A DNA stretch of 63,040 nucleotides, the filler included, from Thermodesulfobacteriota bacterium (lineage in GTDB: Bacteria; DASVDK01), in assembly GCA_036381125.1 (NCBI GenBank). It is 8 parts of 8 records of this genome, joined end to end, with 100 filler letters (N's around TTAATTAATTAA, not from the genome) between each part and the next. Parts side by side here need not be neighbours in the genome. Positions count along the whole stretch, not along the records: positions 11,997 to 28,027 come from DASVDK010000371.1; 7 more parts are not named here. The stretch is one strand, 5' to 3'. Within the stretch, counting starts at the first letter, position 1; every line of letters begins with the position of its first letter. The translations under genes and the position numbers were made by a program. The notes under the pieces are model-generated. The model had not been told where the DNA came from, ran no database searches, and saw only the letters and a program-made list of their open reading frames with translations. Shown here piece by piece: positions 1 to 63,040 of the stretch.

Positions 1-134
1 GCGTGTTGCGCGCACTCGCGGAATCGCGATAGTATCGCGGCTGGCGTAGAGCGTCGTTTAGCCGATCGTCCTCGCGGTCGAGGGAGCGGCTTCGGCCGGC
101 CAGGGGGCAGATCTGTTTCGCACGGAGGCACACC

Positions 135-992
135 ATGGACCAGCGGATCATCGATCTGTACGACGAGTACACACATCGGCCGCTCGAGCGCCGGGTGTTC
201 CTCGAGCGTCTGGCCGCCCTGGCGGGCAGCACCGCGGCGGCGATGGCGCTCCTGCCGATCCTCGAGAACGACTACGCCCACGCGCAGCAGGTGTCCCCCG
301 ATGACCCGCGACTCGAGACCTCGCGCGTGACGTTCAAGGGGGCGACCGGCGACGTCGCCGGTTACCTCGCGCGGCCCCGCGGGGACGCGAAGGTGCCGGC
401 CGTGATCGTGGTCCACGAGAACCGCGGCCTCAACGCGCACATCGAGGACGTGGCGCGGCGCGTCGGGGCGGCCGGGTTCGTGGCGCTCGCGCCCGACCTC
501 CTCTCGCCGCTCGGCGGCACGCCGAAGGACGAGGACCGCGCCCGCGACATGATCCGCCAGCTCGACGCCGACAAGACCGTCGCGAATCTCCGGGCGGCGA
601 CGGCCTGGCTCGCGAAGCGCCCCGACACCACCGGCAAGGTCGGCGCCGTCGGCTTCTGCTGGGGCGGCGGCGTGGTGAACCAGCTTGCCGTGGCGGAGCC
701 CGACCTCGACGCCGCCGTGGTCTTCTACGGCGCCTCGCCGAAGCCCGGCCAGGTGCCGCAGATCAGGGCGCCGCTGCTCCTGCACTACGCCGGGCTCGAC
801 CAGCGGATCAACGAGACCGTGCCGGCATACGAGCAGGCGCTCAAGCAGGCGAGCAAGGACTACACCCTCTACATGTACGAGGGGGTGAACCACGCCTTCC
901 ACAACGACACGGCCGGGGCGCGCTACGACGCGCAGGCCGCGAAGCTCGCCTGGCAGCGGACGGTCGACTTCCTCAAGCAGAAGCTCGCCTGA
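135..992 (+). CDS. Dienelactone hydrolase family protein (YghX-like)
   Basis: HENRGLN, GFCWGG nucleophile motif, HAFHND; GGAGG RBS upstream. Confidence 0.9.
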   Translation: MDQRIIDLYDEYTHRPLERRVFLERLAALAGSTAAAMALLPILENDYAHAQQVSPDDPRLETSRVTFKGATGDVAGYLARPRGDAKVPAVIVVHENRGLNAHIEDVARRVGAAGFVALAPDLLSPLGGTPKDEDRARDMIRQLDADKTVANLRAATAWLAKRPDTTGKVGAVGFCWGGGVVNQLAVAEPDLDAAVVFYGASPKPGQVPQIRAPLLLHYAGLDQRINETVPAYEQALKQASKDYTLYMYEGVNHAFHNDTAGARYDAQAAKLAWQRTVDFLKQKLA

Positions 993-1082
993 GCGGGACT
1001 CGCACCGAGGGCGCCCGCACGCAGGGCTCGGGGCGCCCTCGGCGGTTGCCATCCCCTCCGCCCCTCCCGCCCGGAAGGGATC

Positions 1083-1370
1083 TTACCGGGACCGGAGGCG
1101 TCGAGTGAGAGACCAGGTCCCGGTACCTGCCGCGCGCGGTCGCCACCTCGACGCCGTCCCCCTCCTCCCGCACGCCGGTTGCCGGCTCGTCCTCGTACAG
1201 CTCGGCGCTGGCCTCGCGGGCCTTCTCGACGAGGAAGACGTCGAACCGGTCGCGCATGACCATGAGCGGGTGGAAGCCCGGGGCGAGGATCCGGGTCGGG
1301 CCATCTCGTACGCCGCCGTGGCACCCGCGGGACCCGCCACTGCCACGATCACGTCGTGGTCGATCCGCAC
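1083..1370 (-). pseudogene. Remnant of a geranylgeranyl-reductase-like FAD oxidoreductase
   Basis: GAGGAG RBS and GTG at 1370. HDVIVAVAGPAGATAAYEMAR is a degenerate FAD-binding start; another frame gives MVMRDRFDVFLVEKAREA. Most of the gene is missing. Confidence 0.6.
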
Positions 1371-1498
1371 TCGACTCCTCCTCGGCTCACAGCCGCCGGC
1401 GGGAGGCGCGGCCGAGCGTCTCGAACCCGCGCTCCCGCCACCCGCGCCGCGCGGCCGCCAGGCACGCCAGCCCACCTCGTCCGCGGCGTCGAGGCGCT

Positions 1499-2599
1499 TC
1501 AGGCGCGGCCGCTTCGCGAGGACGGCACGGCGCCGGACGCCGCGAGCGGCTGCCCGGCCCCGGGCACGAGCCTCTTGCGGATCCCGAGGGCAGCGTCGGT
1601 CTTCGCGATCGAGCGCGCGGCCTCCCGCTCGAGGCCGGTCACCGCTCGGATCGCGTCGACCGTCTCCGGGACGACGATCGCCTCGTTGTGCACCTGGTAG
1701 GTCAGGAACACCTCCTCGTCCTGGACGCTCAGGCTGTCCTCCCAGACGGCCACCTCCCAGAGGTCTCCCCGCGGCCGCCCGAGGTCGCGCGCGAGCTCGA
1801 TCACCGAGTTCAGCGCGACGACGCCCTCGGCCGCGCGCACGAAGGCCACGCGCGGCGCCTCCCGGAGGATGCCGAGCACCTCCTCCCGCGCGGCCGCCCG
1901 CGTCAGCTCCAGCATGGCGAAGTGGACGTGGCTCAGGTTGAAGGGGCCCTTGGCAGCCATGGTCACGACGGAGAGCCCGGGGATCACGGTCTGCGCGTCA
2001 GGCCCCTGGTGGCTCGGCACCGAGCGCTCGGGCTCGACGGTGTTGATGAGGCCACCCGCGTGGCTCTCCCACGGGTCGGTCCCGCGCCGGACGAGCACCG
2101 CGCGCAGCTTCCTGAGGAGCCCTCGGGCGTGGAACCCCTGGGCGACGCGGCAAAGGCCCGTCGTGTTGCACGACACCACGCGCAGCATGTCCCGACCGAC
2201 GGCGCCCGCGTAGTTGGCGCTCGCGACGAACGAGTAGCCGGTCAGCTCGTGCTTCTCGCCTCCCTGGAAGATCGCCTTGACCTTGCTGGCCGCATAGAAG
2301 TCCCGGTTCTTCGCTGCGACCTTCTTCGGCGTGCAGTCGACGACGACGTCGGCCCGCCCGAGGAGGTCCTCGAGCCCGCCGGCGACCGGCAGACCCGCCG
2401 TGGCCATGGCTGCTCGCGCCTCGGCCGTCGCCCCGTAGAGCGGGTAGCCCCGCTCGAGGGCGAGTCGGATGCGGTAGTCGGCAATGACGTCCGCCACCCC
2501 CGCCACCGTCATGTCGTCCTGCAGGGCCACCGCGTCGGCGACCCGCTTGCCGATGACGCCGTAGCCGTTCACCGCGACGCGGACCGTTCTCGTGCCCAT
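1499..2599 (-). CDS. Type II (archaeal-type) glyceraldehyde-3-phosphate dehydrogenase
   Basis: VAVNGYGVIGKRVADAV, IFQGGEK, VVSCNTTGL, PSHQGPD, VHNEAIVVPE. Confidence 0.9.
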   Translation of the reverse strand: MGTRTVRVAVNGYGVIGKRVADAVALQDDMTVAGVADVIADYRIRLALERGYPLYGATAEARAAMATAGLPVAGGLEDLLGRADVVVDCTPKKVAAKNRDFYAASKVKAIFQGGEKHELTGYSFVASANYAGAVGRDMLRVVSCNTTGLCRVAQGFHARGLLRKLRAVLVRRGTDPWESHAGGLINTVEPERSVPSHQGPDAQTVIPGLSVVTMAAKGPFNLSHVHFAMLELTRAAAREEVLGILREAPRVAFVRAAEGVVALNSVIELARDLGRPRGDLWEVAVWEDSLSVQDEEVFLTYQVHNEAIVVPETVDAIRAVTGLEREAARSIAKTDAALGIRKRLVPGAGQPLAASGAVPSSRSGRA

Positions 2600-2814
2600 G
2601 TGCGTACGCTTCCTTCCTTCTGATCATGGCCCGCGTGCTGGCCACCCGGCTGCGGCCCGCTCCCGGGCCTTGCCTCCGGTCCGGCGTGCTCGCCGTGGCA
2701 GCCGGTCCCCCGCCTGCCTGTTCCACCGCAGCCCATGCGGCCCCCGACGAACAGCCACAGGGCGCCGAGCCCGAGGAGCAGCCACACCCGGTTCGCTGCG
2801 ATCCGGTCAAACAC
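2569..2814 (-). CDS. Small membrane protein (DUF2933-like, Gly/Cys/His tail)
   Basis: GGAGG RBS and GTG; one TM helix followed by MGCGG..GCHGEH. Confidence 0.5.
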   Translation of the reverse strand: MFDRIAANRVWLLLGLGALWLFVGGRMGCGGTGRRGTGCHGEHAGPEARPGSGPQPGGQHAGHDQKEGSVRTWARERSASR

Positions 2815-3832
2815 GGCTCGTGCCTCCCATCCGCGCCTCCCACGCTGGAAGCCAGCGCGGCGCGGCGTTGATCTCGAGAGGGGTCTTGACCACCCGCTCC
2901 GGCGTACCCCAATCGCTCCAGCGGACTCCGCGGACCGGCAAGACCGCCAGCGAGTCGGCGGCGCGCGCGAGGACCTCCTCGGAGAAATTGGCCTCGCGCA
3001 TTGCGGCGAAGGCCCGCTCGGCCGCCCGGGTCTCGTCCGCGGCGCCGCCGGCTGCCGCGTCGATCCCCGCGAGGCAGGCGTCGACGTCCGGCAGGCACCG
3101 CCGCCCGAGCGCCGCCAGGGTCGCCGCGCGCGCCACGATGACGAAGCTGTTCCAGAGGAAGCCCGAGTCGAAGAAGATCCGCGCCCGCACGGCGTCCGGC
3201 TTCTCCCAGAAGGTGCGCACCCGGAAGCAGTCGGGCGCGGCCGGCAGAGGCCGGGCGGGCTCGATCCAGCCGTAGCTCCCGTCCGGGCCGTCCGGCTCCA
3301 CGCCGAGGAGCACGACGAGGTCCGGCTCCGTCCGGACGATCTCCACGGCGCGCCTCACATACGTGAGGAACGCCCTGGCGCCGCCGATGAAGTGGTCCGA
3401 GGGGAAGACGGCGACGACCGCCTCCGGCGCGCGGCGGGCCACCCGGCGGACCGGCCAGAGGACGCCCGGCCCGGTGCCCCGGCTCGCCGGCTGGAGGAGC
3501 GTGTGCGGCACGCCTGTGGAAAGCTCTCGTTCGATGTAGGCGGCGTGCGCCCGGCTCCCGACCACCAGCGTCCGCTCCGGCGCGATCAGCGCGCCGATCC
3601 GGTCGAGCGTCTCCCCGAGGAGCGTCCGCGACCCGGTCAGGGGGCAGAACTGCTTCGGCCGGTCCTCGCCGGTGATGTGCCGGGTGAGCGGCAGGAGCCG
3701 GCTCCCTTCCCCTCCCGCGAGGACGATGCCCCACACGTCGGGCAGCAAGCCGATTCCCGCCGTCGCCGCCAGGTCGCCTGAAGGACCGGTGCGGCCGGTG
3801 GGAGACGCGGTATCAGTGCATGTCGCGATCAT
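2807..3832 (-). CDS. Sugar-phosphate nucleotidyltransferase (mannose-1-phosphate guanylyltransferase-like)
   Basis: IVLAGGEGSRL, RPKQFC, PSDH, YGWIEP, FWEKP, WSDWGTP. Confidence 0.85.
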   Translation of the reverse strand: MIATCTDTASPTGRTGPSGDLAATAGIGLLPDVWGIVLAGGEGSRLLPLTRHITGEDRPKQFCPLTGSRTLLGETLDRIGALIAPERTLVVGSRAHAAYIERELSTGVPHTLLQPASRGTGPGVLWPVRRVARRAPEAVVAVFPSDHFIGGARAFLTYVRRAVEIVRTEPDLVVLLGVEPDGPDGSYGWIEPARPLPAAPDCFRVRTFWEKPDAVRARIFFDSGFLWNSFVIVARAATLAALGRRCLPDVDACLAGIDAAAGGAADETRAAERAFAAMREANFSEEVLARAADSLAVLPVRGVRWSDWGTPERVVKTPLEINAAPRWLPAWEARMGGTSRV

Positions 3833-3979
3833 GTCGAGCCCCCTTGCGTCACCGCCTGCGGCACCGGCCGGTGAAGGACCGGACCGCCGTTGCAGCGAGC
3901 CGCTCCGCGGGTCACGCCCCGCAGAGCCGTCACGTACGCAGGCCGGCCCCACCCGGTGGGACCGGCACGCGGGGGATCG

Positions 3980-4270
3980 CTAGCGCCTGAGGGGGATGGT
4001 GCGTGGAGACGCGATGATCTCGACCGACGCGCCTGGCGAAAGCACCGCGCGGGAGGACGACGGCAACGCGAGCCCGCCCCACGCGTGGGGAAGCGCCACG
4101 GCCTCGAGGACGGGCGCCGGGGTGAGCAGGGCGTCGCGTGCGCCGTCGCAGTGACCGATCTCCGCCTCGCCCCGCGGGGCATGGGCGCTTGCCGGTTCCG
4201 CCGAGAGGACACACAGGACCCCGCCGGCCAGAAGGGCGATCCCGATGATGAGGAGAAGGGTCGTTCGCAC
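3980..4270 (-). CDS. Small exported or membrane-anchored leader-type protein (DUF2946-like)
   Basis: GTG start 12 nt after a sigma54 motif; hydrophobic N-terminus ending in Cys, ASAH, CD, C-terminal PLRR. Confidence 0.6.
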   Translation of the reverse strand: MRTTLLLIIGIALLAGGVLCVLSAEPASAHAPRGEAEIGHCDGARDALLTPAPVLEAVALPHAWGGLALPSSSRAVLSPGASVEIIASPRTIPLRR

Positions 4271-4282
4271 GCGGTTGGGATC

Positions 4283-4299
4283 TGCAACGCGGGTGCCAG
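4283..4299 (-). promoter_or_regulatory. Sigma54 (-24/-12) promoter
   Basis: Minus strand reads CTGGCACCCGCGTTGCA, matching YTGGCAC-N5-TTGCA with GG-N10-GC spacing. Confidence 0.75.
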
Positions 4300-4429
4300 G
4301 GCGCATCTCGAGTCCGGGCGGGACATGGCCTCCGATGGGCGGCGCCGCGCCGCGGCCTCGTTGCCCCAGGTGTCCCACCGGCGCCCCATCGGCCTCCATC
4401 CGCTCGGGGTGTGCGTGAGACGGCGCCGG

Positions 4430-4870
4430 TGATCGGGTGACGTCCGGGCGCTCCTCGGCGGCGTGCCGCTCCTCTTCGGCGAGGTCCTGACGCGGGGCCG
4501 CCTCGCGGGTCGATGCGCTCACCGCCGCCTGGCGGTACGTGCTCGGCGGGCTCGCGCTCCTCGCCTGGTCGCTCGGGGTGGAGGCTGTCGACCGGGTCGT
4601 CTGGTCGCCACGGTTCGCCGCCGGCCTGCTCTTCCTCGGCGTCGTCGCCCCGGCCGGGGCGTCGTGGGTCTGGTACCGTCTCCTTCGGGACGGCGAGGCG
4701 ATCGCGCTGAGCGTGCTCACGCTCCTGACCCCAGCCTTCTCGCTGCTCCTCGCGGTGCTGGTCGCCGGCGAGCGACCCGGCGCCCGCGTCCTGCTCGGCA
4801 TGGCGGTCGTGCTGGTGGGCGCGGTTGCGGCCGGCTGGCCCCGCTCTGCGCGCCGCTCAGGCTGTAAGCG
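4430..4870 (+). pseudogene. EamA/DMT transporter C-terminal remnant
   Basis: LLFLGVVAPAGASWVWYRLL..SVLTLLTPAFSLLLAVLVAGER..GMAVVLVG. N-terminal half is missing and the frame runs on into the next gene; boundaries approximate. Confidence 0.6.
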
Positions 4871-4952
4871 GCCCTCCTCCGCGTCTTCGCTCCAATCCGT
4901 CGTGAACAGGGCCGGCGAGACCCCGTCTCCGGCCGCACAGGGAGGAACCGCC

Positions 4953-5105
4953 GTGGGCGAGTTCCTGCAGAGCTACGCGTTCTTCATCCTCATCGCCGGG
5001 CTCATGCTCCTCTGCCATCTGGGCCACGGAGGCCACGGCGGCCACGGGGAGGCCGGCCGGAAGGACGACGATGCGGGGAAGGACGACGGCGGAAACCGCC
5101 ACTGA
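4953..5105 (+). CDS. DUF2933-like small His-rich membrane protein
   Basis: GGAGGA RBS and GTG; TM helix then CHLGHGGHGGHG. Confidence 0.7.
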   Translation: MGEFLQSYAFFILIAGLMLLCHLGHGGHGGHGEAGRKDDDAGKDDGGNRH

Positions 5106-5114
5106 GGGAAAGCC

Positions 5115-5390
5115 ATGCACACGCTGAACTGGAAGGTCATGACCTGGTCGCTCGGCTCGTTCGCCGCCGTGACGTACCTGGTCTGCATCCTCTACGGTCT
5201 CGTCGTCCCGCAGGCACTGCACATGGCGGAGTTCCTCGAGATCGTCCTGCCCGGCTTCCGCTGGCTCACGCCGGGGGCCTTCGTGCTCGGCCTCGTCGGG
5301 AGCTTCCTCTACGGGGCGTACGCGGGGCTTGTCTTCACTCCGCTCCACAACGTCTTCGTGCGTCGCTTCGCGGCAGCGAAGCGAGGCTAG
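5115..5390 (+). CDS. DUF5676-like membrane protein
   Basis: Two TM helices; YLVCILYG, LPGFRWLT, GLVGSFLYG. Confidence 0.7.
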   Translation: MHTLNWKVMTWSLGSFAAVTYLVCILYGLVVPQALHMAEFLEIVLPGFRWLTPGAFVLGLVGSFLYGAYAGLVFTPLHNVFVRRFAAAKRG

Positions 5391-5392
5391 CG

Positions 5393-5776
5393 ATGCACCC
5401 CAGGCAGCAGGGGTTCTCGCTCTGGTACGTCCTGGCGGACTTCGCCGTCCTGGCGGCGCCGCAGCCGCTCTTCCTGCCGCCGGGCGGCTCCTCGCCGCGA
5501 GCGCCGTACAGCGAGGAGACGTCGCGGGTGATCGACCGGGAGGTGCAGGCGCTCCTCGAGGCGGCGCACGGCCGGGTGCGGGAGACCCTGACGGCGAGGC
5601 GAGGCGTGCTCGAAGCGCCGACCGTCCTCCTGATCGAGCGCGAGGCCGTCGACCGCGAGGCGCTCGCGCGCCTGCTCGCGTCCCCGGAGCCCGCGCGGGC
5701 GGCCTACAACGGGAGACAGCGATGGACACCGCGGCGCAGACCGGCTTCTGGGAGCTGGCGGCGATCATGGTCGTGA
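5393..5776 (+). pseudogene. ftsH: Internally deleted FtsH protease remnant
   Basis: FtsH-type N-terminus (QQGFSLWY) joined directly to the M41 C-terminus (PYSEETSRVIDREVQALLEAAHGRV..LIERE); no AAA domain or HExxH. Confidence 0.7.
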
Positions 5777-6392
5777 TCGCCTCGTGGATCCTCTACCGGT
5801 ACGTCGCGCCGAAGGGGTGGCGGGAGTGGAGCTGGGCCGGCCTCGTGCAGGCCTTCGTCATCGCGCTCTACGCCGAGATGTACGGGTTCCCGCTCACGAT
5901 CTACGTGCTGACGGGGTTCCTCGGGATCGACATCCCGCAGCTCCACGGCAGCGGCCACCTCGTGGCGACCCTCCTCGGCGCCGGCGTCTTCGGCCAGACC
6001 GTGGAGATGGTGGTCGGCTACGGCTTCCTCTTCCTCGGCGTCTCGCTCCTCGTCGGGAGCTGGCGCGAGGTGTACCTGGCGAGCCGGGCCGGCCGGCTCG
6101 CCACGGAGGGCCTCTACGGGTCGTCCGCCACCCGCAGTACCTCGGGATCTTCGTCGCGCTCTTCGGCGAGCTGGTCCACTGGCCGACGATCCCGACGCTC
6201 GTCCTCTACCCGGTGATCGTCTGGGCCTACGTCCGACTGGCGAGGAAGGAGGAGGCGCGGATGCTCGAGGCGTTCGGCGACGAGTATCGGGCCTATCAGG
6301 CGCGGGTGCCGAGGTTCGTCCCACGATGGGGCGAGTGGCGGCGGCTCATCGACGAGACCCGGCCGCAGGCCGGGGACGAGACGCAGGCCTGA
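5722..6392 (+). pseudogene. Isoprenylcysteine carboxylmethyltransferase family protein, frameshifted
   Basis: ALYAEMYGFPLTIY..LATEGLYG, then a frame change near 6120 to VVRHPQY..EEARM..FGDEY; one G missing from a G run (mutation or sequencing error). Confidence 0.8.
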
Positions 6393-6417
6393 GCCTGCAC
6401 ACCAGGGAGGCACAGAC

Positions 6418-6920
6418 ATGCGCAGCGTACGGATCATGGTCCTCGCAGCGGCCGCGTGGCTGCTCGTCCCCGCGGTGACGATACTGGCCGCGGTTTCGCC
6501 CAGGGTGTACGTGGCGAACGAGGGGTCGGACTCGGTGTCGGTCGTCGACCCGGCACTCCGCCGCCAGCTCACCGTCGTGGAGGTGGGCGAAAGTCCCCAC
6601 AACGTCCAGGTCTCGCCGGACGGCACGCTGGCATGGGTGACGAACGAGGGCGCCCGCGAGAAGGACGAGGCGCACGAGGCAATGTCCGGCGCCGAGCACG
6701 GCGACATGGCCCGGCGGGGCGAGATCTGGGCGATCGACACCGAGACCAACGCGGTCGTCGCGAAGGTCCCGGTTGGCAAGCATCCCGCTCACGTCGTCCT
6801 CGGCCCGGGTGGCCGGTACGCCTACGTGACGAACATCTACGGGGGCACGCTCTCGATCCTCGACGTGGGGCGCCTCGAGGTCGGGGCCACCGTCCCGGTC
6901 GGCGAGGAGCCGAACGACGA
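6418..6920 (+). pseudogene. YVTN/YncE beta-propeller protein, 3'-truncated
   Basis: Signal peptide; VYVANEGSDSVSVVD, WVTN and YVTN repeats; similarity ends near 6915 and the ORF runs into unrelated sequence to 7104. Confidence 0.65.
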
Positions 6921-7121
6921 CGCGGGACATCAACGACCCTGGCGCGCCGGCGAGTCAGGCCTACCGGGAACGGCTGGTGCTCGCCGAAGGGGGTTACACA
7001 CCTCACGCGATCGTCGTCGAGGACGCGGGGCGAGTTTGCGTCCGCCTGCCAGATGGGGGATGCGTCCGCGGGAAGGTCGTAGTGGAATGAGTCGTCAACC
7101 GTAGCGCAAAGGAGGTCATCC

Positions 7122-7340
7122 ATGAGACACGCACTCGCGATCCTGGCTGCCCCGGTAGTAGGCGTGGCAGCCGTCTCGTATGCGCAGCCGCAGCCGTCGC
7201 CGCAGCCGGCGAGGCCCGGTGGGGGCCCCGGGATGGGTCCCGGCGCGATGGGCCCGGGAGCGATGGGCCCGGGGATGATGATGGCCGACATGTCGAGGAT
7301 GATGGAGCGGATGGCCGAGATCCTCGGCGCGCCGAAGTAG
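7122..7340 (+). CDS. Small exported Met/Gly-rich protein, possibly metal-binding
   Basis: AAGGAGGT RBS; signal peptide; GPGMGPGAMGPGAMGPGMMM..MSRMMERM. Confidence 0.65.
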   Translation: MRHALAILAAPVVGVAAVSYAQPQPSPQPARPGGGPGMGPGAMGPGAMGPGMMMADMSRMMERMAEILGAPK

Positions 7341-7344
7341 CACC

Positions 7345-7586
7345 GCAACCGCCATGGTGGCCGCGGTCGGGCCGAAGGGGCGCGCTACGTCCGCGCCGCT
7401 CTCGATGAGCGCCGCGCGGAGCCGCCTCGCGGCCTCGACGAAGGCGTCCGGTGCCGGTTTGCCCGGGAGGTCGAGCCGCTCGCGCCCGAGGCCGTCGACC
7501 TGGGCGTCGAACAGGCTCGTCAGGACGCCGTCGAGGTCGAACAGGAAGGCATCGGCCTCCGCCAGGTCGATCACGTAGCCCGCCAT
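7345..7586 (-). pseudogene. Beta-phosphoglucomutase-like HAD hydrolase remnant
   Basis: FLFDLDGVLT joined to LFDAQVDG..GKPAPDAFVEAA..GADV with intervening segments deleted; lies downstream of the GH65 and USP genes. Confidence 0.7.
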
Positions 7587-7598
7587 GGTCGCCGCCCC

Positions 7599-8444
7599 CT
7601 ACGCCGCCACGCGAACGACGAGGATCGGACAGGACGCGCCGCCGACCACGGCCCGCGCCGTCAGCGCCCGGCCCGGCTCGAGGACGCCGCGCCAGGCCAG
7701 CACGATCAGGTCGCTCGCCTCGCGGGACGCGAACTCGACGATCGCCCGGCCCGCTTCCCCCGCCGCGAAGGAGAGCCGCATCGGCACCTCGCCCGGCGGC
7801 CGGCCGATTGCCCGGAGCCTGTCGAGGAACTCCCTCGCCCAGGCGGGCCACTCGTGCTGCGGCTGGTCCAGGTAGCGGGGTGCTGCGCACGTGCCGGGTT
7901 CCCCGGGAGGCTCCGAGCCCGGCACGGCGACGTGGAGCACGGTCAGCTCCGCCCCCGCCCGGCGGGCGAGCTCCGCTGCGGGGGAGAGGGCGGCCGCGCT
8001 CGTGGGCGTCCCGTCGTGAGGCAGGAGCAGCCGGCGCAGCGTCCAGGGGCGCGGACCGCGCTCCGGGTGTACGAGCACGACGGGGCAGGCGGCGGTCCGC
8101 AGCACCTCGCGGGTGACGCTCCCGAGCGCGCCGCGAGGCTTGTCGAGACCGGTGTGCGTGCACATGACGATGAGCGCGTGCCGCCGGGACGCGGCAAGGT
8201 CGACGATCGCGGCCGCGGGCGAGCCGGTCGCCTGGTGCAGCACCGAGCCTTCGAGCTGCTCCGATGTCAGCTTCAGCGGCTCCAGCATCTCGCGAGGCGG
8301 CCGCGGCCGAACGCCGACGTGGACGATGCACGGCGTCGACCCGAGGAGCGCGGCGAGCCCCCTGGCCACCGGGAGGGCGGCGGTAGCGTGCACCGTGCCG
8401 TCGAGCGGGACGATGACGGCTGGCGCCAGGGTAGCCGGTGTCAT
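7599..8444 (-). CDS. Universal stress protein (tandem USP domains)
   Basis: IVPLDGT, ALIVMCTH..LGSVTREVLR..CPVVLV, LLPHDGT, DLIVLAW..CPILVV; ATGA overlap with the GH65 stop. Confidence 0.85.
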   Translation of the reverse strand: MTPATLAPAVIVPLDGTVHATAALPVARGLAALLGSTPCIVHVGVRPRPPREMLEPLKLTSEQLEGSVLHQATGSPAAAIVDLAASRRHALIVMCTHTGLDKPRGALGSVTREVLRTAACPVVLVHPERGPRPWTLRRLLLPHDGTPTSAAALSPAAELARRAGAELTVLHVAVPGSEPPGEPGTCAAPRYLDQPQHEWPAWAREFLDRLRAIGRPPGEVPMRLSFAAGEAGRAIVEFASREASDLIVLAWRGVLEPGRALTARAVVGGASCPILVVRVAA

Positions 8445-10948
8445 CCATCCACCTCCCGCCACGCCTCCCACGCGCCGTCGAGCCGCCTGGCCTGGTAGCG
8501 GTGGCCCGGGGCGATCGTCCTGGACGGCCCCCCCACCAGCGCAGCGGTCATGGGGCCTTCGCCCTCCATCGCGACCTCGATCCCTCGCGGCTCGCGGGTC
8601 ACCGAGACCGACACCGTTCGCCCGCGCCATCGGGTCACGAACGACAGCCCGTGCCAGGCGGGCAGCAGGTGTGGATCGAAGGCGAGGCCGTCCTCTCCGA
8701 GGCGCAGCCCGGCGACCCCCAGGACCGCGGCCTGCCAGAGGCCGCCGAGCGCGCCGATGTGCACGCCGCCCGCGGCGCTGCCCATCCTGTCCGCGAGGTC
8801 GATCTCCGCCGTCTGGCGGAAGTACCGCTCGGCGAGGGCGGTGTCGCCGAGGCGGGCGGCGGCCAGCGCGTGGAAGGCGGAGCTGAGGGAGCTGCCGTGC
8901 GCGGTGCGGGGCTCGTAGTAGCGGAAGTTCGCCTCGTGCACCTCGCGCGGGAAGCAGTCCCGGAGGAGGACGCCGAGTGCGACCACGTCCGCCTGCTTGA
9001 TGACCCTGGACCGCCGGGTCCGCTCCCGCCCGAGGCAGACGTCGATCGGCACGGCACACGGGCCGTGGGCGGCGAGGTCGACGTCCTCGAGATCGAAGAA
9101 CCCGCGGAACTGCTCGAAGAGGCCGGTCCCCGGGTCGAAGCCGGTCTCGATCGCCGCGGCGACGTGCCGCCACGCCTCCGGCTCTTCCGGCGAGAGGCCG
9201 AGCCGCTCCGCCAGAGCCCGCCAGCGCTCGGGCCAGCGGTCGGCGACCAGCCGCGCGGCGTCGGCGCCGCGCTCCAGGTTCCACCGGGCCATGAGGTTCG
9301 TGTAGGCGTTGTCGTCGACGCACTCGTGGTACTCGTCGGGTCCGATGACGCACCGGAAGTGGTAGCGGCCGTCCGGCTCGAGGCGACCACGGCTGGCCCA
9401 GAAGCGGGCCGTCTCGAGCAGGATCTCGGCGCCGGCGTCGAGGAGGAACCGGTCGTCGCCGGTGGCGCGCCAGTAGTGCCAGACGGCGTAGGCGACGTCG
9501 GCGCTGACGTGGTGCTCCTGCTCTCCGGTCAGGATCGGGACGATCTGGCCGTCGGGCGCGACCGCCGAGGAGGGGGTCACGTCCTCGCCGGTGTCCGCGG
9601 ACTCCCAGGCGTAGAGGGCTCCCCGGTAGCCGAGGGCGCTCGCCTTCGCCCGGGCGGCGGGCAGCGTGTGATAGCGGTACATGAGGAGGGCGCGCGCGGC
9701 CGGGGGGTCGGTCAGCGTATAGAAGGGGAGCAGGTAGATCTCGGTGTCCCAGAAGACGTGGCCCTTGTAGGCCTCGCCGGTGAGGGCCCGGGCGCCGATC
9801 GACACGCCCTCGTCCTCGGGGTTCGCGGCGCTGATCAGGTGGTAGGCCGCGAAGCGGAGCGCGCGCTGGTCCGGCTCGTCGCCCGCCACCCGGACGTCGG
9901 CCACGGACCAGCGGGCGCTCCAGGCGGTCACGTGCGCGTCGACAGCCCGCTCGATGCCGTCGTCCCGCGCGCGCGCGAGGTGCCGGGCGGCCGCCCCGGC
10001 CGGGTTCTCGTCGTCCCGCGAGGTGTAGACGATGGCGAGCCGGGTAAGGAGGGCGGTCTCGCCGATCCCGGCATACCAGGTCCAGCGCTCGACGACCCCC
10101 CGCGGGCCAGGTTCGCGCGCCCGCTCGACCCGCTCGCCCCGCCCGGTCCGCATCTCGCCGCCGAGGGCGACGGCGACGACCACCCCGCGGCTCGTGGTCC
10201 GCAGCAGTACGTCGGGCGCGCCATCGCCGGAGGCGGCCCGCTCGACCGTCCCGCCGCCGGGGTCCGCGGGCCACTGGAGGCGGCTCTCGATGTGCACCGT
10301 GTCGCTGTAGTTCTCCGGCGTGATCAGGACGGACTGGGCGAGCAGGTGGCGATCGGCAAGGGAGGCGAGGCGCAGGAAGCGCAGGTGCGTCACCCGACCG
10401 GTGGGGTCCCTCTGGCGCCACTCGCGCCAGAGGATCGCCTGCCGCAGGTCGAGCACCCGGCGGTGCTCGACGATCTCCCCCGCCTCGAGCGTGAGCCGTA
10501 GCCCGCCGACGACGAGCGCGAGGTGCGTCCAGTCGGGCAGCCGGACGAGCGTCGGTCCGGCGCCGGCGTCCGGGCCGACGTCGAACACGCCGGCCACGAA
10601 GGTGGCCGGCCACGAGAGGCTGCACCCCTCGGCCAGGGAGCCACGGGTGCCGACGTAGCCGTTGGCGACGGTGAAGAGCGACTCGATCTCGTGCTCGCGC
10701 GGGAGGGCGAAGCCCTCCTCGACGAGCCGCCAGGCGGGGTCCGCGGTCGGGGCGCCCGGGAGATCGAGCGCGGCAATGGCCGCCGCGGTCGAGGTCGAGC
10801 GTCGCGTCGAGTGTTCGGACAAGGCTGTCCTCGGCGAAGTTTCGAGCGCCTGCGACGCGCGTGCCGCCGGATGGGCAGTCTCCTCGCCGCGTTGGCGCAT
10901 CTCTCGCCCGAAGGCGACGGGAGAGTCCTTCGTGCCGGAAGTCCTCAT
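8441..10948 (-). CDS. Glycoside hydrolase family 65 (kojibiose/trehalose/maltose phosphorylase-like)
   Basis: ESLFTVANGYVGTRG, YKGHVFWDTE, GPDEYHE, KQADV, HGSSLS; start codon uncertain. Confidence 0.9.
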   Translation of the reverse strand: MRTSGTKDSPVAFGREMRQRGEETAHPAARASQALETSPRTALSEHSTRRSTSTAAAIAALDLPGAPTADPAWRLVEEGFALPREHEIESLFTVANGYVGTRGSLAEGCSLSWPATFVAGVFDVGPDAGAGPTLVRLPDWTHLALVVGGLRLTLEAGEIVEHRRVLDLRQAILWREWRQRDPTGRVTHLRFLRLASLADRHLLAQSVLITPENYSDTVHIESRLQWPADPGGGTVERAASGDGAPDVLLRTTSRGVVVAVALGGEMRTGRGERVERAREPGPRGVVERWTWYAGIGETALLTRLAIVYTSRDDENPAGAAARHLARARDDGIERAVDAHVTAWSARWSVADVRVAGDEPDQRALRFAAYHLISAANPEDEGVSIGARALTGEAYKGHVFWDTEIYLLPFYTLTDPPAARALLMYRYHTLPAARAKASALGYRGALYAWESADTGEDVTPSSAVAPDGQIVPILTGEQEHHVSADVAYAVWHYWRATGDDRFLLDAGAEILLETARFWASRGRLEPDGRYHFRCVIGPDEYHECVDDNAYTNLMARWNLERGADAARLVADRWPERWRALAERLGLSPEEPEAWRHVAAAIETGFDPGTGLFEQFRGFFDLEDVDLAAHGPCAVPIDVCLGRERTRRSRVIKQADVVALGVLLRDCFPREVHEANFRYYEPRTAHGSSLSSAFHALAAARLGDTALAERYFRQTAEIDLADRMGSAAGGVHIGALGGLWQAAVLGVAGLRLGEDGLAFDPHLLPAWHGLSFVTRWRGRTVSVSVTREPRGIEVAMEGEGPMTAALVGGPSRTIAPGHRYQARRLDGAWEAWREVDG

Positions 10949-11130
10949 GGCCCTGGCCTCGCGCTTCTTTCCCCCGTTCGAGGAGGACACCGGTAGCGAG
11001 CTGGTCATCGACGGCGGGTACACGGTACGTGAGTACGCACCGTGCGGCGTGGACGGGCCAGGTGGGACATCGGCGTCTCACTCCGGTTCCTGCGGGCCCC
11101 GCCAACCCGGCGTTTTCCCGGGGGCTCGGC

Positions 11131-11147
11131 CTGGCCTCTCCCTTGCA
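11131..11147 (+). promoter_or_regulatory. Sigma54 (-24/-12) promoter
   Basis: CTGGCCTCTCCCTTGCA with GG-N10-GC spacing; 12 nt before the GTG at 11160. Confidence 0.65.
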
Positions 11148-11159
11148 ACCGCTCCGCGC

Positions 11160-11480
11160 GTGACCGGGACGCGCCTGATAGTCGCGCTGCTCGCGCTCGT
11201 GGTGGCCGTCGGCCAGCTTGCCTGTGCCGTTCACCCCGACGGCGAAACCGCGTACCGGACCGCCTCCGGGCCGGGTGTCGCACTCGCGTCGGCACACGAG
11301 GGGCCGGACTGCGACGCGCAGCCGGCGTCCACGCTGGTCTCGCGGCAGATGCCAGACCTTGCGGTCGTTGCCGGCGCGGCCCTCCACCGAGGGCGGCTGG
11401 TACTCCACGACCCCGACGGGCCCCTGCCGTCTCGCGCCGACACGCCAGCCCCCGGTATTCCCTCGCCGCTTCGACTCTAG
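11160..11480 (+). CDS. Small exported or membrane-anchored leader-type protein (DUF2946-like)
   Basis: Hydrophobic N-terminus ending LAC, ASAH, CD, Pro-rich C-terminus PSPLRL; same architecture as 3980-4270. Confidence 0.6.
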   Translation: MTGTRLIVALLALVVAVGQLACAVHPDGETAYRTASGPGVALASAHEGPDCDAQPASTLVSRQMPDLAVVAGAALHRGRLVLHDPDGPLPSRADTPAPGIPSPLRL

Positions 11481-11601
11481 ACCTCCTCCGATCGTACCGT
11501 GACGCCCGGGTGCCGGCTGGATCCGCACCGGCAACGATGCAGGACCACGTCAGTGGACGCGCGCCGCCCGGCGGCGGCGATCCACGTCGAGAGGTGCACT
11601 C

Positions 11602-11896
11602 ATGAAGAAGCGAGTTGTCTCGTTCGTCGCCGCCGTCGCCGCGCTGGCGTCGCTCGCGAACCCGGGTGGGTCCCGTGCCGCGGAGAGCGCAACCCGGACG
11701 AGCAGTGTGGGCCCGGTAACCGTCGCCGTGACGCCGCTGCCGCCCGCGGCCCCCGGCGAGCCGCTCAGGCTGAAGGTCGTCCTCGACACGCACTCGGTGG
11801 ACCTCGACGGCGTCGCCTTCGAGCGCGCCGTGGCGGTTCGGTCGGCCGGCGGTGAGCCCGTGGCCTCGCCGCAGGTCGAATCGACGAAGGGGAGCG
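11602..11896 (+). CDS. Secreted conserved hypothetical protein (partial, cut by contig end)
   Basis: GAGGT RBS, signal peptide, LDTHSVDL motif. Confidence 0.7.
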
Positions 11897-11996
11897 NNNN
11901 NNNNNNNNNNNNNNNNNNNNNNNNNNNNNNNNNNNNNNNNTTAATTAATTAANNNNNNNNNNNNNNNNNNNNNNNNNNNNNNNNNNNNNNNNNNNN
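11897..11996. other. Artificial contig spacer
   Basis: 44 N + TTAATTAATTAA + 44 N. Identical spacers lie at 28028-28127, 32736-32835, 37907-38006, 40684-40783, 48432-48531 and 55764-55863. Confidence 0.98.
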
Positions 11997-11997
11997 C

Positions 11998-13281
11998 GTC
12001 ATCGTCGCGGGCGCGCGCGAGCCGCTCGGGATCGGGCGGATCACGCTGGAGTACACGAGGCTCGTCGGCGGGACGCCCGAGGCGAGCGTGATCGCCGGCG
12101 GCCTCAAGACCTCGGCGCCGAACGCCGCCTACGCGAACGGCACCATGTGCCACGCGCTCGACTTCGACAACACCTGGTGGCCGCTCAACCATCCGACCTC
12201 GCCGTCGCTGCCGGCGGTCCTCGCCGTGGCCGAGCGCAACCGGCTCTCGGGCCGCGACGCGATCCTCGCCCTCGTGCTCGCGTTCGAGGTCCAGGGGCGG
12301 CTGCGCGTCGCGTCGGCCGGCGTCGAGGCCGGGTCGGGCTTCCACAAGCCGGGCGTCTCCGGCACCATGGGCGCCGTGACGGCCGCCGGCAAGCTGCTCG
12401 GGCTCGACGCCGAGCGCTTCTGCATGGCCTTCGGCATCGCGGGCTCCCGCTGCGGGTCGCTCTCGGCCAACACCGGCACCATGACCAAGTCGACCCACAG
12501 CGGGCACGCCGCGCGAATGGGGGTGGAGGCGGCGCTGCTGGCGAGCCTCGGCTACACGGCCTGCGAGGACGTGTTCGGCAAGGGCCAGTTCTTCGACCTC
12601 TTCTACGGCCCGGGAACCTACGACATCTCGCTCTTCCTGAAGGACTTCGGCCGTCCCTACCGGATGATCTCGCCCGGCGTCGGGTTCAAGAAGCACCCGT
12701 CCAACTACTTCACGCACCGGCCCATCGACGCGGCGCTCGAGCTCAGGCAGGCGCACCGGCTCGCGCCCGAGGACATCGAGCAGGTCGTCGTCGACTTCCC
12801 GCGCTTCGACTACGTGAACCGCCCGCGGCCGAAGACCGGCCTCGACGGCAAGTTCAGCGTCCAGTACGCGACCACGATCGCGCTGCTCGACGGGCGGATC
12901 ACGGTCGAGAGCTTCGCCGACGCCCGCCGGTTCGCGCCCGACGTCGAGGCGCTCCTCCCCCGCGTCCGGCTCGACGTACGCGACGACATCCCGCGCGACT
13001 TCAACGAGACCTGGGCCGCGGTGCGCGTCCACACGCGGGACGGCCGGGTGCTCGAGGCCCGGTGCGACAAGCCGCGCGGCCTCTGGGGCGTCCCCCTCTC
13101 CCGCGAGGAGCGGCTCGCCAAGTTCCGCGACTGCGTCGCGCCGGCGCTCCCCGCCGAGCGGGTCGAGGAGGTGATCGGCCTGGTCGACCGCCTCGCCGAG
13201 CTCGACCACATCGGCCGGCTGATGGACGTGTTGCGCGAGGCGGACCCTCGGCCGGCCGCCGCGACGAGGGCGTCGGCATGA
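11998..13281 (+). CDS. MmgE/PrpD family protein (5'-partial)
   Basis: ANGTMCHALDFD, HPTSPSLPA, GTMTKSTHSG, FKKHPS, GKFSVQY. Confidence 0.9.
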   Translation, partial: VIVAGAREPLGIGRITLEYTRLVGGTPEASVIAGGLKTSAPNAAYANGTMCHALDFDNTWWPLNHPTSPSLPAVLAVAERNRLSGRDAILALVLAFEVQGRLRVASAGVEAGSGFHKPGVSGTMGAVTAAGKLLGLDAERFCMAFGIAGSRCGSLSANTGTMTKSTHSGHAARMGVEAALLASLGYTACEDVFGKGQFFDLFYGPGTYDISLFLKDFGRPYRMISPGVGFKKHPSNYFTHRPIDAALELRQAHRLAPEDIEQVVVDFPRFDYVNRPRPKTGLDGKFSVQYATTIALLDGRITVESFADARRFAPDVEALLPRVRLDVRDDIPRDFNETWAAVRVHTRDGRVLEARCDKPRGLWGVPLSREERLAKFRDCVAPALPAERVEEVIGLVDRLAELDHIGRLMDVLREADPRPAAATRASA

Positions 13282-14564
13282 ACGGCGCGGGGCCCTGGCA
13301 CAGCCCGGGACGGTGGCTGGTGAACCCGTCCTACTGGGAGCCGGAAGCGCTGGCCGGGCGGGCGGGCATGCCGTCCGAGATCCGCTTCATCGACTGCACG
13401 CTCAGCGAGGGGGACGACTGCGTCGGCCACCAGCTCAACTGGAACACCCGCCTCGCGCTGCTCGAGCGTCTGGACGGCATCGGCCTCGGCGAGATCACCA
13501 TGCCGAGCCACGTGACCTTCGGCGAGGAGCGGGACATCGTCCGCGCCTACCGGCGGCTCGGCCTCAAGACGCGGATCGTCGCCAAGGGCCCGGGCGTCGT
13601 CCCCCCGCTGCGGGGCGACTGGCGGGAGAAGATCGACCGGCACGTCGACCTGGGGTGCGACGTCATCAGCCCGATCTTCAAGTGGCCGTTCGAGGACACC
13701 GTCTCGGACTTCGCCGGCGCCCTCTCGAAGCAGGCGGTCGTCGACGCCATCGGCGAGAGCGTCGCGTACATGAAGTCGAAGGGGGTGCGCGTCGTGCCCT
13801 GGATCGTCGACGCCATGCGCACCCGGGTCGACACCGCCTGCCGGTTCTTCAAGGCGATGGCGGAGGCCGGCGCCGACGGCGTGTACGTCGTCGACAGCCG
13901 CGGCAACAGCGTCCCCCTGGCGACGCGGCTCTTCGTTCGCCGGGTGCGCGAGGCGGTGGGCCCGCGCTGCGACATCTACGTCCAGCACCACAACGACCTC
14001 GGCGTCGCGACCGCCAACGCGCTCGCGGCGGTCGAGGGCGGCGCCACCTGGATCGACTGCTCGGTGCTCGGGATCGGCGACCGCGGCGGCTGCGTGGCGC
14101 TCGAGGAGGCGGCCCCGCTGTTCGAGATGTACGGCATCCGCACCGGGATCAGGCTGTCGGCGCTCTACGACCTCTGCCGCTTCGTCCAGGGGATCTACGG
14201 GGTCGCCCTCCCCCCCTGGAAGCCGATCGCCGGCGAGAACTGGAACAAGGAGGAAGGGGCCGGCCACCTCGAGGGCTCCGACGCCGCGGAGGCGACGATC
14301 GGCCTCAACCCGGCGGTCGTCGGCCGCGAGTTCGAGGGGGTCATCGGCTCGAAGCTCCTCTTCGGCCGCGAGCGCAGCAGCGCGCCGACCGACGACCCCG
14401 TGTTCCTGCGCGAGCTGCTCCGCCGCTGGGGCCTCGAGTGCTCCGAGGCCCAGTTCCAGACCATCGTCCTGCGCACCCGGGCGGCCGTCGCGACCTCGCC
14501 GGGGCGGCATTACGTCACCCTGGACGAGTTCCGCGCGATCTGCGACGGGGTGCTCGCGACGTAG
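13278..14564 (+). CDS. DRE-TIM (homocitrate/isopropylmalate synthase, HMGL-like) protein with an atypical active-site motif
   Basis: IDCTLSEGDD, VDSRG, QHHNDLGVATANALAAVEGGA, GIGDRGG, PPWKPIAGE; ATGA coupling to the PrpD-like gene. Confidence 0.75.
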   Translation: MNGAGPWHSPGRWLVNPSYWEPEALAGRAGMPSEIRFIDCTLSEGDDCVGHQLNWNTRLALLERLDGIGLGEITMPSHVTFGEERDIVRAYRRLGLKTRIVAKGPGVVPPLRGDWREKIDRHVDLGCDVISPIFKWPFEDTVSDFAGALSKQAVVDAIGESVAYMKSKGVRVVPWIVDAMRTRVDTACRFFKAMAEAGADGVYVVDSRGNSVPLATRLFVRRVREAVGPRCDIYVQHHNDLGVATANALAAVEGGATWIDCSVLGIGDRGGCVALEEAAPLFEMYGIRTGIRLSALYDLCRFVQGIYGVALPPWKPIAGENWNKEEGAGHLEGSDAAEATIGLNPAVVGREFEGVIGSKLLFGRERSSAPTDDPVFLRELLRRWGLECSEAQFQTIVLRTRAAVATSPGRHYVTLDEFRAICDGVLAT

Positions 14565-14617
14565 ACGAGCGAGCCGGCACCGGGGCCGGACGTCTCGCCA
14601 TCCACCGAGGGGACGCC

Positions 14618-15619
14618 ATGAGCATGAGCAGACGACTTCGACGCGCGGCGGCGCTCGCCGCCGGGCTGGTCCTGATGATCGGGCTCGCGGCCGGGCCGGC
14701 CGGCGCCGACACCTGGCCGACGCGGCCGATCACGATCCTCGTCGCCTTCAACGCGGGCGGCAGCGTCGACCGCATGGCCCGAGGGCTCGCGCCCTACCTG
14801 TCGGCCGAGCTCGGCAAGCCGGTCACGGTCGTGAACCGGCCGGGCGCGGGCGGCCAGGCCGGCACCACGTGGTTCCTCGCCCAGCCGGACGACGGCCACA
14901 CGCTGATGATCTCGCCGGCCACCCCCTACCTCGCCACGAACATCCTGATCACCGGCGCGAAGTACACGCTCGACGACTTCGCGTTCGTGAACGCGCAGTG
15001 GATCGACTACGCCTTCCTCGCGGTGCCGAAGGACCGGCCGTACCGATCGCTGAAGGACCTGGTCGACGCGATCCGGGCGAACCCCGGCAAGGTGTCGACC
15101 GGCGTGACCTTCGGCTCCGCGGGCCACGTCAGCACCCTGGTGCTGCTCGAGGCGCTGGGGCTGCCGCACGACGCGGTCCGCATCGTCACGTTCGACGGCG
15201 GGGGGCCGCTGCGCACGGCGCTGGCCGGCGGACACGTCGACTTCTCGATCCAGCAGGCCGAGGGGGCCGACACCATCAAGGACTTCGTCCGCCCGCTCGC
15301 CGTCCTCCTCGACGAGCGGACGCCCGACTGGGATGCCCCGCCGATCAACGAGGCGCTCGCGCCCTACGGCGTCACCGTGCCGATCGTGAGCGGCTCGGTG
15401 CGGGCGCTCGTCGCCCCGGCCGGCTTCAAGGCGAAGCACCCGCAGAGCTTCCAGAAGCTCGTCGACGCCTACAGGAAGGTGCTCCAGAACCAGGAGTTCC
15501 AGGCGTGGCTCAGGTCGAACGCGATCGACGGCGCGTGGCACGGCCCGGAGCGGACGACCGAGATCATCAGGGCCAACTTCGACGTGCTCCGGAAGTACCG
15601 GCACCTGCTGAAGGACTGA
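14618..15619 (+). CDS. Tripartite tricarboxylate transporter substrate-binding protein (Bug/TctC)
   Basis: Signal peptide; WPTRPITILVAFNAGGSVD, NRPGAGG, DGHTL, ALAGGHVD. Confidence 0.9.
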   Translation: MSMSRRLRRAAALAAGLVLMIGLAAGPAGADTWPTRPITILVAFNAGGSVDRMARGLAPYLSAELGKPVTVVNRPGAGGQAGTTWFLAQPDDGHTLMISPATPYLATNILITGAKYTLDDFAFVNAQWIDYAFLAVPKDRPYRSLKDLVDAIRANPGKVSTGVTFGSAGHVSTLVLLEALGLPHDAVRIVTFDGGGPLRTALAGGHVDFSIQQAEGADTIKDFVRPLAVLLDERTPDWDAPPINEALAPYGVTVPIVSGSVRALVAPAGFKAKHPQSFQKLVDAYRKVLQNQEFQAWLRSNAIDGAWHGPERTTEIIRANFDVLRKYRHLLKD

Positions 15620-15620
15620 G

Positions 15621-15646
15621 CCGGGCCGCGAGCGACCGCGGCCCGG
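15621..15646 (+). terminator. GC-rich hairpin after the TctC gene
   Basis: CCGGGCCGCG-agcgac-CGCGGCCCGG, a perfect 10-bp stem without a U-tract. Confidence 0.4.
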
Positions 15647-16083
15647 TGCCCCGGCACTCGAGCTGGAGCCCCGCGCCGGCGGTCCCGGTCTTCTCGTGGA
15701 GGAGCTGCCCGCAGGGGCCGGCGCCGCCACCGGCGCCCCTCGACCGCCCCGAGCCGCTCGGCCGCCTCGACGCTCGGCTCCTCGCGCTTCACCCCGGCGT
15801 GTTCGGCAGGAACCCGTCGTCGTTCGCGATCGCAACAGCGGGCGACGCGGGCTGAAACGGCCCGCATCGCCCGCCGCCACAGGCCGTCCTGCGGCGGATC
15901 GGCCGGCGTCCGCCGACAACGCCTCGATTCCAGGCCCCTTTCTCGGGCGCGTCCCGACCGCCGCGGCGCGGAACCGGGCCCGGTCCGCGTCGTGCAGGGC
16001 GACCGGCATCGATGCCGGACCGACCGTCGCGCGTCGACGGCAGACCAGCGGGCGGATCCGCGGGGTCCGGGCGAGGGCCGATC

Positions 16084-16690
16084 GTGGACGACGTGACACG
16101 ACTCCTCACGAGCTACGGGGCGCCGGTCTTCTTCGCGGGTGTCCTCGTCGATCAGCTCGGCGCGCCGCTGCCCGGGCTCCTCTTGCTCCTCGCCGCGGGC
16201 GTGCTCGGGGAGGCCGGGCTGCTGCATCCGGCCGGCGCGTTCGGGCTGGCGGTCGCCGCCGCGGTGCTGGCGGACCTCCTCTGGTTCGAGGTCGGCCGCC
16301 GCTACGGGCTGCGGGTGCTCGCGCTCGTCTGCCGCGTCTCGCCCGAGCCGGACGGGTGCCTCGGCGGCACGCGAGCGCTCTTCGGCCGGCACGGGCTCCG
16401 CTCCCTCCTCGTCGCGCGCTTCGTCCCGGTGCTCGGCATCGCGATCGCCCCTCTGGCCGGCAGCCTCGGCGCGGATCGCATCCGCTTCCTCCTGTACGAC
16501 GGCGCGGGGGCGCTCCTCTGGGCCGGCGGGTACATCGGGCTCGGCTACGTCTTCGCCGATCGGCTCGAGGCGCTCGCGGCCTCCGCGAGCCGCGCCGGGG
16601 CGGCGCTCGCCGCGGCGAGCGCCGGCGCGCTGGCGGCGTACGCTGTCTACGCCCGGCTCCGGCGTCGGGCGCGCCGCGCCCCGAGGCGGG
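16084..16690 (+). CDS. DedA/VTT family membrane protein, probably C-terminally truncated
   Basis: QLGAPLPG, ADLLWFEVGRRYG, LLVARFVP, FLLYDGAGALLW; similarity ends near 16680 and the frame stays open to 17085. Confidence 0.65.
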
Positions 16691-16812
16691 GCACCGAGCC
16701 GCCGCGCGGCCCGGCCGATGCGCCCGCGCTCCCGGCGGGCCCCGGCTCGGCACGGCCCGCGGCGCTGCTCGCTCTCCGACCGACCCGGCCGCACGTCCAC
16801 CACGGCGCAATG

Positions 16813-16829
16813 TTGGCCGGCCCGTTGCA
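16813..16829 (+). promoter_or_regulatory. Sigma54 (-24/-12) promoter
   Basis: TTGGCCGGCCCGTTGCA with GG-N10-GC spacing, about 40 nt upstream of the ATG at 16869. Confidence 0.6.
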
Positions 16830-16868
16830 CGCCCGGGCAGCGGGGCACGAACAATCGGAGGTGCGTCC

Positions 16869-17543
16869 ATGTCACGGATGCCGCCCGATGCACCGACCGG
16901 CGCCGAGGTTCGCATCCCGTCCGGAGCGGTACGGCTCGAGGGCAGCCTGGAGATCCCCGGCGGCGCCGAGGGGATCGTCCTCTTCGCGCACGGCAGCGGC
17001 AGCAGCCGACACTCGCCGCGCAACCGGCGAGTCGCCGCCGCGCTCCGGGACGCGGGGATCGCCACGCTCCTGTTCGACCTGTTGACGGAGCGGGAGGCGA
17101 GCGACCGCGCGAACGTCTTCGACCTCGGCCTGCTCGCGCGCCGGCTGGCCGACGCGACGGCCTGGGTCCGTGCCCGGCAGGCCACCTCCCACCTGCCGGT
17201 CGGCTATTTCGGCGCGAGCACGGGCGCGGCGGCGGCGCTGATCGCCGCCGCGGACGACGCGGGCGTGGCCGCCGTCGTCTCGCGCGGCGGCCGCCCGGAC
17301 CTCGCCGACGCCGTCCTCCACCGGGTCACCGCCCCGACGCTCCTCATCGTCGGCGGGGAGGACGTGCCCGTGCTCGACTGGAACCGGCTGGCGTACGAGC
17401 GGCTCACCGGGGACAAGGCGCTCGAGATCGTCCCGGGCGCGGGGCACCTCTTCGAGGAGCCCGGCGCGCTCGAGCGCGTGACCGAACTCGCGACGCGCTG
17501 GTTCACGCGCCACCTGACGCGCCGGCGCCTGCTGGGCGAGTAG
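16869..17543 (+). CDS. Alpha/beta hydrolase (PRTase-associated, dienelactone hydrolase-like)
   Basis: FAHGSGSSRHSPRN, GYFGASTG, SRGGRPDL, HLFEEPG; GGAGGT RBS. Confidence 0.88.
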   Translation: MSRMPPDAPTGAEVRIPSGAVRLEGSLEIPGGAEGIVLFAHGSGSSRHSPRNRRVAAALRDAGIATLLFDLLTEREASDRANVFDLGLLARRLADATAWVRARQATSHLPVGYFGASTGAAAALIAAADDAGVAAVVSRGGRPDLADAVLHRVTAPTLLIVGGEDVPVLDWNRLAYERLTGDKALEIVPGAGHLFEEPGALERVTELATRWFTRHLTRRRLLGE

Positions 17544-17545
17544 CG

Positions 17546-18235
17546 ATGGCCGGTCCGGCCCGCCGGTTCCGCGACCGCGAGGACGCCGGCCGGCAGCTTG
17601 CCGCGAGGCTCGCGCACTACCGCGACCAGGACCCGGTCGTCCTGGCGCTGCCGCGCGGCGGCGTCCCGGTCGCGGCGCCGGTCGCCGCCGCGCTCGACGC
17701 CCCGCTCGACATCGTCGTCGTGCGCAAGATCGGCGCGCCCGACCAGCCGGAGCTGGGCCTGGGCGCCCTCGTGGACGGCGACGACCCGCAGGCGCTCCTC
17801 AACGCCGACCTCGTCGAGCGGCTCGGCGTGTCGCGCGAGTACCTCGACGAGGAGGTCGCGCGGCAGCTCGCCGAGGCGCGCCGCCGCGAGGCGCGCTACC
17901 GGGGCGGGCGGGCCCGGATCCCACTGGCGGGGCGCACGGCGATCGTCGTCGACGACGGGATCGCGACCGGCAGCTCCGTCCGGGCGGCGCTGCGGAGCCT
18001 GCGCCGGTCGAGGCCGGCGCGGCTCGTGCTGGCCGTCCCGGTCGCCCCGGCCGACACGGTCGGGGCGCTGCGCGACGAGGTGGACGACCTCGTCTGCCTC
18101 GCAACCCCCTCCCCCTTCCTCGCCGTCGGGTACCACTACGAGGACTTCACCCAGCCGGACGACGAGACGGTGATCTCGATCCTCGCCCGCGCCCGGGCCC
18201 GCTCGGAGGCCGGGCCGCGCCCGGACCGGCCCTAG
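17546..18235 (+). CDS. Phosphoribosyltransferase family protein
   Basis: FRDREDAG, LALPRGG, VRKIGAP, IVVDDGIATGS PRPP-binding motif. Confidence 0.9.
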   Translation: MAGPARRFRDREDAGRQLAARLAHYRDQDPVVLALPRGGVPVAAPVAAALDAPLDIVVVRKIGAPDQPELGLGALVDGDDPQALLNADLVERLGVSREYLDEEVARQLAEARRREARYRGGRARIPLAGRTAIVVDDGIATGSSVRAALRSLRRSRPARLVLAVPVAPADTVGALRDEVDDLVCLATPSPFLAVGYHYEDFTQPDDETVISILARARARSEAGPRPDRP

Positions 18236-18275
18236 GGGAGCCAACGGCTTCGAGGCTCACCTGCCGCAGCGGTTC

Positions 18276-18842
18276 TCAGCCGACCAGGCCCCGCTCGCGA
18301 CGCAGGAGCTGGTCGAGCTGGTCGATCTGCTCCGGCCCGAGCGCGCTCTTGAGCCGCGGGAAGACGACCGACTCCTCCTCCGAGACGTGCTCGGCGATGA
18401 GCTTCCGGAACCCGGTGACCCCCTTCGTCCAGTTCTCCCCCTCCTTCGGCATCTGCTCGAGCTGGAAGAGCGCCACCTTCATCTGGCTGTGCTCCTCGTA
18501 CAGGTCGGGCACCGTCTCGCGGAGGTTCGCCTGCTGGAAGACGACCGGGTAGAGGGCGTTCTCCTCGGCCACCGCATGCTCGGTCAGCGCGCGCCTGACC
18601 TGCGCGAGCAGGTCGGCGCGCTCGCCGGGATCGCTCGACTCCACGGCCCGCTGGAGGAGCTGGTCCACCTGCCGGTGCTCCGCGACGAGAAGCGCGAAGG
18701 GGTCGCCCTCGGCGCCCGACTGCCCGGCCGTCCGCGTCCCCGTGGTGCCGCAGGCGCTCCCGCCGAGCGCCGTTGCGACCAGAAGACCACTCGCCAGTGT
18801 TCCGAACTGCCGCCTCGAGAGCGGCGTGCCGTTCTCCGACAT
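18276..18842 (-). CDS. Hemerythrin-like (HHE) protein with a Tat lipoprotein signal
   Basis: SRRQFG..GGSAC; EH, HAVAEE..YP, EEH, HVSEEE..FP; AAGGAGG RBS. Confidence 0.8.
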   Translation of the reverse strand: MSENGTPLSRRQFGTLASGLLVATALGGSACGTTGTRTAGQSGAEGDPFALLVAEHRQVDQLLQRAVESSDPGERADLLAQVRRALTEHAVAEENALYPVVFQQANLRETVPDLYEEHSQMKVALFQLEQMPKEGENWTKGVTGFRKLIAEHVSEEESVVFPRLKSALGPEQIDQLDQLLRRERGLVG

Positions 18843-18943
18843 GCGCTGCGCCTCCTTGTGGCGCCTCCCCGCGCCGGACGTTGGGCACGCGAGCGGCGGG
18901 CCGTATCGTGGCGAGGACTACCGGCGCGGCCGCCTCGGGGGCG

Positions 18944-19939
18944 CTATTCGTACCGCACGGCCCAGTAGAAGTCCCCGGCGGGGAGCGGCACCTCGGGGAG
19001 GGTCGCGTCCATCCGGCGGCCGCGCTTCGCATCGGACACCTGAACGTGGACCGGCAGGACGATCGCGTACGGCGCGGGGAGGCGGCGGAAGAGCCGGCGG
19101 GGGATGCCGAAGCCGAAGCGGACGTGGCCGCCGCCTGCGAGCACGACGAGCTGCACGCGGTCGCCGCCGCGCTCGAGCGCGCGCGCGGCGGTGTCGGCCA
19201 TGGTCTCGTCCCAGAGCACCTGCACCTCGTAGAAGCGATCGAAGCGAGCGCTCCCCGGCCCGTGCGCCGCGAAGACCGCCTGCAGGTAGGCGCGGTGATA
19301 CGGGTCGTCGAGGCGCATCTCCGGGAGCCGGCCGGCCAGCTCGGGCGGCAGGCCGTCCACGCCGTGCCGCCTCACGGCGCGCACGAGGTCGGCCTCCGCG
19401 TTGAGCGCCAGCAGGCGGATGCCCGCCTCGCGCGCGAACCGGACGATGCCGGCGTACGGCTCCCACTCCCCCCAGCTCTCGGCCCAGACCTCGCGGAACG
19501 CCGCCTCGTCGATCTCTCCCCGGACGAAGGCGTCGGCCTTCGCCTGGTCGGAGCGCCTGAGCATCTCCAGCCCGAGGACGAGCCTGCCGGGGGCGCGCGC
19601 CGCAAGGCCGCGCAGGACGGCGAGCTGGACCGCGTGGTCCTGGGGGCTGTCGTGCGTCTCGCCGACGTAGACGACGCGCAGGGCCGCGAGGTAGTCGAGC
19701 AGCTCGCTCTCGCTGACCAGCCGCCCGGTCCGACCGTGCAGGATCTCGCCGACGGCGAGGGAAGCCGGATCGCGATACGGGGAGGTGGGGTCGGCCGATG
19801 CCCCGTCCGGCCCGACCGCGACGCGCTCGCCGGCCGGCGCCCGGTCGTGCGTGGCGCACCCCATCGCCGCGGCCAGCGCCGCGACCGCGACGATCGCCGC
19901 ACCCCGTCCGGCCCCGCGCGTCCGGCCCGTTCTCGTCAC
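18944..19939 (-). CDS. ChaN family lipoprotein
   Basis: Lipobox AMGC; VVYVGETHD, LGLEM, QVLWDETMA, LAGGGHV..GIPRRL; start approximate. Confidence 0.85.
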   Translation of the reverse strand: MTRTGRTRGAGRGAAIVAVAALAAAMGCATHDRAPAGERVAVGPDGASADPTSPYRDPASLAVGEILHGRTGRLVSESELLDYLAALRVVYVGETHDSPQDHAVQLAVLRGLAARAPGRLVLGLEMLRRSDQAKADAFVRGEIDEAAFREVWAESWGEWEPYAGIVRFAREAGIRLLALNAEADLVRAVRRHGVDGLPPELAGRLPEMRLDDPYHRAYLQAVFAAHGPGSARFDRFYEVQVLWDETMADTAARALERGGDRVQLVVLAGGGHVRFGFGIPRRLFRRLPAPYAIVLPVHVQVSDAKRGRRMDATLPEVPLPAGDFYWAVRYE

Positions 19940-19990
19940 GAGAGCATGGTGCCCGCAACCTGCGCGCGCGCGCAAGCCGGATTCGTCGCG

Positions 19991-20752
19991 TCAGAAGCTC
20001 AGGCTCAGGCGCACCGAGTACGTGGGGACCCGCGACCAGCTCCCCTCGGCCACGACCGTGAGGAGCCCGAGCCGCAGCCTGGCGCCGGCGAAGAGGCGAT
20101 CGTCGGTCGGCCGCACCTCGCCGAGGCCGGCCGGCGGCTCCGCGGCGGCGCCCTGCGGCTCGGCCTCGACCCAGACGCGACCGATGCCGAGATACGGCGT
20201 GACCGGACCGAGACCCTTGCTCGCCGAGAGGTCGATCGACGTCGAGGTGAGGTCCAGCTCGTCGACCCCCGCGAGCTCGGTGTGGGCCCCCCGGAGGGCG
20301 ACGGCCGGCCAGACGGCACCGCCCCGGATGACGGCCCACTTGACCTCCCCGCCCCAGAGGCGGATGTTCGAGTCGGCGACGTCGCCGTAGAGCCCGCCCA
20401 GCTCGAGCCCGAGCGGCAGCCCGATGTTCACGTGCAGCTTGGGCACCACGAGGAACGACGGCGGCGAGCCGTCCCTGATCGCCCGCCGCCAGTAGTCGCG
20501 GTCGTCGTCGATGTCGAGCGCCGTCACCTCGAGCCCGGCATCGACGTGCGGCACCGTCAGGCGCATCCCGAGCGACTCGGCCGGCGCGACCTGGAACGCG
20601 GAGATCGCGAGCCCCAGGTCGCGCGAGAGGTCGCGGAACTGGTCCTGCGTGAGGCCCTCGATGACCAGGTCGTCGTCGCCGGCCAGGGCCGGCCGGGGGC
20701 CGAGGGCCGCGAGGACGACGAGGAGAAGGGCGACGGCACGGAGGGCCGGCAT
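19991..20752 (-). CDS. Putative outer-membrane beta-barrel protein
   Basis: Signal peptide, amphipathic beta pattern, C-terminal RLSLSF. Confidence 0.7.
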   Translation of the reverse strand: MPALRAVALLLVVLAALGPRPALAGDDDLVIEGLTQDQFRDLSRDLGLAISAFQVAPAESLGMRLTVPHVDAGLEVTALDIDDDRDYWRRAIRDGSPPSFLVVPKLHVNIGLPLGLELGGLYGDVADSNIRLWGGEVKWAVIRGGAVWPAVALRGAHTELAGVDELDLTSTSIDLSASKGLGPVTPYLGIGRVWVEAEPQGAAAEPPAGLGEVRPTDDRLFAGARLRLGLLTVVAEGSWSRVPTYSVRLSLSF

Positions 20753-21570
20753 CAGAACCAGACCCTCAGCCCGACCTGACCGGCGACCTGGTCGGGGAAG
20801 CTCGCCTCGACGGTGAGCCCGATCCGGCGCTCGGCGCTGAAGTAGACGTCGAGGCCGACGAAACCGCCCACGTGCTCCCTCGCCCGGAGCCTGAGTTCGC
20901 CCGCGGCCGGACCGGACGAGACGCGCGCGTCGGCCTCGGCGTCGGAGTACCGCAGCCCCAGGTACGGCCGCGTCGTGTGGATGCGCCACGAGACCCCGGC
21001 CCTCGCCTCCCACTCCCGCCACCGGAACGTCTCGTCCGCGCGGACCGTGTCGCCGCCGGCGCCGGTGAACGCCACGGCGGCAGCCTCGCTCTCGAACTGC
21101 AGGTACCGTCCCTCGAGGAAGAGCGTCGTGTCGTACCGGTCCTGCTCCCGCGACAGCACGATCCCCGCCCCGCCGCCGTAGGCGAGCCCGAAGTCGCCGT
21201 CGAAGTCGGCGTCCTCCGACGGGCTGTCGAGGTCCGCCTGGCCGACCAGACCGTAGAACAGCAGGCCGCGGGCCGGCCTGAAGGTGGCGCGGGCGAGCAG
21301 GCGAGTCGACCGGACGTCGAAGTCGAACCGCTCGCCCGCCCCGCGCTCGGTCACGCCGCGCCGCAACTCGGATGCGAGCACCTCGAGGCCGAACGGGCTC
21401 GTCCGCTCGCGGGTCGGGCCCTCCGGCGGCTCGCGGCGCTCGTCGGACGGCAGGCCGTACCGGAACCAGCGCAGCCCCTCGAGGCCGTCGGGCCTCTCGT
21501 CCGCCCCCAGCGCGAGCTGCGGGACGGCGAGAACGAAGACGAGCGCTGCGACGGACACCAGGCTGGCCAC
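20752..21570 (-). CDS. Putative outer-membrane beta-barrel protein
   Basis: GGGAGG RBS and GTG; signal peptide; alternating beta strands; C-terminal GLRVWF. Confidence 0.7.
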   Translation of the reverse strand: MASLVSVAALVFVLAVPQLALGADERPDGLEGLRWFRYGLPSDERREPPEGPTRERTSPFGLEVLASELRRGVTERGAGERFDFDVRSTRLLARATFRPARGLLFYGLVGQADLDSPSEDADFDGDFGLAYGGGAGIVLSREQDRYDTTLFLEGRYLQFESEAAAVAFTGAGGDTVRADETFRWREWEARAGVSWRIHTTRPYLGLRYSDAEADARVSSGPAAGELRLRAREHVGGFVGLDVYFSAERRIGLTVEASFPDQVAGQVGLRVWF

Positions 21571-21672
21571 GCTCCCTCCCACACGCCGCCGGCGCGACGC
21601 CGATGCGCCCGTCGTGCCGGCCGCCGCCGCGGCTTCACGCCGGAGCCGAGGCCAACGGGCCCGTGCTCCTCG

Positions 21673-22563
21673 TCACCGGCCGCCACGCGGCGGCCGGGAG
21701 GGCGAGACGCGGAGCGGCACGACCGGTGCCCCTGTCCGCGGCCTCCCGTCCCGGGAGGCCAGGAAGAAGACCACGCTCATCGGCACGAGCCAGAAGAGCC
21801 CTCCGCCCACCCACATCACGAGGCCGCCGGCTCGTTGATCGGCGACGACCGCCTCGAGGTCGGCGCCGGCGATCGCGGCGTACGTGGCGTAGAGCGGGAC
21901 CTGCGCGAAGCTGAGGAGCGCGCCGATCACGTCCCCTTCGACCATCGGCGGCACGAGGTAGAGGAGCGCGGGGCCGTAGCCGAGCGGCCGCCGCCCGCCG
22001 GTCGGGTGGATCACCGGCCACCAGTAGGCGAGCGCCGTCCCGAGGAGCAGCGCGTGCTCGAGGTCGTGCACGAGCGCCGGACCCTGCGCGGCATCGTAGA
22101 AGGCCGGCAGGTGCCAGAGGGCGAGGTTGGTGATATAGAGGAGGCTCGCCACGCCCGGGCGGGCGAGGAGGCGGAGGAGCCGTCCGGCCGGGCGGCGGGC
22201 GACGAAGAGCCTGCCCGTCGCGCGACGGAGGGGACCGGGAAGTCCCCAGAGGATCGGCACCATCGGGGCGCCGAGCCAGAGGAGCGGAGGCGCCACCACG
22301 GCCAGGAGGAGGTGCTGGACCATGTGGGCGGAGAAGAACCGCTCGCCCGCGGACGCGATCGGCGAGACGACGGCCAGCCCGAGCGCCGCGAGCCCGCCCG
22401 CGTAGCAGCCGGCGCGCCATGCCGCCGGGCTCGCCCGGCCGCGCCCCCGCCGTCCCAGCCGTCGCCACCCGGCGACGTAGAGCGCGGCGGAGAGGGAGAG
22501 GCCGAGGGCGAGGACCGGCTCGAGGGAGAGCGGCGCGGCCTGCGGGGCAAGCGGGTGGGCCAT
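21673..22563 (-). CDS. ctaG: Cytochrome c oxidase assembly protein (Caa3_CtaG family)
   Basis: FSAHMVQHLLL..APPLL, WHLPAFYD, HDLEH, DQRAGGLVMWVGG. Confidence 0.88.
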   Translation of the reverse strand: MAHPLAPQAAPLSLEPVLALGLSLSAALYVAGWRRLGRRGRGRASPAAWRAGCYAGGLAALGLAVVSPIASAGERFFSAHMVQHLLLAVVAPPLLWLGAPMVPILWGLPGPLRRATGRLFVARRPAGRLLRLLARPGVASLLYITNLALWHLPAFYDAAQGPALVHDLEHALLLGTALAYWWPVIHPTGGRRPLGYGPALLYLVPPMVEGDVIGALLSFAQVPLYATYAAIAGADLEAVVADQRAGGLVMWVGGGLFWLVPMSVVFFLASRDGRPRTGAPVVPLRVSPSRPPRGGR

Positions 22564-22566
22564 GCG

Positions 22567-23580
22567 TCAACGCGGCATCACGGCCGCCGTCTCGGCCTCG
22601 GCCATCGGCAGCGGCTCGTCGGTCGGGAGTCGGCGGTAGCTCAGGACCGCACGCAGCCGCAGGCGCTGGCCCGGCATGGACGGCAGCGGCAGCGCGATCG
22701 CCTCCCGCCGGACCTCACCTGGGCGGAGCGCGGTCGAGCGCTCGGCGACGGCGACGATCTCCCAGGGCAGCGCCGTCTCCCTGCCGGCCGCGTCGAGACC
22801 GACGTTCCGGTAGAGCCGCCGCTCGGCGGCGAAGACGAAGCCGGAGGGATCTTCCGCGGTCACGTCCAGGACCACCACCGAGCCCCAGGGTCAACCGTCG
22901 GGGACGCGATGGCCGGCCAGGTTGTGGACCTCGACGATCGCGACCGGACCGTCCGCGTCGGTGCCGGCCGTCATGCGGACGGTGGCCGCCCGGCGGAGCA
23001 TGGCGGGCGACCGGCTCCCTTCGAAGCGGTGCGAGCCGCCCGGCATGTGGCACTGCTGGCAGCTCACGCCGGCCGCGGCCGCGGGGCTCTCCTGCCAGCC
23101 GTCGTAGACGGTCGAGCACGCGACGGCCGGCGGCTGCCAGCGATGGCAGCGCGCGCACGCCTCGGCCGGCGCCGCCGTCTCGCCTGCCAGAGAGCGAACC
23201 GGATGCGCCGTCGGGCTGCCGCCGTGGCACGCGACGCAGGTCACGCCCGGCGCCGGTTCCCCTGCGATGAGCCGGCCGGCCGCTGCGGCCGGGTCGTGTG
23301 CGGCCGGCGTGTGACAGCCGAGACACCGGCTGGCGACGGCGGTTGCCGGCGCGCCGAAACGGTGGAGCGAGGCGAAGAACCCCTCCGTGGCCGCGGCCTT
23401 CGCGTGCGGCGAGGCGCGCCACGCCTCGACCTGCCGGTCGTGGCACGCGACGCAGCGCTCGGGGTCGTCGGGATCGGCCACGGGGGCCGGTCGCGGCCCG
23501 GCCGGCGCGGCTGCCCGCAACGCCGGCGCCGCGGCCAGCAGCGCCGCGAGCCCGATGGCGGCCAGCCGCGGACCCGTCAT
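22567..23580 (-). CDS. Pentaheme c-type cytochrome with in-frame UGA (putative selenocysteine; ExtKL-like)
   Basis: Signal peptide; CVACH, CLGCH, CVACH, CARCH, CQQCH. TGA at 22893-22891 lies in AGHRVPDG*PWGSVVVL and the same frame continues to 22567. Confidence 0.8.
22856..22880 (-). promoter_or_regulatory. Candidate bacterial SECIS hairpin
   Basis: mRNA +11 to +35 after the UGA reads CGGUGGUGGUCCUGGACGUGACCGC; it can pair GUGGUC/GACCGC, or CGGU/ACCG plus GUC/GAC, with a G-containing loop. Confidence 0.5.
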
Positions 23581-23912
23581 CCGCCGGCGAACCGGAGGGC
23601 GACGGCCGCCTCGGTTCGGACGCCGCGGCTGTCCCAGGCCGCGACGCTCACGAGCCCCTCCTCGACGGCGCGCAGCTTGAAGCTCACGAGCGGGTTGTCG
23701 GCGAGGGCCGGCGTCATGTCGTAGCGGCAGACGACCGACCCGAGGTACCGCGCCTCCATCACCCGGATGAAGTACGGCTCGGCCGCCTGCACGAACCGGC
23801 CGGCCACCTTCTCGAGGCCGGTCCGCACCGGGTGGCGGAACTTCACGTACACCGGGATGACGTCGCCACGGCGGACCTCCGGCGGCAGGCGGATCTCCGG
23901 GGCGGGAAACAT
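23577..23912 (-). CDS. soxZ: SoxZ-like sulfur carrier subunit
   Basis: VRRGDVIPVYVKFRHPVRTGL..PYFI..ALADNPLVSFKL..WDSRG; AAGGAG RBS; ATGA coupling to the cytochrome. Confidence 0.75.
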   Translation of the reverse strand: MFPAPEIRLPPEVRRGDVIPVYVKFRHPVRTGLEKVAGRFVQAAEPYFIRVMEARYLGSVVCRYDMTPALADNPLVSFKLRAVEEGLVSVAAWDSRGVRTEAAVALRFAGG

Positions 23913-23917
23913 CGGGA

Positions 23918-24148
23918 CTACTCCTTCGCCCGCCCGTCCTCCGCGCCGTGCCCGTTGCCCGCGGCACGCGTCCGCGCGCGCCAGGCGAGGTAGCGCTTGA
24001 GGTCGAGCGGCATCTCCACGCCGTGCCTGAACTTGAGGTGGATGAAGTGGACGACGCCGAAGAGCGTCCAGGCGAAGAAGAGGACGAGCGCCGTCCACTC
24101 GATCGCGTTGGGAGCCGTCTGCCAGAATGCCGGGATCTCGGGTTCCAT
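23918..24148 (-). CDS. Small single-TM membrane protein
   Basis: GGGAGG RBS; MEPEIPAFW..WTALVLFFAWTLFGVVHFIHL. Confidence 0.65.
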   Translation of the reverse strand: MEPEIPAFWQTAPNAIEWTALVLFFAWTLFGVVHFIHLKFRHGVEMPLDLKRYLAWRARTRAAGNGHGAEDGRAKE

Positions 24149-24168
24149 GCCTCGAACCTCCCGTCCCG

Positions 24169-24306
24169 CTAGAAGTACGCGGGACCGGTCGCGCCGAGGA
24201 CGTTGGCCAACGCCTTGGCGACGTTGTACAGGGCGTCGGCGGCGAGCACGGCGAGGTTCAGCCAGGCGGCGGCCAGGACGATGCGGAAGACGATCGGGCT
24301 CGGCAT
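24169..24306 (-). CDS. 45-aa hydrophobic small protein (not in the ORF track)
   Basis: GGAGGA RBS; MPSPIVFRIVLAAAWLNLAVLAADALYNVAKALANVLGATGPAYF. Confidence 0.6.
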   Translation of the reverse strand: MPSPIVFRIVLAAAWLNLAVLAADALYNVAKALANVLGATGPAYF

Positions 24307-24378
24307 GGGCCTTTTCCTCCGTTGCAGGACGGACCCCGTCACGCTGCCTGCCCGGGCAAAGCCGGGCGCCGCGCTCTG

Positions 24379-24666
24379 CTAAAGCGGGATCGAGTAGTCG
24401 AGGCCCGGCCCCGGGCCGCCCCAGTACGAGAGCGTGTAGAAGGCGCCCCAGACGGCGAGCCCGAGGATCACGGCGAAGAGCCACCAGTTGACGACCCCCT
24501 CCAGCTCGCGCGTCCCGGAGTACCGATAGGTGTAGACCGGGCCGCGCTCCGCGAGCGTCTCCGGGTCGTACACGTCGCTGACCGGGTAGCGGAAGTGCGT
24601 CTCGACCGGCGGTTGCTGGCCGTCCCCCATGGGCGGATGAGCCCGGTCCGGGTGATCACTCGACAT
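24379..24666 (-). CDS. Stand-alone CcoP/FixP N-terminal-like membrane protein (no heme motif)
   Basis: AAGGAG RBS; YSGTRELEGVVNWWLFAVILGLAVWGAFYTLSYW resembles the FixP_N pattern (DGIxELxxxxPxWW plus TM helix). Confidence 0.55.
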   Translation of the reverse strand: MSSDHPDRAHPPMGDGQQPPVETHFRYPVSDVYDPETLAERGPVYTYRYSGTRELEGVVNWWLFAVILGLAVWGAFYTLSYWGGPGPGLDYSIPL

Positions 24667-24877
24667 CGTGCCGCTCCTTCTCGAGCATGGTGAACTTCGG
24701 CGCCTCCGCGTCGCGCGCGAGGCCGGCGAGGACGAAGAGCACCAGGAAGCAGATCGTCGCCAGGCCCGCGGCGAAGGCGCCGCCGTAGGCGACGATGACC
24801 GCGCGGGCGCCCGGCCCGAGCGCATCGATCGCGTCGGCCAGCGCCGTCGGAAAGGCCGTCACGTCAGGCATCGGCAT
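24656..24877 (-). CDS. Small membrane protein, CcoS-like
   Basis: GGAGGAG RBS; TM helix followed by GLARDAEAPKFTML; lies directly after ccoO. Confidence 0.5.
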   Translation of the reverse strand: MPMPDVTAFPTALADAIDALGPGARAVIVAYGGAFAAGLATICFLVLFVLAGLARDAEAPKFTMLEKERHDVE

Positions 24878-24892
24878 CGTCTCCTCCGGGCG

Positions 24893-26581
24893 TCAGCGCG
24901 CCGGCATCCGGTAGACGGGAAGGTTCCGGTCCGTGAGGCCGGTCCACTGGTAGGCCGCGGCCGGGGTCCGGTGCGCCTCCTCCGGGTCGTCGAGCGCCTG
25001 CTTCACCGAATCGGGGAACGGCTCGGGCGTCGCGTAGAGCGGGTCGTGATAGGCCGACAGCGACAGGACATGATAGGCGAGCGCCCAGCGGTCGTTCTCG
25101 TCCGGGAAGGCATCGGCGAACGACGGCATCGGGGTTCCGTCGAGGCCGGTCGACATCGTCCGGAAGATGTCGCGAACGCCGGCGCCCGACTTGAAGAGGC
25201 CGGTCGTGAGGTCGGCCGGCAGAATGGGGAAGCCGAAGTCGTCCGTCAGGTCGGGGGCCGACGGCCCGTCCCCCTTCCCTCGTTCGCCGTGGCACTGCGC
25301 GCACTGCGCCTCGTCCCACACCTCCTTGCCCCGCGCCAGCAGCTCGGCCGACGCCGCCGGCGGCTGGGCCGCTATGGCGATGGAAGGGGGCGGCGCTTCT
25401 TGCTGCCAGCGCTCCGAGAAGGTCTTGATGTACTGGATGACCGCGGCGCGCTCCCTGAACGGCAGCTCGTGCCAGGTCGGCATGGCCGTGCCGCGGACGC
25501 CGTTGGTGAGGGTCCGCAGCAGGTCGCCGTCGGTCGGGAGCGATCCGCTCGGCGTCGTCCGGAACTTGAAGACGCCGAGCTGGAAGTCGCGCGGCTGCAC
25601 GTCGAAGAAGGTCGCCGCCGCCCCCCACCCGTCGCCCTTCGCACCATGGCAGCCGATGCAGCGGTGCTCGTAGACGACCTTGCCGAAGGCGACCTGGTCG
25701 GGCCCCCCCTCGAGGGTGAAGTTCCCGTCTGCGAAGGCCCGCTGCGACACGAAGAGGTCGCGCCACTTCCCCCGGTTGGTGCCGAGCTTCTGGATGTAGG
25801 CGACCAGCGCCGGCAGCTCCTCGGTCGGCGCGAGGAGGGTGAGCGTCTTCCCCTCGAACGTCCGGAACTGCCCGAAGCGGAGCACCGGGCGCTTGCCACG
25901 GTTGTCCACGAGCCGGCCGTGGAGCGTGTCGAAGATCGGGACGAAGGTGAGGCCGTCGGGGCCGGGGAAGAGCGGGAGCACCTGGGCCCCGTTCGGGTCG
26001 AGGCCGAGGGCGCGGAGGGCCGGGGTGTCGGGGAGCGCCGGCTGGCCGTCCTCGCCCGTCGTCAGCTCGACCGTCACCGGCGTGCGGAAGAGCCACGGGA
26101 AGGCAGGCATGTTCGAATCGGGGACGACCAGGCGCGGGTCCCAGTGGTGGGCGTAGTGCCAGCCGTTCGCGTACTTGAGGCCGACCCGCGTGAGGTCGGG
26201 ACCGATCCGCTGGGTCCCCCAGAAGTGAGGGGCGTCGAAGCTGTACTCGCCCGCCTCGCTCACCGGGCCCCAGCGCAGCGTCTCGTCGTTGACCGGGCGA
26301 ACGTACTGGGAGTGGCAGTACCAGCACCCCTCCCGCTGGTAGATCCGCCGCCCCTGCAGCTCCAGCGGCGTATAGGGCGTCGCCTTCGCCTGGATCCACT
26401 TCAGCTCCCCGAGGTCGGTGCGGACGACGCGCGTCACCGTGTCGCGCCGCGTCTCGGGGAGCATCGCCGGGAGCACGCCCTGGATGAAGAGGGCGAGCAG
26501 CAGGGCGAAGACGCCGGCGACGAGGATGACCCCCTTCGGTCCTTCGACGGCCTCCATGAGACGGCGAAACCATCGCAACAC
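24893..26581 (-). CDS. ccoO: cbb3-type oxidase subunit II fused to two extra cytochrome c domains
   Basis: PYTPLELQGRRIYQREGCWYCHSQYVRP, WGTQRIGPDL, SNMPAF; then CIGCH..GTAMP and CAQCH..GTPMPSF. Confidence 0.88.
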   Translation of the reverse strand: MLRWFRRLMEAVEGPKGVILVAGVFALLLALFIQGVLPAMLPETRRDTVTRVVRTDLGELKWIQAKATPYTPLELQGRRIYQREGCWYCHSQYVRPVNDETLRWGPVSEAGEYSFDAPHFWGTQRIGPDLTRVGLKYANGWHYAHHWDPRLVVPDSNMPAFPWLFRTPVTVELTTGEDGQPALPDTPALRALGLDPNGAQVLPLFPGPDGLTFVPIFDTLHGRLVDNRGKRPVLRFGQFRTFEGKTLTLLAPTEELPALVAYIQKLGTNRGKWRDLFVSQRAFADGNFTLEGGPDQVAFGKVVYEHRCIGCHGAKGDGWGAAATFFDVQPRDFQLGVFKFRTTPSGSLPTDGDLLRTLTNGVRGTAMPTWHELPFRERAAVIQYIKTFSERWQQEAPPPSIAIAAQPPAASAELLARGKEVWDEAQCAQCHGERGKGDGPSAPDLTDDFGFPILPADLTTGLFKSGAGVRDIFRTMSTGLDGTPMPSFADAFPDENDRWALAYHVLSLSAYHDPLYATPEPFPDSVKQALDDPEEAHRTPAAAYQWTGLTDRNLPVYRMPAR

Positions 26582-26593
26582 GCCGTTGTTCCC

Positions 26594-28027
26594 CTAGCCC
26601 GTCGCCCCGGCCGTGGCCCGCGCGCCGGCCGGCTGCGCCGGGGCCGGCTCCCCGGGGCGCGGCGGCTCGCGCTTGACCGGCAGCGGCTCGCCCCAGAGCG
26701 CCGTCATCATGAAGTCGATCACCATGAGGCTGATGCCGATGTCCATCGTGATGCCCGTGAACGTCCGGAACCACCACCACGGGTAGCGCGCGATGACCGA
26801 CTTCACCCACTCGGTCCCGGCCCGCAGCTCGAAGCCGTTCATGAGCCCCTGGGCGGTGAGCGTGAGCCCCATCGCGGTGACCCCGGCGAGCATGAACCAG
26901 AAGGCCCAGTTGCCCATCCGGTAGCTCCAGAGCTTTCGCCCGACGAGCCGCGGCCAGACGAAGAACGCGCCGCCGATCGCCCACAGGACGAACGTGCCGA
27001 AGACCGTGAGGTGCGAGTGGGAGATGACGAAGTCGGTGAAGTGCGTAACCTTCTGGAGGCTCCGCAGCGCCTCCATCGATCCCTGGAAGCAACCGACCAG
27101 GTAGAGGAGCGATCCGGCGATGAGGAACTTGGCCGGGAGGTTGCGGCCGAACTCGTGCCACTTGCCGATCATCGTCCCGAAGAAGTTCTGCAGCACCGTC
27201 CAGACCGGGATGATGAGGAAGACGCTCGAGACGATGGCGATCGTCTCGGCCCAGTCGGCGATGGGGCTGTAGAGGTAGTGGTGGATCCCGAGGAACGGGT
27301 ACCAGTACGCGAGCGCCCAGAACCCGACGAGCGAGAGGCGGTGGCTGTACAGCGGGTTGTTCACCGCGTGCGGCAGGAAGTAGTAGATCGCCACGTAGCC
27401 GAGCGGGGTGGTCCAGAGGCCGACGGTGAAGTGGAGGTAGAGGCCGTGGAGCGCGGCATTGTTCACGCCCGGGAGCCAGTACGGGAGGACGAACTGCCCG
27501 AGCGGCCACCAGAGGGTCGTCCAGACGAAGGTCCCCATCAGGTACCAGAGGGCGACGTAGACTCTCGGCTCCCGGCGCCGGATCACGGTCGCCACCACGG
27601 CGATCGCCGTCGCCACGATGCAGACGTACTGGACGATCGTCCCGGGGAGGGGCGAGTCGGCCACCTCGAGCCCCTTGTTGTAGCCGGCCAGGATGGCGAC
27701 GAGCCCTCCCAGGGTCGAGAGGGTCCAGAGCCAGAAGACGGTCCAGAGGAGCCGCGGGCCGCCCCAGACCGGTCGCCCCGTGAGTCGCGGGAGCGCGTAG
27801 AGCCCGAGCCCGAACGCGAGCGAGCTGAAGGCCCCCCAGATGACGCCGTTCACGTGGAAGGGGCGCATCCGGCCGTAGGTGAGCCAGGAGACGCCGCCGA
27901 GGAACTCCGGGTAGACGATCTTGGTCGAGACGAGGACCCCCATCGTCGGGAAGACGAGGAGCCAGAGGAACCCGGCGAGGAGCCAGGCGATGACGACGGG
28001 GCGGTCGACGACCTGGTCGGCGATCTC
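26594..28027 (-). CDS. ccoN: cbb3-type heme-copper oxidase subunit I (5'-partial)
   Basis: YGRMRPFH, LYLHFTVGL, YPFLGIHH, HFTDFVISHSH: all six His ligands and the helix-VII Tyr are present. Confidence 0.9.
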   Translation of the reverse strand, partial: EIADQVVDRPVVIAWLLAGFLWLLVFPTMGVLVSTKIVYPEFLGGVSWLTYGRMRPFHVNGVIWGAFSSLAFGLGLYALPRLTGRPVWGGPRLLWTVFWLWTLSTLGGLVAILAGYNKGLEVADSPLPGTIVQYVCIVATAIAVVATVIRRREPRVYVALWYLMGTFVWTTLWWPLGQFVLPYWLPGVNNAALHGLYLHFTVGLWTTPLGYVAIYYFLPHAVNNPLYSHRLSLVGFWALAYWYPFLGIHHYLYSPIADWAETIAIVSSVFLIIPVWTVLQNFFGTMIGKWHEFGRNLPAKFLIAGSLLYLVGCFQGSMEALRSLQKVTHFTDFVISHSHLTVFGTFVLWAIGGAFFVWPRLVGRKLWSYRMGNWAFWFMLAGVTAMGLTLTAQGLMNGFELRAGTEWVKSVIARYPWWWFRTFTGITMDIGISLMVIDFMMTALWGEPLPVKREPPRPGEPAPAQPAGARATAGATG

Positions 28028-28127
28028 NNNNNNNNNNNNNNNNNNNNNNNNNNNNNNNNNNNNNNNNNNNNTTAATTAATTAANNNNNNNNNNNNNNNNN
28101 NNNNNNNNNNNNNNNNNNNNNNNNNNN

Positions 28128-29903
28128 ATCGTCGACCGCGAGCGCGAGATCCGCGCCTTCAAGCCCGAGGAGTACTGGTCGATCACGGCCACGCTCGAGG
28201 GCCGGACGCCGCCCCCCTTCGAGGCGAAGCTCGTCCGCATCGGCGACCGGAAGGTCGAGATCGGCTCGGGGGAGGAGGCCGAGCGGATCGTCTCGGCGCT
28301 CGACGGCGCGACCTGGGTGGTCCAGAAGGTCGAGAAGCGGGAGCGGCGGCGCAGTCCGGCGCCGCCCTTCATCACGAGCGTCCTCCAGCAGGAGGCGGCG
28401 CGCAAGCTCGGCTTCTCGGCCAAGAAGACCATGACCCTCGCGCAGCGCCTCTACGAGGGCGTGGAGCTGGGCGACGAGGGCTCGGTCGGCCTCATCACCT
28501 ACATGCGCACCGACTCGACCCGGCTGTCGAACGAGGCGGTCGCCGACGTGCGCGCGCACATCGAGCGCCAGTACGGGAAGGACTTCCTGCCCGACGCGCC
28601 CAACGTCTACCGCTCCAGGAAGTCGGCCCAGGACGCCCACGAGGCGATCCGGCCGACGTCGATCGAGTGGTCGCCCGAGCGGGTGAAGCCGTTCCTCGAG
28701 ACCGACCTCTACCGGCTCTACGAGCTGATCTGGCGGCGATTCGTCGCCTGCCAGATGGTGCCGGCCGTGTACGACCAGACCACCGTGGACGTCGACGCGA
28801 AGGGGCACGTCTTCCGCGCCACCGGCTCGGTGGTGAAGTTCGCCGGGTTCATGCAGGTCTACATCGAGGGGCGGGACGAGGGCGACCTGGCCGAGGAGGA
28901 GGGCTCGGGGCTGCCGCCCGACCTCGCCGAGGGCGATCGGCTCCGCCTCCTCAAGCTCGAGCCGCAGCAGCACTTCACGCAGCCGCCGCCCCGCTACACG
29001 GAGGCCTCGCTCGTCAAGGCGCTCGAGGAGAAGGGGATCGGCCGGCCGTCCACGTACGCCGCCATCCTCTCGAACATCCGCGACCGCGAGTACGTGACCC
29101 TCGACGACCGGCGCTTCCGGCCGACGCAGCTCGGCGAGATCGTGACCGACCTCCTCGTCGAGTCGTTCCCCGAGATCGTCGACGTCACCTTCACCGCCGG
29201 CATGGAGGACAAGCTCGACAAGGTGGAGGAGGGGCAGGTCGACTGGGTGAAGATGCTCAAGGAGTTCTACGGCCCCTTCAAGAAGACGCTGAAGGAAGCC
29301 GCCTCGAGCATGCGGGACGTGAAGGCCCAGGAGATCCCCACCGACATCCCGTGCGAGAAGTGCGGGAAGAACATGGTCATCAAGTGGGGCCGCATGGGCG
29401 AGTTCCTCGCCTGCCCCGGGTACCCGGAGTGCAAGAACACCAGGGACTTCGTGCGCGATCCGGATACCGGCGCCATCAAGGTGGTCGAGGAGGTCGCCAC
29501 CGACGAGGTCTGCCCGGAGAGCGGCCACCCGCTCGTCGTCAAGCGCGGACGCTTCGGCCGCTTCCTCGCCTGCTCCGGCTATCCCGAGTGCCGCTACACG
29601 AAGACCATCACGACCGGCATCGCCTGCCCGCAGTGCGGCAAGGGAGAGCTGGCCGAGCGGCGCAGCAAGCGCGGCAAGACGTTCTTCTCCTGCAACCGCT
29701 ACCCGGAGTGCACGTTCGCCCTCTGGGACCGGCCGAAGCCGATCCGCTGCCCGCAGTGCGACTACCCCTTCCTCGTCCAGAAGTACTCGAAGCGCACCGG
29801 CGCCTACCTGACCTGCCCCAACAAGTGCGGCTACCGCTCCGAGAGCGAGGCGTTCTCCCAGGAGGACGAGGCGAACGGCCAGCAGGCGGCCGGCGGCGCG
29901 TGA
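28128..29903 (+). CDS. topA: DNA topoisomerase I (5'-partial) with C-terminal zinc ribbons
   Basis: AQRLYE, ITYMRTDS, DAHEAIRPT, GIGRPSTY; C-terminal CxxC zinc ribbons. Confidence 0.96.
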   Translation: MVDREREIRAFKPEEYWSITATLEGRTPPPFEAKLVRIGDRKVEIGSGEEAERIVSALDGATWVVQKVEKRERRRSPAPPFITSVLQQEAARKLGFSAKKTMTLAQRLYEGVELGDEGSVGLITYMRTDSTRLSNEAVADVRAHIERQYGKDFLPDAPNVYRSRKSAQDAHEAIRPTSIEWSPERVKPFLETDLYRLYELIWRRFVACQMVPAVYDQTTVDVDAKGHVFRATGSVVKFAGFMQVYIEGRDEGDLAEEEGSGLPPDLAEGDRLRLLKLEPQQHFTQPPPRYTEASLVKALEEKGIGRPSTYAAILSNIRDREYVTLDDRRFRPTQLGEIVTDLLVESFPEIVDVTFTAGMEDKLDKVEEGQVDWVKMLKEFYGPFKKTLKEAASSMRDVKAQEIPTDIPCEKCGKNMVIKWGRMGEFLACPGYPECKNTRDFVRDPDTGAIKVVEEVATDEVCPESGHPLVVKRGRFGRFLACSGYPECRYTKTITTGIACPQCGKGELAERRSKRGKTFFSCNRYPECTFALWDRPKPIRCPQCDYPFLVQKYSKRTGAYLTCPNKCGYRSESEAFSQEDEANGQQAAGGA

Positions 29904-29942
29904 CGCGCCCGGCGGGCCTGCCCGTTCCGCTCCACGTCCGCT

Positions 29943-30533
29943 CTACTTTCGCCGCTCCCGCCTCGCCGTCGGGCTCGTCGTCCGCCCGGACTCCTTGCCG
30001 CGAGCGGCCGTGCCGCGGCGGCCGCCGGTTCGCGTGCGCGTCTCCGCTCGTCCGTGGACCTCGCTGCGGCGCGGCGTGCTTCGCGTGTCGGCGCGCTTCG
30101 TGCCGGCCTTCGCCGGCCGCCGTCCCGCCGCGGCGGCGCCCTGGGTGCGCGGCTTCGGCGGCGCCGCGGCGCGCCGGACGCCACGGCCGCCGCCGCCGGT
30201 CGCGAGCCCGGCGCCGCGAGCGGTGGCGGTCGCCCCCTTGACGCCGCGGCCCGGCGCCGCAGCGCCGCGCGGGGTCGCGCCAGCGGCCCGTCGCGGCCGT
30301 GGGGCCGGCTTGCCGGCCGACGCCGACCGCCGCGCCGCCTCGCCCGTTCGTCGGCCGTGGCCGACCCGTACGGGGCGCGCGCTCGGCGCCGCTCCGGTGC
30401 CGCGGCGGTCCGCCTGCCGCGGCTCCGCGCCGCGCCCGGCCGGATGAGCGCCTTTCGCGTGCCGCCTCGTCCCCCTCGCCCGGGTCGTGGCCCCGGGCGG
30501 GGCCGTGCGCGTGGGCCCCTTGCGCTTCGCCAT
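29943..30533 (-). CDS. Highly basic Arg/Ala/Gly-rich protein (histone H1-like composition)
   Basis: GGAGGAGG RBS and ATG at 30533; 196 aa starting MAKRKGP; fills the topA-trmFO gap. Confidence 0.5.
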   Translation of the reverse strand: MAKRKGPTRTAPPGATTRARGTRRHAKGAHPAGRGAEPRQADRRGTGAAPSARPVRVGHGRRTGEAARRSASAGKPAPRPRRAAGATPRGAAAPGRGVKGATATARGAGLATGGGGRGVRRAAAPPKPRTQGAAAAGRRPAKAGTKRADTRSTPRRSEVHGRAETRTRTGGRRGTAARGKESGRTTSPTARRERRK

Positions 30534-30605
30534 CGGCGCCTCCTCCGGTTCGAGGTCGGCGCGACGGCACGCAAGCCCCGTACCCCGCTGCGCTACACTT
30601 TTCGC

Positions 30606-31949
30606 ATGTCGCATCGTGCTCGCGTCGTCGTCGTCGGCGGCGGTTTCGCCGGCTGCGAGGCCGCGTACCAGGCCGCGCGCCGGGGCGCCGCCGTCACCCT
30701 CTACGAGATGAAGCCGGTCAGGATGTCGCCGGCCCATCGCTCGGCCGACCTCGCGGAGGTCGTCTGCTCGAACTCCCTCGGCTCCGACAACCCGGAGAGC
30801 GCGCCGGGGCTCCTCAAGCGGGAGCTGCGCGCCCTCGAGTCGGCGGTCGTCACCGCGGCGGACCGGCACCGGGTGCCGGCCGGGCAGGCGCTCGCGGTCG
30901 ACCGGGACGCCTTCGCCGCCGAGGTCACGCGGCGCATCGAGGGGACGCCCGGGATCACGGTCGTGCGCGAGGAGGTGACCGAGGTCCCCCTCGAGCCCGG
31001 GTCGTACACCATCGTCGCGACCGGGCCGATGACGTCGGACGCGCTCGCCGCCTCGCTCGCGCGCATCGTCGGCAGCGAGTCGCTCTACTTCTACGACGCC
31101 ATCGCCCCCATCGTGACCGCCGAGTCGATCGACCGGTCGATCGCCTTCCGCGCGTCGCGGTACGAGGCGGGGCCCGGCGACTACCTCAACTGCCCGCTCG
31201 ACGAGGCGCAGTACCACGCGTTCGTCCGCGAGCTGCTCGCCGGCGAGACCGTGCCGTCGAAGCCCTTCGAGGAGGAGAAGGTCTTCGAGGGGTGCATGCC
31301 GATCGAGGTCATGGCCGCGCGCGGGCCGATGACGCTCGCCTTCGGCCCCATGAAGCCGGTCGGCCTGATCGACCCGCGCACCGGCCGGCGCCCCTTCGCG
31401 GTGGTGCAGCTCAGGCAGGAGGACGCCGCGGCCTCGCTCTACAACATGGTCGGCTTCCAGACGAAGCTCCGCTACCCGGAGCAGAAGCGGATCTTCCGGA
31501 TGATCCCGGGCCTCGAGCAGGCCGAGTTCGTGCGGCTCGGCTCGCTCCACCGCAACGTCTTCCTGAACGCGCCGCGCCTGGTCGACGGCGCGCTGCGCGT
31601 GAAGTCGGCGCCGTCGCTCTTCCTGGCGGGGCAGATGATCGGGGTCGAGGGCTACGTCGAGTCGTGTGCCATGGGGGCGCTGGCGGGCATCCACGCCGAG
31701 CGGCTCGCCCGCGGCCTCACGCCCCTGCCGCCGCCCCGGGAGACCGCCCTCGGGTCGCTCGTGCACTACCTCGTCGCCTCGGACCCGAAGCACTTCCAGC
31801 CGATGAACGTGAACTTCGGTCTCCTGCCGGAGCCGCCGCCGGAGGCGAAGGTCAGGAAGGAGCAGCGGCGGGCGTACCAGCTCCGCCGGGCGGCCGAAGC
31901 GCTCTCCGGGTGGCTGGCCGAGGTGTCGCCGGCCGCCCAGCCCGCCTAG
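30606..31949 (+). CDS. trmFO: Folate/FAD-dependent tRNA (uracil-5)-methyltransferase
   Basis: GGGFAGCEAA, AEVVCSNSL, FYDAIAP, FGPMKPVGL, GVEGYVES, FQPMNVNFG. Confidence 0.95.
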   Translation: MSHRARVVVVGGGFAGCEAAYQAARRGAAVTLYEMKPVRMSPAHRSADLAEVVCSNSLGSDNPESAPGLLKRELRALESAVVTAADRHRVPAGQALAVDRDAFAAEVTRRIEGTPGITVVREEVTEVPLEPGSYTIVATGPMTSDALAASLARIVGSESLYFYDAIAPIVTAESIDRSIAFRASRYEAGPGDYLNCPLDEAQYHAFVRELLAGETVPSKPFEEEKVFEGCMPIEVMAARGPMTLAFGPMKPVGLIDPRTGRRPFAVVQLRQEDAAASLYNMVGFQTKLRYPEQKRIFRMIPGLEQAEFVRLGSLHRNVFLNAPRLVDGALRVKSAPSLFLAGQMIGVEGYVESCAMGALAGIHAERLARGLTPLPPPRETALGSLVHYLVASDPKHFQPMNVNFGLLPEPPPEAKVRKEQRRAYQLRRAAEALSGWLAEVSPAAQPA

Positions 31950-31967
31950 CCTCGCATCGGAACGACC

Positions 31968-32036
31968 GGGGTCGGGTCTTTCCGTTTTCCAACCGGCGAG
32001 AACGGGCAGGCCTGGAAAATGGAAAGGCCTGACCCC
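31968..32036 (+). repeat. 24-bp inverted repeat (REP/MITE-like hairpin)
   Basis: GGGGTCGGGTCTTTCCGTTTTCCA-N21-TGGAAAATGGAAAGGCCTGACCCC; a partial copy lies at 51673-51690. Confidence 0.7.
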
Positions 32037-32145
32037 ACTGCGCCATACTGATCGGTAAGACGCGACGCGCCCGGTCCGCCGGGCGACAGAGCGATGTCTT
32101 CCTGCCCGGCCTGCCTGCGCGCCGCTCCGTTCGACGGAGGCGACC

Positions 32146-32735
32146 ATGAACAGATCGCCGATCGCGGTGGGAGTGATCGCCGCGGCCGCGCTGGCCGGCG
32201 GCTGCGTATCGAGGACCACGTACCTCGCCGAGCAGCAGAAGACGGCGACGCTCGGCGCGCGGGCCTACGGTCTCGAGCAGCAGCTCGAGAACATGACCGC
32301 CGAGCGCGACCGTCTGGCCGGCGAGCGGCAGGCGCAGGCGGCGCGCGCCGAGGCGCTCGCGGCCGAACTCGACGCGTCGCGGCAGGATGCGGAGGCGACG
32401 CGCCGGCAACTCGACGGCGCGCGCGGCGAGGTCGAGTCGACCCGGCAGGCCCTCGCCCGGGCCACCGAGGAGCGCGACCGGCTCGACGCCCGGTCGCGCG
32501 ACCTTGCCGCCCAGCTCTCCGCGGCGCAGCAGGACCTCGAGGCCACGCGGGGCCAGCTTGCGACCACGCAGCAGGACCTGGACGCCACGCGGGGCCAGCT
32601 CGCGGCCGTGCAGCAGGACCTCGACGCCACGCGAGGCCAGCTCGCGACGGCGCAGCAGGGGCTCGAGGATACGCAGGCGGAGCTGGCGGCGACCCGACAG
32701 GACCTCGAGGGCACCCGAGGCCAGCTCGCGACGGC
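32146..32735 (+). CDS. Coiled-coil lipoprotein (3'-partial; possibly the N-terminus of an OmpA/MotB-type protein)
   Basis: GGAGG RBS; lipobox LAGGC; long heptad-repeat region. Confidence 0.7.
32527..32735 (+). repeat. 42-bp intragenic tandem repeat, at least 5 units
   Basis: Units start at 32527, 32569, 32611, 32653 and 32695 and encode QQDL(E/D)ATRGQLAxx; the array runs into the contig end. Confidence 0.85.
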
Positions 32736-32987
32736 NNNNNNNNNNNNNNNNNNNNNNNNNNNNNNNNNNNNNNNNNNNNTTAATTAATTAANNNNNNNNN
32801 NNNNNNNNNNNNNNNNNNNNNNNNNNNNNNNNNNNGAATTCCTGACGCCACGGGCTGAGGCGAAGTCGGGCCACGTGCTCCAGGTGGCTGAGATGTTCGA
32901 GACGTGGATCCTGCGCACGACGCCCGAGACCGGCACGCCGGCCACGACGCCGGCGCCCGCGGCCGCGACGCCGGCGGGAGGTGCGCG

Positions 32988-33308
32988 ATGAAGCGCCTCC
33001 GCCAGCGGCCGGCAGCCCTCACCCTCACGCCGGCGCACCACCGCCTCTGGCCACTCGCCGCGTTCGAGCAGGCACACCCGCCGCTCTGCGACGGCCCGCA
33101 TGGCCGGCCCGGCGATGGCACGTATGCGCGTGCGGTCGGGTCCCTGATCGTCGAACTCCGCACCCGGCAGCGCTCACCCCTCGAGCTTGTCGTCCGCGTG
33201 TACGTCTGCCAGGCGTGCGCTGACCGGCTCGGCGTCGAGCCGTATCCGGAGGCCGCGTCGACGTCGGCGCCGGTCGAGTCCGCCCTGGCGGCGGGAGGTG
33301 CCCGATGA
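32988..33308 (+). CDS. Phage hypothetical protein
   Basis: GGAGGT RBS, ATGA coupling, CxxC. Confidence 0.55.
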   Translation: MKRLRQRPAALTLTPAHHRLWPLAAFEQAHPPLCDGPHGRPGDGTYARAVGSLIVELRTRQRSPLELVVRVYVCQACADRLGVEPYPEAASTSAPVESALAAGGAR

Positions 33309-33898
33309 CGACCGAGCTGACCCCCAACCCGTCGGCGGCGCCCGCCGCCGAGGCCTCCGCGGCCCAGCCGCCGGCGCCGACGCGGGCGGACATCGAGCGG
33401 ATCCACGAGCTACGCGAGGCGCTCCGCGTCCGCAAGGCCGAGCTCGACGCCGCGCACGAGCTCGTCGACGAAGCATTCGCTGCCGAGCGCGAACAGATCG
33501 CCGCCCTCACCGAGCAGCTCGACGCGGCCGTCGAGGACGTGAAGGCGCGCGCCGTGGCGCTCTTCATCGCGACGAAGCGGGAGGTCCGGACGCCCGCCCC
33601 AGGCCTTCAGGTCAAGGTGTTCAAGGAGGTCGAGGTCCTCGACGCGGCGGCCATGCTCGCGTTCGCCAAGCAGCACGTCCCCTTGGCCGTCCGCGAGGTG
33701 GTCGACGAGAAGGTGCTCCTCCGCGCCCTTGGCGACCGGGAGGTCCCGTTCCTCCGGCGCACCGAGGACCCGCGCGCCCAGCTCGCCACCGACCTCGGAG
33801 CAGCCCTCCTCAAGGCCGACCTCAAGCCGACGCTCGCGCCCGCGGTCGAGGCCGCGATCGAGCAGGCCCGCGCGAGCCAGGGCGGAGGTGCACGATGA
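33305..33898 (+). CDS. Coiled-coil phage protein (Gam/Gp157-like architecture)
   Basis: Long N-terminal helix, then GLQVKVFKEVEVLD..VREVVDEKVL. Confidence 0.5.
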   Translation: MTTELTPNPSAAPAAEASAAQPPAPTRADIERIHELREALRVRKAELDAAHELVDEAFAAEREQIAALTEQLDAAVEDVKARAVALFIATKREVRTPAPGLQVKVFKEVEVLDAAAMLAFAKQHVPLAVREVVDEKVLLRALGDREVPFLRRTEDPRAQLATDLGAALLKADLKPTLAPAVEAAIEQARASQGGGAR

Positions 33899-34383
33899 GC
33901 GCTTTCTACTGCCACCACTGCGAGGCGCCGCTCGCGGCGCCCGCCGGCGCCTGCGACACCTGCCATGACGCCATGCTCACGGTCGTCGACACGGCGCGGG
34001 CCTACTTCGCGACCCCGTGGCCGAGCCGCCTCGATGTGCTCCGCCGCGCGGTCCTCGGCTACGAGGCACGCCTCCGGCCGTCGACGCCGCCGCCGAGCGC
34101 GCCTCCCGTCTCGACGCCGGAGGGCCGCCAGGCGATCGAGGACCTCTTCGGCCACATCCCCGACCCGGCGGCGCCGGCCGCCCCCGCCGCGGCCCCGACG
34201 CCGGCGACAGCACCGATCCCGATCACCGACGCGCAGGTCCGGGCGCTCCAGTCGATCGGGCGGACAAAGGGGCTCACGGTCGACGCGCTCGAGCAGCTCG
34301 CGCAGGAGCGGTACGGCGTGCCGCTCGCGGGACTCGACATCGAGCGCGGGTCGGACCTCATCAAGCACGTCCAGCGGCTCTAG
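33895..34383 (+). CDS. Phage hypothetical protein with an N-terminal zinc ribbon
   Basis: CHHC..CDTC; C-terminal ITDAQVRAL..GSDLIK helical domain. Confidence 0.6.
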   Translation: MSAFYCHHCEAPLAAPAGACDTCHDAMLTVVDTARAYFATPWPSRLDVLRRAVLGYEARLRPSTPPPSAPPVSTPEGRQAIEDLFGHIPDPAAPAAPAAAPTPATAPIPITDAQVRALQSIGRTKGLTVDALEQLAQERYGVPLAGLDIERGSDLIKHVQRL

Positions 34384-34632
34384 GGGGGCGCGGCTATGGC
34401 GTGGCGCAACTGGGTCCTCGCGATTGGCCTCTACCTCGCCGTCATGACGGTGGCTGTGGGGGTGTTCCGGTGCCTTCTCGGCGTCTGACCGCGCGATGAC
34501 GGTCCTGCGGCTCTACGGCTACGCCTGGCTCGCGCTCGCGGCCCTCGCCGCGGTCGCATGCCTGATCCCGGACGAGGTCTACGCGTGGGTCGAATGCCGC
34601 CGCGTGCTGCGGCGGACGGAGGGGAGGGGGCG

Positions 34633-34911
34633 ATGCGGACGTTCCAGATGGTCCGGTACGAGGACACCTCAGGCGTGAGCGGGGTCGGCGTGATCGCCGA
34701 GGGCGTCGTCTTCACCGATGGGACGGTGGTGCTCCGCTGGGTGACCGCCCACCGGTCTACCGGGCTCTACGACTCCGTGGAGTCGTGCCTCGCGGTGCAC
34801 GGCCACTTCGGCCGGACGCGCCTCGTCTTCGAGGACGGGAGCGAGCTGCCGCGACCCGACCTGCGGGCGACGCTCGCCGAGCGCCTGGCCGCGAACGGCG
34901 CGCGGCGATGA
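34633..34911 (+). CDS. Conserved phage hypothetical protein
   Basis: RYEDTSGVSGVGVIAEGVVFTDGTVVLRW..VHGHFGRT; GGAGG RBS. Confidence 0.7.
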   Translation: MRTFQMVRYEDTSGVSGVGVIAEGVVFTDGTVVLRWVTAHRSTGLYDSVESCLAVHGHFGRTRLVFEDGSELPRPDLRATLAERLAANGARR

Positions 34912-35177
34912 ACGGCCACGAGGCCGTCGAGGCCGTCGTCTGGCTCGCGCTCGGCCTCGCCGTCGCGTGGGCGGTCCGCGAGGGTTACCGGCTGATCTGG
35001 CCGAAGCGCCCGCGCGGGTCCGCCCAGGGGCGTCAGGGTGAGCAGCTCGCGCGGCGGGAGATCCGCCGGGCCGAACGTGCCCAACGCGCGAAGCGTCGCC
35101 TCGTCATGACCCGGCCGCTCCCGCCGCCCGAGCCCGACGCGCACGAGACCTGGCCGGGCGCCGGTGGCGCGGCATGA
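34908..35177 (+). CDS. Small membrane-anchored phage protein
   Basis: ATGA coupling at both ends; TM helix then a basic tail. Confidence 0.5.
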   Translation: MNGHEAVEAVVWLALGLAVAWAVREGYRLIWPKRPRGSAQGRQGEQLARREIRRAERAQRAKRRLVMTRPLPPPEPDAHETWPGAGGAA

Positions 35178-35695
35178 GCGCCTGGGTCTTCCTCCTCGGC
35201 CGCGTCGCCGGCGCGCCCACCCCGGTCGGTCAAGGCGCCGAGCGCCGGATCATCCTCCGCCTGCGGGTCGCCGACATCGGCGTGGGGCCCGGCGAGGAGG
35301 GGCCCGCCCGCGTGCAGGACTGGCGGGTCCTCGCCGTCGGCCCGACCGTCGAGGTCGCCGAGGGCCTCGCCGTGGGCGCCGTGGTCCTCGTCGAGGGCCG
35401 GCCGCGCGTCCGGGTCGAGAAGGGCGTCACCGTGAACGGCACGGAGGTGACCGGCCACCGGCTCGAGGTGGAAGCCGCGACGCTGCTGCCGGCCGAGGGG
35501 ATCGTCGATCTGCTCGGACCCGAGGCCGCGGTGGCCTCGGCGACGGTGGCGCCGCGCACGCCTACCCCACCCGCTGCGGCCGAGGCCCATCCCCGTTCCT
35601 GCCGCACGTGCGGGCGCGGCTTCGACACGACCGACCGTCGCGTGCATCACTGTCCGGCCTGCCGCGCGGGCCGGGCCACGAAGGAGTCCGCATGA
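35174..35695 (+). CDS. SSB-like OB-fold protein with a C-terminal zinc finger
   Basis: VFLLGRV..LAVGAVVLVEGRPRV..LEVEA; CRTC..CPAC. Confidence 0.55.
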   Translation: MSAWVFLLGRVAGAPTPVGQGAERRIILRLRVADIGVGPGEEGPARVQDWRVLAVGPTVEVAEGLAVGAVVLVEGRPRVRVEKGVTVNGTEVTGHRLEVEAATLLPAEGIVDLLGPEAAVASATVAPRTPTPPAAAEAHPRSCRTCGRGFDTTDRRVHHCPACRAGRATKESA

Positions 35696-37434
35696 CGACC
35701 GTTGCCGTCCAGCCGCTCGCCGGCGTCCAGGCGATCCCGCTCGCCCTGATCGACGAGAGCCCGACGAACCCGCGCAAGACCTTCCGCCACCTCGAGGAGC
35801 TCGCGGCCGACGTCGCCCAGCGGGGCATCCTGCAACCGGTGCTGTGCCGCCCGAAGGGGGACCGGTACGAGCTCGTCTTCGGCGCCCGGCGCTACCGGGC
35901 GGCGAAGCTCGCGGGCCTTGCCGAGATCCCGGCCATGGTCCGGGAGATGACCGATCAGGAGGTCCTCGAGACGCAGCTCGTCGAGAACGCCAAGCGCGAC
36001 GACATCCACCCCCTCGAGGAGGCCGAGGCGCTCGAGGCGCTGCACACGCGGCACGGGCTCTCCGTCGACGACCTGGCGGTCAAGGTCGGCAAGAGCAAGG
36101 CCACGGTCTATGCCCGGCTCAAGCTCTGCGCGCTCGTGCCCGCGGCGCGAAAGGCCTTCCTGGCCGAGCAGCTCTCCCCCTCGGTCGCGCTGCTCGTGGC
36201 GCGCGTCCCCCAGGGGCTCCAGGGGGAGGTCCTCAAGCGGCTCGAGCAGTGGCGGCGCGGCGACGACGAGCCGATCAGCCACCGGCAGGCCTTCGACCTG
36301 ATCAGCCGCGAGTTCATGCTCCGGCTGTCGGAGGCGCCGTTCCCGACGACGGACGCCGACCTGGTGCCCACGGCCGGGAGCTGCGCCGCCTGCCCGAAGC
36401 GGACCGGCAACCAGCGCGAGCTGTTCAGCGACGTCAAGTCGGCCGATGTCTGCACCGATCCCATCTGCTTCCGGACGAAGGCGGACGCGGCGTGGGCGCG
36501 GCGGGTGGCCGAGGCGAAGGCCGCCGGCCAGACGGTGCTCTCCGACAAGGAGGCGAAGAAGGTCTTCCCGTACAACCACGGGCATCTCGCGTACGACTCG
36601 GGCTACGTCGACCTGGACGCGGAGGACTACCAAGACCCGAAGCACCGGACGTTCAAGCAGCTCCTCGGGAAGCACGCGCCGACGCCCGTCCTCGTCCGGG
36701 ATCCGGAGGGCCGGGTCCGCGAGCTGATCCTCAAGAAGGATCTCCCCAAGGCGATGAAGGCGGCGGGGCGCGAGCGGCCGAAGGCCTCTACCGCCACGAC
36801 CCGGAAGCCGACGGCGGACGAGGCGAAGAAGGAGGCGCTCGCGAAGCTGCGGGCCGTCGTGCAGACGCGAGCGCTCGAGGCGATCGTCAAGAAGGCCGAG
36901 GCGAAGGAGCCGACGCCCGCCTTCTGGCGGTTCCTCGTGCTTCGGGTGGCCGACGCGGTCGGCATCGGCTTCCTGCCGGAGCTGCTCGAGCGGCGCGGCG
37001 TGAAGCTCGACAAGAAGTCTTGGACCGCGAAGGAGAAGGCGGTCGAGGGGTACGTGTCGAAGGCCTCTGCCGCCACATGCCGAGGCCTCGTTGTCGAGCT
37101 CCTCGCCGGCGACGACGAACCCGACAAGTGGCGCCCAGAGTACTCGACCGGCCTCAAGGCGGCGGCCGACCTCTACGGCGTCGACCTGGCGAAGCTTGAG
37201 AAGGCCGTCGCCGCCGAGCAGGCGAAGGCGACGCCGGCGAAGGAGCCGAAGGCCAAGGGTTCCAAGAAGCGCCAGACGGCACCAACGGGCGCCAAGCATC
37301 ACGGGGCCAGGACCGAGGCCCTCGAGGACGACGCCGACGCGGCGGCCGTCGAGGAGGAATGGGCCGACACGGCGGCAGCGGTCGGCGGGGATCCGCGCGA
37401 CGAGGACTTCGACGACGACGAGGCCGAGGCGTGA
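35692..37434 (+). CDS. ParB/RepB/Spo0J family protein (phage or mobile-element type)
   Basis: NPRKTF, GILQPVLCR, LVFGARRYRA, QLVENAKRDDIHPLEEA, HTH, Cys cluster, acidic tail. Confidence 0.88.
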   Translation: MTTVAVQPLAGVQAIPLALIDESPTNPRKTFRHLEELAADVAQRGILQPVLCRPKGDRYELVFGARRYRAAKLAGLAEIPAMVREMTDQEVLETQLVENAKRDDIHPLEEAEALEALHTRHGLSVDDLAVKVGKSKATVYARLKLCALVPAARKAFLAEQLSPSVALLVARVPQGLQGEVLKRLEQWRRGDDEPISHRQAFDLISREFMLRLSEAPFPTTDADLVPTAGSCAACPKRTGNQRELFSDVKSADVCTDPICFRTKADAAWARRVAEAKAAGQTVLSDKEAKKVFPYNHGHLAYDSGYVDLDAEDYQDPKHRTFKQLLGKHAPTPVLVRDPEGRVRELILKKDLPKAMKAAGRERPKASTATTRKPTADEAKKEALAKLRAVVQTRALEAIVKKAEAKEPTPAFWRFLVLRVADAVGIGFLPELLERRGVKLDKKSWTAKEKAVEGYVSKASAATCRGLVVELLAGDDEPDKWRPEYSTGLKAAADLYGVDLAKLEKAVAAEQAKATPAKEPKAKGSKKRQTAPTGAKHHGARTEALEDDADAAAVEEEWADTAAAVGGDPRDEDFDDDEAEA

Positions 37435-37709
37435 GCCGGGCCTACTACTACGACGACGTCGCCGACGACTTGGTCGAGCTCGACGACGAGGGCGGCCTCC
37501 AGCTCGACGACGACCCGTGGGAGGACGAGGAGCCGATGCTCCTCGACGACCCCGACCTCGAGTCCGACGCGTACCGCGAGGCCGACGCGCTCGAGCGCCT
37601 CGAGGCGGGCCTGCCCGCCTGCCGCCGCTGCGGCTGCACGTCGGCAAACGCCTGCCCGGGCGGCTGCGTGTGGGCGACCCCGGACCTCTGCTCGCGGTGC
37701 GTGGCGTGA
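37431..37709 (+). CDS. Acidic protein with a Cys-rich C-terminal zinc-binding motif
   Basis: CRRCGCTSANACPGGCVWATPDLCSRC; GTGA overlap with the ParB stop. Confidence 0.65.
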   Translation: MSRAYYYDDVADDLVELDDEGGLQLDDDPWEDEEPMLLDDPDLESDAYREADALERLEAGLPACRRCGCTSANACPGGCVWATPDLCSRCVA

Positions 37710-38197
37710 GCGGCTACGTCGCGCCTGGGAATGGCTTCGGGCCGCGGGGAAGTTCCTCGCGCCGGCGACCACGTGGGTCGAGTTCCCAATCGGTGCCGCA
37801 GTCGACGCAGTGCTCCCGTTCGGGGCCTGGAATGACCGTGCGGTCAGGCCGGTGGACCTCCGTCCGGTATTTCTGTGTCTGCTCGTGCAGGCAGGTCTTG
37901 GGGTCTNNNNNNNNNNNNNNNNNNNNNNNNNNNNNNNNNNNNNNNNNNNNTTAATTAATTAANNNNNNNNNNNNNNNNNNNNNNNNNNNNNNNNNNNNNN
38001 NNNNNNAGGGCTCGACGAGCCGGTAGCGCTCGGCGAGCCGCCGCTGCTCGGCTTCGGGGCAGAGGACCTTGACGATGCGGTGCGCCATGGCGCCGCCATT
38101 CTAGCCAGGAAGCCCCTCTCGGGCAGCCGACCGACGGCGCTTGACAGGCGCCGTCCGGTCCTGTATGGAGCGCGACACCTGCTCGGGAGGTGCCGCG

Positions 38198-38425
38198 ATG
38201 GATCCCCTCACCCTCGTCGTCGGCGTGGCCGCCGTCGCCTACGGCCTCTACACGACGTACGCCCGCGTGAAGTCGCCCTCGAGTTTCGGAAAGCTCGCCG
38301 CCATGCGCTCGCGCTTCGGCCACGCGGCGGGGACGGCGGTGCACGTGATCGCCTACACGGTGCTCCCCGTCGTCTTCGGCCTGGTCGCCATCGTGCTCGG
38401 GATGCAGGGAAAGTCGATCTTCTGA
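38198..38425 (+). CDS. Small two-TM membrane protein
   Basis: GGGAGGT RBS; upstream TTGACA at 38141. Confidence 0.7.
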   Translation: MDPLTLVVGVAAVAYGLYTTYARVKSPSSFGKLAAMRSRFGHAAGTAVHVIAYTVLPVVFGLVAIVLGMQGKSIF

Positions 38426-38458
38426 CGCCGCCGGGCGCACCGGCCGGCCGCTCGTGGC

Positions 38459-38738
38459 CTACCCCGCCGGCCGTCCCGCCCGTACCCGGTAGACCGCCTC
38501 GAGCGGCTCCGGCCCGGTGACGCGCACGGCGAGGTCGCGCAGGAGGCCGCCCGCGAGGCCGTGGGCGATGCCGTGCACGGCAAGGCGACGGCCGGACGCC
38601 CGTGCGTTCTGGACGAGGGTCGTGCGCCCGACGCTGGAGACCTGCTCCCCGACGTTCAGCTCGCAGAGGCGATCGATGCGACGGGAGACGAGCCCGAACT
38701 GCCGGTTCTCGCAGGCCGCGCGCGCGCCGCCGCCGCCC
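38459..38738 (-). pseudogene. can: Beta-carbonic anhydrase C-terminal remnant
   Basis: GGARAACENRQFGLV joined to IDRLCELNVGEQV..TTLVQNA..LAVHG..GLAGGLLRDL; no start, N-terminal half absent. Confidence 0.7.
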
Positions 38739-39176
38739 CTACCGCCGCCGCTCGTAGCGCTGGATCTCGGTCTCGGCGAAGAAGTAGGCGATCTCGGTCT
38801 TCGCGGTGTCGGGCCCGTCGGAGCCGTGGACGATGTTGTGCTCGACGTCGTCGGCGAAGTCCTTGCGGATGGTCCCCGGCGCGGCCTTGGCCGGATCGGT
38901 GGCGCCCATCAGCTCGCGGTTCTTCGCGATGGCGTTCTCGCCCTCGAGCACCGAGACGACGACCGGCCCGGACGACATGAAGGTCGTCAGGCTGTCGAAG
39001 AAGGGCCTGGCCCTGTGGACGGCGTAGAAGCCCTCGGCCTCGGCCTTGCTCATCCGGATCATCTTCATGGCGACGATCTTGAGGCCGGCCTGCTCGAGGC
39101 GCCTGAGCACCTCGCCCGTGACCCCCTTGGCCACGCCGTCCGGCTTCACGATCGACAGCGTCCGCTCCACTGCCAC
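38739..39176 (-). CDS. ndk: Nucleoside diphosphate kinase
   Basis: [26 protein letters not shown]. Confidence 0.97.
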
Positions 39177-39182
39177 GCTCCC

Positions 39183-40072
39183 CTACCTCCGCGCGTCGAG
39201 GGCCGCCTTGAGGGTCGACCCGAGTTCCGCCGGGCTCTCCGCGACCCGGATGCCGGCCGCGCGGAAGGCGGCGAGCTTGTCGGCCGCCGTCCCCTTGCCG
39301 CCGGCGATGATGGCGCCCGCGTGCCCCATGCGCTTGCCGGGCGGGGCCGTCCGCCCGGCGACGAAGCCGACCACCGGCTTCGTCATGTGCGCCTTGACCC
39401 AGGCGGCCGCGTCCTCCTCGGCCGTCCCGCCGATCTCGCCGATCATGATGACGGCGTCGGTGTCGGGGTCCCTGTTGAAGAGGTCGAGGACGTCGATGAA
39501 GTTGGTGCCGTTCACCGGGTCGCCGCCGATGCCGACGGCCGACGATTGACCGAGGCCGAGGTTCGTGACCTGGAAGACCGCCTCGTAGGTGAGGGTGCCG
39601 CTGCGCGACACGATCCCGATGCGCCCCGGCCTGTGGATGTGCCCCGGCATGATGCCGATCTTGCAGGCGCCCGGCGTGATGACGCCGGGGCAGTTGGGCC
39701 CGATGAGGCGGGTCTTCGAGCCGGCGAGCACCCGCTTCACCTTGACCATGTCGAGGACCGGGATCCCCTCCGTGATGCAGACGACGAGCGGCAGGCCGGC
39801 GTCGACCGCCTCGAGGATCGCGTCGGCCGCGAAGGGCGGCGGCACGTAGATGACGCTCGCCGTCGCCCCGGTCTGCCTGACCGCGTCGGCCACCGTGTCG
39901 AACACCGGCAGGCTCGGGACCCCGTCGGCCTTCCAGGTGGAGCCGCCCTTGCCCGGCGTCACGCCGCCGACCATCTTCGTCCCGTAGAGGAGCGCCTGCT
40001 GGGTGTGGAACGTCCCCTGGCTGCCGGTGATCCCCTGGCAGATGACCCGGGTGCTCGCGTCGACCAGGATGC

Positions 40073-40076
<4 letters not shown>
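39183..40076 (-). CDS. sucD: Succinyl-CoA synthetase alpha subunit
   Basis: [27 protein letters not shown]. Confidence 0.97.
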
Positions 40077-40681
<605 letters not shown>

Positions 40682-40783
40682 GANNNNNNNNNNNNNNNNN
40701 NNNNNNNNNNNNNNNNNNNNNNNNNNNTTAATTAATTAANNNNNNNNNNNNNNNNNNNNNNNNNNNNNNNNNNNNNNNNNNNN

Positions 40784-41102
40784 CCACCTGCTCGTCGTCG
40801 ACGATGAAGCAGGTCGTGCCGATGTCGGCCCGCGTGACGGCGTCGGTGGCGAAGTTGCGGAAGCGGAAGACGCCCCGCGCGACCCGGACGGTCTTCGCGC
40901 CCTGGGCGCCGCCCGTGTTGTCGACGAACTCCTCGGCCCGGCCGACGGCCTTGAGGGTCGTCGACACGCTGCCCGGGACGGCGTAGCCGGCCGCGTTCAG
41001 CGCGACGAGGGCGCCCGCGAAGAGCTTCGCGTTCGCCTCGACCGGGTGCTCGACCACGTCGCCGGTCCGCGCCGGCGTGTTGCGATCCGCCGTGAGCGCC
41101 AT
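40784..41102 (-). CDS. Putative capsid decoration/cement protein (partial)
   Basis: MALTADRNTP..GALVALNAAGYAVPG..VRVARGVF..CFIVDD; lies after the protease. Confidence 0.65.
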
Positions 41103-41105
41103 GGC

Positions 41106-42152
41106 TTACGCCGCCTCCTTCTGCTCGGCCTTCGCCTTCGCGAAGGCCTCGGGCTTGAGGCCGAGCTGCGCGCAGACCGCCTGCTCCTCGGCCGTGAGCG
41201 TGCCGGTCGTCGTCGTCGTGCCGCCGCCCTTGTCGCTGTGCTGCGCGCCGGCCTGGACGACGACCGGGGCCTTCTCGACGTAGGCATCGAAGGCCTTCGG
41301 GTCCTTCCGGTAGAGCTCGAGGCCCCACTCCTTCATGGCGGGGACGAGCTTGCCGGCCTGGATCGCCTTCTCGACCGCGGCCGTCGCCTTCTCCTCGGTC
41401 ACGGTCTTCTGCAGCTCGGCGAGCTGGGTCGCGACCGCCTGGTGCTGGGCGATCGGGACGAACTTTGCCGGGTCCGGCGTGGCCTTGGCTTGGATGGCGG
41501 TCACAAGCTCGGCCGCGGGGGCCGTCGCCGGCAAACTCGCGGCCGTGGCGAGCGCGGCGAGGGTGGCAGTGGCCGCCTTGTCACGCTCGACGAGGGTCTG
41601 GGCGTGCGCGACGACGGCCGCGGCGTCGGCGGTCGCCGGCAGCCCGAAGAGGGCGACGAGGCGGAGGAACGTCTCTCGGTCCATGGGGTCTCCTCGTTCC
41701 TGGGCGGCGAGCGCCGTGAGCCGCAGGTTCGGGTTGTTCGTGAGGCCGGCCCGGTGCAGCCGGAGGACCGCCCCGGACTCCACCGCGTAGTCGAAGACCG
41801 GCGAGAGGAAGCGGTACTCCTTGGCCTTGATCGCCGCGGCGCCCCGCTCCGTCCACTCGACCGCGCCCCAGAGCCCCGTCTCCCGCGCCTCGAGCTTGGT
41901 GATCCACCCCGCCGCGGGCGCCGGCCGCCCGGCGGGCGCGGCGTAGTCGATTGCGTGGTCGAAGTCGATCGGCAGGCCCGCCGGCGCGTCGGCCATCGAC
42001 GCGGCGATGACCCCGGCGGGATCGCTGAGCGTCCACGGCCCGCGGCCGTCGCGGCCGCCGAAGACCCCCGCGGGGAGCAGGTGCACCACCGCGGGCGGCG
42101 TCCCGTCGGCGGCCGCAGCGATCGCGATGGCGTGGCAGGCCTGCCGCTTCAT
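41106..42152 (-). CDS. Mu-like prohead protease/scaffold (gpI)
   Basis: GRDGRGPW, PIDFDH, APAAGWI, VEWT, EYRFLSPVF, AGLTNNPNL. Confidence 0.9.
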   Translation of the reverse strand: MKRQACHAIAIAAAADGTPPAVVHLLPAGVFGGRDGRGPWTLSDPAGVIAASMADAPAGLPIDFDHAIDYAAPAGRPAPAAGWITKLEARETGLWGAVEWTERGAAAIKAKEYRFLSPVFDYAVESGAVLRLHRAGLTNNPNLRLTALAAQERGDPMDRETFLRLVALFGLPATADAAAVVAHAQTLVERDKAATATLAALATAASLPATAPAAELVTAIQAKATPDPAKFVPIAQHQAVATQLAELQKTVTEEKATAAVEKAIQAGKLVPAMKEWGLELYRKDPKAFDAYVEKAPVVVQAGAQHSDKGGGTTTTTGTLTAEEQAVCAQLGLKPEAFAKAKAEQKEAA

Positions 42153-42190
42153 GGCTGGCGGCAGTCTGCGGGCGTGGGCGCCGGCAAACA

Positions 42191-42210
42191 AGGGTGACAA
42201 TTGTCACCCT
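42191..42210. promoter_or_regulatory. Palindromic late-activator site upstream of the protease gene
   Basis: Perfect 20-bp palindrome AGGGTGACAATTGTCACCCT. Confidence 0.75.
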
Positions 42211-42236
42211 GACATGCGCCCCCCTGATGTATCCGG

Positions 42237-43496
42237 CTAGGCCTCGGGTCGGGTGTAGGCGAGCGTGCCGCCGCGCCAGGCCTCGACGGCCGCGGCGTCG
42301 GTGGTCGTGGTGGCGCTCCAGCCGTCCTGGCCGACCTCGACCAGGACGCCGAGCAGGGCCGCCTCGCCCTCGAGCGGGAAGCGGGCGAGGTAGCGGCGCA
42401 CGAGGGCCGGGGTGTCGTCGGCGAGGGTGACCCAGCGCCACCAGACCTCGTCCGGCTGCCGGATCGTCGCGACGAGGAGCCGCGCCGCGCGCCGGGCCTC
42501 GACCGAGAGCCGCCCGGGCCGCCCGTCGCGGCGCGCGAAGAGGTCCGGGCTCACCGGGAGCCGCTCGCCGAGCGGGTCGACGAGGACGCCGGGCTGGTCT
42601 GGCGCGACGTCGGCCGCCTCGAGGAACGCGGCCCGGGCCACGGCCAGGCTGGCGCCGGGCGGGAGCAGCGGCGCCGGCGGCGGCGCCTGGGGCGGCGGCA
42701 ACGGCCAGGTCGGCGCGGGCGTCGGCGTTCCGGGATCGGGGTCGTGCGGGGTAGGCCGCGGCGGCGGCGTGATCCCGCGGTCCGGCCGCAGGCCCGCGTT
42801 GTAGCCGAAGCCCGGATCGATCCCCTCGGGCACGAGCAGCGTCTCGCCGGTCCGGGGGTTGCGGTACGGCACCATCCGGATCTCGGGCGGCGGGCTCAGC
42901 TCGTACCCGTACCGGCCCAGGTCGCGCTCGGAGAGCGACTGCACCGCGCACCGGCAATTCCAGCCGTTCGGCGGATAGTGCGTCTGCCAGAAGGCATCAT
43001 CCACCGGGCGAACGATCCCATGCCAGGCGCGGTGTTGCGGGCGCGTCCGGTCGTCCAGCGTCGCGACGTAGCGGAGATAGGGGCGGCTGGCCTTCGTGCG
43101 CTCGATCCGCGCCCAGCGGCCGGCCGCGTACGACGTCGCGAGGTTCGTGCGGAAGATGGTCTTCAGCCGCGCGGGGCTCCCGAGCTGCGCGATCCGGGTC
43201 TCGCCGCTGCGCGGATCCGTGACCGGCTGCCGGCCCCACCAGCCTTTGGCCTCGAGGAGGGGCTGGAGCCGCCGCTGGAAGTCGGCGAGCGTCGTCCCCT
43301 CGCGGATCGCGTCGTCGACCGCGCGCCGGATGTCCTCGAGGAGGTCGACCCGCATGGCCTTCGCGACCGTAAAGGCGCGGCTGTGCTCGTGCGCCCACAC
43401 GTCGCGCCAATCGAAGCCGATCCGGTAGCCCTTCTGCTCGAAGAACCGGACCGCGTCGGCCGGCGGCAGCGCGCGGAGCGTCGGCTGCGGCGGCAT
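42237..43496 (-). CDS. MuF (gpF) minor head protein with a C-terminal PBECR-like domain
   Basis: AFTVAK, RLKTIFRTN, DDRTRPQH, PPNGWNCRC, GIDPGFGYN; C-terminal PDEVW..RRYL. Confidence 0.85.
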   Translation of the reverse strand: MPPQPTLRALPPADAVRFFEQKGYRIGFDWRDVWAHEHSRAFTVAKAMRVDLLEDIRRAVDDAIREGTTLADFQRRLQPLLEAKGWWGRQPVTDPRSGETRIAQLGSPARLKTIFRTNLATSYAAGRWARIERTKASRPYLRYVATLDDRTRPQHRAWHGIVRPVDDAFWQTHYPPNGWNCRCAVQSLSERDLGRYGYELSPPPEIRMVPYRNPRTGETLLVPEGIDPGFGYNAGLRPDRGITPPPRPTPHDPDPGTPTPAPTWPLPPPQAPPPAPLLPPGASLAVARAAFLEAADVAPDQPGVLVDPLGERLPVSPDLFARRDGRPGRLSVEARRAARLLVATIRQPDEVWWRWVTLADDTPALVRRYLARFPLEGEAALLGVLVEVGQDGWSATTTTDAAAVEAWRGGTLAYTRPEA

Positions 43497-43503
43497 GCGC
43501 GCC

Positions 43504-45081
43504 CTACGCGCCTACGGCGCCCGCGAGCCGCGTCACGAACCCCGCCCGGGCGAGCAGGTCCGCCAGGGCGTCGACGTCCATCTCGGCGAGCGCGTCGGCG
43601 AGCCGCTCGCGGATCTCCTCGAGCGAGCTCGCGCCGGCGAGGACCTCGCGCAGCTCGCCGACGAGCGGGCCCAGGAGCGGCTGCCAGTCCGCGAGCTCGG
43701 CGTCGATCAGCGCGTCGATCGCGTCGCCCTCGCGGGCGGCGTTGGCCGCCGCCTGGCGCGCGAGCCGGCTCGCCCGGGCGGGCGGCCCCTCGGGGTCCGC
43801 AGGCGGGGCGACCGGGGGCGCCGGCGGCGCCGGCTGCGCGAGCAGCTCCACGTCCTTGCCCGCCGGGGGATCGGGCAGACCGAGCTTGTCGCGCACGACC
43901 GACTGCTCGACCTTGAGGCCGAGGGGCACGAGCTTCGCGAGCGCGTCGGAGAGCTCCGCCACGTTCGTGGCGTCCCGGAGCCCGATGATGATCCGCGGGT
44001 AGGCCTTCTGGGGCCCGAGGTTGAGGTCGACCAGCGGGCGGACCAGGTCGCGGTTGAGGGTGGCCGCGAGCTGCTTCGCATCCGCGCGCTGGATGTCCCG
44101 CCGGACCTCGTTGTGCTCCTTCGCGACCGCATGCCCGCCGGAGATCGCGTCGGTCGTCGTCGTCTGGCCGAGGACGGCCTTCGACACCTGCTGGTCCATG
44201 AAGTCGGCGAGCTGCTTGAAGACCTCGGCGCCGCTGGCCGTCGAGCTGCCCCGCTTGGCGTCGATGAACTCGATCATCATCTCCTGCGGGATCATGGCGG
44301 CGGCGTCCGAGCCCAGGTTGCGGAGGGCCTGGAAGAGCTTCTCCTTGTCCTCGTCGGTCGCCCCGGGCCCATACTTGCCCACGCGCAGCGGCTGCCCGTA
44401 GACCTCGACGAAGGTGACCCAGTCCTTAACCCCGTAGTTCTTGAACAGGTACGCCCACGCGGCCGCGCGCGCGAGGCCGCCGCGGATCGGGAGTCCCGTC
44501 TTCGCCGTGTGCCGGTGCACGATGAACTTGAACGGGGCGAGCGGCACGGGGAGCCCGGCCTCGCGGAGGAGGAGCGTGCGGCCGTCGATCCGGTCGAACT
44601 CGAACCAGCGCGGGTCCCGGTGCTCGAGCCGCACGGGCCACCACCGCGACGCCGACAGCTCCCAGATGATCTCCGTCGCGCTGAAGCCCTTGCCGATGGC
44701 GTCGAGGATGTCGACGAGCTCGGCCTCGAGGTCGTCGCGCCGCAGCCACTCGCGGACCAGGTCGGCGGCCTCCACGTCGGCCGCGGCGTCCGAGGCCGCC
44801 TCGACCGTGAGCTCGAGCTGGGCGACGGCGCGCTTGCGGGTGCCGAGCACGGCCAGGTAGTGCAGGTCGCGCTCCTCCATGTCCTCGGCGAGCTCGAGGT
44901 AGCGCATCGGGTCGCCGTCCTCGGCCTCGCGCAGCAGGCGCGCGAGTCGCTCGGGCGTGAGCCCCTTCGCCGGGTGGCCCGCCCAGATGGTCCGGATTCC
45001 GGTGAGGCTCGGCGCGGCCTGCTCGCGGCGCAGGGCGCCGAGGTCGACGGGTCGGCCGTAGGCGTCGTAGAGCGTCGGCAT
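43504..45081 (-). CDS. Portal protein (DUF935, Mu gp29-like)
   Basis: EDMEERD, DAIGKGFS, EVYGQPLRVGKY, SKAVLGQT. Confidence 0.9.
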   Translation of the reverse strand: MPTLYDAYGRPVDLGALRREQAAPSLTGIRTIWAGHPAKGLTPERLARLLREAEDGDPMRYLELAEDMEERDLHYLAVLGTRKRAVAQLELTVEAASDAAADVEAADLVREWLRRDDLEAELVDILDAIGKGFSATEIIWELSASRWWPVRLEHRDPRWFEFDRIDGRTLLLREAGLPVPLAPFKFIVHRHTAKTGLPIRGGLARAAAWAYLFKNYGVKDWVTFVEVYGQPLRVGKYGPGATDEDKEKLFQALRNLGSDAAAMIPQEMMIEFIDAKRGSSTASGAEVFKQLADFMDQQVSKAVLGQTTTTDAISGGHAVAKEHNEVRRDIQRADAKQLAATLNRDLVRPLVDLNLGPQKAYPRIIIGLRDATNVAELSDALAKLVPLGLKVEQSVVRDKLGLPDPPAGKDVELLAQPAPPAPPVAPPADPEGPPARASRLARQAAANAAREGDAIDALIDAELADWQPLLGPLVGELREVLAGASSLEEIRERLADALAEMDVDALADLLARAGFVTRLAGAVGA

Positions 45082-45329
45082 CAGGGCCTCCTCCTGTCGC
45101 GGTCGCCCGGGTACGGCTGGCCGACCGGGTCGTAGTCCGCCGGGTCCATCGCCACCCACCGCGTCGCGTAGGGCCACGTCTCGAGACGATCGGCGCGGAC
45201 GTCGGCCTCCGGGATCGGCCCCGTGTAGTGGGTCGGATAGGCGCCCTCGAGCCGGACGGCGAGGACCTCGCCGGAGCGGGCGTGGCGCCAGTACTCGTGG
45301 GTGATCGGCCGCGTGGGCTGGTCGCTCAT
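45081..45329 (-). CDS. Small hypothetical protein between terminase and portal
   Basis: GGAGG RBS; 82 aa; its stop overlaps the portal start. Confidence 0.55.
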   Translation of the reverse strand: MSDQPTRPITHEYWRHARSGEVLAVRLEGAYPTHYTGPIPEADVRADRLETWPYATRWVAMDPADYDPVGQPYPGDRDRRRP

Positions 45330-45351
45330 GGCGTGCGCCTCCGTGAGGCCG

Positions 45352-46980
45352 TCAGTATGCGCCACGCGGCCGGAAGCCGCGGCGGCCGTCGTCGTCGCCC
45401 TCGGGCGACCCGAGCCCCGCGCGCTTCGCGACCGAGCGGTAGTCGTAGGCTTGGTGCCGGCCGAGCCGGCGGAGCGCCTGCGTCATGGCGTCGACGTCGT
45501 CGTCGGTCGCGCCGAACGGGAACGCGGCGCAGATCTCGATGAACTCCTGGACCCAGGGCGCGAGCTGCGGGCTCGGCAGGTAGACGTTGCCCGCCTCCAT
45601 CATCGGCGAGACGGCGTGCGCGCGGTCGAGCTTGCCCCCCTCGGGCTCGATGGGGATCAGGCCCGGAATCTTGTGCTTCAGCGTGTCGATCACCGCCGGC
45701 CCGTTGGCCTTGTCCTCGACGAGCTTGGCCATCGCCTTCGGCCACTTCTTCGTCATCGTCACGACGGCGTCGACGGTCTGCGTGAAGGAGAGCTGCGTCG
45801 AGACCCGGTCGATCAGGTAGCAGTCGGCCCCGAGGCGCCCCCAGACGTGGCCGGCGACACGGTCGGACGCCTTGAGGTCCTTGAACGCGCAGTCCCAGCT
45901 CTGGATCATCTCGTCGAAGAGATCCGGCAGCTTGGTGTAGAACCGCCACCAGTGCCGCAGGAAGATCCCGCCCGTCGCCGGCGACGGGCGCTGCTGGAGC
46001 TGGCCTGCCGCGCCGTAGCTGCCGAGTCGGGTCTTGAGCTCGGCAAGCTCCGCGGCGCCGTAGCGCGCCGGCCAGAGCAGCTCGCCCGGCTCGCGCCGGG
46101 GATCCGCGGCGATCGGGCAGGCGTCGTGCGGCTGCGGCCGCGCCGCTGGCGCCGGCGCCGCCTCGAGCCCGCCCTCGACCTGGACGCGCGGCTCGTACTC
46201 GGCCGGGAGACACAGGTGATGCCAGCCGCCCTGGGCGAGGATGTGGCCGGCCAGGTCGCGCTCGTGTACGCGCTGCATGATGACCACCTGGACGCCCGTC
46301 TTCGGATCGTTGAGCCGGGTGGACATGACTTGGTCCCACCACTCGAGCGTCGCCTCGCGGATCGCGTCGCTGTGGGCCTCCATGACGTTGTGCGGGTCGT
46401 CGACGATAATCCGGTCCCCACCCTCGCCGGTGACCGCGCCGCCGACGGACGTCGCGAACCGGAAGCCGGTCTTGTCCGTCTCGTAGCGGATCTTCGCGTT
46501 CTGGTCGCCCGTGAGCTGGAAGCGGTGGCCCCACCGCCGCTGATACCAGGGGGACTTGATGAGCCGGCGGGCCTTGAGGTTGTCCCGGATCGAGAGCGCG
46601 AGCGCGTAGGAGGCCATGACGTAGCGCAGGCTCGGGTTCGTGAGCCACTCCCACGTCGGCCAGAAGACCGAGACGGCGAGGCTCTTCATGTGGCGCGGCG
46701 GGACGTTGATGAGGAGCCGCCGCAGCTCGCCCCGCGTGACCGCCTCGAGGTGGTCGGCGATGCAGTCGAGGTGCCAGCCCTCGACGAACGGCGTCTCGGG
46801 CTCGACAATCGGCCACGCCTCCCGCCAGTAGCGCCGCAGGGACCGCCGGCAGCGCTCGGCCGCGATCTCGTCGGGCTCAACGGCGGCGAGCCTTCGCCTG
46901 GAGGCGCTCGAGCTCGTCGAGCTCGGCGTCGGTGAGGCGACTGAGGTCGAGGGGCGGGGCAAGCTGGACTTTGCCGTCAT
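45352..46980 (-). CDS. Terminase large subunit
   Basis: INVPPRHMKS, IIVDDPH, IMQRVHERDL, QSWDCAFK, VEDKANG, DDDVDA; start uncertain and overlaps the small subunit. Confidence 0.92.
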   Translation of the reverse strand: MTAKSSLPRPSTSVASPTPSSTSSSASRRRLAAVEPDEIAAERCRRSLRRYWREAWPIVEPETPFVEGWHLDCIADHLEAVTRGELRRLLINVPPRHMKSLAVSVFWPTWEWLTNPSLRYVMASYALALSIRDNLKARRLIKSPWYQRRWGHRFQLTGDQNAKIRYETDKTGFRFATSVGGAVTGEGGDRIIVDDPHNVMEAHSDAIREATLEWWDQVMSTRLNDPKTGVQVVIMQRVHERDLAGHILAQGGWHHLCLPAEYEPRVQVEGGLEAAPAPAARPQPHDACPIAADPRREPGELLWPARYGAAELAELKTRLGSYGAAGQLQQRPSPATGGIFLRHWWRFYTKLPDLFDEMIQSWDCAFKDLKASDRVAGHVWGRLGADCYLIDRVSTQLSFTQTVDAVVTMTKKWPKAMAKLVEDKANGPAVIDTLKHKIPGLIPIEPEGGKLDRAHAVSPMMEAGNVYLPSPQLAPWVQEFIEICAAFPFGATDDDVDAMTQALRRLGRHQAYDYRSVAKRAGLGSPEGDDDGRRGFRPRGAY

Positions 46981-47503
46981 GCTCGATCGTCTGGCGCGGG
47001 CGGAAGTGCTTGGGGTCGTGCGCCTCGAGGAGTCGCAAGAGGACGCTGGTCTCGTACTCCCGCACCCAGGTGACGACGCCCCCGCCGCTCACGATCGGCC
47101 GCATCGTGCCCTCGACGGCGAGGTGGTAGGCCTGGTCGCGCAGGACGTCCCGGGCGATCAGCCGGGCCCGGGCGAAGGCCGCCCGGTACGCGTCCCCGGC
47201 CGGGCCCTCGGCCTGGTGCCAGGCGTAATGCGTGTCGCGGTGGATGCCGGCCGCGGCCGCCGCCCGCGTGATGTTCGCGCACGTCGCGAAGGCCACGAGG
47301 AAGGCGTGCTGGCGCGGATCGGTGATCTCGGCGACGGCGGCCTCGGCGGCCGCCCGCGCCCGCTCGAGGACCGGGTTCGGGGGCGGGGCCGGAACCCGCG
47401 GCGGCGCCGTCCTGCGCGCGCGCGTGGCGTTGTCGGAGGTCGTCGGACGCCGACCCGCCGGCCGGCGCCGCTGCCGAGGGGCCTTCGGCCGTCGGGGTGC
47501 CAT
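46877..47503 (-). CDS. Putative terminase small subunit
   Basis: HTH NITRAAAAAGIHRDTHYAW, AVEG, VREYE..LLEAHDPKHFR, DLSRLTDAEL; precedes terL. Confidence 0.7.
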   Translation of the reverse strand: MAPRRPKAPRQRRRPAGRRPTTSDNATRARRTAPPRVPAPPPNPVLERARAAAEAAVAEITDPRQHAFLVAFATCANITRAAAAAGIHRDTHYAWHQAEGPAGDAYRAAFARARLIARDVLRDQAYHLAVEGTMRPIVSGGGVVTWVREYETSVLLRLLEAHDPKHFRPRQTIEHDGKVQLAPPLDLSRLTDAELDELERLQAKARRR

Positions 47504-47538
47504 GGCCGCCATGCTCGGGGGCCCGCGGGCGGCTGTCC

Positions 47539-47558
47539 AGGGTGACCAATGTCACCCT
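47539..47558. promoter_or_regulatory. Second palindromic late-activator site, upstream of terS
   Basis: AGGGTGACCAATGTCACCCT, 18/20 identical to 42191-42210; overlaps the activator's stop codon. Confidence 0.75.
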
Positions 47559-47893
47559 GACGCCCGGTCGTCGCCGGCGAGGACGCGGTAGACGTGGCGG
47601 ACGCTGCAGCCGACCCGGCGGGCGATGGCCGCGCGCGTGAGGCCCTCGCGGGCGAGCGCCCGGATCTGGTCGGCGCTCCCGCGCGGGTGGGGGACCTCTA
47701 GCGTCGTGCCGCCGTACTGCGCGGCGAGCTGACGCGCGGCCTCGAGCCCGAGCGCGCGCACGAGCGGGTGGTCCCGCCGGGGCGCCTTCGGGATGTAGAG
47801 GCGCTGCCCGCCGAAGGCGGCGGCCAGGGCGGCGGCCGCGGCCGGCCCGAGGAGCGCCGACAGGCCCTCCGTGGGTTCGCCCATCCCCCTCAT
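47552..47893 (-). CDS. Mor/C-family late transcription activator
   Basis: AFGGQRLYIPK, YGGTTLEVP, C-terminal HTH AIARRVGCSVRHVYRVL. Confidence 0.8.
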   Translation of the reverse strand: MRGMGEPTEGLSALLGPAAAAALAAAFGGQRLYIPKAPRRDHPLVRALGLEAARQLAAQYGGTTLEVPHPRGSADQIRALAREGLTRAAIARRVGCSVRHVYRVLAGDDRASG

Positions 47894-48339
47894 CCCTCCT
47901 CCCCCGGCTCGCGCGATCGGCTCTCGGTCCACGCCCGCTGGGCGGCCTGGCCGGCCCGCACCCGGGCCGCCACTGCGTCGGCGTGCTCGCGCCAGCCCGG
48001 CCCGAAGGTCTCGTCGAGGAGGAGCCGGACCTCCTCGGGATGCGGGTAGACCTCGCGCCGGCTCGTCTCGACCCAGACGCCGGCCGCGCCCCGCCACTCG
48101 TGCCGGAGCTTCGGGAGCGGGAAGTCGCGGCAGATCCAGCAGCCGCCGTCGGCATCGACGGTCGGCTTGCCGTGCACGGTCGGGCAGAACCGCAGCGGCG
48201 CCCGGCCGACCCAGAGCCGGCATGCGGCGCACCGCTGGTGGGCGTCGAGCGGCCCCCGGCAGCCGGGGCAGGCCGGGGCGGCGGGAGGCGCGGCCGCCTC
48301 GGGGGTGGCGACTGGCTCGCGCTTGAACTTGCGCGCCAT
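47890..48339 (-). CDS. Cys-rich phage hypothetical protein
   Basis: CPGC..CAAC..CWIC; ATGA coupling to the activator. Confidence 0.55.
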   Translation of the reverse strand: MARKFKREPVATPEAAAPPAAPACPGCRGPLDAHQRCAACRLWVGRAPLRFCPTVHGKPTVDADGGCWICRDFPLPKLRHEWRGAAGVWVETSRREVYPHPEEVRLLLDETFGPGWREHADAVAARVRAGQAAQRAWTESRSREPGEEG

Positions 48340-48531
48340 CACGCGACGCCCTTTCGGGCGAGCTGCTCGAGGTCGTCGACGAGCCACTTCATGAGGCGCG
48401 CCTCGAGCTTCTCCCGCTTGGTCGACTGCCGNNNNNNNNNNNNNNNNNNNNNNNNNNNNNNNNNNNNNNNNNNNNTTAATTAATTAANNNNNNNNNNNNN
48501 NNNNNNNNNNNNNNNNNNNNNNNNNNNNNNN

Positions 48532-51540
<3,009 letters not shown>

Positions 51541-51709
51541 CCGGGCGGGAGCCGGCGCCGCCGGGACCCGAGGGGACCTGCCGGGACCGATCGCCGTGAC
51601 GCGCCGCGGCCCACGGCAGCGTCGTCCCCCTCACCGCGCGAGTGCGGCCGTGCGGCGGCACGCCGGCGGAACATGGAAAGGCCTGGCCCCCACCCCCTGC
51701 AGGCGGGCT

Positions 51710-54013
51710 CTACTCCTGGGTCGGCGCGAGCGGGACCTGCGGGCTGCCGCCGGGCCGCCCCTCGACGATGTCGACGCCCGGCACCGTGGAGGCCCCGCCG
51801 GACGCCGGCTCGGCCTGAGCGTCGGGACCGCGAACGTCGGGCGCGTCGGGCTGCGCCTCCTCGGACATCCGGTGCCGTGCGTCCGGCTCGGCCACCAGGT
51901 CGGGCTCGGCAGCGGCCACCGTGTCGGTGAAGACGACGGGGGGCCGGACGCCGTTCGGGCCATTCGCCTCGACCTCCTCCCGCGCGTCCGGCCGCGGCGC
52001 CTCGAGCCCCTCCGGTGCGGCAGCAGCGGGCGGCTCGGACGCCGCCTCGCCTGCGGCCTCGGCCTGTGCCGGCTCGCCGGCCGGGAGCCGACCGGCCTCC
52101 TGCGGCTGCGGCGGCCGCGCCGGCGAGGCCGCGGCCCGGATCTTCTCCGGGTCGACGCCGACGAGCTTGAGGCTCTCGCGGTAGACCTCGGACTTGGGCG
52201 TCCCCGTCTCGCGCGCGACGAGCCGCACGACGTCGGCGAGGGGCAGCCCCGACTCCTGCTTGTAGAGCCGCAGGCGGTCGAGGATCGACAGCCCCTCGCG
52301 GTCGGCGAGCTTGCCCTGCCAGCCCGCCACCACGAGGACCACCTCCCCCTTGATCTCCTTGCCGCGGTACTCGGCCAGCACCTTGCTGAACTTCCCGCGG
52401 ATCGCCTCCTCGTGCATCTTGGTCATCTCGCGGAACATGACCATGTCGCGGTTGCCGAGGACGTCGCACAGCTCCTGGATCGTCTCGTACGCGCGCCCGG
52501 GCGCCTCGTAGAAGACGAGCGTGCGGCGGTCGAGCTTGAGCGACTCGAGCAGCTCCTTGCGCCTCTTGTCCTTCTGCGGGAGGAAGCCGACGAACGCCCA
52601 GGCGTCGGTCGGCAGGCCGGAGGCGGAGAGCGCGGCCACCGCCGCGCAGGCCCCCGGCACGGCCACGACGTTGGCGCCCCGCTCGACGGCCGCCTTGACC
52701 AGGCTGTAGCCCGGGTCGGAGATCCCCGGCGTCCCGGCGTCCGACACCAGGGCGATCGCCTGCCCGTCCTCGAGCCGCCTGAGGAGCGGCTCGATCTTGA
52801 GCTGCTCGTTGTGCTCGAAGAAGGAGGTGAGCGGCGTGCGGATCTGATAGTGGTTGAGCAGCTTCGCCGTCTGGCGGGTGTCCTCGGCGGCGATGAGCTT
52901 CACCTCCTTGAGGACGCGCACCGCCCGGAACGTGATGTCCTCGAGGTTGCCGATCGGCGTGGCAACGACGTAGAGCGTCCCCTTGCGCGCCCGCCGCTCC
53001 TCGGCCATCTTCTCGCGCCGCGCCTCGAAGGCCTCCTCCATGGAGAGCCCGTGCTGGCTGCGGCGCCGCATCGGCCCCTGGCCCTCCCGCACCGGCGCGT
53101 CGGGCCAGGCGTCCTTGAGGAGGGCCTGCTCGCGCTCGTCGAAGGCGCCGATGTCGGCGGCGCTGCGCGGCTGGCCGGCCCTGAGCGCCTCCTCGAGGAC
53201 GCGCAGCTCCGGCTCGTCCTCGACGGCCGGGGCGTCCGCCGCACCCTCCGCGACCGGGCGTCCCTCGTCGGCCCCGGCGCGCCGCGCCTCCCGGTCACGA
53301 CCGCGACGCCCGCGGCGCCGCCGGGCCCGTCGGCTCTCGCCGGCCTCCGCGGCCTCCTCGTCGGCCTCGGCCGCCGCCTCGACGACCGCCGCCGCCTCGC
53401 TCGCGGCTGCGGCCTCGCTGGCGGGCTCGGCCGGAATCGCCGGAGGGACGGCCGCCTCCGCGAAGGCGACCTCCGCATCGCCCGTCAGCTCCAGCTCGTT
53501 CACCGCCGGCAGCTCGACCTCCCGGCGCCGGCGCCGCCCCCGGCCGCGGGAGCCGCGGCGCCGGCGGCGCCCTTCCCGCCCCTCGGCGGTCGGCCGTTCC
53601 TCCGATGCCTCCTGGTCGGGCTCGCCGGGCGCCGCCGCCTCGGCGGTCGCGGCGTCGGGCGCAGGCTCGTCCTGCGGTCGCCGCTCCTCGCCGCGCGCGG
53701 CCTCGTCGGTCCGCTCCCGGCCGCCGGCCTCGCCCGGACGGCCCGTCCCCCTGCCGCCGGCCTGGACGAGCGGAGTGAACGGCTCGGACGAGAAGGCCCG
53801 CTCGACCTGCTTCGTCAGCCGCTCGACCTCTTCGGGAGACAGGTCCATCCAGGTGGGCGGCAGGGGCCGCGGCCGGGCGGCTGCCGCCGGCCGCATCGCC
53901 TCCGGCGTCGTCCCCTGCGTCCCCTCCGCCGCGGTGTCGGGCGGCGTGTGACCCGTGTCCGGCGTCGGCTCGTCCGGCCGCGCCTCGTCGTCTCGCTTCT
54001 GATCGTCGCTCAT
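51710..54013 (-). CDS. rsmI: 16S rRNA (C1402) 2'-O-methyltransferase with long low-complexity extensions
   Basis: GTLYVVATPIGNLEDIT, AAEDTR, VSDAGTPGISDPG, FYEAPGR, REMTKMHEE, KGEVVLVV. Confidence 0.85.
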   Translation of the reverse strand: MSDDQKRDDEARPDEPTPDTGHTPPDTAAEGTQGTTPEAMRPAAAARPRPLPPTWMDLSPEEVERLTKQVERAFSSEPFTPLVQAGGRGTGRPGEAGGRERTDEAARGEERRPQDEPAPDAATAEAAAPGEPDQEASEERPTAEGREGRRRRRGSRGRGRRRRREVELPAVNELELTGDAEVAFAEAAVPPAIPAEPASEAAAASEAAAVVEAAAEADEEAAEAGESRRARRRRGRRGRDREARRAGADEGRPVAEGAADAPAVEDEPELRVLEEALRAGQPRSAADIGAFDEREQALLKDAWPDAPVREGQGPMRRRSQHGLSMEEAFEARREKMAEERRARKGTLYVVATPIGNLEDITFRAVRVLKEVKLIAAEDTRQTAKLLNHYQIRTPLTSFFEHNEQLKIEPLLRRLEDGQAIALVSDAGTPGISDPGYSLVKAAVERGANVVAVPGACAAVAALSASGLPTDAWAFVGFLPQKDKRRKELLESLKLDRRTLVFYEAPGRAYETIQELCDVLGNRDMVMFREMTKMHEEAIRGKFSKVLAEYRGKEIKGEVVLVVAGWQGKLADREGLSILDRLRLYKQESGLPLADVVRLVARETGTPKSEVYRESLKLVGVDPEKIRAAASPARPPQPQEAGRLPAGEPAQAEAAGEAASEPPAAAAPEGLEAPRPDAREEVEANGPNGVRPPVVFTDTVAAAEPDLVAEPDARHRMSEEAQPDAPDVRGPDAQAEPASGGASTVPGVDIVEGRPGGSPQVPLAPTQE

Positions 54014-54750
54014 GTGCCCCAATCCCGTGCGTGGCGGAAGTCGCGATCGATCGTCCGATGCGAGAGCTTCGCGATCACGGGAAGGCGGCGTGTGAACGGC
54101 GAGCCCTGCACGCGCGCGCGGACCGTGTCCGCGCGCGCGGGGGCGAAGCCCGGCGCGACGCACTCGTCGCGACGGTATCGCCGGTCGACCAGGAAGAAGA
54201 GGAGGCGGTCCCCCTCGTCGGACTGGCCGGCCCAGAGGTCGGCGGACGGCGTCTTCTCGATGATCTCGTTGCCCGTTTCGAGCACCAGGGCCCGCGGCTC
54301 GGCGGAGTCGTGGTGGAGGACCGCCATCCGCTCGCGGGCCGTCTCGTTGCCGCGCCGCACCGCGTCCGCGTCCGGCTCGTCGTGCCGGAGGTACGCGTCG
54401 ATCATCGGCGCGATCTCGATCGTTCGAACTTCCAGGTTGAGCTGTTCGGTCACCTCGCGCGCGTGCCGCAGACGCTCCGGACCGCTCGTCCGGTTGGGCA
54501 TGGCGAGCGCGGTGACGTTCCGGCTCCCGAGTGCCCGGGCCGCCGGCGCGGCCGCCGGGGGGGAGCCGATCCCCCCCGACGGGCCGACGGCGACCCGCTC
54601 GGGGCCGACCTTCGTGACCTCTTCGCGAATGAACTCGGTGAGCACCCGCGAGGCGAGCCCGGCGTCCAGCACCAGCTCGGCCTCGCCCGGTCGGTGGGCG
54701 GCTGCCGGCACCCCCGGCTCGCTTCGCCGGCGGCGCGCGCCCTCAGCCAC
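54010..54750 (-). pseudogene. nadE: NAD+ synthetase, degenerate and internally deleted
   Basis: SGGIDS is mutated to SGGIGS; GNETARERM; TGN joins directly to EIIEKTPSADLW with the intervening segment missing. Confidence 0.75.
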
Positions 54751-55635
54751 GGCGTGCGGTCCCGATGCGCGTGAGTTCGGCGAGCGTAGGCTCCACGTCC
54801 TCGTCGCGCAGGAGCGGCCTGCTCGTCCGCTCCCGCCTCACGTCGCCCGGGTCGATCCGGGCGGTCGGGACCGTCTCCTCGAGCGGACCTGCCCGGGCGA
54901 TGAGCCGCCCGGAGGGCCCGGTGACCATGGAGCCGCCCCGGAAGTCGACGCCGTCCTCGAAGCCGACGCGATGGGCGTCGAGGACGTGCTGTCCGAAGAG
55001 CTGGGCGTACGCGCGGAGGAGCCGCTCCCAGGTCAACATCGCATCCGGCCCCTCTGGCTGCGAGACCCCCCGCAAGGGGCTGTTCGAGACGCAGAGGAGC
55101 GTCTGCGCGCCGTCCATGGCCAGGAGGTACGGCGCGGAGGGGTGCCAGAGATCCTCGCAGATCGCGAGCCCCACCCGTCCGAAACGGGTATCGAAGGCCC
55201 GGAACCGGTCTCCCCGCGCGAAGTACCGGTACTCGTCGAGGAGCCCGTACGCCGGCAGGTAGACCTTGCGATGGCGGTGGAGGATCTCCCCGCCCTCGAG
55301 GTAGATCGCCGCGTTGTAGAAGCGAGCGCCGTCGCTCGCCTCGACGAAACCGACCACGAGCGAGATCCGCTCCGACCCGACAGTCTCCGGAGCTCCAGGA
55401 TCTCGGGGGCGTCCAGCGAGAGCGCTACTTCCGGGACCGCGTCCTTCGGGAAGTAGCCGGTGAGGGCGAGTTCGGGGACGATCAGCAGGTCGACTCCGGC
55501 CGACACCCCGTCGCCGATGGCCCGGTCGATCCGATCCGGGATGGATCGAAGGTCGCCGAGCCGCGGGCGGATCTGGGCGAGGCCGACCGCCGTTCGCGGC
55601 CCCTCACCCCCCGCCGCCACCTCTGGACTGCTCAC
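54743..55635 (-). pseudogene. Nitrilase-family glutaminase partner of NAD synthetase, frameshifted
   Basis: LAQIRPRLGD, VPELALTGY, then a frame change near 55360-55380 to HRKVYLP and ICEDLWH. Confidence 0.75.
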
Positions 55636-55667
55636 CAGCTCGTTACCAACCCTTTGAATATCGCTGG

Positions 55668-55737
55668 TTTATAGCACGACGGCGCGTCGCGTGTAAAGCG
55701 CCGCGGTTTGACACTCCCGGAACGCCGTTGCTAGCCT
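55668..55737. promoter_or_regulatory. Divergent sigma70-type promoters
   Basis: Minus strand TTTACA-N18-TATAAA (55697-55668); plus strand TTGACA-N18-TAGCCT (55708-55737); both have a TG extension. Confidence 0.5.
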
Positions 55738-55863
55738 GCGCCCTGGGCAATCCTGCACATGGANNNNNNNNNNNNNNNNNNNNNNNNNNNNNNNNNNNNN
55801 NNNNNNNTTAATTAATTAANNNNNNNNNNNNNNNNNNNNNNNNNNNNNNNNNNNNNNNNNNNN

Positions 55864-56154
55864 ACCCGCGTCGACGGCGAGGTCATCACGGCGGCCAAGT
55901 ACATGGCCGATCAGATCCAGCACGCGACCGAGAACCGGCCGACCTCGATCGATGACGCCTCGACGGATGTCACGGCCTTCCGGACGACCAAGGACCCGGG
56001 AGCCGTCGGGTCGGAAGCGCTGCCGGTGACGCTCGAAGAGGAACTCCACATCATCCGGCACGTGATCCGGCTCCTCAAGCCGGGGGCGACCCAGTGGTAT
56101 CAGGACGCGCCGGCGCAGGGCGATCCGGTCTACGCCGAAGTCTTTGGAGCGTAA
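55864..56154 (+). CDS. Phage hypothetical protein (5'-partial)
   Basis: Open frame from the contig start, closely followed by the next gene. Confidence 0.55.
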   Translation, partial: TRVDGEVITAAKYMADQIQHATENRPTSIDDASTDVTAFRTTKDPGAVGSEALPVTLEEELHIIRHVIRLLKPGATQWYQDAPAQGDPVYAEVFGA

Positions 56155-56157
56155 GCG

Positions 56158-56511
56158 ATGGCGACCTACACGAAACGGAAGCTCTCGGGGTCCACGGACG
56201 GGAAGGCCATCACGGTGGCCGCGACGGGGACGCCCGGGACCTTGATCCATACGGCCGTCACGGGCACGACCGACCTCGATGAGGTGTACCTCTACGCGGT
56301 CAATACCGACACGACGGCCCGCAAGCTCACGCTCGAATTCGGCGGGACCACGGCGCCCGACAACCTCATCGAGCAGACGATTCAGCCTGAGGATGGGCTC
56401 GTGCTCGTGGTGCCGGGCCTCCTCCTCCAGAACGCGGCCGAGGTGCGGGCCTTCGCCGACGCGGCGAACGTGGTCGGCGTCTACGGCTTCGTCAACCGGA
56501 TCGCGGCATGA
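56158..56511 (+). CDS. Phage virion-associated beta-rich protein
   Basis: LSGSTDGKAI..DEVYLYAVN..PGLLLQN..GFVNRI. Confidence 0.7.
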   Translation: MATYTKRKLSGSTDGKAITVAATGTPGTLIHTAVTGTTDLDEVYLYAVNTDTTARKLTLEFGGTTAPDNLIEQTIQPEDGLVLVVPGLLLQNAAEVRAFADAANVVGVYGFVNRIAA

Positions 56512-57278
56512 GTCGGCGCACGCTCCTCGGCACCCCGAAGCTCCCGAAGCGGGCCATTCGGTGGGCGCACTTTGACGCGACGGCGCGCGGGCGTGCAGTG
56601 TTCGTCACGCCGGGGCCCTTCAGTTGGACGGCGCCCGAAGATGTCACGGAGGTGTTCGTCACGCTCCAGGGCGCCGGCGCGGGCGCGGGCTCGGGCGGCG
56701 GGGGGCGCTCCGCGTCGGTGGGGGAGGGCGGCGGCGGGGGTGGGGGCGGCGCAGCTGGGTTCCTGCGGCTGCGCGTCCGGTATGCCGTGACGCCCGGCGT
56801 CACCTATTCGGGCGAAGTCGGCGCCAAGGGGACTGGCGGGGCGGCGGTCGGCACGGACACGAACGGCAACGCCGGTACGGCCGGGGGGCAGTCCACGTTC
56901 GACACGCTTGTCGCCCCGGGCGGGTCTCCCGGGCAAGGCGGCGTGCGCGGGCAGTCCAGTGATCCCGGCGATGGCGGCCTGGGCGGCGCGGCGACCTCGG
57001 CGACGCATGGCAACTCCCTCGCGGGCGACGGTGCGTCGGGGTCGGGTTCGCCGGGCGCCTCGACCGGCGGCGCGGGCGGACACGGCGGCGCGGGCCTCGG
57101 GCCCGGCGGCTATCGCGGCAGCGGAGGCGGCCCGAACACGTCTGGCGCGGCCGGCCAGAACGCGGTCGGTCCCGGCGGCGGCGGCGGCGGGGGTGGGGGC
57201 GGCGGGGGCGGCGTGCCCGGGGGCGGCGGGGGCAAGGGCGGCGACGGGGCCGATGGCTACGTCGAGATCGAGTGGTAA
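56508..57278 (+). CDS. Glycine-rich phage tail-associated protein
   Basis: FSWTAPEDVTEV..GGGGG..VTPG..GADGYVEIEW. Confidence 0.75.
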   Translation: MSRRTLLGTPKLPKRAIRWAHFDATARGRAVFVTPGPFSWTAPEDVTEVFVTLQGAGAGAGSGGGGRSASVGEGGGGGGGGAAGFLRLRVRYAVTPGVTYSGEVGAKGTGGAAVGTDTNGNAGTAGGQSTFDTLVAPGGSPGQGGVRGQSSDPGDGGLGGAATSATHGNSLAGDGASGSGSPGASTGGAGGHGGAGLGPGGYRGSGGGPNTSGAAGQNAVGPGGGGGGGGGGGGGVPGGGGGKGGDGADGYVEIEW

Positions 57279-57700
57279 TGATGCCCCGCACCTACCGCCT
57301 CATGCACCCGGACGAACTGCCCCAGGTGGTCGCGCTCGTGCGCTCGGCCCGCCTCACGTGGACGCGGCCGCCGTCGGTCATGCTCGTGGCCGACGAGGCC
57401 GGCGAGATCATCGGCTGCTGTGGGCTCGACTTCGAGGGGGACGCGATCCAACTCGGCCCCCTCGTCGTCGCCAAGCCGTACCGCAAGACGCTGACCGCGT
57501 TCCGGCTCCTCGAGGCCGCTGAAGCGTTCCTCGCGGCCCACGGGGCGACCCGGTACGTCATGGCGTGCGGCGAGAAGGACCGAGGCCGGCTCGCGATGCT
57601 CGAACGGCTCGGCGCCCAGGTCTACGCGAAGCACGCCCGCCGCCTGTGGCTCCTCAAGCGCATCGGGGCGGCCCCCCAGGAGGTGACGCATGTCGGGTAG
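57278..57700 (+). CDS. GNAT-fold protein
   Basis: LVADEAGEIIG, PLVVAKPYRK..LLEAAEA, MLERLG. Confidence 0.65.
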   Translation: MMPRTYRLMHPDELPQVVALVRSARLTWTRPPSVMLVADEAGEIIGCCGLDFEGDAIQLGPLVVAKPYRKTLTAFRLLEAAEAFLAAHGATRYVMACGEKDRGRLAMLERLGAQVYAKHARRLWLLKRIGAAPQEVTHVG

Positions 57701-58427
57701 TCAGCCGCGGGTGCCCCAGCCGGGGCCGGAGGAGGCGGCCCTCCTCCGCGACGAGGCGGCGCTCCTCCGCGAAGGGACGCAGTTCCTCCGGGGCCTCGAC
57801 CCCGTGGTCATGGCCGAGCTGGGCCTCACGTTCGACCCCAAGACGGGCCAGTTCACGGCCGCGCCGGACGCGGCGCTCGGCCAGGGGAATGAGATTCTCC
57901 GGGCCCTTCAGGCGCGGAGCCTCCGGCTCGCCCGCGGCGAGATGGACGCGGACCCCTTCCTCGAGCGCGCGATCGCCAAGGAGCGGAACCTCCTCAACGA
58001 ACGCCTCCTGCGGCAACTCGGGCCCGGGGGCGAGACCTCCTCGCCCGGCCTGGAGCTCCTCAGCCGGTTCGGCACCGACGTGGCGGCGACGCGCGCCGAG
58101 AATGCGCGCAACGCGCTCTCGATGTTCGAGGGGCTCTCGCTCAATCGTCGGGCCGGCCAGGATGCCGCGCTCGCGAATCGCCTGAACCGCTTCTCGCTCC
58201 TCCCCCAGGGCCGCTTCACGGCGGCGGAGCTCTACGGCCAGCCCCTCTCGCGCTACCAGGCGGGGCGGATCGGGACCTTCCAGGCCGAGCAGGCCGCGCG
58301 CCGGCCGGGATTCGGGGAGATCTTCTCGTCCAACTTCGCGGCGGGCCTGGGGCAGAACCTCAGCAAGTTCGCGAGCCCCGACACGTTCAAGACGAGCTTC
58401 GTGAACCCGTTCGGTGGGGGCAGCTAG
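57690..58427 (+). CDS. Putative internal virion/ejection protein
   Basis: AGGAGGT RBS; helical protein directly after the GNAT. Confidence 0.5.
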   Translation: MSGSQPRVPQPGPEEAALLRDEAALLREGTQFLRGLDPVVMAELGLTFDPKTGQFTAAPDAALGQGNEILRALQARSLRLARGEMDADPFLERAIAKERNLLNERLLRQLGPGGETSSPGLELLSRFGTDVAATRAENARNALSMFEGLSLNRRAGQDAALANRLNRFSLLPQGRFTAAELYGQPLSRYQAGRIGTFQAEQAARRPGFGEIFSSNFAAGLGQNLSKFASPDTFKTSFVNPFGGGS

Positions 58428-58431
58428 GCTC

Positions 58432-59967
58432 ATGGCGACGCCGGCCAACCGTCTCGACCAGTACCGCGCCCAGCGCCTCGCCGAGGAAGAGGCGCTCCTG
58501 CGGGCGGCCCCGCCGGAGGCGTTCCGGCAGCCGCCGACCCCGCCGACGCTCGGCTACGACTTCCTCGAACCGCCCGCCGCCCCGGCGCCGCGGCTCGACC
58601 GCGACATCGTGCCGAGCGCGAGCACAACGGGCACCATTGGCGATCTGGTCGAAGGCCCGTCGTTCGCTGTGAACCGGCCATCGGCACGGCCCTCGGCCGA
58701 GGTGCGAGCCGAGCAGCGGCGCCTCGCCGAGGCCGAGGCGCTCGTCCCCCCCATCCAGCAGGGCGTCGGCGCGGCGCTGCTCTCGAAGCTCTTCGGCCGC
58801 CCCGTGGGGCTTGGGGCCGGGGCGGCGGTCGCGGCGCGGCAGGCCGCGGTCCGGCAGACGGCCCGCAAGCTCGGGACGGAGGAGCAGAAGCTCACGCTGG
58901 AGCGCATCAAGGCGGTCCAGGAGCAGCAGAAGGAGCTTCGGGACCGCGCCAAGTTCTTCCAGGATACCCTGGCCTTCGCCATCAAGACCTTCGGGAATGA
59001 CGCGGCGGCCGGTGCGGCCCATCTCCAGGACGTGGCGACGAATCTCGGCCTCCAGGTGCCGCCCGAGGTGCTCCAGGGCTACTACCGGCTCGCCGCCGGC
59101 CGCCCGGAGACGATCGGGCAACTCTCGCTCGCGATCGCGAAGGGGACGCTGCCGACCACGTTTGCCACGGAGAACACCGATCTCGTCAAGAGCGTGCAGG
59201 CGGCGCAGTCGCCGGAGTCGGTCTCCATCCCACAACTCGCCGCCATTGCGGCGGGGACGGTCGCGCACCCGACGATCACGCCCGAACAGGCCGAGGCGGC
59301 CTTGCGCCGGCTGCAACTCCAGGGGGCCGACCTCCCGACGCTGGCCCTTCGCGCCTCGCAGGGCGACCGGGAGGCCGAGGCCGCACTCGCCCGCTACACC
59401 CAGGTGGCCGGCCAGCGGGCCGAAGCGACCGCGACGGGCGCGCTCCGCGGCGGCGGTCTGCCGGCCAGCGTGCAGGAAGCGCTGACGCAGATCAACAGTC
59501 TCGACGCGCTCGTCGAGGATCTGAATTCGCTCGTGCCAGGGATCGAGGCGGTGGTCGGTCCCGTCGCGGGCCGCGGCGCGGGGATTCTGGAGGCGACGGT
59601 CGAGGGCAGCCTCACGCCGCAACAGATCGAGGCGCGGCGCATCGTCAACGCCATCAACGCGCAGATCACCTACATGCTCTCTGGCAAGCAGATCAACGAG
59701 GCCGAGGCGAAGCGGCTACGTGACACGGTGCCCGGCCTGAATCTGCCATTCGACGTGTTCAAGGTCCGCTTGCGCGGCCTCCAGCGGCAGATTCGGCAAC
59801 TCGCGGCCGAGCGCCAGCGCCTCGCCACGACGCCCGCGGGGCAACTGCCGCCCACGCCGGAGCCGCCGGCGTTGTCTACCGGCGGGGCCGAGCGTCGGGA
59901 GCTGAATGGCCGCATCTACGAGCGCCGTAACGGCCAGTGGTTCGACGTGACGCCGGAGGGGCGGTGA
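58432..59967 (+). CDS. Putative internal virion/ejection protein
   Basis: Ala/Gln-rich coiled coil; SGKQINEAEAKRL..VP; C-terminal NGRIYERRNGQW. Confidence 0.55.
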   Translation: MATPANRLDQYRAQRLAEEEALLRAAPPEAFRQPPTPPTLGYDFLEPPAAPAPRLDRDIVPSASTTGTIGDLVEGPSFAVNRPSARPSAEVRAEQRRLAEAEALVPPIQQGVGAALLSKLFGRPVGLGAGAAVAARQAAVRQTARKLGTEEQKLTLERIKAVQEQQKELRDRAKFFQDTLAFAIKTFGNDAAAGAAHLQDVATNLGLQVPPEVLQGYYRLAAGRPETIGQLSLAIAKGTLPTTFATENTDLVKSVQAAQSPESVSIPQLAAIAAGTVAHPTITPEQAEAALRRLQLQGADLPTLALRASQGDREAEAALARYTQVAGQRAEATATGALRGGGLPASVQEALTQINSLDALVEDLNSLVPGIEAVVGPVAGRGAGILEATVEGSLTPQQIEARRIVNAINAQITYMLSGKQINEAEAKRLRDTVPGLNLPFDVFKVRLRGLQRQIRQLAAERQRLATTPAGQLPPTPEPPALSTGGAERRELNGRIYERRNGQWFDVTPEGR

Positions 59968-59968
59968 C

Positions 59969-61894
59969 ATGGCGCAGCCCGTGAGCGATCCTGCCGTCAT
60001 TGACGCCCTGAATCGTGGCGCCGGGCGGCCGGTGACTGATCCCGACCTCCTCCGGCACCTCGATCAGCCCCCCACCCCCCCGTCGCTGCCGGCCCAGGTG
60101 GGCGGAGCGTTCGCGGACACGGCCCGTCGCGCGGGGCGCATCCTGGAGGAAGGCGGGCAGGCGATCCTGCGCGGCGGGGCGGCCCTCGTGGAGGCATCCC
60201 CCGTCGGTGTCGCACAGCGCGCCCTCCGGGGGGAATCGCCGCGCTCGCCGCTCGCTGAAGTGGCCCAGGCCGGGGTCGGGGCGGCCGAGGTGGTGGGTGG
60301 CATCGCAAGTCCCCTCGCCGTGCCGATCCAGGCTCCGGTCGAGACGGCAGCCCGCGGAGCGGGCCTGTCGGAGGCCGGCGCGCGCCGCACGGGCGAAATC
60401 GCCACCCTCGTGCCACTCGGGGTTTCGGCCGTTCGTGGCGCCGTGAATTTCGGCGGGCGCCTTCTCAACCGCATGCTGCGGCCGGCCTTGCGGCCTGACG
60501 CGGCTGAGGTGCGGCGCGCGGCCGAGAGCCTGAATGTCCCCCTCAAGGTTACTGACATCACGGCGAGCCGGGGCCCCGCCGCGCTCGAAAGCGCCGTCAT
60601 GCAGACCCCGCTCGGCGGCAGCGTCCTGGCGGAGGCGAAGGCCCGGCAGGCGACTGCGCTCTCGAAGGCCGCGGATGACTTCCTCGCCACTCTCGGCGGC
60701 CCCGAGGCCACCAGCGCCACGCAGACGGGTGCGAAGGCGACCGAGGCGATCCGGCGCACAGTCGAGCGGACCCGGCAGGTCGAAAACGGCCTCTTCAACG
60801 AGGCCGCCCGACTCGCGCAGGGCGGCGACGCGCCGGTCCTGGTCCCGATCGAGTCCTTGAAGGCGAAGGCGGCCGAGATTCTGGCCGAGCAGCAGGCACG
60901 GCTCCCGGCCCAGCGCAATGCCCCGGTCGTCGCCCTCGCCACGCAGATCACCAAAGCCCGAGACGCCGTACCGCTCCGGCAAGCGCGCGTCTGGCAGCAA
61001 GCGTTTGGGGACGCGATCGAGCGCGGGGAGCTGCTCACGCGGATGCCGAGCGCGCAGGCGAAGGCGCTCTTCGCCGCGGTGAGCGACGACATGGACCGCG
61101 CGGTGGCGATGTCGGGGCGACGCGATCTCCAAGTCGCCTACCAGCAGGCGCGCACCTTCGCCGAGAACCGGAGGGCGATCTTTGCTGACTCGCCCCTCGC
61201 GCGGATTCTCCAGACCGACCCCGAGGACGTGATCCGGCAACTCGACCTCGCCGGCGGACCCACGGGCGTGCAGCGGGCGAAAGTGGCCATCCTCGGGCGA
61301 CTGCCGGCGGGACGCCTACCCGATCCCGCGGATGTCGAAGCCTGGAACCTCGTGCGCCGGCACATCTTCGAGGGCATCTTCGCGCCGGCCGCCGAAGGGG
61401 GAGCCGTGCGCGAGGCGCGAGGCCTGTCGGTGCCGATCCTCTCCGGGGCCGATCTCGAACGGCGCCTCGCGCGGCTCGGGTCAGAAACAGTCGCCGAACT
61501 CCTCTCCCCGGTCGAGCAGCAGGCACTCCGGAACATCGTGACGGTGTCGAAGGCCCTGCAGGCGGGCGAACGGCTCGGCGCAGTCGGGTTCACATCGAGC
61601 ACCCCGCAAGGGCTCGCGATCCAACTCCTCCTCACCGGCGGCGCGGGAGCGCTGGGCGGGGTGCCTGGGGCGCTCGGCACCGTGGGGGGCCTCCTCGTCG
61701 TCCCGCAGCAGATCGCCAAGGCGCTCACGAACCCCCGCCTCGTGGCCTACCTCGCGTCTCCGGAATTCGCGCAGGCGGCCCGAGGGGGGCTCGAGGCTGA
61801 GGAGGCGTTGCGCCGACTCTACGGGTTCGCCCTGGCCGAGCGTGTCCTGGCCCCGCCGGCGGCAAACGGGGCAAACCAGGAGGCGCCGCGGTGA
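59969..61894 (+). CDS. Putative large DNA-transfer/ejection protein
   Basis: N-terminal PVSDP/PVTDP repeats, Gly/Ala hydrophobic stretches, 641 aa. Confidence 0.55.
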   Translation: MAQPVSDPAVIDALNRGAGRPVTDPDLLRHLDQPPTPPSLPAQVGGAFADTARRAGRILEEGGQAILRGGAALVEASPVGVAQRALRGESPRSPLAEVAQAGVGAAEVVGGIASPLAVPIQAPVETAARGAGLSEAGARRTGEIATLVPLGVSAVRGAVNFGGRLLNRMLRPALRPDAAEVRRAAESLNVPLKVTDITASRGPAALESAVMQTPLGGSVLAEAKARQATALSKAADDFLATLGGPEATSATQTGAKATEAIRRTVERTRQVENGLFNEAARLAQGGDAPVLVPIESLKAKAAEILAEQQARLPAQRNAPVVALATQITKARDAVPLRQARVWQQAFGDAIERGELLTRMPSAQAKALFAAVSDDMDRAVAMSGRRDLQVAYQQARTFAENRRAIFADSPLARILQTDPEDVIRQLDLAGGPTGVQRAKVAILGRLPAGRLPDPADVEAWNLVRRHIFEGIFAPAAEGGAVREARGLSVPILSGADLERRLARLGSETVAELLSPVEQQALRNIVTVSKALQAGERLGAVGFTSSTPQGLAIQLLLTGGAGALGGVPGALGTVGGLLVVPQQIAKALTNPRLVAYLASPEFAQAARGGLEAEEALRRLYGFALAERVLAPPAANGANQEAPR

Positions 61895-61896
61895 GT

Positions 61897-62313
61897 CTAC
61901 TGGCAGTCGGTGTAGGCGACGCCGCCCACGACGCGCGTCGTGCAGTCCACTCGGCGGGGGCGCTCGCGCGCCTGTCGCGCGTCCCAGGCATCGGCCAGGC
62001 GCCGGCGGTAGTCGGCGATCCGGGCGTCGGCGTCCAGCGGGGTGAGCCGCCCGTGATCGACGGCCTCGGCCGTGGCGAGCCGGAAGGCATAGAAGGCCGC
62101 GACATCGGTCGGGATCGTCACGCCGGCCGCGTGCCAGCGGGCGCGGGCGCCGTCCACGCAGTAGCGCTCGCGGGCCAGCGCCGTGGTGGCGGCCGGCGCC
62201 TCGGCGTGGCAGCTCGCCCACCACGTCGTGAGATCGGCCTGCAAGGCATTCCACCGCGTCGTCGCGCAACCGGTCACGAGGGGGAGCATGGCGAGGAGGA
62301 GAAGGGCGCGCAT
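61897..62313 (-). CDS. Lipoprotein on the strand opposite the virion genes
   Basis: GGGAGGT RBS; MRALLLLAMLPLVTGC lipobox; four further Cys. Confidence 0.75.
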   Translation of the reverse strand: MRALLLLAMLPLVTGCATTRWNALQADLTTWWASCHAEAPAATTALARERYCVDGARARWHAAGVTIPTDVAAFYAFRLATAEAVDHGRLTPLDADARIADYRRRLADAWDARQARERPRRVDCTTRVVGGVAYTDCQ

Positions 62314-62381
62314 GGGCACCTCCCGCCTCGCACCGTAGGCAGGCCGATGGTCGCTCGTCAAGGAGGCACGAAAGAGTAGGT

Positions 62382-62537
62382 ATGGCCGACCCGAAAGCCA
62401 AGCGCATCAGCAACAAGGTGAAGCGGCTCGTCCATGAGGGGAAGCCCCAGAAGCAGGCGGTCGCGATCGCGTACTCGATGGCCCGCGCGGGGAAGCTCGG
62501 GCCCCGCGGCGGGTATCGGCGGGGCGCGAAGGGGTAA
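62382..62537 (+). CDS. Small basic protein with a KQAVAIA motif (not in the ORF track)
   Basis: MADPKAKRISNKVKRLVHEGKPQKQAVAIAYSMARAGKLGPRGGYRRGAKG. Confidence 0.65.
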   Translation: MADPKAKRISNKVKRLVHEGKPQKQAVAIAYSMARAGKLGPRGGYRRGAKG

Positions 62538-62540
62538 GCG

Positions 62541-63040
62541 GTGGCGCTTCCCACCCAGCGCTACCCGGCCGATCAGGGGGACCGGAACACCTGGGGCGCG
62601 ATCCTGCGCGCCTTCTGGGGCCGGCTCGTCGATCTCACGACCGGCCAGTGGAAGCCGGGCGTCATCCCGGGCAGCGCGCTCGAGTCCGGCACCATCACCG
62701 AGACGCAGCTCGGCGACAACACGGTCACGAGCGCCAAGATTCAGAACGACTCGATCACGACGGCCAAGCTCGCGGGCGGCGCCGTGACCGACGCCAAGGT
62801 CGCCGCCGACGCGGCGATCGCGCAGAGCAAGATCGCGAACCTTGAAGGCGACCTCGCGGCCAAGGTCACGAACCCCATGACGACCGCCGGCGACCTCATC
62901 GTCGCCGGGGCGAATGGGGTGCCGGCGCGGCTGCCGGCGAGCGTCGTGAACGTCCGCGAGCCGCGCTTTGGCGCCACAGCCGATGGCGTCACCGACGACA
63001 CCGACGCCATCCTCGCCGCGATCGCGGCGGCGCCGGCGCG
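62541..63040 (+). CDS. Tail fiber/tailspike with the start of a pectate-lyase-like beta-helix (3'-partial)
   Basis: VTSAKI, ITTAKL and VTDAKV repeats; MTTAGDLI; VNVREPRFGATADGVTDDTDAI. Confidence 0.75.
   Translation, partial: MALPTQRYPADQGDRNTWGAILRAFWGRLVDLTTGQWKPGVIPGSALESGTITETQLGDNTVTSAKIQNDSITTAKLAGGAVTDAKVAADAAIAQSKIANLEGDLAAKVTNPMTTAGDLIVAGANGVPARLPASVVNVREPRFGATADGVTDDTDAILAAIAAAPA

Follow-up and report, generated by a model that had tools for sequence, protein, structure and literature searches.

The window, a stretch of 63,040 nt joined from eight records of a Thermodesulfobacteriota bacterium genome (GCA_036381125.1), carries at 22567..23580 on the minus strand a read-through gene for an MccSep/ExtKL-like pentaheme c-type cytochrome selenoprotein, as recognised by translation, the NF040886 profile and phmmer. 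On translation, the frame runs from the ATG at 23580-23578 to the terminal TGA at 22569-22567 over 337 codons, and its sole internal stop is the TGA at 22893-22891, codon 230. This in-frame TGA (22891..22893, minus strand), taken as the Sec230 codon, aligns with U325 of Geobacter MccSep. The sequence-only reading that preceded this analysis had joined two pieces of the ORF track into one gene, and this is borne out by their common frame, the single TGA between them and the homology to ExtKL that spans it. The piece at 22891..23967 is spuriously long and GTG-started, the true start being the ATG at 23580. Present gene callers cut the cytochrome gene in two, so the selenoprotein is missed here, and the metagenome relatives that were found (8 N-terminal and 11 C-terminal) are every one annotated as fragments.

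Translation reproduces the 337-residue read-through product as first described, with five CxxCH motifs (at C43, C86, C115, C142 and C174), one extra Cys besides the heme motifs, C155 within VACSTVY, and the Sec-site context AGHRVPDG-U-PWGSVVVL. All the following features lie on the minus strand. A signal peptide is predicted at residues 1 to ~24 (23509..23580) from the translation read by eye, since the N-terminus appears to resemble a Sec signal peptide in its basic n-region, Ala/Leu-rich core and RAA-A. The heme 1 motif, CVACH (C43-H47, 23440..23454), is invariant in alignments A3 and A4; the heme 2 motif, CLGCH (C86-H90, 23311..23325), would by homology belong to the active-site His/Cys heme (PMC13510729); the heme 3 motif, CVACH (C115-H119, 23224..23238), is placed by translation and alignment, and the heme 4 motif, CARCH (C142-H146, 23143..23157), and the heme 5 motif, CQQCH (C174-H178, 23047..23061), are placed by translation, phmmer and alignment. 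The Cys residues of all five motifs are invariant across A3 (14 sequences) and A4 (39 sequences). Cys155 (23116..23118) aligns with C239 of MccSep, the distal ligand of heme 2. From about residue 199 to 337 (22570..22986), AF2 and Foldseek point to a C-terminal Ig-like beta-sandwich bearing the DGUP loop, with strands over residues 199-334 at a pLDDT of ~69-90, while the heme domain is poorly predicted in the same model (mean pLDDT 61.6). The Foldseek matches of the model are headed by 5ze8, with Ig-like sandwiches besides; 9wt8 is not among them (PDB copy to April 2026), and the comparison with MccSep rests on sequence only.

The TGA and the segments on both sides of it are conserved. HR[VL]PDG is the exact end of 8/8 non-self metagenome homologues (61-86% identity), and the sister genome (L021/L068), from a genus in which the window genome has one mate only among the GTDB representatives searched, carries a TGA at the same codon. 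The downstream segment is conserved, as the sequence-only reading required: all 11 matches to the 107-residue piece are separate ORFs of 96-103 aa (63-91% identity, 41 invariant columns), and four of them share their longest-contig size (3349, 41084, 3251 and 2065) with an upstream-half match. Between window and sister genome, 12 synonymous and 8 non-synonymous codon changes were counted in the 107 codons downstream, and 27 synonymous and 31 non-synonymous in the 229 codons upstream; in a variant contig of run X1, third codon positions hold 17/26 of the differences listed. A 6046-nt Logan contig of run X1 is identical to the window over the whole gene, so the TGA recurs there, but X1 may be the source sample, for which reason this contig does not count as independent confirmation, and the independent runs X2-X4 yielded short contigs only, none spanning the TGA. 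The sister genome and the eight homologues ending at PDG show that the TGA did not arise as an assembly slip. On this conservation, the readings of a pseudogene, a split gene or an assembly error are rejected, and so is a genome-wide TGA sense code, because the cytochrome, SoxZ-like and neighbouring genes all terminate in TGA.

The same evidence bears on the reading in which the TGA is a true stop between a 229-residue cytochrome and a ~100-residue protein, or else the mark of a pseudogene or an assembly error. Every metagenome copy is annotated as two ORFs, which suits a true stop, but the start called for the downstream ORF varies from copy to copy, each being an ordinary Val or Met codon. 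A GTG is likewise present 5 codons past the TGA, but PWGS, which lies between the two, is retained in the sister genome. The TGA plus both halves are kept down to 61-63% identity, full-length Cys-type relatives exist (P0037 and P0038), and the context PDGUPWG is found 3 times in the published MccSep tables (PMC13510729). Read-through has moreover been experimentally proven for the Geobacter homologue, whose Sec incorporation was established by mass spectrometry and selenium content (PMC13510729).

The selenocysteine machinery is largely present in the genome. The products of selA (494 bits), selB (339 bits) and selD (351 bits) are all encoded, above their cut-offs, and selD is itself of the Sec type, with UGA at the canonical AGU site; it requires UGA decoding in this very genome, which argues against a true stop. 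In favour of a true stop, tRNA-Sec was not found in the assembled MAG (G000): aragorn found none by default and only noise when relaxed, the best Rfam RF01852 matches are tRNA-Ser or tRNA-Leu, a regular expression for the anticodon loop and T-loop gave 6 non-tRNA matches, Rfam found nothing at the selA, selB and selD loci, and the tRNA-Sec of the sister genome has, with its flanks, no BLAST match in the MAG. The gene is found in that same-genus genome, G001, at 71.7 bits. The MAG consists of 382 contigs at 96% completeness, so its tRNA-Sec locus may have gone unassembled and is not proven absent. The expected machinery was thus recovered for selA, selB and selD but not for selC, which was found in the sister genome.

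A SECIS-like hairpin follows the UGA. Folds and sequence comparison place its core, GUGGUC, an 8-nt loop CUGGACGU and GACCGC, at 22856..22875 on the minus strand, that is, at nt 19-38 counted from the U of UGA. The expected hairpin is present and conserved, but its span is nt 19-38 (window 22875-22856) and not 11-35. A SECIS-like stem-loop within ~30-40 nt after the UGA is expected of an MccSep/ExtKL family member, and this is where the hairpin lies. GUGGUC-N8-GACCGC recurs at equal distance in 10/10 distinct Sec-type sequences from two clades. The third-codon positions of the stem are 4/4 identical between the window gene (77% GC) and ExtKL genes (47-49% GC), and third-position identity is 5/7 in the hairpin codons versus 30-33 of 74-80 at identical amino acids elsewhere. 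The hairpin is conserved, with no covariation and with the close clade represented by two DNA sequences, and it overlaps the conserved peptide VVLDVTA. A scan of metagenome contigs gave DNA of ExtKL-type and non-Sec relatives but none of the close clade. In 60-nt folds, nt 4-5 (or 4-8) pair with nt 49-53, in sequences differing between the window and the ExtKL clade; this weakly supported pairing suggests a possible extended lower stem at nt 4-53 (22841..22890, minus strand). Over the 81 nt that surround and follow the UGA, the folding energy does not improve on that of shuffles (z -0.25), and Rfam gave only 3 chance-level matches (E >1) on the region around the TGA.

ExtKL of Geobacter sulfurreducens (GSU2937-2936) now bears the name MccSep, and work of 2026 showed that it serves as a polysulfide reductase in the periplasm (Mihara et al., Sci Adv, PMC13510729), with structures deposited as PDB 9wt8, 9wt9 and 9wta-c (PMC13510729); the biochemistry and structure of the family were worked out in 2025-26. 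In this enzyme Sec325 acts next to a His/Cys-ligated heme (PMC13510729), H122 and C239 are the only active-site residues that the paper describes as strictly conserved (PMC13510729), and K372 is important for Vmax (PMC13510729). The homology to ExtKL claimed for the window gene holds on both sides of the TGA. The whole cytochrome matches the NF040886 ExtKL profile over residues 86-324 (profile 157-409 of 423; E 3e-31, 108.4 bits), and the downstream piece alone matches it at E 5e-5; the equivalog cut-off of 250 bits is not reached, the score in the genome search being 84.7 bits. With phmmer, the cytochrome aligns with 9wt8 at E 2e-12, placing U230 on U325 and C155 on C239 (query avaCstvy on target ptqCCtsy), and U230 is also aligned with the U of the ExtKL equivalogs L024, L025, L026, L031 and L034. 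The GHxxPDG-U-P context, which the sequence-only reading had likened to that of ExtKL, agrees with the experimentally verified Geobacter peptide at the Sec column (PMC13510729).

C155 does not vary within the close clade and occurs in every Sec- or Cys-type relative examined. Among the 38 relatives aligned of 150 listed, all 4 Sec-site-truncated and both Cys-type sequences have Cys at column 155, and the remaining 32 lack Cys at precisely that column; the near-exceptions are P0063 and P0181, with Cys one column off, and P0036, with Cys at column 230 but without C155. A quick tree puts the window clade with the Sec/Cys types, on their side of a branch supported at 97% SH-aLRT. Variable non-Cys residues do occur at the Sec column, but only in distant (~25% identical) 'GHxxPTG' paralogues, which themselves have no heme-ligating Cys and for that reason are not counted against Sec in the window gene. 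The position of K372 falls on I265/V266 of the window protein (WEIVAV), with no basic counterpart by HMMER and MAFFT, and R83 of MccSep probably has no counterpart either, falling on F68 by ungapped extension in a poorly aligned loop; substrate and kinetics may accordingly differ from those of MccSep. A motif search of the MccSep paper's Data S1-S5, over the first ~400 characters per cell, found none of the window motifs (PMC13510729). The in-frame TGA is almost certainly a selenocysteine codon, and the window cytochrome is a real hidden selenoprotein that joins the already known MccSep/ExtKL family as a new, compact and divergent member. MccSep has so far come mainly from anaerobic sulfur reducers of Desulfobacterota and Nitrospirota in aquatic habitats; the window gene extends the family by a small and deeply divergent clade of shortened proteins in an isolated lineage.

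The neighbouring genes are co-oriented and tightly spaced, comprising oxidase subunits, small membrane proteins, a SoxZ-like gene, the cytochrome and CtaG. Profile matches identify a divergent cbb3-type oxidase subunit I at 26594-28027 (minus), cut by the contig end, and a subunit that combines FixO with two cytochrome c domains at 24893-26581 (minus). The SoxZ-like gene (23577..23912, minus) encodes 111 aa behind an AAGGAG Shine-Dalgarno sequence, without a signal peptide; its product matches Pfam SoxZ at E 1.9e-13 and 50.4 bits (cut-off 25) and TIGR04490 at 42.2 bits (cut-off 76); besides the record of the window itself, 11 homologues share 72-92% identity with it. Its stop overlaps the cytochrome start in the ATGA at 23580-23577. 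The gene for a Caa3_CtaG-type oxidase assembly factor (21673..22563, minus; Caa3_CtaG E 4e-55, TIGR02737 72 bits against a cut-off of 279) begins with ATG at 22563, 3 nt past the cytochrome stop. Both the ATGA coupling to this soxZ-like gene and the 3-nt gap to ctaG were reproduced as first described, and the genomic context is new, as proposed, in that the locus differs from the Geobacter extHIJKL cluster. The gene order around the cytochrome is retained in the sister genome. Terminator-like sites in the cluster show no excess over shuffles, and each of the three sits within a coding sequence. Searches of the window genome recovered neither SoxY nor true SoxB, DsrA or the flavin-binding domain of FCSD. 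The ExtKL-type gene L025 has as neighbours an ArsR/Fe-S regulator, a CBS-domain protein, ChrA and TauE. Runs with near-identical DNA, of which X1-X4 were compared at contig level, are labelled soil, sludge or mixed-culture metagenome, whereas MccSep genomes are mostly aquatic and anaerobic.

The locus holds a single gene with a conserved TGA, downstream part and hairpin, in a genome with selenocysteine machinery, and its Sec and Cys align with catalytic residues. With high confidence, the gene encodes a 337-residue five-heme cytochrome of the MccSep/ExtKL family, predicted to be exported, with the TGA decoded as selenocysteine. The TGA at 22893-22891 would be read as Sec, the hairpin 19-38 nt downstream of the UGA probably recruiting SelB-tRNA(Sec). 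By homology with the Geobacter enzyme, the five hemes would be housed in the N-terminal helical domain and heme 2 would be ligated by His90 and Cys155. Sec would attack a chalcogen-chalcogen or chalcogen-oxyanion substrate, namely polysulfide and, less well, selenite; the substrate adduct would be transferred from Sec to the heme-bound Cys, and electrons moving along the heme chain would resolve the Se-S(n)-S intermediate. That the protein is exported, how its hemes are ligated, on what it acts and which way its electrons flow are inferences, and the biochemistry of the polysulfide/selenite reductase activity and the homotetramer belongs to the Geobacter enzyme only (PMC13510729). Because the cytochrome gene is co-oriented and tightly packed with the oxidase, SoxZ-like and CtaG genes, its redox partner is probably that adjacent respiratory module and not an outer-membrane conduit as in Geobacter. 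This neighbourhood offers a concrete redox-partner candidate for MccSep-type enzymes.

As to function, the protein may be a canonical periplasmic polysulfide/selenite reductase in anaerobic sulfur respiration or chalcogen detoxification, its oxidase neighbourhood being coincidental. In favour of this role, catalytic Sec, heme-ligand Cys and all five hemes are conserved, it is the sole demonstrated function in the MccSep family (PMC13510729), and family gene contexts vary anyway, as at L025. However, no K372 equivalent exists, and probably none of R83; the sister genome keeps the gene order, and the SoxZ-like family is similar to the cytochrome clade in its small size and identity range, which argues for a dedicated module. 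Such a role is quite possible, if a little short of probable.

The same chemistry could also run oxidatively, with electrons from sulfide, polysulfide or another reduced chalcogen passing through the hemes to the adjacent cbb3-type oxidase at its cytochrome c domains and the SoxZ-like protein as an accessory or carrier-like component. The compact co-oriented cluster, the ATGA coupling of the cytochrome to the SoxZ-like gene, the terminator-like sites no commoner than in shuffles and confined to coding sequence, and the soil, sludge and mixed-culture labels are consistent with this, and the MccSep authors see a possible mechanistic link to thiosulfate oxidation by TsdA/SoxAX run in reverse (PMC13510729). 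Gene adjacency is not wiring, however, and there is no experimental hint of reversibility; the genes sought for SoxY, true SoxB, DsrA and FCSD were not found, so that no sulfur-oxidation pathway surrounds the enzyme, and the SoxZ-like protein, having no signal peptide, may not reach the periplasm. Oxidative use is therefore unlikely. The true stop discussed above, for its part, is highly improbable.

A further proposal, offered as doubtful, is that a high-GC soil lineage of aerobic or microaerobic habit has recruited a compact Sec/Cys-heme enzyme of the MccSep type into a terminal-oxidase operon, where, along with an orphan SoxZ-like protein, it would couple the oxidation of reduced sulfur or selenium species to O2 reduction or shield the oxidase from them. 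If true, this would make a respiratory module that depends on selenium and oxidises sulfur or handles chalcogens, unlike anaerobic S0 respiration.

Among known systems, the SoxZ of the SoxYZ carrier is the one to compare with the 111-aa neighbour, over whose full length the Pfam SoxZ domain extends (50.4 bits), and neither true SoxZ nor the SoxZ-like protein has a signal peptide of its own; the latter remains under the 'SoxZ_true' cut-off of TIGR04490, in a genome where no SoxY or true SoxB was found. TsdA and SoxAX are likened to MccSep by its authors for their heme-bound catalytic Cys and sulfur-sulfur chemistry (PMC13510729); they are unrelated to the window protein in fold and sequence and have no selenocysteine. 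The pentaheme cytochrome c552 of Thermochromatium tepidum, 5ze8, and the wider non-Sec 'GHxxPTG' pentaheme family (PHC, from cable-bacteria work, PMC11976967) share the overall fold, the five-heme core and H-x-x-P before the Sec column, and 5ze8 is the best match both in Foldseek (E 1.4e-11) and among PDB entries in phmmer (E 3e-15). These proteins have T-G and a variable residue rather than D-G-U, and no heme-ligating Cys. Compared with MccSep/ExtKL, the window protein is ~25-27% identical to bona fide equivalogs (108 bits against 462 for L025 on NF040886) and ~75-100 residues shorter (337 versus 410-436), with shorter heme 1-2 and 2-3 loops, ~26 residues fewer between hemes 3 and 4, and no Lys at the K372 position. 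Its locus has a SoxZ-like gene, ctaG and a cbb3-type oxidase instead of the porin/rhodanese ext cluster of Geobacter, and its genome, at 73% GC and with runs labelled soil or sludge, is unlike most MccSep genomes. Common to both are five aligned CxxCH motifs, Sec in GH-x-[IV]-P-D-G-U-P, a Cys aligned with C239, the distal heme-2 ligand, a C-terminal Ig-like domain bearing the Sec loop, a SECIS-like hairpin directly past the UGA and a signal-like N-terminal sequence. Lacking K372, the window protein is a natural minimal scaffold on which to ask what residues the chemistry of Sec, Cys and heme requires.

The pentaheme cytochrome gene lies on the minus strand of contig C371 (window 11997–28027) and runs from an ATG at 23580 to a TGA at 22569–22567, and its translation contains a single internal TGA, at 22893–22891, in the same frame. 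The read-through product is 337 residues long and has, besides five CxxCH motifs, a further cysteine at position 155 and the context AGHRVPDG-U-PWGS. The sequence-only reading had proposed one hidden selenocysteine (Sec) gene with these features, which translation bears out; its proposed coupling likewise follows from the coordinates, as the ATG shares an ATGA with the stop of a SoxZ-like gene and the Caa3_CtaG gene starts 3 nt past the terminal stop. The window consists of contigs joined through paired N runs (11897–11996, 28028–28127, 32736–32835, 37907–38006, 40684–40783, 48432–48531 and 55764–55863), and gene adjacency across these runs is meaningless.

A word-indexed protein search with the window protein returned nine matches, one being the window's own 229-aa fragment; all of the other eight (61–86% identity) terminate precisely at HR[VL]PDG. 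With the 107 residues past the TGA as the query, 11 ORFs of 96–103 aa were found, with 63–91% identity and 41 invariant columns, and the downstream segment is thus conserved. For four of these ORFs, the longest contig is equal in size to that of an upstream-half match (3349, 41084, 3251 and 2065), which suggests, short of proof, that both halves lie on the same contigs. The TGA is at the same codon in the sister genome, a same-genus MAG (L021, the same as L068; 88% amino-acid identity) and the sole close genome in the GTDB-representative collections searched. Between the two genomes, the downstream 107 codons differ by 12 synonymous and 8 non-synonymous changes and the upstream 229 by 27 and 31, respectively, so constraint on the downstream part is no weaker than on the upstream part. 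Only one of the 60 "relatives" searched among GTDB representatives is a genus-mate and the remainder are related at domain level only; therefore, this lineage, with 73% GC, is very isolated within the representatives searched. A Logan contig from X1, a sequencing run that may be the source sample, is identical to the window gene along its entire length, but three other runs with near-identical DNA (X2–X4) gave no contig bridging the TGA. A second X1 contig spans 22567–22840 with 26 listed differences, 17 of them at third codon positions as counted from coordinates.

As for the Sec machinery, selA, selB and selD were found in the genome, with profile scores of 494, 339 and 351 bits. selD (contig C156, locus L017:400–1440, outside the window) has one in-frame TGA at its canonical ...AGU... 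active site, so SelD cannot be made in this organism unless UGA is decoded as Sec. However, tRNA-Sec was not found in the MAG (96% complete, 382 contigs), while it is present in the same-genus genome (71.7 bits, anticodon UCA); as the MAG has no match to that tRNA-Sec or to its flanks, the locus is probably unassembled there. In 60-nt folds of both genomes, a 6-bp hairpin occupies nt 19–38 from the U of the UGA (GUGGUC / 8-nt loop CUGGACGU / GACCGC), and the same hairpin, with one loop base different, occurs at equal distance in eight distinct loci of the type of ExtKL, the Geobacter sulfurreducens selenoprotein (L024, L025, L026, L031, L034, L046, L047 and L051), that is, in 10/10 distinct Sec-type sequences. 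Motif matches in L036, L040 and L041 are due to chance, being in other frames with different folds. The GC content is 47–49% in the ExtKL genes and 77% in the window gene; 5/7 hairpin codons are identical and 4/4 stem third positions agree, while elsewhere third positions at identical amino acids agree in 30–33 of 74–80 cases. What the sequences show is conservation rather than covariation, in a stretch that also encodes a conserved peptide; folding around the UGA was energetically no better than in shuffled sequences. In this genome's selD, the UGA is likewise followed by a hairpin, at nt 12–32, with a similar core (GGUCC...GGACC); two examples do no more than hint that SelB recognises a common target. 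There is good support for SelB-mediated Sec decoding at the conserved hairpin.

An exhaustive representative search gave 1362 matches at E up to 1e-3; just three reach 1e-30 or lower, and each of these is a fragment of the window's close clade. From the 150 listed matches, 38 were aligned, hand-picked across ranks 4–148 with higher ranks and compact lengths favoured; four terminate at the Sec site and two are Cys-type (P-[DN]-G-C-P), and 6/6 have Cys at column 155. The remaining 32, relatives of the "GHxxPTG" kind, lack Cys at column 155, with near-exceptions in P0063 and P0181 (Cys one column off) and P0036 (PTGC without C155). The 16 non-Sec genome_contigs rows, a count that leaves out L042 (a 63-residue match), have variable non-Cys residues at the Sec column. 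A quick maximum-likelihood tree of 52 rows, with SH-aLRT support only and its careful search unfinished, places the window clade (four rows, 100%) inside a set of 18 rows, of which 13 are Sec, 2 Cys and 3 non-Sec; a 97% branch parts this set from the other 34, non-Sec rows. The exact placement of the window clade is unsure because its composition deviates from that of the alignment. Two tandem non-Sec pentaheme paralogues in a Nitrospira sp. MAG (L022:694–3157), whose Sec sites read PVTHP and PDGDP, fall on the Sec/Cys side of this tree and so may be close outgroups or derived Sec-loss forms.

All members of the gene cluster are on the minus strand with short gaps, and the sister contig has the same ORF pattern. 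In the region 24893–28027, the contig end truncates the gene for a divergent subunit I of the cbb3 type, which scores 193 bits with the ccoN model (cut-off 583); the second gene there encodes a FixO domain to which two cytochrome c domains are fused. Three or four small membrane-protein-like ORFs with high GC3 and no Pfam match (23918–24892; for example, 24656–24877, 24379 to about 24660, 24169–24342 and 23921 to about 24148) separate this oxidase from the SoxZ-like gene (23577–23912), which is followed by the cytochrome and CtaG genes. Downstream of ctaG are two OMP beta-barrel-like ORFs with a signal peptide and C-terminal Phe (20752–21582; 19991 to about 20700), a ChaN/Cofac_haem_bdg heme-binding protein (18944–19990) and a hemerythrin-domain protein (18276–18917). 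Terminator-like sites are not enriched (3 found vs 1.9 expected), and 3/3 are inside coding sequence. The predicted oxidase is a very divergent member of the C-family heme-copper oxidases, and the presence of a Caa3_CtaG-type assembly factor in its cluster is unusual for a cbb3-type enzyme, a class that has no CuA site. The SoxZ-like gene has a strong Shine-Dalgarno sequence, and its product lacks a signal peptide. Besides the window's own record, this protein has 11 non-self homologues (72–92% identity), two of them on contigs equal in size (1489, 15205) to those of cytochrome pieces; this set is small and mirrors the cytochrome clade in size. Searches of the genome found no SoxY, DsrA, true SoxB or FCSD flavin-binding domain; with no SoxY found, the SoxZ-like protein is an orphan. 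The oxidase neighbourhood, together with the soil, sludge and mixed-culture metagenome labels of the runs with near-identical DNA, argues for a possible role other than classical anaerobic S0 respiration.

The NCBIfam model NF040886, "multiheme c-type cytochrome (seleno)protein ExtKL", matches the window protein across the TGA (E 3e-31) at 108 bits, below its cut-off of 250 bits, and matches the downstream piece alone at E 5e-5; L025, a bona fide ExtKL relative, scores 462 bits. A PDB sequence search retrieved "Multiheme cytochrome c selenoprotein (MccSep)" (9wt8, 9wt9, 9wta-c; E about 2e-12), and in this alignment U230 falls on U325. MccSep, which is identical with ExtKL (GSU2937-2936), has been reported to be a five-heme tetramer of the periplasm that is required for S0 respiration and acts as a reductase on polysulfide and, less efficiently, on selenite (Mihara et al., Sci Adv 2026, PMC13510729). 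Its Sec peptide, identified by mass spectrometry, has the same GH-x-I-PDGUP context, its essential U325 is on the DGUP loop of an Ig-like C-terminal domain, and H122 and C239 are the ligands of heme 2 (PMC13510729); C239 aligns with the extra Cys of the window protein, C155. The ExtKL facts given in the sequence-only reading (Sec, five hemes, GHxxPDG-U-P context, polysulfide link) match this account; its observation is real and its interpretation is supported. From alignment with this solved, mutagenised homologue, we infer that the window protein would perform Sec-Cys-heme chalcogen chemistry. An AF2 model (14-row alignment; mean pLDDT 61.6) is confident only in the C-terminal beta-sandwich (residues 199–334), and its best Foldseek match is 5ze8, the non-Sec pentaheme cytochrome c552 of T. 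tepidum (E 1.4e-11).

The published family comprises 637 homologues in five clades, mainly from Desulfobacterota and Nitrospirota (PMC13510729). The clade motifs ACSTV, TAEDPSGF and RLYRNVGLD and the L021 accession prefix have no occurrence in its Data S1–S5 (about 400 characters per cell searched), and by this motif search the window subclade seems absent from the published set; PDGUPWG occurs three times, within a related longer clade. Compared with MccSep/ExtKL (410–436 residues), the window protein (337) has shorter inter-heme loops; between hemes 3 and 4 it lacks about 26 residues. MccSep K372 has no basic counterpart in it, the window clade having invariant WEI there, and R83 probably lacks a counterpart, the alignment being uncertain at that point. 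Unlike those of the window gene, the neighbours of L025 are an ArsR/Fe-S regulator, a CBS-domain protein, ChrA and TauE. Because the MccSep family is now characterised and appears in selenoproteome reviews (PMC13188914), the window protein counts as a divergent new member of a known family, set in an interesting new gene context.
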